This document shows, in pieces, positions 1 to 38,451 of a stretch of DNA of 38,451 bases. Within the stretch, counting starts at the first letter, position 1; every line of letters begins with the position of its first letter. The stretch is taken from the NCBI GenBank assembly GCA_021205485.1, contig JAJPXK010000128.1, positions 1-38,451 of the forward strand. Reading direction: 5' to 3'. The position numbers and the translations under genes are program-made. The stretch comes from Clostridia bacterium. Its GTDB lineage: Bacteria; Bacillota; Clostridia; Christensenellales; Borkfalkiaceae. The notes below the pieces were generated by a model, which saw only the letters and a list, made by a program, of their open reading frames with translations, was not told the origin of the DNA and ran no database searches.

Positions 1-40
1 GTATAATATTTATAAATAAAATAAAAAAGGAGTTTTTAAA

Positions 41-532
41 ATGAAACTTTTAAAAAAGATTTTGCTGCCCGCGCTCGCGGCGGTAACGGCGGCAGCTTGC
101 GTTGCCCTTGCTGCCTGCGGCGAGACAAACCCCGACGCCAACCTTACCGAAGACCAATACGTTGTTTATGTTTATCTTGACGACGGCGAAACTCCCGTTA
201 AAGGAGTAGTTTTTAATTTATGCTACAATACAAACAGTACGCAAAGTACCTGTTCGATAAACTCATACACCACCGACAGCGACGGCAGAGTGCTTTTTGA
301 TATGACTGAAATAACCTATGTGGATTCGCCTGTAATACACATTAAGACGACAACCGATACTGACGCCGAACCCGATGAAAACGGCGACTATCCCGTTGTT
401 TATCAAGGCATTCCCGACGGCTACGGCCTGCCCGCAAATGCGTCAAAGCAAACTCTCAACGGCAACGCCTCTTACGACGACGCATGGACTTTGACCGAAC
501 AGGTAACCACGCTTGTACTTACAAAATCTTAA
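41..532 (+). CDS. Small secreted lipoprotein with a prealbumin/carboxypeptidase-regulatory-like beta-sandwich signature
   Basis: AGGAG RBS at 29-33. Signal peptide ends in the lipobox LAAC (MKLLKKILLPALAAVTAAACVALAACGE). The motif YVVYVYLDDGETPVKGVVFNL...TTDSDGRVLF is typical of that fold. A strong hairpin follows the stop. Confidence 0.7.
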   Translation: MKLLKKILLPALAAVTAAACVALAACGETNPDANLTEDQYVVYVYLDDGETPVKGVVFNLCYNTNSTQSTCSINSYTTDSDGRVLFDMTEITYVDSPVIHIKTTTDTDAEPDENGDYPVVYQGIPDGYGLPANASKQTLNGNASYDDAWTLTEQVTTLVLTKS

Positions 533-544
533 AAAATACAATTT

Positions 545-577
545 AAAAGCCTTCCTTGTTATTTAAGGAAGGCTTTT
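545..577. terminator. Bidirectional intrinsic terminator between convergent genes
   Basis: Perfect 13-bp stem: aaaagccttcctt (545-557) pairs with aaggaaggctttt (565-577), with a 7-nt loop. An A-tract on one arm and a T-tract on the other give a U-tail in either direction. Confidence 0.65.
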
Positions 578-589
578 ATTATGCCTTTG

Positions 590-2767
590 TTACATCGCTA
601 AAATTTTGTCCACTTCTTCGTAAAGGCTTTCCTTAGACATAGAGCCTTCGGTCATATACTGAATAACACCGTCGCTGTCAAGTATGGCCGTTATAGGGTA
701 GCCGTTTGAGCCGCCAAGCTCAAGGAAGTACTGCGTATCTTCGGTATCTATCGTCCACGTAACCGATTCATAGAAGTCAGTCCATTTTTTATCTTTTGTT
801 ATATAATCCTCTATATAGTAATTGCCCGATTTCTTTACGGTAAGGGCTTCGTTGCGGTACGAGTCATTGCCCGCGTGTATAACCACCACCGAAACCTTGT
901 CGGAATAATTTTCGTCTGTAGCCAGTTCGCCGAAGTGAGGCAACTCCTCCTCGCAGCCGCTGCAGCCTATATACCAGAAATTAAGTATAACTATTTTGCC
1001 GTCGTCCAGATCGTCCTGAAGCGTATATGTATCGTCATCTTCGCCGAAAAACTTCTGCGAAGTAAAATCGTGATATTGTTCGCCTACAGAATAAACATAT
1101 TCGGCCTCTACGTCCTCTGCGATAAAGTTATAGTAAACCAGTGCCGCCGCGAGGACTATCAGGGCGAGTATCCATGCGCATATCTCCAGAACCTTGTTGC
1201 GTTTCTTCTGATAAGCAATAGTCTTATGATATGCCTTCTTTTTGGCCTTGATTTCGGCCTTTGACGGCGTTAAAGCCATTTCTTCGTCTGTTCGTCCGTC
1301 CGCCGCGATTTCAGCCGTCACAGCCTCGTTTTCGGCGTCAGCATTTGTTTCAGATTCAGGTTCGCCGAATATAGAGAGCTGTTCGTCTCCGTTGTCGGCA
1401 GTTTCCGAAGCGGAGTCTTCCGCGAAAGCCTGTCCGTCCGCCGCGACATATTCACCTTTGCCCTTTGACAAGGTAAGGGCGAACGTACCGTCCTTCCTCT
1501 GCAGATATATCATAGCGGCGCGGTCCTTTGCGGCCTCCTGCACATACTGCAGGGCGAACGCGCGGTTGATAAACTTTTTATTTCCGCCGGCGAATCTTAC
1601 CTGCCATACGCCGTTTTTATTGAATACATAAAATATCCTTATACGGCTGTCTGCCTCGGCCTCAACGTTTGGATGTTCGGCAGCTTCCGCAGTTTGTACA
1701 TTCAAAACCGCCTTATCTGCCGCGGCATTTTCTTTAGCCGTATTTTCTGTTGCTACATTTTCAGAAGTTACGTTTGCGTTGCCGCCCGCAGCGATGGCGA
1801 TCGTTCCGCCGTTTGCCGTACTGCTTGCGAGAAGGGAGGCAAGCGCCACCTTTTCGCCCGAAGCGTCCTCTCCTCCTTCTTCTATTGCGTTAGGATGAAG
1901 GAATATCTTGCTGCCCTTCCAGCTTATGGCGTGCGTAGGGCAGACCTTTAAGCAGTCGCCGCAGTTTATGCACTCATGGTCGCCTACGTGTTTTATATCC
2001 ATTTTACAGGTCTGTATGCACAGCCCGCAATCCACGCATTTTTGCTTGTCGAGCTTTATGCCTATCATCGCCACGCGGCAGAAAAAGCTGTATATGGCGC
2101 CGAGCGGACAAATAAAACGGCAGAAAAGCCTGTAAATAAATATACAGCCCGTTACGATAAGAACCATCAGGCAGAACTTCCACACAAACACGGCGCCGAG
2201 CATCTCCCATGTGGTAGAGGCCGTAGAAGGGTTGGCGAGCAGAGATATCGCCCCCTCTATAACGCCGAACGGGCAAAGATATTTGCAAAACGCCGGTACT
2301 GTAGTTGAATAAGCTATAGGTATTAAAATGACAAAGGCTACTAAAATTACATATTTTAAATACGAAAGCACCCTTGTAACTTTATTCTTTTTAAGCTTAG
2401 GCGATTTTATCTTATAAAGCAGGTCCTGCAACAGCCCGAAAGGGCATAAAAAACCGCAGATGGTCCTGCCTAAAATAAGGCCGAATAAAATAAGTATGCC
2501 TAATACATAAAACGGGGCCCTGGTATCTGAATTGGCGAGGGCGTTTTGCAGAGAGCCGAGCGGACACGAACCTACAGCCCCGGGGCAGGAATAACAGTTA
2601 AACCCTGGCACGCAGACATACTTTGAATTTCCCTTATATATGTTGCCGGATACAAACCCCTTGATATTTGCGTTATACAAAAGGGCGGCGTATACCTGTA
2701 TAAGTCTTCTCTTGGTAGGCTTGTGCCTTACAAACCAATCTTTTATTTTACCGAAAAACTTTTTCAT
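590..2767 (-). CDS. Fusion protein: NapH/COG0348-like polyferredoxin membrane domain, 2x[4Fe-4S] ferredoxin motif, DUF2188-like domain, TM anchor, TlpA/ResA-like thioredoxin domain
   Basis: The N-terminal half has CxxCP-type motifs (FNCYSCPGAVGSCPLG, FLCPFG, YLCPFG, FICPLG) in TM segments. A ferredoxin dicluster follows: CVDCGLCIQTC...CINCGDCLKVCP (res 244-277). An A/E/N-rich linker leads to VFNKNGVWQVRFAGGNKKF...EAAKDRAAMIYLQRKDGTF (res ~375-432). A TM helix (res ~527-549) precedes the motif ILNFWYIGCSGCEEELPHF, whose CSGC is encoded at 953-964. The ATG lies 1 nt after the upstream gene's stop. Confidence 0.8.
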   Translation of the reverse strand: MKKFFGKIKDWFVRHKPTKRRLIQVYAALLYNANIKGFVSGNIYKGNSKYVCVPGFNCYSCPGAVGSCPLGSLQNALANSDTRAPFYVLGILILFGLILGRTICGFLCPFGLLQDLLYKIKSPKLKKNKVTRVLSYLKYVILVAFVILIPIAYSTTVPAFCKYLCPFGVIEGAISLLANPSTASTTWEMLGAVFVWKFCLMVLIVTGCIFIYRLFCRFICPLGAIYSFFCRVAMIGIKLDKQKCVDCGLCIQTCKMDIKHVGDHECINCGDCLKVCPTHAISWKGSKIFLHPNAIEEGGEDASGEKVALASLLASSTANGGTIAIAAGGNANVTSENVATENTAKENAAADKAVLNVQTAEAAEHPNVEAEADSRIRIFYVFNKNGVWQVRFAGGNKKFINRAFALQYVQEAAKDRAAMIYLQRKDGTFALTLSKGKGEYVAADGQAFAEDSASETADNGDEQLSIFGEPESETNADAENEAVTAEIAADGRTDEEMALTPSKAEIKAKKKAYHKTIAYQKKRNKVLEICAWILALIVLAAALVYYNFIAEDVEAEYVYSVGEQYHDFTSQKFFGEDDDTYTLQDDLDDGKIVILNFWYIGCSGCEEELPHFGELATDENYSDKVSVVVIHAGNDSYRNEALTVKKSGNYYIEDYITKDKKWTDFYESVTWTIDTEDTQYFLELGGSNGYPITAILDSDGVIQYMTEGSMSKESLYEEVDKILAM

Positions 2768-2768
2768 A

Positions 2769-3599
2769 TTACGTCAACCCTATACATTCATAGCAAAGCG
2801 CCGCGGCCTTCTGAAAAACGCCTTCCGCGCCCCCGTTTGATACGCCTAAAATTATGAAAACCACCGCGACGACAAACAAAACGGTGCGTACTATCCACAA
2901 AGTAATGTCGCTTTCTGCGGCTGCGACCGCGGAATAATACATGCGTTGCAGCTTGTTATAAGAAGGGTCAACCTTTCTGCCGAGGGCCACCAGTCTTTTA
3001 ACGTGCGGAAGCTGCTGCTTCGCGCCCCAGCCCTCATAAATTACGGCGCCTATGCAGAGGGCGAAAGCGCTGATAACGTACGGAGAAATTTTTATAACGC
3101 AGGCGATAATCAGGCTGTTGCTGTCATTTTCGTCTGCGACGTTAAAATTATCCGCGTCCAGAAGATACGAAAGTCCCGCAATGGCAAATATAGCGCAAAA
3201 GGCCGCAACAACGCCCCACAATATCTTTAAAACGCGGGTGTATTCGGCCACCTTCGCGGCGTCCTCCAAAAGGTCGCCCTCGGCCTTTACGGGAAGCTTC
3301 TTTTTTAAGCGGTATAAAGAATATCTTACGTCCTGCCCGTACTTCTTTTTGCCCTTCGGGGGGAAAACTTCATACAGCACAAGGCCTATCAGAACGGCGG
3401 CAATCCACAGCCAGATTATAACCGAAATTTCGCCAAGGCGTTCGGCTGCTACGGCCCGCGTAAAGTTGCCTTTGCCGCCGCCTCCGCCGAAGTATATGTC
3501 GCACGCCTCGTATATAAACGAGGCCGCCAGAGCCGCGGTGATAAGGCTGAATATTATATTATATATAAGGCGGATGACGCGCCCTGCCTTTTCGGCCAT
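2769..3599 (-). CDS. Polytopic membrane protein (about 5 TM) with a C-terminal CxxC motif, function unknown
   Basis: GGAGAG RBS upstream of the ATG at 3599. Five hydrophobic segments. The C-terminus is ...AAALCYECIGLT, with CYEC encoded at 2784-2795. The stop is 1 nt from the start of the polyferredoxin-thioredoxin gene, suggesting translational coupling. Confidence 0.6.
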   Translation of the reverse strand: MAEKAGRVIRLIYNIIFSLITAALAASFIYEACDIYFGGGGGKGNFTRAVAAERLGEISVIIWLWIAAVLIGLVLYEVFPPKGKKKYGQDVRYSLYRLKKKLPVKAEGDLLEDAAKVAEYTRVLKILWGVVAAFCAIFAIAGLSYLLDADNFNVADENDSNSLIIACVIKISPYVISAFALCIGAVIYEGWGAKQQLPHVKRLVALGRKVDPSYNKLQRMYYSAVAAAESDITLWIVRTVLFVVAVVFIILGVSNGGAEGVFQKAAALCYECIGLT

Positions 3600-3728
3600 T
3601 TTTCACTCTCCGTTCAATAAATTATAATAGAATTATTATACCAACACACGGCCGAATAGTCAAGAAATTTATTATAAAGGTAATTTATAAGGGATATTTA
3701 ATATATTCAGCATAGTTTACGCGTTTGC

Positions 3729-3757
3729 TTGACCTTTTGATAAAAAAACTTTATTAT
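3729..3757 (+). promoter_or_regulatory. Candidate sigma-A promoter for the cysteine desulfidase gene
   Basis: TTGACC (3729-3734), a 17-nt spacer, then TATTAT (3752-3757) in an AT-rich divergent intergenic region. AAGGA RBS precedes the ATG at 3791. Confidence 0.4.
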
Positions 3758-3790
3758 AAATATAGTTAATACATAAGGATTGCATAAGAT

Positions 3791-5056
3791 ATGGAAAAGT
3801 CCGTCTACGACAAATACACCGCGATTTTAAAAGCCGAACTTCTGCCCGCGATGGGCTGCACCGAACCTATCGCGGTGGCGTACGCCGCCGCCCTGGCGAG
3901 GGCTACCCTTGAAGCTATACCCGAAAAGGTTGAAATATGCGTCAGCGGCAATATACTTAAAAACGTAAAGAGCGTAATAGTGCCTAACACAGGCGGCATG
4001 AGGGGCGTGGTAAGCGCCGCCGCCGCGGGCATTGTAGCGGGCGACGAAACAAAGCGGCTGCAGGTGCTTTCTGCCGTTGCGGAAAGCCAATATAAAGATA
4101 TAGAAAATTACATAAAAAACGCCGAATTTACGGTAATCAAGTCAAATTCGGGCTGTATCTTCGATATAGGCGTGACCGTTTGCAATAAAGAACACAGCGC
4201 GTACGTCCGCATAGCCGAAAGGCACACCAACGTTGTTCACGTAGAAAAGGACGGCCAGGCCATTATAGACAAATCCGCGGGCGAAGGCAAAGACGAAAAC
4301 AAGTCGGCGATGTCGGTCAAGGAAATAGTTGAATACGCCGACACCGTGGATATAAAGGAAATCGAAGAGGTTGTTTCCAGGCAGATAGAGTATAACTCAG
4401 CGATATCCGCCGAGGGTCTTAAAAACGACTACGGCGCCAGGATAGGCAAAATACTGCTGGCGAGCTTCGGCGACGGCGTTCACAACAAAGCCAAAGCCGC
4501 CGCGGCGGCGGGAAGCGACGCGAGAATGAACGGCTGCTCTCTGCCCGTAGTTATAGTATCGGGAAGCGGCAACCAGGGGATAACGGCCTCTATGCCCGTA
4601 ATTGTTTACGCCGAAAGCCTTGGCTCTTCAAGGGAACAGCTTTTGCGGGCGGTGGCCCTCTCTGACCTTGTAACAGTACATTTAAAGTCGGATATAGGGA
4701 GCCTTTCGGCCTACTGCGGAGCTGTAAGCGCGGGCTGCGGGGCCGCCGCGGGAATCTGCTATCTGCACGGCGGAAGGTATGACGAGATTGCGCATACCCT
4801 TGTGAACGCACTCGCCATAGATTCGGGCGTAATATGCGACGGGGCGAAATCGAGCTGCGCCGCGAAGATAGCATCCAGCGTGGAAGCGGGGCTTTTAGGC
4901 TTTGAAATGTATCGCAACGGCAGCCAGTTTTACGGCGGCGACGGCATTTTGGAAAAAGGCGTGGAGAATACCATACACAACGTAGGCGACCTCGCCCGCA
5001 TCGGCATGCGCGAAACCGACGAAGAAATTATAAAGATAATGATTAAGAATATATAA
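3791..5056 (+). CDS. yhaM: UPF0597/YhaM (CyuA)-family L-cysteine desulfidase (serine dehydratase alpha-like)
   Basis: Family hallmarks are present in order: LPAMGCTEPIAVAYAAA, GSDARMNG, VSGSGNQGITASMP, ICDGAKSSCAAK. The length (421 aa) is typical. Confidence 0.88.
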   Translation: MEKSVYDKYTAILKAELLPAMGCTEPIAVAYAAALARATLEAIPEKVEICVSGNILKNVKSVIVPNTGGMRGVVSAAAAGIVAGDETKRLQVLSAVAESQYKDIENYIKNAEFTVIKSNSGCIFDIGVTVCNKEHSAYVRIAERHTNVVHVEKDGQAIIDKSAGEGKDENKSAMSVKEIVEYADTVDIKEIEEVVSRQIEYNSAISAEGLKNDYGARIGKILLASFGDGVHNKAKAAAAAGSDARMNGCSLPVVIVSGSGNQGITASMPVIVYAESLGSSREQLLRAVALSDLVTVHLKSDIGSLSAYCGAVSAGCGAAAGICYLHGGRYDEIAHTLVNALAIDSGVICDGAKSSCAAKIASSVEAGLLGFEMYRNGSQFYGGDGILEKGVENTIHNVGDLARIGMRETDEEIIKIMIKNI

Positions 5057-5086
5057 GACGCGGCAAGGCGAATCTGAAAATTACGA

Positions 5087-5215
5087 GCCTCGCCCCTCAA
5101 GGGGAAGGCAAGGGAGTGTCGCCCTGCTGTGCCGGTCGCCCGTTCGGGCGAGGTCCTTCGACTACGCTCAGGACGACATACTACTACGTCATTGCGAGCG
5201 TAGCGTGGCAATGAC
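5087..5215. repeat. Mosaic of short GC-rich hairpin repeat units (one family-3 unit, two family-1 units in opposite orientations)
   Basis: gcctcgcccctcaaggggaaggcaaggg (5087-5114) recurs at 11388-11410 and 37529-37560. The reverse complement of 5153-5177 is gtcgtcctgagcgtagtcgaaggac. 5188-5215 is gtcattgcgagcgtagcgtggcaatgac, and its first 25 nt are identical to 11414-11438. Confidence 0.8.
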
Positions 5216-5267
5216 ATTTACTTTTCGGCCGTTTACTCTTTCGTCTTCAGCAGAAACCAGATAACCT

Positions 5268-5308
5268 GAAAAGCCCGTGCATAACAATGCGCGGGCTTCA
5301 GATTTTTT
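5268..5308. terminator. Intrinsic terminator shared by the convergent yhaM and DUF1292 genes
   Basis: Stem aaagcccgtgc / gcgcgggcttc (one G-U pair) with an 8-nt loop. T6 follows on the + strand (5303-5308) and TTTT follows on the - strand. Confidence 0.6.
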
Positions 5309-5349
5309 ACACAGATTAATTCAGTTCGTCCTCTTCCGAAACGTAAAAG

Positions 5350-5634
5350 TCAAAAACTTCCTGCAAAAGATTCTCGTCCTCTATAGGCTTCCTTTTCGTT
5401 GAGGCGGAAAATGACAACCTCGTCGTCGGCAACCTCGTCGTTAGGCTCCGCCGCGAGAAGCAGGGTATACTTCTCCCCTTTGTACTCGGTGACGTCCAAA
5501 AGCCTGAACTTTACAACGTTGTTCTGTTCGTCGATAAGCTCTATTATCTGGTCTTCATCCTCGTCAAGAGTATCTTCCATATCCTCATCCTCGGGATCTT
5601 CGGGGATGCCGTCCAATATTTCTTCGTCGCTCAC
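5350..5634 (-). CDS. DUF1292 (UPF0473) family protein
   Basis: Acidic N-terminus, then IELIDEQNNVVKFRLLDVTEYKGEKYTLLLAAEP...VVIFRL, typical of DUF1292. GTG start with GGAGG RBS 6 nt upstream. It sits in the conserved position directly downstream of ruvX. Confidence 0.8.
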   Translation of the reverse strand: MSDEEILDGIPEDPEDEDMEDTLDEDEDQIIELIDEQNNVVKFRLLDVTEYKGEKYTLLLAAEPNDEVADDEVVIFRLNEKEAYRGRESFAGSF

Positions 5635-5658
5635 AATAAACCTCCTATACTGTATAAT

Positions 5659-6075
5659 CTAATTTTTCAGCGAGGACAGATAGCCGTCTAAAATGCTCGC
5701 GGCGGCCAAAGCGTCCACATAATTTTTATGCTGTCTGGAATTTTTGCCCGAGGCGTAAAGCTCCTCGTGCGCCACGGCCGAAGTATACCGCTCGTCCGCG
5801 GTAAATACGGGCAAATCGGCGGCTTCGGTAAGTTTTTGAATAAAAAACCTCGTCTTTTCGGTCTGCTGAGATTCGCTGCCGTCGGCGTTTAAAGGCAGGC
5901 CGCAAACTATGGCCGTAGCCCCCTTTTCTTTGGCTATTGCCAAAAGGGCGGGTATATCGGCGCTAAGCCCCTTCCGCCAGTACGTCTGCGAGGGCAAAGC
6001 GTAACTGTTGAACGGGTCTGAAACCGCCACCCCTATCCTTCTGTCGCCTATATCAAAGGCTATATATCTCGCCAT
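5659..6075 (-). CDS. ruvX: Holliday junction resolvase-like nuclease RuvX (YqgF family)
   Basis: MARYIAFDIGDRRIGVAVSDP...GLPLNADGSESQQTEKTRFF...ERYTS matches the YqgF family. I chose the ATG at 6075 (GGAGGG RBS) rather than the ORF-track start at 6165, which lies upstream of the predicted promoter. Confidence 0.9.
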   Translation of the reverse strand: MARYIAFDIGDRRIGVAVSDPFNSYALPSQTYWRKGLSADIPALLAIAKEKGATAIVCGLPLNADGSESQQTEKTRFFIQKLTEAADLPVFTADERYTSAVAHEELYASGKNSRQHKNYVDALAAASILDGYLSSLKN

Positions 6076-6102
6076 CGCGCCCTCCGCATAAAAATCACAA
6101 GC

Positions 6103-6131
6103 ATTATAACATAAAAAAAAGCATATTTCAA
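6103..6131 (-). promoter_or_regulatory. Sigma-A promoter with extended -10 for ruvX
   Basis: The minus strand reads TTGAAA (6131-6126), a 17-nt spacer ending in TGT, then TATAAT (6108-6103). This gives TGnTATAAT about 28 nt upstream of the ruvX ATG. Confidence 0.55.
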
Positions 6132-6198
6132 GCTCTGAAAACGCCTGAACGGCAAAATAAAGCAAACATTTAAGGGAATATAATCCAATTATGAAAAT

Positions 6199-6220
6199 AA
6201 TCCCCGCTTTTGCGGGGATT
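6199..6220 (-). terminator. Intrinsic terminator ending the ABC-transporter block
   Basis: aatccccgc tttt gcggggatt forms a 9-bp stem. On the minus strand ATTTTCATAATT follows it. It lies 12 nt after the stop at 6232. Confidence 0.6.
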
Positions 6221-6231
6221 TTCGGCTATAT

Positions 6232-6474
6232 TTACGGTTTGAGCCATATATAGGCCAAAAGAAACATCAGAAGCCCTACGACGATTATTATCCCTATTAC
6301 GGGGGCGAACGCCGCGAAGGCGCCGAGCATCATCTTGCGCTGTTCCTTTTTGCTTATCTTTTCTTGCTTGTCTTTATCCTTGCGGTGAGGGTTATACCAC
6401 CGCATGCCCTCTACGTTCATATCGGCGAACGTGGTTTCGGTGTCAAGCTCGTCGTCTTTACGCTTTCGCCGCAT
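6232..6474 (-). CDS. Small single-pass membrane protein with a polybasic/acidic N-terminal tail
   Basis: The ATG at 6474 has an AGGGGA RBS 5 nt upstream. The ORF-track start at 6510 is a TTG without a clear RBS. The C-terminal TM segment is LGAFAAFAPVIGIIIVVGLLMFLLAYIW. The gene overlaps the end of the upstream ATPase gene by 17 nt. Confidence 0.5.
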   Translation of the reverse strand: MRRKRKDDELDTETTFADMNVEGMRWYNPHRKDKDKQEKISKKEQRKMMLGAFAAFAPVIGIIIVVGLLMFLLAYIWLKP

Positions 6475-7675
6475 CGGTGTCCCCTGCTTTGTTCTCTTTT
6501 TCCGCCGCAAGCTTTAAAGCGGCTTCGGCCTGCTCCTTTTCAAGGCGGGCGTATTCCGCGTTCTCTTCCTCGGTATTGTAGAGGTGGCAGGCGCAGAAGT
6601 GCCCCTCCTCCACTTCCTTATATACGGGATCGAACTTGGAGCATATATCCATACAGCTTTCGCAGCGGGTATGGAATTTACAGCCCTTAGGAGGATTTAC
6701 AGGCGAGGGTATGTCGCCCTTTAAGATGATTCTGTTCATCTTTACGTGAGGGTTAGGCACGGGTACGGCGGAGAACAGGGCCTTGGTATAAGGGTGAAGG
6801 GTATTGTCAAAAATCCTCTCCTTAGAGCCGTATTCTACCATACTGCCGAGGTACATAACGCCTACGTCGTCGGATATGTGCTTTACAACCGACAGATCGT
6901 GCGAAATAAAGACATAAGTAAGCCCGAGCTCTTCCTGAAGCTCTTTAAGCATATTTATAATCTGCGCCTGGATAGAGACGTCCAGCGCGGAGACGGGCTC
7001 GTCGCAGATAACCAGTTCGGGCTTTAACGCGAGCGCCCTGGCTATACATATACGCTGCCTCTGCCCGCCCGAAAATTCATGAGGGTAACGCCCGTAATAA
7101 TGCGACTGCAGGCCGCACATCTTCATTACGTTTAAGACGTATTCCTGGTAATTTTCTTTGGTGCAAAGCTTATGGTGCAGGGCCGCCTCGCCTATTATCG
7201 CGCCTACCGTAAGACGGGGGGATAAACTTGCGTAAGGGTCCTGGAAAATCATCTGCATATTAGGGCGGAGTTTGTTGAATTCGCCCTCTGAAAGGGCGGA
7301 AACTTTTTGCCCTTTAAACCATACATCGCCGCCTGTGATGTCGTAAAGGCGTAAAACCGTTCTGCCCATAGTGGTTTTGCCGCATCCGCTTTCGCCTACT
7401 ATGCCAAGAGTCTTGCCCTTTTTTACTTTAAACGAAACGCCGTCCACCGCCTTTAAAAAAGCCGTAGGCTTGCCTAAAAGGTTTTTGTCCGTAACGAAAT
7501 ATTTTTTTAAATCCACAACCTCTAACAGGGGATCTGTCTCGGGGTCGTAAGGGCGGGTTTCGTACACCTGCCCCTTGCGGGTTTTTACCGTTTTTTCAGG
7601 CTTTTCTTCGGATATAACCCCGCCCGCGGGAGTTCCGGCGGTTTCATCGGTTAAGTTTTTAACTGTTTCTTCCAT
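6458..7675 (-). CDS. Opp/Dpp-type peptide ABC transporter ATP-binding protein (OppF-like) with N- and C-terminal extensions
   Basis: Walker A GESGCGKTT, signature FSGGQRQR, Walker B LVICDEPVSALD. The oligopeptide C-terminal domain with Cys motifs is present (CKFHTRC..C...C). GAGGAG RBS. The gene overlaps the upstream ATPase gene by 17 nt. Confidence 0.9.
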   Translation of the reverse strand: MEETVKNLTDETAGTPAGGVISEEKPEKTVKTRKGQVYETRPYDPETDPLLEVVDLKKYFVTDKNLLGKPTAFLKAVDGVSFKVKKGKTLGIVGESGCGKTTMGRTVLRLYDITGGDVWFKGQKVSALSEGEFNKLRPNMQMIFQDPYASLSPRLTVGAIIGEAALHHKLCTKENYQEYVLNVMKMCGLQSHYYGRYPHEFSGGQRQRICIARALALKPELVICDEPVSALDVSIQAQIINMLKELQEELGLTYVFISHDLSVVKHISDDVGVMYLGSMVEYGSKERIFDNTLHPYTKALFSAVPVPNPHVKMNRIILKGDIPSPVNPPKGCKFHTRCESCMDICSKFDPVYKEVEEGHFCACHLYNTEEENAEYARLEKEQAEAALKLAAEKENKAGDTDAAKA

Positions 7676-8993
7676 CAGTTTTCTCCTCGTCGGGCGCCGC
7701 TTTCGCAGCCATATCTCTGTACAGATAGCAGGAAACGCTGTGCGTGTCGCTCACCTTGATAAGTTCGGGATATTCGCCGGCGCACTCCTCCTTGCACATC
7801 TCGCATCTGTCGCGGAAATAGCAATAATTCGGCATATCTATAGGGTTAGGAACAAAGCCCGGTATGCAGTAGAGCTTGTCTACGTCGCCGTCTACGGTAG
7901 GCTTGCTCTTTTGCAGGCCTATGGTGTACGGGTGAAGGGGCCTGTCGTAGATATCCTCCGCCGTGCCCATCTCTATAATCTTGCCCGCGTACATTACAAC
8001 CACGTAGTCGGCCATCTCGGCCACAACGCCTAAATCGTGCGTAATAAGCATAATGCTGCCATTTATCTTGCCCTTGATCTCCCTTAAAAGGTCGAGTATC
8101 TGAGCCTGTATGGTAACGTCAAGCGCGGTGGTAGGTTCGTCGGCGACTATTAAACGCGGGTTGCACAACAGGGCCATGGCTATCATAACCCTCTGGCGCA
8201 TACCGCCCGAAAGCTCGTGCGGGTATTTTTTATACACGCCCTCGGGGTCGGCGATTCCTACTAAGTTGAGCATTCTTATGCTGTGCTCTTTGACGTCTTT
8301 TTTGGATATTCCCTGTATATGAAGCCTGCCTACCTCGTCAAGCTGGTTGCCTATGGTAAACACGGGGTTTAAAGAGGTCATCGGCTCCTGGAAAATCATA
8401 GAAATTTCCCTGCCGCGGATCATTCGCATAATCTCGGTAGGCATTTTTGCGATGTCTACAACCTTTTCTTCCATCTCGTAGACATAGCCGCCAAGCTCGT
8501 TCCTCTTTATTACAGGCTTGCCCTTGCTGTTGAGTTTAGGCTTCTCTACCCCGTCTACCACTTCCGTCTCGTATACGGGTATCTTTTTGCCGTGTTTATC
8601 GAGCTTGAACATATTGGAGCGGAAGCGTATGCTGCCGCTTACAATCTGGCCGCTCGGGGCCTGCACAAGCTGCATAAGCGAAAGGGAAGTTACGCTTTTG
8701 CCGCAGCCGCTTTCGCCTACCACGCCTACGGTAGAGCCCGCGGGTATGTTGAAAGTAACGCCGTTTACCGCCTTGACCGTACCGGTATCGGTAAAAAAGT
8801 AGGTGTGAAGGTCCTCAAACTCTACGATGTTGTTCGGGTCCTTCATTTCGGTGACGTACTCGCTTTCCTTCGCCTTGCGTTTTTTGTACTTTTCGTACTT
8901 TCGCATCTGCCTGGAATTTTCTTTGGCGATGGCCTTTGACTCTTTGCCCGTTATATAATGCTGTTTGCTTTCCTCTTTAAGATTATCAGCCAT
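7659..8993 (-). CDS. Opp/Dpp-type peptide ABC transporter ATP-binding protein (OppD-like) with a lysine-rich N-terminal extension and an internal insertion
   Basis: Walker A GESGCGKSV, signature LSGGMRQR, Walker B LIVADEPTTALD, and PYT...C.FRDRC in the C-terminal domain. The ATG lies 3 nt after the permease stop. Confidence 0.9.
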   Translation of the reverse strand: MADNLKEESKQHYITGKESKAIAKENSRQMRKYEKYKKRKAKESEYVTEMKDPNNIVEFEDLHTYFFTDTGTVKAVNGVTFNIPAGSTVGVVGESGCGKSVTSLSLMQLVQAPSGQIVSGSIRFRSNMFKLDKHGKKIPVYETEVVDGVEKPKLNSKGKPVIKRNELGGYVYEMEEKVVDIAKMPTEIMRMIRGREISMIFQEPMTSLNPVFTIGNQLDEVGRLHIQGISKKDVKEHSIRMLNLVGIADPEGVYKKYPHELSGGMRQRVMIAMALLCNPRLIVADEPTTALDVTIQAQILDLLREIKGKINGSIMLITHDLGVVAEMADYVVVMYAGKIIEMGTAEDIYDRPLHPYTIGLQKSKPTVDGDVDKLYCIPGFVPNPIDMPNYCYFRDRCEMCKEECAGEYPELIKVSDTHSVSCYLYRDMAAKAAPDEEKTDGRNS

Positions 8994-8996
8994 ATG

Positions 8997-10115
8997 CTAC
9001 CTCTTCATTTTCGGGTCGAAGGCGTCCCTCAGTCCGTCGCCGACAAAGTTAAACGCAAGCACCGCCAGCGTTATGCACACGCCCGCGCCAAGCCAGAAGT
9101 TCGGGTAATACTTAAGGTTAGACATATTCGACGCAGTTTCTATCATGGTGCCCCATGTGGCCGTGCCTAAAGGCGCGCCAAGCCCTAAGTAACCTAAAGT
9201 CGCCTCCATAAGTATTACGCTGCCAAGGCCTAAAGTCATCGAGACGATAAGCTGAGGTATAACGTTCGGGATAAGATGCCTGAATATTTTTGAACTTGTG
9301 GACAGACCCGAACACTTTGCGGCGAGCATAAAGTCTTGCTCCCTCAGGGATAGGATCTGCCCTCGGACAAGCCTCGCCGTGCCGCCCCAGCTCATAAGAG
9401 ACAGAATAAGCATCATATAATACAGCTTGTCTATCGTGGTTATGTTGTCGAAAACTACCGACAGAATTAAAAGTATAGGCAGCGACGGTATGCAGGCCAA
9501 TACGTCTACAATACGCATTATAAGGTTGTCTACCCAGCCGCCGAAGTAACCGGCGAGGCCGCCGAGCACAACGCCTATAGCCGTCTCTACAATAACTACA
9601 ACAAAGCCTATGGTAAGCGATACCCTGCCGCCGTACATAAGGCGGGTGAATATATCCCAGCCGTGAGAGTCGGTGCCCATCCAGTGGTCCCAGCTTATGC
9701 CCGCGTTGGCGTTGTTTGCGGGGGTTGTTTCGCTTACAAAGTAAACGTAATGTATGATAAGGTCGCCGCTTTCGTCGTAAACAAGGTTGCCAGCGGCGTC
9801 TCTTTCGTAGTAAGACGTCAGAAGGTCAAATACATAAATAGTGCTGTTGGAATCTACGTTGAAGTCAACTTGTTTTTCACCCCAGGGCGAGAAAAGCGGG
9901 CCTACAAAGCAGAATAAAACAAGTAAAAGCAATATTACAAGCCCTATTACCGAAAGTTTGGAACGGAAAAACCTTTTGGCTACCGTACGCCCGGGCGATA
10001 AAACCTTGACCCTGTCGTTTAAATTTACGCCGTGGAGATTGTCGTTGAAGTTTCCGCCTTCTTCCGAGGGGTTCTCCGCCGCCTCGGGGGCGTTGTCTAA
10101 TTTTTTATCTTCCAT
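8997..10115 (-). CDS. Opp/Dpp-type ABC transporter permease (OppC/DppC-like)
   Basis: Contains GTDSHGWDIFTRLMYGGRVSL and the EAA-like loop (REQDFMLAAKCSGLSTSKIFRHLIPN) typical of binding-protein-dependent family permeases. Six TM-like segments. Confidence 0.9.
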   Translation of the reverse strand: MEDKKLDNAPEAAENPSEEGGNFNDNLHGVNLNDRVKVLSPGRTVAKRFFRSKLSVIGLVILLLLVLFCFVGPLFSPWGEKQVDFNVDSNSTIYVFDLLTSYYERDAAGNLVYDESGDLIIHYVYFVSETTPANNANAGISWDHWMGTDSHGWDIFTRLMYGGRVSLTIGFVVVIVETAIGVVLGGLAGYFGGWVDNLIMRIVDVLACIPSLPILLILSVVFDNITTIDKLYYMMLILSLMSWGGTARLVRGQILSLREQDFMLAAKCSGLSTSSKIFRHLIPNVIPQLIVSMTLGLGSVILMEATLGYLGLGAPLGTATWGTMIETASNMSNLKYYPNFWLGAGVCITLAVLAFNFVGDGLRDAFDPKMKR

Positions 10116-10124
10116 AACTCACCT

Positions 10125-11129
10125 CTATTTCGTAAGTTTGACGCGGGGGTCAACCAATGCGTACGCAAGGTCGGATAGCAGTATGCCTATAACTGTAAGC
10201 ACGGCGATAAACATGTTGTACCCCATTATAAAGGGTATATCGCCCGCGCTCAGCGCCGAATACGCTATGTTGCCTATGCCCGGCAGGTTGAATACAGTCT
10301 CGGTAATCATCGCGCCGCCGAAAAGCCCCGGCAGCGTGCCTGCTAGCATCGTAACAAGCGGTATCATAGTGTTGCGGAAAACGTGTTTATACACAACCTT
10401 AGTTTCTGAAAGGCCCTTGGCCCTCGCCGTACGTATATAATCTGCCGACAGAACTTCAAGCGTGTTGGTACGCATATATCTTATGGTAGAACCTACATTC
10501 AGAACAACAAGCACAAACATTGGCAAAACAAGGTGCCAGAGCATATCGCCGAGGCGTTCCCAGAAGGTGGCGTCTGTAGGAAGGTCTGCCGAATACAGGC
10601 CGCCCGAGGCGTCAAACCAGCCTAAATCCACGCCGAACCACTTTATAAGAAGGTTGCCGAGGAAGAACGAAGGGAACGAGATGCCAATCATAACCAATAC
10701 CGTAACAACGTAGTCAAGCTTGCCGTACTGGTTGCAGGCGCATTTGATGCCGAGGGGAATGGCTATTATAAGCTCGAGTATGAGCGAAACAAAGGATATG
10801 CCGAAGGATACGCCCATGTTTTTGAATATCATATCGCTTACTTCCATGCCCGAAGTCCAGCTTGTTCCAAGGTCGCCCTGTAAAATATTGCCGAGCCAGG
10901 TAAAGTACCCCGTGATAATGCCTTTGAACGTGGTAACTTCTTCAAGCCCGTACGCCGCATAGAATTGCGCCTTGATTTCAGGGTCTAACGCGCCCGTTGT
11001 GGATAATGCCGCCAGCTTTGAGTCTATAATAGTTACAGGCATACATCTTACCAGAGCGTAAAGAATTACCGATACGCCGAACAAGATGAATACGGCAAGC
11101 AATAGCCTTTTGATTATATATTTTGCCAT
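10125..11129 (-). CDS. Opp/Dpp-type ABC transporter permease (OppB/DppB-like)
   Basis: MAKYIIKRLLLAVFILFGVSVILYALVR is a typical N-terminus. The EAA loop is ADYIRTARAKGLSETKVVYKHVFRN. I chose the ATG at 11129 (GGAG RBS at 11141-11144) over the ORF-track start at 11159. Confidence 0.9.
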   Translation of the reverse strand: MAKYIIKRLLLAVFILFGVSVILYALVRCMPVTIIDSKLAALSTTGALDPEIKAQFYAAYGLEEVTTFKGIITGYFTWLGNILQGDLGTSWTSGMEVSDMIFKNMGVSFGISFVSLILELIIAIPLGIKCACNQYGKLDYVVTVLVMIGISFPSFFLGNLLIKWFGVDLGWFDASGGLYSADLPTDATFWERLGDMLWHLVLPMFVLVVLNVGSTIRYMRTNTLEVLSADYIRTARAKGLSETKVVYKHVFRNTMIPLVTMLAGTLPGLFGGAMITETVFNLPGIGNIAYSALSAGDIPFIMGYNMFIAVLTVIGILLSDLAYALVDPRVKLTK

Positions 11130-11224
11130 TGTGAGTAAAACTCCATAAATTCCCGTCACTTTTCCGTTTTTTGTAAGCGACGTTTGTGTGTTTTTGTTCT
11201 GTTTGAAACCCCGTCCACCGCAAG

Positions 11225-11410
11225 CGGTCCCCCCTCCCTAAAAGGGGAGGCTATATTGCGGTATTAAGGCTTCCCCTTGAGGGGAAGCTGTCACGTTAGT
11301 GACTGATGAGGTGTTTCTAAATAATTATGTTGCTCCACCGCTTTTACAAGGGCGGATTTTTCCACCTCATTCCCCCCTTCGGGGTACCTTCCCTTGAGGG
11401 GAAGGCAAGG
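11225..11410. repeat. Cluster of short hairpin repeat units (family 3: ccttcccc-loop-ggggaagg)
   Basis: cctccc/gggagg (11233-11250), cttcccc ttga ggggaag (11270-11287), gtcac gtta gtgac, cccc ttc gggg, and ccttcccttgaggggaaggcaagg (11388-11410). The same unit occurs at 5087-5114 and 37529-37560. Confidence 0.75.
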
Positions 11411-11413
11411 TCC

Positions 11414-11605
11414 GTCATTGCGAGCGTAGCGTGGCAATCTCGCGGGAGCGTTAGCGGCTCGCGGAAAGCCAAGCCATTTAAGGCTTCAGATTTCGTTTTC
11501 ACCTTATAATAAACGTTATTATTTTTAAATAACTAATGTGCAGCCAAGCCTGCTGGTCGCGAGTCCTCGCGGGATTGCCACGGGGTAGAGACCCCTCGCA
11601 ATGAC
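11414..11605 (+). mobile_element. MITE-like composite element, copy A (imperfect terminal inverted repeats of about 60 nt flanking an AT-rich core, no ORF)
   Basis: The left arm is gtcattgcgagcgtagcgtggcaatctcgcggg...cgcggaaagccaagcc. The right arm is ...ctggtcgcgagtcctcgcgggattgccacggggtagagacccctcgcaatgac, an imperfect inverted complement. The core ...ttattatttttaaat... aligns with copies B and C. Confidence 0.7.
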
Positions 11606-11625
11606 GCAGTGGCTTCTGCCCCTCT

Positions 11626-11677
11626 GTCATTCTGAGCGAAGTCGAAGAATCTCGCGGGTACCCGCGGAAAGCCAAGC
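11626..11677 (+). repeat. Solo left-arm-type repeat unit
   Basis: gtcattctgagcgaagtcgaagaatctcgcgggtacccgcggaaagccaagc has the same architecture as the left arms of the composite elements. It ends 16 nt from the SBP gene stop. Confidence 0.75.
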
Positions 11678-11692
11678 TTATTCAACTGCAAA

Positions 11693-14428
11693 TCAATTAT
11701 AGTCAATTTCCCAGATGCGGTCTACAAGAGAAGCGTAGCAAGAATAATCAAGGTTTAACGTACTCTTGTTTATAACCACCTGGTTGAACACCTCGTTATC
11801 CTTCCTCTGGTAGGTAGGCAGTTCCACCGCAAGCTCCATTACATAGTCCAAAGCCGTGCTGTAGTATGCCTTTCTTGAAGACTGAAGGTTGGTTTCCCTC
11901 GCCTTGTCTATAACGTCGCTGAGTTTAACTATAATGTTGTATTCGTAAGACCATTTCGTAGGGTTGGCTAAAATTTCGGAATAGTTCCAGTTGTTGACGC
12001 TGCTCGCGGTGCTGTCCATATGGTAAACCTGATACATATCGGGGTCTACTGCGGAAGTCCAAGCCGCCGCCCATACTTCAAGGTTGCCCGTTGTGAGCTT
12101 ATTGAGGGCCGTAGTATCTGTTTTAACGGTGATATCAAAGCCGCACTGTTCAAGAATTTCTTCCGCCTGCGTAAACATATCGTAAGCGGGGTGGTCGGTG
12201 GTGTCGCCAGCTATGGTAAACGTAAACTTACAGGTGGTTGTTCCGTTTGTATAGATGCCGTCGCTGCCAAGTTTATAACCCGCGCTCTCTACCAGTTCTG
12301 TTATCGTTGACACGCTGGTAGTATATTTATAGTACGCCGTGCAGTTTTCGGGATAGGCCCAGGAGGTCTTGCTCATCGGGCGGTAGATAGTCTGCGAATA
12401 CGCCGTAGAGTAATATAATGTTGTAGGCAGCGAGGTATTCATCGCCATCATAATGGCCTGCCTTATTTCTACGTCGGGCACATATTTAGGGTTGACGCCT
12501 ACATAGCCGTAGCCGCTTGTGTCGTACAGCGTTGATGAGTCAAGGCTGGAATACCTATTTAGTTCTTGCTTGTTTGTGGTTGTCGCCGAAGGCGTGCCGT
12601 AGTCTACATTGTTCGTAGTAAGGGCGTTTACTACGCTGTTGTCGCTCATTTCGATATATCTTACATATTTTATAATGGCATTGTGTATGCCGGTGCCCGT
12701 TGTATAGAAATTAGTATTGCGGACGTAGTAAACCGTCTTGTTGGTCCAGAAAGTATCTTTTGTGCCATCGCCGCCGCTTGAGTCGGAGGCCTTGTAGGGG
12801 CCCGCGCCTACGGGCAAGCCGTTTTTGGCTGTCGCCTGCACTACTGAAGAATAGAAGTCGCTTCTGCCGTATTCCACACCGAATTCGGTAAGGGTGTATT
12901 TATCACCCTTTTCGTAAGCTGTTTTATAAGCCGCGTAGTCGGCTTCAGCGGCCGCAACATAATCCTTTGTCACATTGGTTTCAGGGTCTGTCCATGTGCC
13001 TGAATAATAATGAAGGGGACATACTGTAAACGCAAAGTTGTACAAAGCTTTAGGGTCAACGCCGTTTATTCTTATTTTTAATACGTCGTAATCTGCGCCA
13101 AGGTCGGTGCCGTTGAAGGAAGATACCCTCTCTACCGTTACGCCCGAGATTGTTTCTACCTGAAGCGAACCGTCGTCCTTTTTAAGGCTTGCAAAGTAGG
13201 CGCTCCTGGCCTCGCTGGCAAATTCGGTGACGGCGTTGCTCGCCGTGCCCCAGTACTGACAGATTTTTTTCAGATCGGTTTTATTGGTATTGGCCGATCC
13301 ATAGCCGCCTGTCATGGTTTCCCATACGTAGTTTATACAGAAGTCGCGCACAACGCACTCTATGGCGTTTTTTTCGGTATAGCCCTTATCTATATAAGCC
13401 TGTATGGCCTGAGTATCTGCCTTGGCGTCTGCTATATCTTCGGCGTAAGATGTTTCATCGTTAAGGGTTGTAACATATTTTCCGTCGCCATCCTTTTTTT
13501 CTACCGAGGCGCCGTTTTCATTCTTTTCGTACACGACTTCTATTACGCCTTCCTGAAGGTAATAGTACTGCCATGTTTCGGTAAAACTGTATTCAAAGGT
13601 ATCTTTATCGCGGCTGCCGAAGGTTTCTTCCGCGGTGGTCCAGTCAGAAGTAACTTCCTCTAAAAACAGCTCTTTTACAGTCTCGATATCGGCGAGAACC
13701 TGTTCTTCGTTATTAACCGTTTCTCCGTTGCAGTAGTCTATAATATCGTTGAGCCTCTGCTGGCCCTCGGTATTGAATGTTTCTGTAATCGAGTTTGTGG
13801 AATCGTCGTCAAGAGTAGGGTCCTGCGCGCGGTATGCCTTTAAACCCTGTATATCGTTGGAATAGAGGGTAGCCGAGCCCGTGTACGCCGTATCGATATT
13901 TACATACAGGCTGAAGAGCACGTCCATTACAGTGAGGTCGTAGCCGTCAGAGAACTTCATTCCGTTTTTAATAAGGAAGGAGTATTCGGTATATTCGGTA
14001 TTGCTGCTTGTAGCTACGTCCTGCGACATTACGTTGCCTTCTTCGTCGTATGATACCATAGTATAGTCTTTAACTACGGTAGGGTAATTTTCGCCGCAGA
14101 CAATGTTGCCGTTCTTATCGGTAGAGAGCATGCTGACCTGCGTCATGGATATTACAGTGCCGTCGTTGTTAGACGTGTAAAAGAAGGGGTTAAAGTTGCC
14201 GTCTATAGTGCTTATCGCCATTGTAAAGGGGCGGGTTTCGGCGTCGTAGCTTGTAGCGGTGCTTACGCCGTCTACCCCGACATCAGACGAGGATGATGAG
14301 GATGAAGACGAGGCCGAAGACGAATCGCTGGCGCTGGTGCCTGCGCCGCCGTCGCATCCCGTAATGGCAGAAACCGTAAGCAATGCGGCCGCAGCCAGAA
14401 CTAATCCTGTTTTGAGAAACTTTTTCAT
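11693..14428 (-). CDS. Oversized ABC transporter substrate-binding lipoprotein, family 5 (peptide/nickel, OppA-like)
   Basis: I chose the ATG at 14428 (GGAGGA RBS at 14439-14444). The product is MKKFLKTGLVLAAAALLTVSAITGC with a lipobox, then a poly-Ser linker. Family-5 motifs are present: GAGPYK, GYGYVGVNPKYVPDVEIRQAIMMAMN, NNVDYG. At 911 aa it is far longer than the usual 500-600 aa. Confidence 0.85.
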   Translation of the reverse strand: MKKFLKTGLVLAAAALLTVSAITGCDGGAGTSASDSSSASSSSSSSSSDVGVDGVSTATSYDAETRPFTMAISTIDGNFNPFFYTSNNDGTVISMTQVSMLSTDKNGNIVCGENYPTVVKDYTMVSYDEEGNVMSQDVATSSNTEYTEYSFLIKNGMKFSDGYDLTVMDVLFSLYVNIDTAYTGSATLYSNDIQGLKAYRAQDPTLDDDSTNSITETFNTEGQQRLNDIIDYCNGETVNNEEQVLADIETVKELFLEEVTSDWTTAEETFGSRDKDTFEYSFTETWQYYYLQEGVIEVVYEKNENGASVEKKDGDGKYVTTLNDETSYAEDIADAKADTQAIQAYIDKGYTEKNAIECVVRDFCINYVWETMTGGYGSANTNKTDLKKICQYWGTASNAVTEFASEARSAYFASLKKDDGSLQVETISGVTVERVSSFNGTDLGADYDVLKIRINGVDPKALYNFAFTVCPLHYYSGTWTDPETNVTKDYVAAAEADYAAYKTAYEKGDKYTLTEFGVEYGRSDFYSSVVQATAKNGLPVGAGPYKASDSSGGDGTKDTFWTNKTVYYVRNTNFYTTGTGIHNAIIKYVRYIEMSDNSVVNALTTNNVDYGTPSATTTNKQELNRYSSLDSSTLYDTSGYGYVGVNPKYVPDVEIRQAIMMAMNTSLPTTLYYSTAYSQTIYRPMSKTSWAYPENCTAYYKYTTSVSTITELVESAGYKLGSDGIYTNGTTTCKFTFTIAGDTTDHPAYDMFTQAEEILEQCGFDITVKTDTTALNKLTTGNLEVWAAAWTSAVDPDMYQVYHMDSTASSVNNWNYSEILANPTKWSYEYNIIVKLSDVIDKARETNLQSSRKAYYSTALDYVMELAVELPTYQRKDNEVFNQVVINKSTLNLDYSCYASLVDRIWEIDYN

Positions 14429-14469
14429 TAAAGTTATTCCTCCGTTTTGTTTATGTTCACGGCAACCAG

Positions 14470-16212
14470 TCACTCTGTAGCCGTTATATCTGTTATAGCA
14501 GTTGTTCCGTTAATTATAACGGTGTAATTTGTAACCGTGGCGCCGCCGTACGTCGCCGCAAAAGCTGCGTCCGTTTCGTCGTCGGCGTGGTCTATGCCGT
14601 ACAGCCAGTTGTCATCTTCATAAGAGCTGGTCAATTCCCTTATATTCAGTACTACAAGCGAATCCTGGCCGCTGATGGTAAAGGTTACATTATTTATATT
14701 CAGCCCGTTTATCTGCGTTGAGCCGCTTGAAGCCAGCACCGAGCTGAAAAGCAGATAGGCGTAAATTCTTGTGCCTTTTGCCGTGTAAGTTACGTTAAGG
14801 TTATCGATATACAGGTTGTTTATAACCGCCGATTTGTTTAGCTGGCCGAATATTCCCGTGTAAGATTCGTATGCAAGGTCGGATGCCTTGTAAGTAAGGT
14901 TGCTCAACGTGTAACCATTGCCCTCTATCCTGGCGTTTAAAGCGCTTAAGGGCGAAAGATCGGTAATCTTGCTGCAGTCTATATCGTTCATAACATAATA
15001 GTTAACCGCGCTTCTGCTGCTAAGCATTGTTTTAACGTCGCTGTAACTCCTTACCAAAGTCCAGTCGCCGGGGATATAGCAAGCGTATATACTTATATAC
15101 TTTTCTTCGTCAGAGGCACCGTCGGCGGGCTTTTTAAACATAGCGCCGTTTACAGCGTTTGTGCAGTCTGCGTCGTAATAGTAGCCTACAAACGTGGCGT
15201 CGTCTACCGTAGCGGTTGAATTTATAAGAATTGTGACTTCTTCCGAGTCGGAACGCTGTATATAGTAATAAGAAAGGTCGGTGGATATATTGTCGTAATA
15301 TTCCGAAGCGATATAGTCGCCTTCCTCATATACCGCGCTTTCGCCGCTTACGGTTATGGTGATGCTGTCTGCCTCGTAGCCGTCTACGCCGTGCAATATA
15401 GCCACATAATACCTTATGCACGCAGATTCTGACCACTTGGCGGCGACATACAGGTGGCTGTCGTCTTCAAGTTCAAAACTGCTGAGGACTTCTTCGCCGT
15501 ACTGCACTGAGGGGAAGCTTACCGTGCCGTCGTACTTTTTAGCGTCGGCGAGCAGGTCGTAATCTTCCTGAGTGATGAGCCATGCGTCGTCGTTTTCTAT
15601 AAAGTCATCCTTTACTATAGATACGGTAAACGATTTGGCGGGCGAGGTTATGGTAACCGAATAGGTGTATTCTGAAGAACTTACCTTGGTAAATCCTGCA
15701 AGTTCTTCTTCGGTTATGTCAAGCACAAAGTACAGCGTGCCCTCTTCTACCGCGTTGCCGTCTTCATCCAGTACAGTTTCGCCGTCGGTCCTCTGCAAAA
15801 CTTCGTACCAGCCGACAAGCTCGTAATTAGAACGGCTTACGTACCTTGCCACGCTGCCCGAACTGGAAGAATCGGAAGACGAACTGTCGTCGGAAGTATC
15901 TGCAGATGAGTCGGTAGAAGAATCGTCCGCCGACGAGTCTGACGCGTCGCTTGAAGAAGACGAACTGTCGGAAGACGTAGAACCGTCTTTGGTGATTACG
16001 CTGTAAAAAGTAGAACCTGTAGTATATTCAAGCGTCATACTTACGGCGCTGTCGAAATAACCGCCGTTGCCGTAGTATGTTACGCTGGCCGTAGTGTTGT
16101 AGTAGTCGCGGTACTGGTCTATGCCGTCAAGGCCTATAGAACACCCCGCGAACATACACACTGCGGCGCATATGGCAAGAACTATTACAAGTTTTAGCCT
16201 TAGTTTACTCAT
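14470..16212 (-). CDS. Surface lipoprotein with a Ser/Asp-rich linker, Listeria-Bacteroides (InlB B-type) repeat-like motifs and a beta-helix/GLUG-protein-type N-cap module
   Basis: Lipobox MFAGC. AAGGAG RBS. The ATG overlaps the stop region of the upstream giant gene. YELVGWYE and ATFVGYYYDADC resemble the GW(Y)-type repeat. NARIEGNGYTLSNLTY...GIFGQLNKSAVINNLYIDNLNV parallels FNGNGKTMSNFVL...GLFG in the 1463-aa protein. Confidence 0.75.
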   Translation of the reverse strand: MSKLRLKLVIVLAICAAVCMFAGCSIGLDGIDQYRDYYNTTASVTYYGNGGYFDSAVSMTLEYTTGSTFYSVITKDGSTSSDSSSSSSDASDSSADDSSTDSSADTSDDSSSSDSSSSGSVARYVSRSNYELVGWYEVLQRTDGETVLDEDGNAVEEGTLYFVLDITEEELAGFTKVSSSEYTYSVTITSPAKSFTVSIVKDDFIENDDAWLITQEDYDLLADAKKYDGTVSFPSVQYGEEVLSSFELEDDSHLYVAAKWSESACIRYYVAILHGVDGYEADSITITVSGESAVYEEGDYIASEYYDNISTDLSYYYIQRSDSEEVTILINSTATVDDATFVGYYYDADCTNAVNGAMFKKPADGASDEEKYISIYACYIPGDWTLVRSYSDVKTMLSSRSAVNYYVMNDIDCSKITDLSPLSALNARIEGNGYTLSNLTYKASDLAYESYTGIFGQLNKSAVINNLYIDNLNVTYTAKGTRIYAYLLFSSVLASSGSTQINGLNINNVTFTISGQDSLVVLNIRELTSSYEDDNWLYGIDHADDETDAAFAATYGGATVTNYTVIINGTTAITDITATE

Positions 16213-19200
16213 TTATATCTCCTTGGCCGCGGGAAGATTTTCTTCTGCGCGCGGCTATGTATATAGCCCCGATGAACATTGCCGATAAAAGCCCCGTCAT
16301 TCCGCCGAATCCGCCGCCCGACGTTATAGAACCGCATCCTGTGGCCGTACCGCTCTGTACGTCTGACGAAGAATCGGCCGAACTATCGGTTGAGTCGCCC
16401 GAGCCTGAAGAATCGTCGGGAGTATCGGAAGCTTCTTCCGAGACGGATATTACCACGTATACGTTTCTGTTTAAATCGGTAATTATTACCTTTACGTCCT
16501 GGTCGTAGATAGTAAGCTCGCGGTCGTAGCCGGAGGCGAGCTGCAGGTCGCCGTTTTCGTAAGTGTAGGTTACTTCAGAATAGTCGTCGTAAGTTACAAC
16601 CACGGTAAGGCCCGTCATATCAAACGTTTCGCCCGCAATATAGCTTGACTTGTAGCTTGAAGTGTCTACCTCGGCCGAGCTGAATGACACCGTTATGCCG
16701 AACCTTGACTTGACGGCCGACAGAGCTTCCTCAGTTTCGGAAAGAAGGTCTATCGTAACGCCGCTTTCGGCAAGTTTTTCGGCGAGAAGTTCCATCTGAG
16801 TGGAATCGTTCTTTATATTGTTGTAGTAAAGGTGCGTATTCTTAACCAGGTCAGAAAATTCTGTTACAACCTCGGTAAGCTCGTCCGTTACTTCCGCCGT
16901 CAGCCAGCTATTTATTTTTTCTACGCTGTACCAATCCGAAGAAGTAAGGTTTACCGCCACGTTGTTTGTATCCACGCTGCGTACCACAGCCGTGGTGGAC
17001 GTTACGCCGAAGTAGTGGCTGTAAACGTAGTTGTCGTAGCCCGTGCCGTTAGAGGGATAACTCATAGCCAGCGTAGACGTTGTAGGAGCAATGTTGCTCA
17101 GCCCCGACGAGGTGTTGTAAACATACACAATGTTGTTTGCGAAGTTTATTAAACCCTCTTCAAAGTTGGTGTTGTACAGCCCGCGGTAGATGCCGCCGCC
17201 GTCGCCGAGATAGGTCATATAGTATGCGTAGTAGTAAGCTTCGTCTGCGGTGGTTGTTTCGTAACTTACCTCAGCCTCGAGTATAGGAGCCGTGACCGAA
17301 GTGAAGTTATACGTCTTTACGCCGCTTGACCAGAACGCGCCGATGCCTATAGAGGCAAGCTCGTACGGCAGGGTTACGTTTATAAGCGTACCTGCGGTGA
17401 GGTATGCGAACGCGTAGGCGTTTATCCTTACCGTGCCGTCCAATACGGTGTAGTCGGTAACCTTCAGGGCCGAAGGGAATGCGATAAGCTCGTAGCCTCC
17501 GTCAGAGAGCACGCGGTACAGTACGCCGCTGTCGTCGGCGAAGTAGTCATCGTTGCCTTCTTCCACAACAAACTTTGTAAGGTTGCTCGCGTTGGCGAAT
17601 ACCCCCGCCCCTATCGTCGAATACGTGTAGTCGTAATCGTAGTAAAGGTTTACGTTGTACACGGCCGAGCTTGAAAGTTCGGATACCGTCTCGGTTACGG
17701 AGCCGTCAAGATCTGCGGGAATGGTTATCGTCGCAGCCTTGTTGCCGTAGAACGCGAAGTCGCCGATGGTTTTGACCATCGAAATGTCTATTTCGGTGAG
17801 AGGGCAGTTATAGAAGGCGTAAGAGCCTATATATGTTACATTGTCTAAGCCCGTAACCGAAGCGAGGGCCGTGTTGTTCCAGAACGCGTACTCGCCTATT
17901 GAGGTGACTTTGCTTAAATCAATGCTTGTAAGCGCCGTGCAGTTTAAGAACACGTAGCCGCCTAAGCTTGTGGTTTTGCCGCCAAGCGTTACCGAGGTCA
18001 AGCTGTCGTATTCCTCTAAGCCGTAAGAGCTGTCGTATGAATAGAATGTGTACTCGCCCGCCGTAGTTGCGTCGTCGCCGAAGGTTACGCTTTCAAGGTT
18101 TGTAGCCCCGAAGAAGGTATACCAGCCTAATTCCGTCACCGAAGGCATTGCTGCCGTGGTGAGGGCCGTACAGCGGTAGAACGTAGCGTCGCCTATAACC
18201 GTTATATTGTCGGCGAGGGCTATGCTTGCAAGCGATGTACAATTTGCGAACACATAGCTGCCTAATTCGGCGTTTTGCGAAGGCGTGTACGTAAACGAGG
18301 TCACAGGCGTGCCTGCGAACGCGTAGCTGCCTATATACGTCACGCTCGCGGGGATCGTTATGGCCGTCAACGCCGTGTTTTCAAACGCGCCGTCGCCTAT
18401 CGTCGTCACGGCTTCGCCCTCAAAGGTTAAACTTGCGAGGGCCGGGCAGTTATAGAACGCCCCTTCCCCTATCGTCTTGACCGTAGCGGGTATGCTTACC
18501 GACGTAATGCCCGAGCAGTTATAGAACGCGTATTCGCCTATTTCAACCAGCCCCGCGGGGAGGGTTACGCTTGTTATACCGGCGCCTGCGAACGCGTAGT
18601 CGCCTATCTCGGTTACCGTGGAAGCTATCTCGTAGCTTTCCGCGTCGTTCAGGGCGAGTATGGCCTTGGTTTTGTCTTTATTATACAGTATATTGTTTTC
18701 AATTACAAGGGCTTCGAGGGCTTCGTCTAAAGTTATTGACGTTATGCTGTCGAATGTGGAGCCCGTAAAGGTCACATCGGAGAGGTCTGTGGTTATTACA
18801 AGTTCATTAAGCTCGCCCCTGTAGAAGATGTCTTCGCCTAAAGATGTAAGCCCCGAGGGCAGCGTGAACGATTCGATATACGTTCCGCCGAAGGCGTAGT
18901 CGCCTATGCTTGAAATGGTCACGTTTTCGCCGAAGTTTACCTGGTAAAGGTTGCCCGAGTTGTAGAAGGCGCCTCTGCCTATAGAGCCGTTTGTAATATT
19001 TTCAAACGTAACAGCAATCAGATATTTGCATCCCGAGAACGCGTAAGCCCCTACGCTGGCCGTCTGGATGGTAATGTCGCTGAAGTCCTCGCCGTCGCAG
19101 TCGTAGAACATATACGCGCCAATCGAGGTAAATTCGCCCGTGGTTATGCCTTTAAGCGAATTACATCCGCTGAACACGTATCTGCCGCTGACGTGCAGGC

Positions 19201-22200
19201 CCGTGATGTCAAGGGTTGTAACTTTTCCCGCAATGCTGTCTACCGAGTTGACGTTTATTATACATTCGCCGGAAGTGTCGCTTTCGTTCAACGTTTCGCT
19301 CAAAGTAAAGGTTACGTTTCTTACGTCGGTAGCCGTGGTGTTTTTGGTGAAGTTGTAAACGCCGTCAAGGTCGCTGTGCGTAGAACCGTTGTAATACGAT
19401 ATGGAATTTACAAGGTTTATATCGCTGTCGGCGGATACCGAACCTACAAGGCTTGTACAGCCTTCAAACGCATAGTCGTAAGCCGTGCCTATATTTTCCA
19501 GCCCCTTTATAACCTGCAGGCTTGTACAGCCGTTAAAGGCGTACCTTGCGACGGTAAACGTTTTACAGTTGCTGAAGTCCACATATTCCAGAGAGGTACA
19601 GCCTTCAAAGGCCTCCTGCTCTATCATGGTAAGTTCGGCGTCGGCTATATCCTGAGTTACCACGTCCACAAAGAACACGTATTTGAGGTTTGTACAGCCG
19701 TAGAACGCCTTTTCGCCTATCGTCGTCACCGTTTTAGGGATAATTACAGCCGTTATAGTTGTATTATCCTTAAACGCTTCGTCACCGATAGTCATTATGT
19801 TCATATCGGTAGGTATGTAAACCACGCCGCCCGAACCTGAATATTTAGTGAGCGAGTAGCTTGAAACGGTGAAGGGATCCTGCACGCTTAAAGTTACTAT
19901 GGCCGAGTACGCCTTGCCGCTTATCGTGGCGGAAATTATGGCCGTGCCCTTCTTTTTCAAGGTTACGTTGCCGCTCTGGTCTACCGTGGCGACCGATTCG
20001 TTTGACGAAGACCATACAAGCTCTACCGCCACCTTATCCGTATCTGCCACTAATTCGTAGTACCAGGGGTCGTATTCAACTTCAAGCTTTATCTCCTGGT
20101 CTATGTTCACATCCACCGTTCCGCTCGCCGCGACGGGTACGTTGCTCGAGTTATAGATAGACGCGAATGACAGCGACGGGTAAGAGGTTATAGTCTTGCT
20201 GCTGTCGTTTACCGTGACGTAAATGTCGTAATATACGTTGTTTGCGCCCGTGACGCGTATCCTCGCCGAGCCCGCCTTGAGGCCTACTATTTCGCCGTTT
20301 TTAACGGCTACGCATGTGCCGCCCGAAATAACCGTCCAGGTGAAGTTAGAAAGGTTAGCCGAGGAATAGGTTGTTGTATCCCAGTCAAGGGAGATTGTAT
20401 ATGTAGAAAGCTTGTCTACGCTCACGGCATAGTTGCCGCTGGAGTCGGTGCTTTCGTTAACGGTGAACGTATCGGGCAGTACCGACGACGTCGCCGTGCT
20501 TATATCTATAGAATAGATGCTGTGGTTTAAGGAATAGTCGTCGATTTCCACATACAGCGACAGGCCCATATCTATAATGTCGGTAATTTCTATAGTTACC
20601 GTGGTGGTGCCGTTTTTAACCGCGTTGTATACGGGGGTTACGTAGTCGGTAGCCAGAAGGTACTCGGCCTCGCCCGCGGAATCATAGTGCAGGTAGCACA
20701 GAAGCACCGCCATTGCGTAATGGTTGTCGTACACGTCAAGGTCAAGATAAACCCTCTGCTGCGCGTTGCCGTTTGTATCTTTATAGTCTACGTATCGTAT
20801 CCGAACGTCCTCTAACACGGGGGCGGTGTAGTCTATGGTAAAGCTGAACGCGAAGGTGTTGTCGTCGGTGACCTCGTTATTTTTATACTGTTCTTCGTTG
20901 AAAAAGAAGTTGAACTCAAGGTTGTACGTGCCGTTTTCCACAAGCCCTAACGCCTCGGGCGAAAGGTCAAGTTTTACGTACGCGGGGGAAGCCGAGCCGC
21001 CTCCCGCTATCGCCTTGCCTACGCGGTACACCACTTTGGTATAAATAACTTCGCCCGTGGTGTTGTCGGTAAGGGTGGCGGTGACGTATTTTGCGTTCCT
21101 CAAAAGGCCCGCGTAAAGGCCCTTTATTTCGTAGGCCGTCATATAGCTTGTAGAGTTGCTGGAAGTAGCCGTTTCGTCGTTATAGCAGGATACCGAAGCG
21201 TACTCCTCGCTGGCGTAAATCTGGTCGGCGTCTTCGTCCTGAGAGTACAGGAAGCTGCCCATAGGAAGCACGTATGTGCCGTTCCAGTATGTGGTGTAAG
21301 CCTGAGTGGCCCATACCGTTTCGGAAGCTTTTTCTTCGTCCTTTATAGAGGTATCCGCCTCTATTTCGGCTATTTCGTAAGCCGAGTAGTCAAGCATAGG
21401 GGCAGATTCCCAGTCGCCGTAGAAGCCTAAGAAAGGTATAGAAAGGTCACACTGGCCCTCGGTTTCGGAGACGAGCTGTAAAAATCCCTCTACAAACATG
21501 CCGTTTACAAAGCTCTCGTCAAGGTAAGCCTTGTCGGCTTCGGAAAGGGTAAGCGTTACCACTATCCTTGTCTGCCCTACGCCTAAAGTTACCTTGTCGC
21601 CGTTACTGTATGTTGCTCCGTTTATCGTCCATACGGCGCTCGACTGGCCTTCAAGGGTGTACGCCTGTTCGGCTACGGCGAGCCCGTCTAAAGAGAGGCT
21701 TTCGGTAAAGAACAGGGTTTTAAGGCTGAATGTCTGCGAGGCTGAGCTTACGTTGTTATAGTAGAATACAAGCGTATATACGCCTACTTTATTTTCGTCT
21801 TCGCCGATCTCTATCTTAGGCCTGTCGGTATCGGCGCCCGTATATGTGGTGCCGTGGCTTTCTATCGTTTCGGTTGAGTCGGTGGAAAGGTACGCGAGCG
21901 TGGATACTACGTTGTCCAGGCTGCCAAGGCCGGCGCCCTGCTTACGGGGCGAGTACGGCAGGCCGTCTTCGTCGTATACGGTGGTCGCCGTGCTCATTAA
22001 AAGCTGGTAGGCGAGCTGCGTAGCCTTTTTGCTGCTGTATTCTTCGCCGGGGAAGAATGTTTGGTAATTTTGCTTAATGTAGCTTAATATGTTAGCCATA
22101 AGGCCCGAAACGTTAGGGGTCGCCATAGAGGTGCCGCTCATTTCGGAATATCCGCCTGGAACGGCTGAAGTGATTTCGCCGCCGTGCGCGGTAATTTCGG

Positions 22201-24295
22201 GCTTTAATTTAAGGTCAGAGGTTACGCCCCAGCTTGAGAAGTCGCTCATAAACGGGCCCGCCTCGTAATCATCGCAGATGGTAATCGTGCCGGTGTAGTT
22301 TACCGCGGCGTCAACAAGGGCCTGGCCGGCTACCTGCGTAATGGAGATCGCGGGGATAGGATCTTCTATATCGCCTATCGTCATCTTGATCTCGCCCGCC
22401 ACGTTGTTATATACAATTACGCCGTCCAAAGCTTTTATCGTCTCGCCGCTGTCAAGCGTTACCGTAAGCGACATGGCGTTTTCAACTTTATCCTGGAAGG
22501 TATTTGTGCCTCGCTTTACCAGAGCTACAACAAGGTACCCGTCCTCTTTGGCAGCTTTTATGTACTTCTTTATAGTATTGGTATAGTCGGTTGACTGGCC
22601 TACGTTAGGGATAACTACATATTTTATATTGAGTTCGCCCGTTTCGGCGTCGTAATGCGCGTTGTCCGCGCCAAGTTCAAGCATCTCGGCCACAAAGTCG
22701 TAGTCTACGCTGTTTTCGTCGGCGGATTCGCGGAAGAACACGCTCGTCTCGCTGTCGGTGCCCGCGTTGGCTATAAGGTAGCTGCTCATTTTGCCGCTTA
22801 TGCTGGCTACCGAAATAGCCGCCGCGTATGTAGAGGGCGAGCCTACCGTGCCCGAGTCGGGGTTAGAGGCGAGGTTGGTGCCGAATGTCGAGCCGTAGCC
22901 CGAGGAATAGTCGTTGGAAGCCGCTACGACAAGGCTTATGCCGTTATCTCCTATGGCGGTGTATACGTTGTTCATATACTCGCCTTCGTCGTCGCCGTCG
23001 TCGGTGGACGAGAAGCCGTTGGTAGAACCGAGGGACATATTTATAACGTCTACCCCTAACTCTACGCAGTCTTCAAGCGCCGCGAGGATATCTTCAGTAG
23101 TGGCGCCGCCTAAATTTTCGTCGTCAAGGTCGTCGGTGAACACCTTGCAGATAACAAGCTGTGCGTAAGGCGCTACGCCGATAAATTCTTCGGTGGCGAG
23201 CGTTGTGCAGTCTTCGTCTGCAAATATATAGTCGTAACCGTCTTTGGTGTATGTGGTACTGTTTTCGTCATATCCGTCGGCGTAAACAAGGTTGCCGTCG
23301 CTGTCGGAATAGCTTGCCGCCCTGCCCGCGATAATGCCCGCTACGTGCGTGCCGTGGTTGGAATATGAAGGGTAAACGTCGGCGTCGTTGTCGGAATAGT
23401 CAAAAGCGAAGGGCACTTTGGCGCTTACGTAAACATCTCCGCTCGCGTTGAGGCCGCCCGCCGCGATAAGTTCGGCCACGTCGTCCTCGGTCCACTTTAC
23501 GTTTTGTTTAAACGTCTGCGAATATGTATAGTAATAGTCGTTTGGATCGTCGGTAAGCTGGAAAGCTTCGTGCGTGTAGTCAAGGCCCGTATCAAGGATG
23601 GCTACGGTCATGCCCTTGCCGCCGTACTGTTCTACGTAGTCGGAAGAGTCGTAAATACCCGTCGCGTACACGCTTGTTGCGTTTGTCGTAGCCGAAGAGG
23701 ATGTACTGTCGGTATCTTCGGGCTTTGAGTAGCTGTCGCCTATAACCACGCTCTCTACCCCGTCAAGCTCTTTTATCTGCGAAACGTAAGAGGTGTCTAT
23801 CTGTATGGCTACAGCGTTGTCGATATTTTTAAAGCTGTAGACTTTGGTGTACTCTATGCCCTCGGACGCGAGGTACTGGTAAAAGGCCTTATGAGACTTT
23901 TCAATATTTTCTTCCGTCTTTTTGCCCGCGGAAGTCGTCTCGTAAGAAGATACGGCAACGCCGTCGGCCCCTTCGAGCATAGAGTCTTCTTCAAAACTTA
24001 CAATGACAGTCCTCGTCTCGTAGTCGCCCGTGGTAACGGTTGTTGAGTCGCCGTCCGAGTTTGTCATTACCGAAGAACTGAAGTTGGATACCTGCAGGTT
24101 TGAAAAATCAAGACTGCCCGTCATATCGGTGTAAGAGACGGTTGTGCTCGCCTCTTCCGCCGAAGCGGTATCCGAACTTATAGAATTAAGCCCGGTATAG
24201 TCGCCTACCGTAAGCGAAAGTATAAGAACCATCGCTACCAAAAGACAGGCGAACTTTTTCAGTTCTTCTCTGAAGAATGTTGATCTGAATTTCAT
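16205..24295 (-). CDS. Giant cell-envelope-proteinase-like S8 subtilase (I9 propeptide, S8 with PA insert, Fn3-like, Big_2-like) fused to a BspA-type leucine-rich-repeat region of about 860 aa and a C-terminal TM anchor
   Basis: Signal peptide present. Triad motifs: VAILDTGLDYTHEAF (D235, codon 23591-23593), NHGTHVAGIIAG (H314), GTSMATPNVSG (S723). PA-like insert: VIPNVGQ...VALVKRG...GVIVYNNV. PFLGFYGDWE matches lactocepin and C5a peptidase. Big_2-like: VTLKKKGTAIISATISGK. About 860 aa carry IGxxAFxxCxxLxSVxxP repeats (res ~1480-2342). The tail is a Ser/Asp linker, GCGS, TM helix, RRRK. Confidence 0.9.
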   Translation of the reverse strand: MKFRSTFFREELKKFACLLVAMVLILSLTVGDYTGLNSISSDTASAEEASTTVSYTDMTGSLDFSNLQVSNFSSSVMTNSDGDSTTVTTGDYETRTVIVSFEEDSMLEGADGVAVSSYETTSAGKKTEENIEKSHKAFYQYLASEGIEYTKVYSFKNIDNAVAIQIDTSYVSQIKELDGVESVVIGDSYSKPEDTDSTSSSATTNATSVYATGIYDSSDYVEQYGGKGMTVAILDTGLDYTHEAFQLTDDPNDYYYTYSQTFKQNVKWTEDDVAELIAAGGLNASGDVYVSAKVPFAFDYSDNDADVYPSYSNHGTHVAGIIAGRAASYSDSDGNLVYADGYDENSTTYTKDGYDYIFADEDCTTLATEEFIGVAPYAQLVICKVFTDDLDDENLGGATTEDILAALEDCVELGVDVINMSLGSTNGFSSTDDGDDEGEYMNNVYTAIGDNGISLVVAASNDYSSGYGSTFGTNLASNPDSGTVGSPSTYAAAISVASISGKMSSYLIANAGTDSETSVFFRESADENSVDYDFVAEMLELGADNAHYDAETGELNIKYVVIPNVGQSTDYTNTIKKYIKAAKEDGYLVVALVKRGTNTFQDKVENAMSLTVTLDSGETIKALDGVIVYNNVAGEIKMTIGDIEDPIPAISITQVAGQALVDAAVNYTGTITICDDYEAGPFMSDFSSWGVTSDLKLKPEITAHGGEITSAVPGGYSEMSGTSMATPNVSGLMANILSYIKQNYQTFFPGEEYSSKKATQLAYQLLMSTATTVYDEDGLPYSPRKQGAGLGSLDNVVSTLAYLSTDSTETIESHGTTYTGADTDRPKIEIGEDENKVGVYTLVFYYNNVSSASQTFSLKTLFFTESLSLDGLAVAEQAYTLEGQSSAVWTINGATYSNGDKVTLGVGQTRIVVTLTLSEADKAYLDESFVNGMFVEGFLQLVSETEGQCDLSIPFLGFYGDWESAPMLDYSAYEIAEIEADTSIKDEEKASETVWATQAYTTYWNGTYVLPMGSFLYSQDEDADQIYASEEYASVSCYNDETATSSNSTSYMTAYEIKGLYAGLLRNAKYVTATLTDNTTGEVIYTKVVYRVGKAIAGGGSASPAYVKLDLSPEALGLVENGTYNLEFNFFFNEEQYKNNEVTDDNTFAFSFTIDYTAPVLEDVRIRYVDYKDTNGNAQQRVYLDLDVYDNHYAMAVLLCYLHYDSAGEAEYLLATDYVTPVYNAVKNGTTTVTIEITDIIDMGLSLYVEIDDYSLNHSIYSIDISTATSSVLPDTFTVNESTDSSGNYAVSVDKLSTYTISLDWDTTTYSSANLSNFTWTVISGGTCVAVKNGEIVGLKAGSARIRVTGANNVYYDIYVTVNDSSKTITSYPSLSFASIYNSSNVPVAASGTVDVNIDQEIKLEVEYDPWYYELVADTDKVAVELVWSSSNESVATVDQSGNVTLKKKGTAIISATISGKAYSAIVTLSVQDPFTVSSYSLTKYSGSGGVVYIPTDMNIMTIGDEAFKDNTTITAVIIPKTVTTIGEKAFYGCTNLKYVFFVDVVTQDIADAELTMIEQEAFEGCTSLEYVDFSNCKTFTVARYAFNGCTSLQVIKGLENIGTAYDYAFEGCTSLVGSVSADSDINLVNSISYYNGSTHSDLDGVYNFTKNTTATDVRNVTFTLSETLNESDTSGECIINVNSVDSIAGKVTTLDITGLHVSGRYVFSGCNSLKGITTGEFTSIGAYMFYDCDGEDFSDITIQTASVGAYAFSGCKYLIAVTFENITNGSIGRGAFYNSGNLYQVNFGENVTISSIGDYAFGGTYIESFTLPSGLTSLGEDIFYRGELNELVITTDLSDVTFTGSTFDSITSITLDEALEALVIENNILYNKDKTKAILALNDAESYEIASTVTEIGDYAFAGAGITSVTLPAGLVEIGEYAFYNCSGITSVSIPATVKTIGEGAFYNCPALASLTFEGEAVTTIGDGAFENTALTAITIPASVTYIGSYAFAGTPVTSFTYTPSQNAELGSYVFANCTSLASIALADNITVIGDATFYRCTALTTAAMPSVTELGWYTFFGATNLESVTFGDDATTAGEYTFYSYDSSYGLEEYDSLTSVTLGGKTTSLGGYVFLNCTALTSIDLSKVTSIGEYAFWNNTALASVTGLDNVTYIGSYAFYNCPLTEIDISMVKTIGDFAFYGNKAATITIPADLDGSVTETVSELSSSAVYNVNLYYDYDYTYSTIGAGVFANASNLTKFVVEEGNDDYFADDSGVLYRVLSDGGYELIAFPSALKVTDYTVLDGTVRINAYAFAYLTAGTLINVTLPYELASIGIGAFWSSGVKTYNFTSVTAPILEAEVSYETTTADEAYYYAYYMTYLGDGGGIYRGLYNTNFEEGLINFANNIVYVYNTSSGLSNIAPTTSTLAMSYPSNGTGYDNYVYSHYFGVTSTTAVVRSVDTNNVAVNLTSSDWYSVEKINSWLTAEVTDELTEVVTEFSDLVKNTHLYYNNIKNDSTQMELLAEKLAESGVTIDLLSETEEALSAVKSRFGITVSFSSAEVDTSSYKSSYIAGETFDMTGLTVVVTYDDYSEVTYTYENGDLQLASGYDRELTIYDQDVKVIITDLNRNVYVVISVSEEASDTPDDSSGSGDSTDSSADSSSDVQSGTATGCGSITSGGGFGGMTGLLSAMFIGAIYIAARRRKSSRGQGDINE

Positions 24296-24362
24296 ATGAA
24301 TCCCCTTTTGTCAAGTTTATGGCAAAATTTAGTGTATTTTTATAACGCTTTATAAAAGGATG

Positions 24363-24389
24363 CAGAAAGGGTTTTTTACGCCCTTTCTG
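24363..24389 (-). terminator. Weak hairpin or partial terminator between the two giant genes
   Basis: cagaaaggg (24363-24371) pairs with ccctttctg (24381-24389), with a 9-nt loop. On the minus strand CAUCCUUUUAUAAAG follows, which is only moderately U-rich. It lies 9 nt after the stop at 24398. Confidence 0.4.
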
Positions 24390-24397
24390 TATTGTTT

Positions 24398-27300
24398 TTA
24401 AGAGGCAGTAACGGGTACAAGGTAAAGCGTACCGTTTGTATACGCCCCTTCGGAAGATGCGTCGCTTATGGTAAACGTATATGTGACGCCGCCGCTTAAC
24501 AGTACGGTATATACTCCGTCAGATACGTAGTACCGGCCCGTGACGGTTGTATCGCCCGAAGTCATCTTTACGCTGCCGTAACTTACGACGTCGCTGCCCG
24601 CGGTGCCGTCAAAGGTGAACGTAACCGTTCCGTTTGTCCAGGAGCCGAATATTTCGCCTACTTCTGTGATATACGCGTTGGCTGAGTCCTCGGTGTAATC
24701 CTCGGTTGTGGATAATATAAGCCCGTTGTAAGCCGAAGTTATATAATAGGTAACGTCGCCCGACGCGAACGACAATATTCCGTCGTTATAGGTAAACGTC
24801 ACGCTTTCGTCGCCGTAAGCGCCTTCTATAGTTACGCCGTTTTCAAGAATGAAGCCCGTAGCGCCTATAGTAATCTGGATATACTGGCCGTAAACGGCGT
24901 AAGTGCCCGAAAAATCGTTTTCTACGATAACGTCAAAGGAATTATCGCCTATTTCCATTACATAGCCGCTGTCGGTAAGCTGTATGGCGGCCGTCATTCC
25001 GCCCGTTATATATATTGTTCCGTCGTCGCTTACGGTGTATGTAGCCGTCGAAGGCGTTGCGCCGTCGGTGATGGTAACCACGCCGCCGCCTAAATAGCCC
25101 CTGCCGTCAAAGGTGTAGTAAACCCCGTTCACTATAAATACCACGTCGGCGAACTCATCCTGAGCGGCGAGCCTTATCGCGCTGCCGTCCTCGCCAGTCA
25201 CGGCGATTTCGCCGGTGAACGCGTCGTATACAAGCGTATATACCACATTATTATATGTAAAGGAGGCGACGCCCGTCGCTGCGTCTACGGTGTAAGTTAC
25301 TTTTGTTGAGTTTTTGCTTACGTCGGTTATAGTCGCCGAGCCGTTTACAGCCCTTGTTCCCGTGCCCGCGTAAGCCACGTCGTACATGCCGAAGCCGTTG
25401 AAGACAATCAGCGCGAAGTCGTCTGAAGAGCCTACCCATGCGCCGTAGAAGTCGTCGTACATATAGAACGTATATGTAGTTGAATCTATAACGCCTGTAA
25501 GTATGCCCGTCGCCAAGTCGTAAGTAAGCGTTCCGTACAGCGTGTCGCCGTAGTACATATAAAGTTCTACCGATGTTTTTGTTTCTTCGTTCACGCAGTA
25601 CCTGAAGCCCGTAGTTCCTTCAAACTCAGCCTCGCCCCAGCCGTCTGCGTTGATGCCGCCGAGCGTTAAGGTGTAGCGGGAAATGGCGTTCGCGTAGGTG
25701 TACCATACGCCCGCCAGAGAATTTTCGGCGAAGTATGTGACGGCCTGCGTTCCGCTTGTCTTTTTAAAGCTTAAGGTACCGTCTTCGTTTATGGTTACGG
25801 TTACGGCCGTTCCGTCCGTAAGAGTGAACGAAAGAACGTCGTTTTCTATCGTATATTTGCCGCTGTCCGAAGATGAGCCGTCGGCATACGTCCAGCCGCC
25901 CTTGCCGTCAAAGGTGTAGGTTACGGGAACTATTCCGCCCTGTATCCACGCGCCCTCAAAGTCGTCATAGGCGTACAGATTTATTACGCTGCCGTTTATA
26001 GTATTCGTAAGGTATATGATTTTATTGTTTTCAATCGTCGCCGTATATTCGCGGCCCGCTTCCACAAGCTCTACCGTAAGGGTTCCGTCGTCGTCGAAGC
26101 TGTACGCTATCGAGCCGCCCGTGCCCGAGGTATATGTGCCCGTCGAATCTATATCGAAGTAATAGATGTTGCCGCTGTCGTCGTAATACTTGCCCGCGAA
26201 CGCTACGTTTTCTTCGCATATGGCCGCTAAGGGATTGTTTTTCGCGAAGAACCTTGCGAGGTAGTCGTAGTCGTCTGAATACGTGTCAACGTAATATTCG
26301 TCGCAGTCGTATATGTAAATGTTGCCGTCGTCGCCTATGTAAGCGAAGAAGTCATAATAGCTTGAAGCCTGATTGTCGGTAATTGTTACAGTTGTAGTGG
26401 TCGCAGACGAACCCGTGCCGCTTGTCTCGTAATAGGGGCCCGCGAATCTTGAGAAATACCCGTTTTTGAAGGTTATCGTCTGGCCGTCGTACTCGTAAGT
26501 GCCCGTAAGATAAATGGCGCCCTGTTCGTAGGTGTACGTGCCAGAAGCTTCAAAAGTTATGGTAGCCGTAACGCCGTTGCCCGAAACATAGTATTCCTTA
26601 TTTAATATAGGCGAGCAGTCGACGTATTTTGCGTATATCGTTATATCGCCCGTTATTACGTAGCCCGCGGGGATGCGTTCGGTGAGTCCTTCGTCAAAGT
26701 AATAGCCGTACGTGCGTTTATTGCCCGAACGTATGTAGATATTCAATCCGCCCGTTGCCCCGCTGTCGCCTAAAAGATAGCGGTAAGACATAGGTATATA
26801 CATAAGCGAGCTTGTCGCCGTGTTTTCGGTGCTGATATCAGTCTGGCTGTACGTCGCGCCGTCAACATTTACGGTGATTGTATAAGTATAGCTGAGCGTG
26901 GAGGAAATTATTACGGGATAGTCGCCGTTTAAATTCCAGTCTTCCTCGTTCCAGCCCGCCGCTAAAAGCTGCGACCTGGTTGCCGAGTTTTCCTCAGAAG
27001 CATTATCGTGAAGATTGTTCCTTAAAGTCAGGGCGAGCGAATAATACGTTTCGTACCCCGCCGCGGAATATCCGCCGTAGAGCGAGCCCGAAAAGGCGTA
27101 GTCGCCCGTCGTGGACGACGAAGCGTTTACTTCGCCGTTGAAATAGCTTGAGCCTAAATAGGTGTCGTTGCCGGCGTAGCCGACTATGCCGCCGCCGTAC
27201 GCGTACCTTAAGTCAAGCACGGTGTCCTCATAGTCGCCCGCGCCGCTTGTGTAGGTTGACGAGGCTGAAATCACGCCCGTCACGTACGCGTTCTGCACCG

Positions 27301-34297: not shown

Positions 34298-34375
34298 AGA
34301 GGGACATCTCGACTCGCCACAATAAGACAATGGCGTTACTTGCCACATACTGCCGTACCAATTGGAGAAATTTAT

Positions 34376-36052
34376 ATGAAAGAGGATAACTTACAAAATA
34401 TATTTTCTGAAAGCAACGATATGAGCTCGCAGCGTTCGCTTTTGCGGGCTTTAGGCTGGACAGACAGCGAAATGAAAAAGCCTATAGTAGGCATTATCTG
34501 CGCGCAGAGCGAGATAATCCCGGGGCACATGCATCTTGACATGATAGCGAGGGCCGCCTCGGAAGGCGTTATCGCCGCGGGCGGCAAGCCCGTAATAGTG
34601 CCTTCGATAGGCGTTTGCGACGGCATCGCCATGGGCCACGAGGGAATGAAATACTCCCTCCCCTCCCGCGAAATCATCGCCGACAGCGCCGAAATTTTGA
34701 TACGCGCTCACGCTATGCAGGCGGCCGTGTTTATAGGCAACTGCGACAAGATAATCCCCGGCATGCTTATGGCGGCCGCAAGGGTAAACATACCCTCGAT
34801 ATTCGTTTCGGGCGGGCCTATGCTCGCGGGGCATGTAAGGGGCAAAAAGACCTCGCTTTCTACCATGTTCGAAGAGGTAGGCGCCTTCAACGCCGGCAAG
34901 ATAGACGCTGAAGAACTCAAAGACTTTGAATGCAACGCCTGCCCTTCGTGCGGGTCGTGTTCGGGCATGTTCACGGCGAACAGCATGAACTGCCTGTGCG
35001 AGGCTTTAGGCATGGCCCTCCCCGGCAACGGCACCATACCTATGGCTTATTCCGCAAGGCTCGCCCTTGCCAAAGAGGCCGGCTCCGCGGTAATGAACCT
35101 TTTAAGGAAAAACATCCGTCCTTCGGATATTCTCACCGAAAAGGCGTTCAAAAACGCCGAGACGGTGGATATGGCTATAGGCGCCTCCACCAACTCCGTT
35201 CTTCACCTTTTAGCGGTAGCCAACGAAGCGGGGCTTAAAGACAAAGTTTCGATAGATATTATGAACGAGATATCTTCCAAAACGCCTAACCTCTGCAGGC
35301 TCGCCCCCGCAGGCGAACACTATATAGAGGAACTGAACGACGCAGGCGGCATCTCGGCCGTAATGAAGGAGCTTGAAGACGCAGGCCTTTTGGACGGCGA
35401 CGTTATGACGGCGAGCGGCGTTACTTTACACGAAGTTATTTTAAACGCAAAGGTTCGCGACAGCGAAATCATCCGCCCTGTAGACAATCCTTACTCAAAA
35501 ACGGGCGGCCTCGCCGTATTGAAGGGCAACCTCGCCCCCGAAGGTTCGGTTGTGAAAAAATCTGCGGTAGACCCTAAAATGCTCAAGCACAGCGGCCCCG
35601 CCAAGTGCTTTGACAGCGAAGAAGAGGCCATGCAGGCCATATCTTCCGGCAAAATAGTCAAGGGCGACGTTGTTGTCATCCGCTATGAGGGCCCCGTAGG
35701 CGGCCCCGGCATGAGGGAGATGCTCACCCCTACCTCGGCGATAGTCGGGGCGGGGCTCGGCGCCGACTGCGCCCTTATAACCGACGGAAGATTTTCGGGC
35801 GCCACGCGGGGGGCCGCGATAGGCCACGTATGCCCCGAAGCCGCCGCGGGCGGACTTATAGGGCTTGTAAAAGACGGCGACATTATAGATATCGACATAG
35901 AGAATTGTTCTATAAATCTGATGGTAGACGAAAGCGAGATCGCTTTAAGACGCAAAAACTTTACCCCTAAGGTAAAACCCGTCACTGGTTACCTCGCCCG
36001 CTACAGAAGCAGCGTTACCTCCGCATCCGAAGGGGCCGTCTGGAAAAAATAG
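34376..36052 (+). CDS. ilvD: Dihydroxy-acid dehydratase
   Basis: SQRSLLRALGWTDSEMKKPIVGI...PGHMHL. CDGIAMGHEGMKYSLPSRE. CDKIIPGMLMAA. CPSCGSCSGMFTANSMN. ALITDGRFSGATRG. GGAGA RBS at 34364-34368. The ORF-track extension to 34238 runs through repeat copy C. Confidence 0.93.
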   Translation: MKEDNLQNIFSESNDMSSQRSLLRALGWTDSEMKKPIVGIICAQSEIIPGHMHLDMIARAASEGVIAAGGKPVIVPSIGVCDGIAMGHEGMKYSLPSREIIADSAEILIRAHAMQAAVFIGNCDKIIPGMLMAAARVNIPSIFVSGGPMLAGHVRGKKTSLSTMFEEVGAFNAGKIDAEELKDFECNACPSCGSCSGMFTANSMNCLCEALGMALPGNGTIPMAYSARLALAKEAGSAVMNLLRKNIRPSDILTEKAFKNAETVDMAIGASTNSVLHLLAVANEAGLKDKVSIDIMNEISSKTPNLCRLAPAGEHYIEELNDAGGISAVMKELEDAGLLDGDVMTASGVTLHEVILNAKVRDSEIIRPVDNPYSKTGGLAVLKGNLAPEGSVVKKSAVDPKMLKHSGPAKCFDSEEEAMQAISSGKIVKGDVVVIRYEGPVGGPGMREMLTPTSAIVGAGLGADCALITDGRFSGATRGAAIGHVCPEAAAGGLIGLVKDGDIIDIDIENCSINLMVDESEIALRRKNFTPKVKPVTGYLARYRSSVTSASEGAVWKK

Positions 36053-36148
36053 GGTAAAGTAATAATATTTTGCGGCATATAATAAATTTGCCTCGGCTAT
36101 CGCCGCGGCAAACCAACCGCGAAAACCAATTTACGGAGTCGATTTTAT

Positions 36149-36928
36149 ATGAATCATAAAAAGTTAAAGACCTATCGGGCCAAATCTGACATTGTAAAGA
36201 TAGACTGCGGCGTATTTGACGCCGACGTATCGTTTACGTCCACGTCGCGGCCCGAACTTATAATAGAATACAGCAAACACCTGTATATACGCATAGACGA
36301 AGCCGACGGGGTGGTTACTCTTAAACAGCTTAAAAAGCCGATATTCCATATCCACACGCCTGCGATAAACTTTATAATTCCCGATTGCTGCGTGCCGAAC
36401 CTAAGCCTTAAAATGAACAACGGAAGCGCCACCCTGACCGACGTCATATTCAACGACGCCGAAATCAACGGCGACAATATAAAAACGGAGATAACGGGCT
36501 GCACTTTTGAAAATCTTGCCGTAAAGGCCAAAGACCTTAACGCTTCGGCAGACGATATCACCGTAAAAAACCTCGCCAACGCCACGGCGGACGACGGCAG
36601 GGTAGGCATAGACAATTCCTTCTGCAAAAAGACTGAATGCAGAATGAAAAACGGCAATATAGGCGTAAGCTGCTCCACCTGCGAATATACGGTGCTCGAT
36701 ACGGGCAACGGAACCGTAGCCGCCAATATGGTAGGCAACGAAAAGGACTACACGATAGAACTCAACGGCACGACGGTGAGCGGAAACGAAAATCTTTCTG
36801 AAAGCGGCAAGTCGTTCAGGGCCCGTTCGGCGACGGGCAGCGTCGTAGTAGATTTTTCCCTTCCCGAAGGCGAAGAAGAAATCGAAAAAACGGAAAAAGA
36901 CGAAGATAAACAGAAAATCACCGTCTGA
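36149..36928 (+). CDS. DUF4097-like (putative adhesin / beta-helical) protein with an acidic C-terminal tail
   Basis: ACGGAG RBS. Repetitive NG-x-(I/V/A)-x-(L/V/I) strand pattern: MNNGSATLTDV, INGDNIKTEI, KNGNIGVS, GNGTVAANM, ATGSVVVDF. No signal peptide was seen. The family assignment is tentative. Confidence 0.55.
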   Translation: MNHKKLKTYRAKSDIVKIDCGVFDADVSFTSTSRPELIIEYSKHLYIRIDEADGVVTLKQLKKPIFHIHTPAINFIIPDCCVPNLSLKMNNGSATLTDVIFNDAEINGDNIKTEITGCTFENLAVKAKDLNASADDITVKNLANATADDGRVGIDNSFCKKTECRMKNGNIGVSCSTCEYTVLDTGNGTVAANMVGNEKDYTIELNGTTVSGNENLSESGKSFRARSATGSVVVDFSLPEGEEEIEKTEKDEDKQKITV

Positions 36929-36986
36929 CAAAACAGCAATAAAAACTTCTGTATTGCAATAGGACGTTATAATGCGGCCGAAAGGA

Positions 36987-37187
36987 GATTCCTCGGCAAC
37001 GCTCGGAATGACAGAGAAATAAACGGCAAATAAGCGAACGTCATCCTGAGCGAGCGCGATAGCTTCTTTCTGTCATCCTGCGTGAGGGCGAAAGCCCGAA
37101 ACTTTGCACACCTTATTGTAAAAGGTTTCAGATAATAAGGTGCAAAACGAGCAAAGCGAGTCGAAGGATCCCGCGGGTACCCGCGAA
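36987..37187. repeat. Repeat mosaic: family-1 hairpin units in both orientations plus an inverted copy of the type-II 40-nt core
   Basis: The reverse complement of 36987-37012 is gtcattccgagcgttgccgaggaat. gtcatcctgagcgagcgcgatagc starts at 37040 and gtcatcctgcgtgagggcgaaagccc at 37072. The core is tgcacaccttattgtaaaaggtttcagataataaggtgca (37105-37144). The mosaic ends with tcgaaggatcccgcgggtacccgcg (37161-37185). Confidence 0.75.
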
Positions 37188-37280
37188 CAGAATACTATGA
37201 AAAAACAACCACATTCAAAATGTGTATAAGGGGAAATGATATAAGGCGGCGGAAAGGATATTCCTTCCGCCGTCTTTACG

Positions 37281-37500
37281 TCAAGCTCTATAAAAATACG
37301 CCTCGTTTTCGTGCGTTAAAACCAAAATCCACAATAAACTGTCGTCAAACGCGTAAACCTCTTTGCCAACCTCCGAAGATACGCTGTCTATAATCCAATA
37401 CGGTATAGAGACGTCTTTTTTTATAACACCTTTAAGATTTTCAAACGACGCCGCCCTGTCGTCCTCGTCCAGCAAAGATACGTTTTAATTCTTCATTCAT
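37281..37500 (-). pseudogene. Small hypothetical gene with an apparent 1-nt frame disruption after codon ~9
   Basis: The ATG at 37500 has a GAGGGG RBS 5 nt upstream. It opens MNEELKRIFAGRGRQGGVV and then hits a stop. The 64-aa ORF (LDEDDRAASFENLKG...) continues in the adjacent frame from a TTG at 37475 with no RBS. Confidence 0.35.
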
Positions 37501-37528
37501 AAAATCCCCTCATCCGTCTGCTACGCAG

Positions 37529-37560
37529 CCACCTTCCCCCAAGGGGGGGGAAGGCAAGAC
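37529..37560. repeat. Family-3 hairpin unit containing a G8 homopolymer
   Basis: ccaccttcccccaaggggggggaaggcaagac, with G8 at 37543-37550. It has the same ...aaggggaaggcaag unit seen at 5095-5113 and 11395-11410. It lies between the LysR-family stop and the small-gene start. Confidence 0.7.
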
Positions 37561-37584
37561 TCTTGAATTCTTAATTCTCAGCTC

Positions 37585-38436
37585 TCAATTTCCTAAGAAT
37601 TTTTCAACGATCTCCGTTTTTTCCTGCCTGTAGATGCAGTAGCTTTTTACCGTCGGGGCGGAAAAATCCAGAAGGGGAATTTCTATCAGCGTACCGTCTT
37701 TAATAAGCCCGCTTACCAGACTTTCCGGCGCGAAGCTGTAGCCTAAGCCGTCTTTAAGGTAATCCAAAAGCTTGGTGCTGTTATCAATTTCAAACCCGAA
37801 GGTATAGCGGGGCGGGAAAAGCGAACGTATAAACATGCCTACGTCAGAAAGAGCGAAGTTGCACATAAGGTAATTAAGGTCTGCAAGCTCGCCCTCCTTA
37901 ATCCCCCCTTTATACTGCGTAAGGGCCGAAGAACACACTAAAAGCAGCTTGTCCTCGTCAAATTCCCTGCATATATAGCCCGTCCTTTTCAAGGGAACGT
38001 AAGAGAACACAACGTCGTCTACATTGTCCTGCAGCCTTTGCAGCAAATCGAGGGTATGCCCTAACGAAACTTTAATGGAGACCGCGGGATATGCCTTGAC
38101 GAATGCCTTTACAAGGGAATAAATTTTGCTTTCGTAGACGGCGTTTACCGCCCCTACCCTGAGTTTTTCTTTATACCTTGAAGCCGAGCTTACGGCGCTT
38201 AGGGCGGCGTCTTCCAAATCGAGCATGCGGCGGGCGTATTCCAAAAATACCGCCCCTTCCTCTGTGAGTTCCACCCCTCTGCCGCTGCGGACGAAAAGTT
38301 TTTTGCCGACTTCGTTTTCAAGCTCGGCTATCCTGTTGGTAACCGTAGCCTGCGCTACAAATAACTGTTCTGCCGCTGCGGTAAACTTTTTTACCCTCGC
38401 GAGCGTTGTGAAAGTAAGCAATACGTCTGTATTCAT
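37585..38436 (-). CDS. LysR-family transcriptional regulator
   Basis: The N-terminal wHTH is LLTFTTLARVKKFTAAAEQLFVAQATVTNRIAELENEVGKKLFVRSGRGVELTEEG, followed by a substrate-binding domain of typical length (283 aa total). Confidence 0.9.
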   Translation of the reverse strand: MNTDVLLTFTTLARVKKFTAAAEQLFVAQATVTNRIAELENEVGKKLFVRSGRGVELTEEGAVFLEYARRMLDLEDAALSAVSSASRYKEKLRVGAVNAVYESKIYSLVKAFVKAYPAVSIKVSLGHTLDLLQRLQDNVDDVVFSYVPLKRTGYICREFDEDKLLLVCSSALTQYKGGIKEGELADLNYLMCNFALSDVGMFIRSLFPPRYTFGFEIDNSTKLLDYLKDGLGYSFAPESLVSGLIKDGTLIEIPLLDFSAPTVKSYCIYRQEKTEIVEKFLGN

Positions 38437-38451
38437 CGCTCTCTCCTAAAT

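Follow-up and report, generated by a model that had tools for sequence, protein, structure and literature searches.

A NapH-like polyferredoxin fused to a thioredoxin domain, with a CxxC-tailed membrane partner: a candidate module for exporting reducing power in gut Clostridia

The window analysed here, a stretch of 38,451 nucleotides from a bacterium of the class Clostridia (contig JAJPXK010000128.1), carries two adjacent genes on its reverse strand between positions 590 and 3599. The upstream gene encodes a membrane protein of 276 residues, the partner, and the downstream gene a multidomain protein of 725 residues, the fusion protein (Table 1). At their junction, which reads GGG TTG ACG TAA T ATG, the fusion gene starts 1 nt past the stop codon of the partner gene, as a preliminary description of the locus, made without database searches, had stated. 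A GGAGAG ribosome-binding site stands 7 nt ahead of the partner ATG at 3599. The promoter-like and terminator-like signals flanking the two genes suggest that they form a self-contained bicistronic unit; as the neighboring lipoprotein gene is convergent to it, the terminator-like hairpin may serve both strands.

Table 1. Features of the two-gene locus and its surroundings, in window coordinates; motifs and cysteine positions were verified by translation.
Feature	Positions	Strand	Remarks
Lipoprotein gene, 163 aa	41..532	+	CarboxypepD_reg-like domain, Cys pair C61/C71; convergent to the module
Intrinsic-terminator-like hairpin	544..578	-	14-bp stem followed by T-run; 12 nt past fusion stop codon
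Fusion gene, 725 aa	590..2767	-	NapH-like polyferredoxin, linker, TM anchor and thioredoxin domain
TlpA/ResA-type thioredoxin domain, residues 561-722	602..1087	-	Redoxin and AhpC-TSA matches; predicted extracytoplasmic
Active site C602-S-G-C605 (NFWYIGCSGCEEELP)	953..964	-	followed by E608-x-P610; cis-Pro loop P691-T693
Single TM anchor, residues 526-544	1136..1192	-	predicted N-in/C-out; hydropathy 2.75
DUF2188-like insert, residues 376-434	1466..1642	-	in cytoplasmic linker; marginal PF09954 match
2x[4Fe-4S] ferredoxin-type domain, residues 238-290	1898..2056	-	cytoplasmic; Fer4, Fer4_7 and Fer4_9 matches
NapH-like membrane domain, residues 1-237	2057..2767	-	4 predicted TM helices; Fer4_5 and TIGR02163 matches
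CX3CP pair C216/C220	2102..2122	-	predicted inner end of TM4
C161/C165	2267..2287	-	predicted outer loop; invariant
CX3CP pair C104/C108	2438..2458	-	predicted inner end of TM2
C52, C58, C61, C68 (CYSCP region)	2555..2614	-	predicted outer loop; invariant
Partner gene, 276 aa	2769..3599	-	5-TM membrane protein
Partner conserved core, residues 231-276	2772..2909	-	last TM helix and amphipathic tail; NF040920 match
Partner CxxC (CYEC), C269/C272	2784..2795	-	from translation
Promoter-like site	3635..3663	-	TTGACT, 17 nt, TG-n-TATAAT; 11/12 consensus matches, extended -10; consensus match alone

The membrane domain of the polyferredoxin part matches Fer4_5 with 48.3 bits (cut-off 22) and leads into a ferredoxin-type domain recognized by the Fer4 families, so that the earlier assignment of a NapH/COG0348-like membrane domain with a cytoplasmic 2x[4Fe-4S] motif is upheld. 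The fusion protein has the features that mark the NapH type: a core of four TM helices with CX3CP in two places and, C-terminal to it, a 2x[4Fe-4S] domain. Full membership of the NapH/MauN family was rejected: TIGR02163 (NapH/MauN), aligned over residues 83-283, scores 64.3 bits and NF007013 (quinol dehydrogenase NapH) 48.7 bits, far under their cut-offs of 213.05 and 234, respectively, and the window contains no nap genes.

Three CX3CP motifs occur in the fusion protein (C104/C108, C161/C165, C216/C220). Beyond the two on the predicted inner side, there are six invariant cysteines in predicted outer loops (C52, C58, C61, C68, C161, C165), and all eight cluster cysteines of the ferredoxin-type domain (C244, C247, C250, C254, C266, C269, C272, C276) are invariant as well, aligning with their counterparts in E. 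coli NapH and YccM. Across 22 homologues, none of the 18 cysteines of the NapH-like and ferredoxin parts varies, nor does either thioredoxin cysteine. The K+R density across the membrane domain agrees with the predicted in/out pattern. TM1 is weakly hydrophobic (mean Kyte-Doolittle hydropathy 0.82) and we therefore placed the four-cysteine loop outside by the positive-inside rule and by analogy to NapH; the AF2 model of this domain was unusable (pLDDT below 50).

Between the ferredoxin-type domain and the TM anchor lies a variable cytoplasmic linker. The preliminary description had proposed an architecture of four parts, of which the NapH-like domain, the TM helix and the thioredoxin domain stand, while the soluble DUF2188-like domain does not belong to the system. 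Its marginal match to PF09954, at 21.1 bits (E 3.6e-4), stays just under the cut-off of 22, AF2 gives it a low-confidence beta-beta-alpha-beta-beta arrangement, and neither the 21 aligned homologues nor the 80 genome loci have a counterpart at its position, from which we conclude that the insert is lineage-specific.

The C-terminal domain is recognized by Redoxin (residues 562-717, 35.5 bits, cut-off 26.6) and AhpC-TSA (29.2 bits, cut-off 26), and AF2 models it with a pLDDT of 80-95. Its best solved relatives are ResA (4nmu, 2.4e-16), two structures of the thioredoxin family (2yp6 and 4hqz, which we take to be Etrx of S. pneumoniae) and TlpA. C602, C605, E608, P610, P691 and T693 are invariant among the aligned homologues. 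The CxxC motif is found in 90 of 90 loci and the E-x-P motif of ResA and TlpA in 89; the active site has the form CxPC in 72 of the 90 and specifically CGPC in 32, a consensus from which the window protein departs with CSGC. The scores, the active-site motifs and the match to 4nmu thus confirm that this is a TlpA/ResA-like thioredoxin domain, as first described. Orthology to a particular member of the group was rejected, since all four curated models stayed below their cut-offs (ResA-like NF002854, 43.3 bits against 170; DsbE, 27.6 against 123; TlpA, 20.6 against 230; StoA, 20 against 210).

The AhpC-TSA match, being above its cut-off, would also fit a thiol peroxidase, in which a peroxiredoxin-type domain, reduced by the Fe-S module, detoxifies peroxide outside the cell, and an oxidant defence in the envelope would be useful to strict gut anaerobes. 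We consider this highly improbable, as the combination of WxxxCxxC, E-x-P and a cis-Pro-Thr loop is the signature of TlpA and ResA, whereas peroxiredoxins have PxxxT/SxxC, and every one of the best solved matches is a thiol-disulfide oxidoreductase.

Several observations predict on which side of the membrane this TlpA/ResA-type domain is located. It is separated from the cytoplasmic ferredoxin domain by exactly one TM helix, whose flanks carry net charges of +6 on the N-terminal and -4 on the C-terminal side in the window protein (medians of +4 and -1 across loci), the N-terminal side being the more positive one in 81 of 90 loci. In loci where the thioredoxin domain is encoded by a gene of its own, the protein starts with a typical N-in signal anchor. 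Taken together, these features predict that the domain lies outside, where the preliminary description had expected it, and not in the cytoplasm.

The partner has five TM helices by hydropathy and a predicted topology with the N-terminus inside and the C-terminal tail outside; the positive-inside rule is satisfied in 85 of 85 family members, with a median K+R of 25 on the inner and 5 on the outer side. Its AF2 model (pLDDT 74.5) shows five long helices plus one in the tail, and a fold search against the PDB with this model gave no match at E < 0.5. Homologues are numerous (2,644 representative clusters at E <= 1e-3, 888 at E <= 1e-30), and the elements conserved in them are the last TM helix and the ...KAINICTECIGLG tail alone. 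Of the earlier characterization as a 5-TM protein ending in CYEC, the helix count holds, but the motif stands five residues before the C-terminus. The window tail, ...FQKAAALCYECIGLT, finishes in LT, where the family consensus, ...DVLxKAIxICTECIGLG, has LG. Over 31 homologues the tail is conserved; R238, G252, K264, A265, C269, E271, C272, I273, G274 and L275 are invariant.

The C-terminal 36 residues of the partner belong to the domain family CD1871A of NCBIfam (NF040920, residues 240-275, 36.7 bits, cut-off 32). Typical members of this family are stand-alone forms of 40-50 residues with the same last TM helix and tail, to which the window protein adds four poorly conserved N-terminal TM helices. 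NCBI names many CD1871A members 'thioredoxin', even though they are far too short for a thioredoxin fold. Searches with the tail profile also found stand-alone proteins of 40-77 residues that consist of just the tail core. We sampled four such minimal partners (45-50 residues), from Oscillospiraceae, Blautia and Lachnospiraceae, and in 4 of 4 cases the next gene downstream of theirs encodes the same fusion. The contribution of the partner appears to reside in its last TM helix and tail, not in the five-helix body.

The fusion query finds more than 4,300 matching protein clusters, the best 120 of which all carry both Fer4_5 and Redoxin. Relatives are encoded in at least 591 species genomes, and the module is found in hundreds of uncultured gut Clostridia, so that the fusion is real and not an assembly or frameshift artefact. 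The NapH-like and thioredoxin parts are split into adjacent, overlapping genes in locus L086 and in roughly 13 of the 80 loci; parts that are fused in most loci and encoded side by side in the rest form a Rosetta-stone pattern. Of the 80 loci, 78 have a homologue of the partner immediately upstream, which amounts to 78 of 78 testable ones, as in the two loci without a partner call the contig ends within 170 nt on that side. Gaps between partner and fusion genes are typically -8 to +20 nt. The pairing thus recurs wherever it could be assessed, with minimal partners extending it to three other lineages of Clostridia, and apart from this pair no gene is conserved across the loci examined.

The 163-residue lipoprotein next to the module has no match in Pfam. 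In an iterated HMM search over 90 loci, 34 have a gene for such a lipoprotein no more than 500 nt from the module and 50 have one no more than 3 kb away; in L087-L089 the gene is directly upstream of the module on the same strand. About a third of the CarboxypepD_reg-like domains have the cysteine pair. The lipoprotein is possibly a client of the module or a gene associated with it.

Extracytoplasmic thioredoxins are conventionally supplied by CcdA or DsbD, and the preliminary description had seen no gene for either in the window. Our family searches agree, as no DsbD/CcdA match was obtained among window ORFs of at least 150 residues. In addition, ten polytopic ORFs of the size of CcdA were scanned from neighborhoods of +/-8 kb around 80 loci, and none of them is CcdA-like. 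We also rejected the fusion protein or partner as a DsbD/CcdA member, since PF02683 did not match either of them even at E <= 1 and the partner lacks a fold match in the PDB. A CcdA or DsbD encoded elsewhere might nevertheless reduce the thioredoxin domain, with the NapH-like part and the CxxC tail merely co-localized and serving in quinol oxidation, CcoG-type metal reduction or redox sensing. Our searches spanned the window and the +/-8 kb neighborhoods, and a ccdA gene may sit elsewhere in the genome; moreover, COG0348 proteins, which include NapH, NosR, RdhC proteins and CcoG, have varied roles. We judge this unlikely. The covalent fusion in most lineages and the strict adjacency of the genes where they are split argue for direct functional coupling, six additional outer-loop cysteines and the CxxC tail are found in the thioredoxin-linked subfamily but not in NapH or YccM, and no candidate turned up in the scan of CcdA-sized membrane ORFs around the 80 loci.

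Among the known systems closest to the module are NapH-like modules (COG0348, PF12801) such as NapH, NosR and PceC/RdhC. It shares with them the four-helix core, whose TM2 and TM4 each carry CX3CP at the inner end, the C-terminal cytoplasmic 2x[4Fe-4S] domain, alignable with E. coli NapH and YccM, and the connection to an extracytoplasmic redox domain thought to accept electrons. The outside acceptor differs, being a CxxC thioredoxin domain here and NapG or a covalently attached FMN domain there. In E. coli NapH and YccM both CX3CP motifs are present, but the six outer-loop cysteines, the thioredoxin domain and the tail partner are missing, and an obligatory CxxC-tailed subunit sets the present module apart from NapH-like modules. 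We rejected a NapH-like flavinylated system in the sense of Meheust et al. 2021 (PMC8238504), since FMN_bind families matched neither the partner nor the fusion protein, and no matches to ApbE, FMN_bind, nap, nos or rdh families were found among the other window ORFs of at least 150 residues. These comparisons suggest that the operon is a member of the NapH-like electron-export modules in an undescribed form. We found no paper on the NapH-thioredoxin fusion architecture in our literature search, nor biochemical or genetic evidence on any member of the module, in agreement with the initial remark that this was not recognized as a characterized system.

Systems of CcdA or DsbD with TlpA, ResA or Etrx (B. 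subtilis CcdA-ResA; S. pneumoniae CcdA-Etrx-MsrAB2) have the same end point, a membrane-anchored, outward-facing CxxC domain dependent on reducing equivalents supplied by the cytoplasm, and proteins of the ResA/TlpA/Etrx type are the closest solved structures to the thioredoxin domain of the module. The membrane component is, however, unrelated to that of CcdA/DsbD systems, its acceptor thioredoxin is fused to it, and its proposed input is Fe-S clusters and ferredoxin instead of a cytoplasmic thioredoxin. With ferredoxin-thioredoxin reductase (FTR) and HdrB/HdrD the analogy is chemical alone: an Fe-S cluster beside a cysteine pair, through which one-electron input, coming from ferredoxin-type clusters, leads to two-electron disulfide reduction. 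No sequence relationship was detected and FTR is soluble. The cysteine spacings of the module, C-x5-C-x2-C-P-x5-C-P and C-x3-C-P, differ from the CPC/CHC pattern of FTR and the CCG pattern of Hdr.

We propose that the operon specifies a compact redox module of the membrane, which probably passes cytoplasmic reducing equivalents to an extracytoplasmic thioredoxin domain without DsbD or CcdA. A low-potential cytoplasmic donor, in anaerobes such as these probably ferredoxin, would reduce both [4Fe-4S] clusters in the ferredoxin-type domain, and from there electrons would pass to the CX3CP pairs at the cytoplasmic ends of TM2 and TM4 and on across the membrane to the six additional cysteines in two predicted re-entrant outer loops. 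The trans-membrane step might proceed by thiol-disulfide exchange or through additional membrane-embedded Fe-S clusters. The CxxC tail of the partner, predicted on the same outer face, may act as a further relay pair or provide ligands that complete the outer site. Finally, the tethered TlpA/ResA-type domain would be reduced and in turn reduce disulfides or other oxidized thiols on targets in the envelope or outside the cell. NapH-like modules have already been proposed as trans-membrane electron carriers to extracytosolic FMN domains (PMC8238504), so that the concept has a precedent, and it has been suggested that CX3CP motifs act as disulfides instead of clusters (PMC5928378).

The outward direction of flow is suggested by the reductant-type active site, with CxPC and E-x-P, and by the nearest solved relatives, which are extracytoplasmic reductants. 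Electrons might conversely flow inward, from the thioredoxin domain acting as a disulfide-forming oxidase like DsbA onto the Fe-S clusters and an acceptor in the cytoplasm, with the NapH-like module re-oxidizing the domain as DsbB or VKOR would. Such an arrangement would suit organisms without quinones; the direction is not fixed by the architecture alone, the window has no gene for DsbB or VKOR, and the cysteine pair of some neighboring lipoproteins could be a structural disulfide. We nonetheless regard it as quite unlikely, because the active site is CxPC, in many loci CGPC, combined with the E-x-P motif of ResA and TlpA, where DsbA has CPHC, because reductants are the closest solved relatives, and because electron transfer from dithiols (about -120 to -270 mV) to ferredoxin-type clusters (about -400 mV) would be uphill. 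Overall, the results support the original reading, Fe-S-mediated electron input to an extracytoplasmic dithiol, as a candidate system.

Tentatively, the module could represent a third mechanistically distinct class beside DsbD/CcdA/ScsB, a trans-membrane disulfide reductase driven by Fe-S clusters and ferredoxin and built from a NapH-type core, a CxxC-tailed subunit and a tethered thioredoxin. If so, it would give gut Clostridia poor in cytochromes and quinones a means of reducing, at low potential, proteins of the envelope or disulfides outside the cell, for example cystine, and it would reveal a role for the long-unexplained CX3CP motifs of the NapH/NosR/RdhC superfamily.

The fusion, in which a NapH-like polyferredoxin is followed by a linker, a transmembrane (TM) anchor and a TlpA/ResA-type thioredoxin domain, is encoded directly downstream of its 276-aa membrane partner. 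The preliminary description had placed the two genes next to each other, 1 nt apart; both ORFs and the junction sequence (...GGG TTG ACG TAA T ATG AAA...) bear this out, all the motifs it quoted are present in the two proteins, and the observation as a whole is confirmed. Because a near-consensus promoter-like site and the ribosome-binding site GGAGAG, located between this site and the partner ATG, precede the gene pair and a hairpin follows it, the pair looks like a self-contained bicistronic operon. It is neighbored by a divergent SDH_alpha-family gene on one side and a convergent lipoprotein gene on the other. No riboswitch or other regulatory RNA was found, as no Rfam family matched anywhere in the window.

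Features of the window, in order of position
Feature	Position	Strand	Remark
Lipoprotein gene	41..532	+	CarboxypepD_reg-like beta-sandwich domain; adjoins the module
Hairpin	578..544	-	14-bp stem and T-run; after second stop codon
Fusion gene, 725 aa	590..2767	-	ORF call
DUF2188-like segment	1466..1642	-	residues 376-434 of the fusion, within its cytoplasmic linker; acidic or Ala-rich low-complexity sequence around it
Partner gene, 276 aa	2769..3599	-	ORF call
Promoter-like site	3663..3635	-	near-consensus: TTGACT, 17 nt, TG-n-TATAAT; 36 nt upstream of first ATG
SDH_alpha-family gene	3791..5056	+	UPF0597-type, GCTEP motif; divergent from the operon
Opp-type ABC transporter operon	6458..14473	-	family-5 solute-binding protein unusually long (926 aa; SBP_bac_5 match to residues 547-823 only)
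ORF, 580 aa	14470..16212		no family match; precedes the Opp-type operon
Giant ORF, 2,696 aa	16205..24295	-	subtilase S8 domain and seven BspA-type LRR blocks
Giant ORF, 1,463 aa	24398..28789	-	no match in Pfam or NCBIfam

In profile searches, the fusion matched Fer4_5 with 48.3 bits (cut-off 22), its residues 83-283 matched the NapH/MauN family TIGR02163 with 64 bits, which is below the cut-off of 213, and several 4Fe-4S dicluster families matched residues 238-290. Residues 561-717 were recognized by Redoxin (35.5 bits, cut-off 26.6) and AhpC-TSA (29.2 bits, cut-off 26), and the ResA-like NF002854 scored 43 bits, under its cut-off. Of the four parts originally proposed for the fusion, the NapH-like and thioredoxin parts were thus matched, whereas the DUF2188-like part remained just below threshold (21.1 bits, cut-off 22, E 3.6e-4). 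As it has no counterpart in the 21 other aligned proteins or in the 80 loci analyzed, we reject it as a functional part and consider it a lineage-specific insert; the linker that holds it varies in length among homologues.

Further, the fusion contains an N-terminal cysteine cluster (C52-x5-C58-x2-C61-P-x5-C68-P), three CX3CP motifs (C104/C108, C161/C165, C216/C220), eight ferredoxin cysteines and the thioredoxin active site NFWYIGC602SGC605EEELP. All of these cysteines are invariant in an alignment of 22 homologues, as are E608 and P610 after the CxxC motif and the cis-Pro loop P691-T693. A search of PDB sequences with the fusion yielded only thioredoxin-fold and ferredoxin matches and no solved homologue of the membrane core, and an AF2 model built from the 22-sequence alignment had a pLDDT below 50 in the membrane domain.

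An assembly or frameshift artefact is ruled out by the recurrence of the fusion in thousands of clusters and hundreds of genomes. The 725-aa query matched 4,301 clusters (90% identity) at E <= 1e-5, and in each of the 120 clusters listed of these, mostly proteins of 540-600 aa from Clostridia MAGs, Fer4_5 and Redoxin/AhpC-TSA occurred together. Their source names read merely "4Fe-4S binding protein", "redoxin family protein" or "ferredoxin/thiol-disulfide isomerase". In a scan with one genome per species, at least 591 genomes had a relative of the fusion; the best 80 of these loci were nearly all from gut Christensenellales-type MAGs, such as Borkfalkiaceae, Coproplasma and Scatosoma.

About 13 of the 80 loci encode the thioredoxin part in a different frame. 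In twelve loci it forms an ORF of its own, 200 aa long, that begins with a signal anchor and overlaps the 3' end of the NapH-like gene, and in locus L086 the system consists of three genes, coding for 45, 333 and 280 aa. The occurrence of both fused and split arrangements argues for a functional link between the NapH-like and thioredoxin parts. In one Oscillospiraceae locus (L084 1634..2440), the gene calls leave the stretch from the small CxxC gene to the thioredoxin gene empty, at the position where the NapH-like part sits in related contigs; this locus may be a disrupted copy of the module. Some homologues (P0043, P0071, P0106, P0088) carry, in place of the DUF2188-like segment, a second thioredoxin-like domain, which in the first three is degenerate and has lost its CxxC. 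In some loci further multi-Redoxin proteins are encoded immediately downstream of the module (L085 4420..7077, L086 7977..), which suggests that a single membrane module may serve several external thioredoxin domains in an array.

The partner had no match to any Pfam family, yet its last 36 residues, including the tail motif C269-YE-C272, matched NCBIfam NF040920, "CD1871A family CXXC motif-containing protein" (36.7 bits, cut-off 32). With tblastn, 78 of 80 loci were found to have a partner homologue directly upstream of the fusion and in the same orientation, and the contigs of the remaining two extend less than 170 nt upstream, so that the co-occurrence anticipated in the preliminary description holds; the gap between the two genes is -8 to +20 nt in most loci. 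Conservation among 31 homologues is confined to the last TM helix and the tail (R238...G252..N255...K264-A265..I-C269-T-E271-C272-I-G-L-G), while the four N-terminal helices are variable and the other cysteines not conserved. An exhaustive search with a partner profile found 2,644 representative clusters at E <= 1e-3, 888 of them at E <= 1e-30 and nearly all of 255-300 aa. With a tail-only profile, we found 99 proteins of 31-77 aa, in which a short, positively charged N-terminal stretch is followed by one TM helix and the tail. In examples from Oscillospiraceae, Blautia, Clostridiales and Lachnospiraceae, such a small CxxC gene immediately precedes a Fer4_5-Redoxin fusion or a split pair, and in most cases it overlaps or abuts the fusion or NapH-like gene. 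Since the last helix and tail alone are conserved, and since short versions precede the same fusion, we infer that the functional partner is a single-helix, CxxC-tailed subunit, of which the window has an N-terminally expanded form.

Five long helices and a tail helix make up the AF2 model of the partner (pLDDT 74.5), whose comparison to PDB folds gave no match better than E 0.5. With neither a family nor a fold match, and with conservation limited to the last helix and tail, we reject the possibility that the partner is a hidden analogue of CcdA, DsbB or VKOR. CD1871 of C. difficile 630 sits in a conjugative transposon and is uninformative on function. Many CxxC-tail proteins of 40-50 aa are labelled "thioredoxin" by NCBI (e.g. 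P0165, P0167, P0171, P0176, P0184); they are far too short for a thioredoxin fold and the label is a misnomer that hides the family.

Topology was analyzed family-wide by hydropathy and the positive-inside rule. In all 85 partner members with five predicted helices, the median number of K+R was 25 in the N-terminus, loop 2 and loop 4 together, and 5 in loop 1, loop 3 and the tail, which predicts an inside N-terminus and an outside tail. In the fusion, the segments predicted inside are the N-terminus (median K+R 8, 21 residues), the loop after TM2 (7, 26 residues) and the stretches after TM4 (6, 31 residues) and before the anchor (6, 21 residues); loop 1 (3, 45 residues), loop 3 (1, 41 residues) and the stretch after the anchor (1, 21 residues) are predicted outside. 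This pattern equals the topology of NapH, whose termini and clusters were reportedly placed in the cytoplasm experimentally by Brondijk et al. in 2004. In PceC, which is related to NapH, the domain in the first outer loop has been shown to face outward (PMC5928378). With the Fe-S domain necessarily cytoplasmic and one helix downstream of it, the thioredoxin domain is predicted to be outside, as proposed earlier. The charges around the anchor helix agree with this, the flank on its N-side being the more positive of the two in 81 of 90 loci. The topology is least secure at TM1 of the fusion, whose hydrophobicity is modest (mean Kyte-Doolittle hydropathy 0.82).

E. coli NapH and YccM share with the window fusion the RR..Q TM1, the CX3CP motifs that follow TM2 and TM4, and the full set of eight cluster cysteines, but lack C52, C58, C61, C68 and the pair C161/C165. 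All six extra cysteines are present in an Oscillospiraceae protein and in the split Clostridiales protein. They are located in the two predicted outer loops, which are probably re-entrant. Since these cysteines of the thioredoxin-linked subfamily are without equivalent in NapH and YccM, the predicted outer face would combine three features: the six extra cysteines, the CxxC of the partner and the CxxC of the thioredoxin domain. The CX3CP motifs of NapH, NosR and RdhC proteins have long lacked an assigned function; the authors of the PceC study considered disulfide chemistry more likely than an extra cluster, as NosR contains only about 8 Fe (PMC5928378).

The thioredoxin CxxC is kept in 90 of 90 loci, as CxPC in 72 of them (32 CGPC); the CSGC of the window is a minority variant. 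It is followed by E-x-P, as in ResA, TlpA and CcmG, in 89 of the 90, and on these active-site motifs we reject a reading of the domain as a peroxiredoxin. Its nearest solved relatives, ResA (4nmu, E 2.4e-16), TlpA, StoA, DipZ and the thioredoxin family proteins 2yp6 and 4hqz, which we take to be S. pneumoniae Etrx, are extracytoplasmic reductants. Electron flow from ferredoxin-type clusters to an external thioredoxin domain is thermodynamically downhill. In our best model, which beyond the domain assignments is inferred at every step, electrons would pass from the cytoplasmic clusters to the inner CX3CP pairs, from these to the outer-loop cysteines together with the partner tail, and then to the tethered thioredoxin and its substrates; the trans-membrane step could be a thiol-disulfide relay or use extra membrane-embedded clusters. 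Given the predicted outward thioredoxin domain, the recurrence of the fusion across genomes and its conserved co-occurrence with the partner, the coupling of Fe-S input to an extracytoplasmic dithiol is supported as a candidate interpretation.

No member of the DsbD/CcdA family was found among window ORFs of 150 aa or more, as had been noted from the sequence. Across the 80 loci (+/-8 kb), the partner is the only universally conserved neighbor and no third gene is universal. ORFs with at least four predicted TM helices near these loci formed 32 clusters, of which the ten closest to CcdA in size were transporters, Lgt and the like, and none PF02683. As the scans covered the window and these neighborhoods, "non-CcdA" is a hypothesis at the genome level.

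Lipoproteins with a CarboxypepD_reg-like domain, such as the product of 41..532 in the window, are often encoded close to the module: 34 of 90 loci have such a gene no more than 500 nt away, and 50 have one within 3 kb (L004-L089). Most of these loci have it convergent and downstream; in Lachnospiraceae (L087-L089) it lies directly upstream and in the same orientation. The lipoproteins could be clients of the thioredoxin domain, which is a lead rather than a result, as only about a third of the domains have a C-x4-C pair. In 13 of 80 related loci, an SDH_alpha/UPF0597 gene is again found in divergent orientation to the operon, which may reflect no more than shared ancestry. This family includes L-cysteine desulfidases, and cysteine catabolism might conceivably be connected with the reduction of external disulfides or cystine.

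In full-text searches of the literature, we found no description of the NapH-like/thioredoxin architecture or of the CD1871A family, consistent with the earlier statement that this is not a recognized characterized system. Each constituent family is already known, as is the concept of a NapH-like module that supplies a redox domain on the outside: NapH-like proteins have been proposed as trans-membrane electron carriers to extracytosolic FMN domains in thousands of gene clusters, though the thioredoxin-linked form is not among the systems described (Meheust et al., PMC8238504). New are the dithiol acceptor, the obligatory CxxC-tail subunit and the extra outer cysteines, and with them the implied ferredoxin/Fe-S-driven alternative to DsbD/CcdA. 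To our knowledge, every characterized extracytoplasmic thioredoxin-like reductant is re-reduced via the DsbD/CcdA family, from cytoplasmic thioredoxin.

There is a substantial chance that the module is a mechanistically new route for exporting reducing power. It is small and testable, with two genes, or three where split, and suits heterologous reconstitution; for the CX3CP question, it offers a covalently attached dithiol as an acceptor that is easy to assay. The naming of many of the 40-50-aa proteins is an annotation error. If true, a widespread Fe-S membrane replacement for DsbD/CcdA would change the view of envelope thiol redox in strict anaerobes, among them the abundant and mostly uncultured gut Christensenellales, Oscillospiraceae and Lachnospiraceae.
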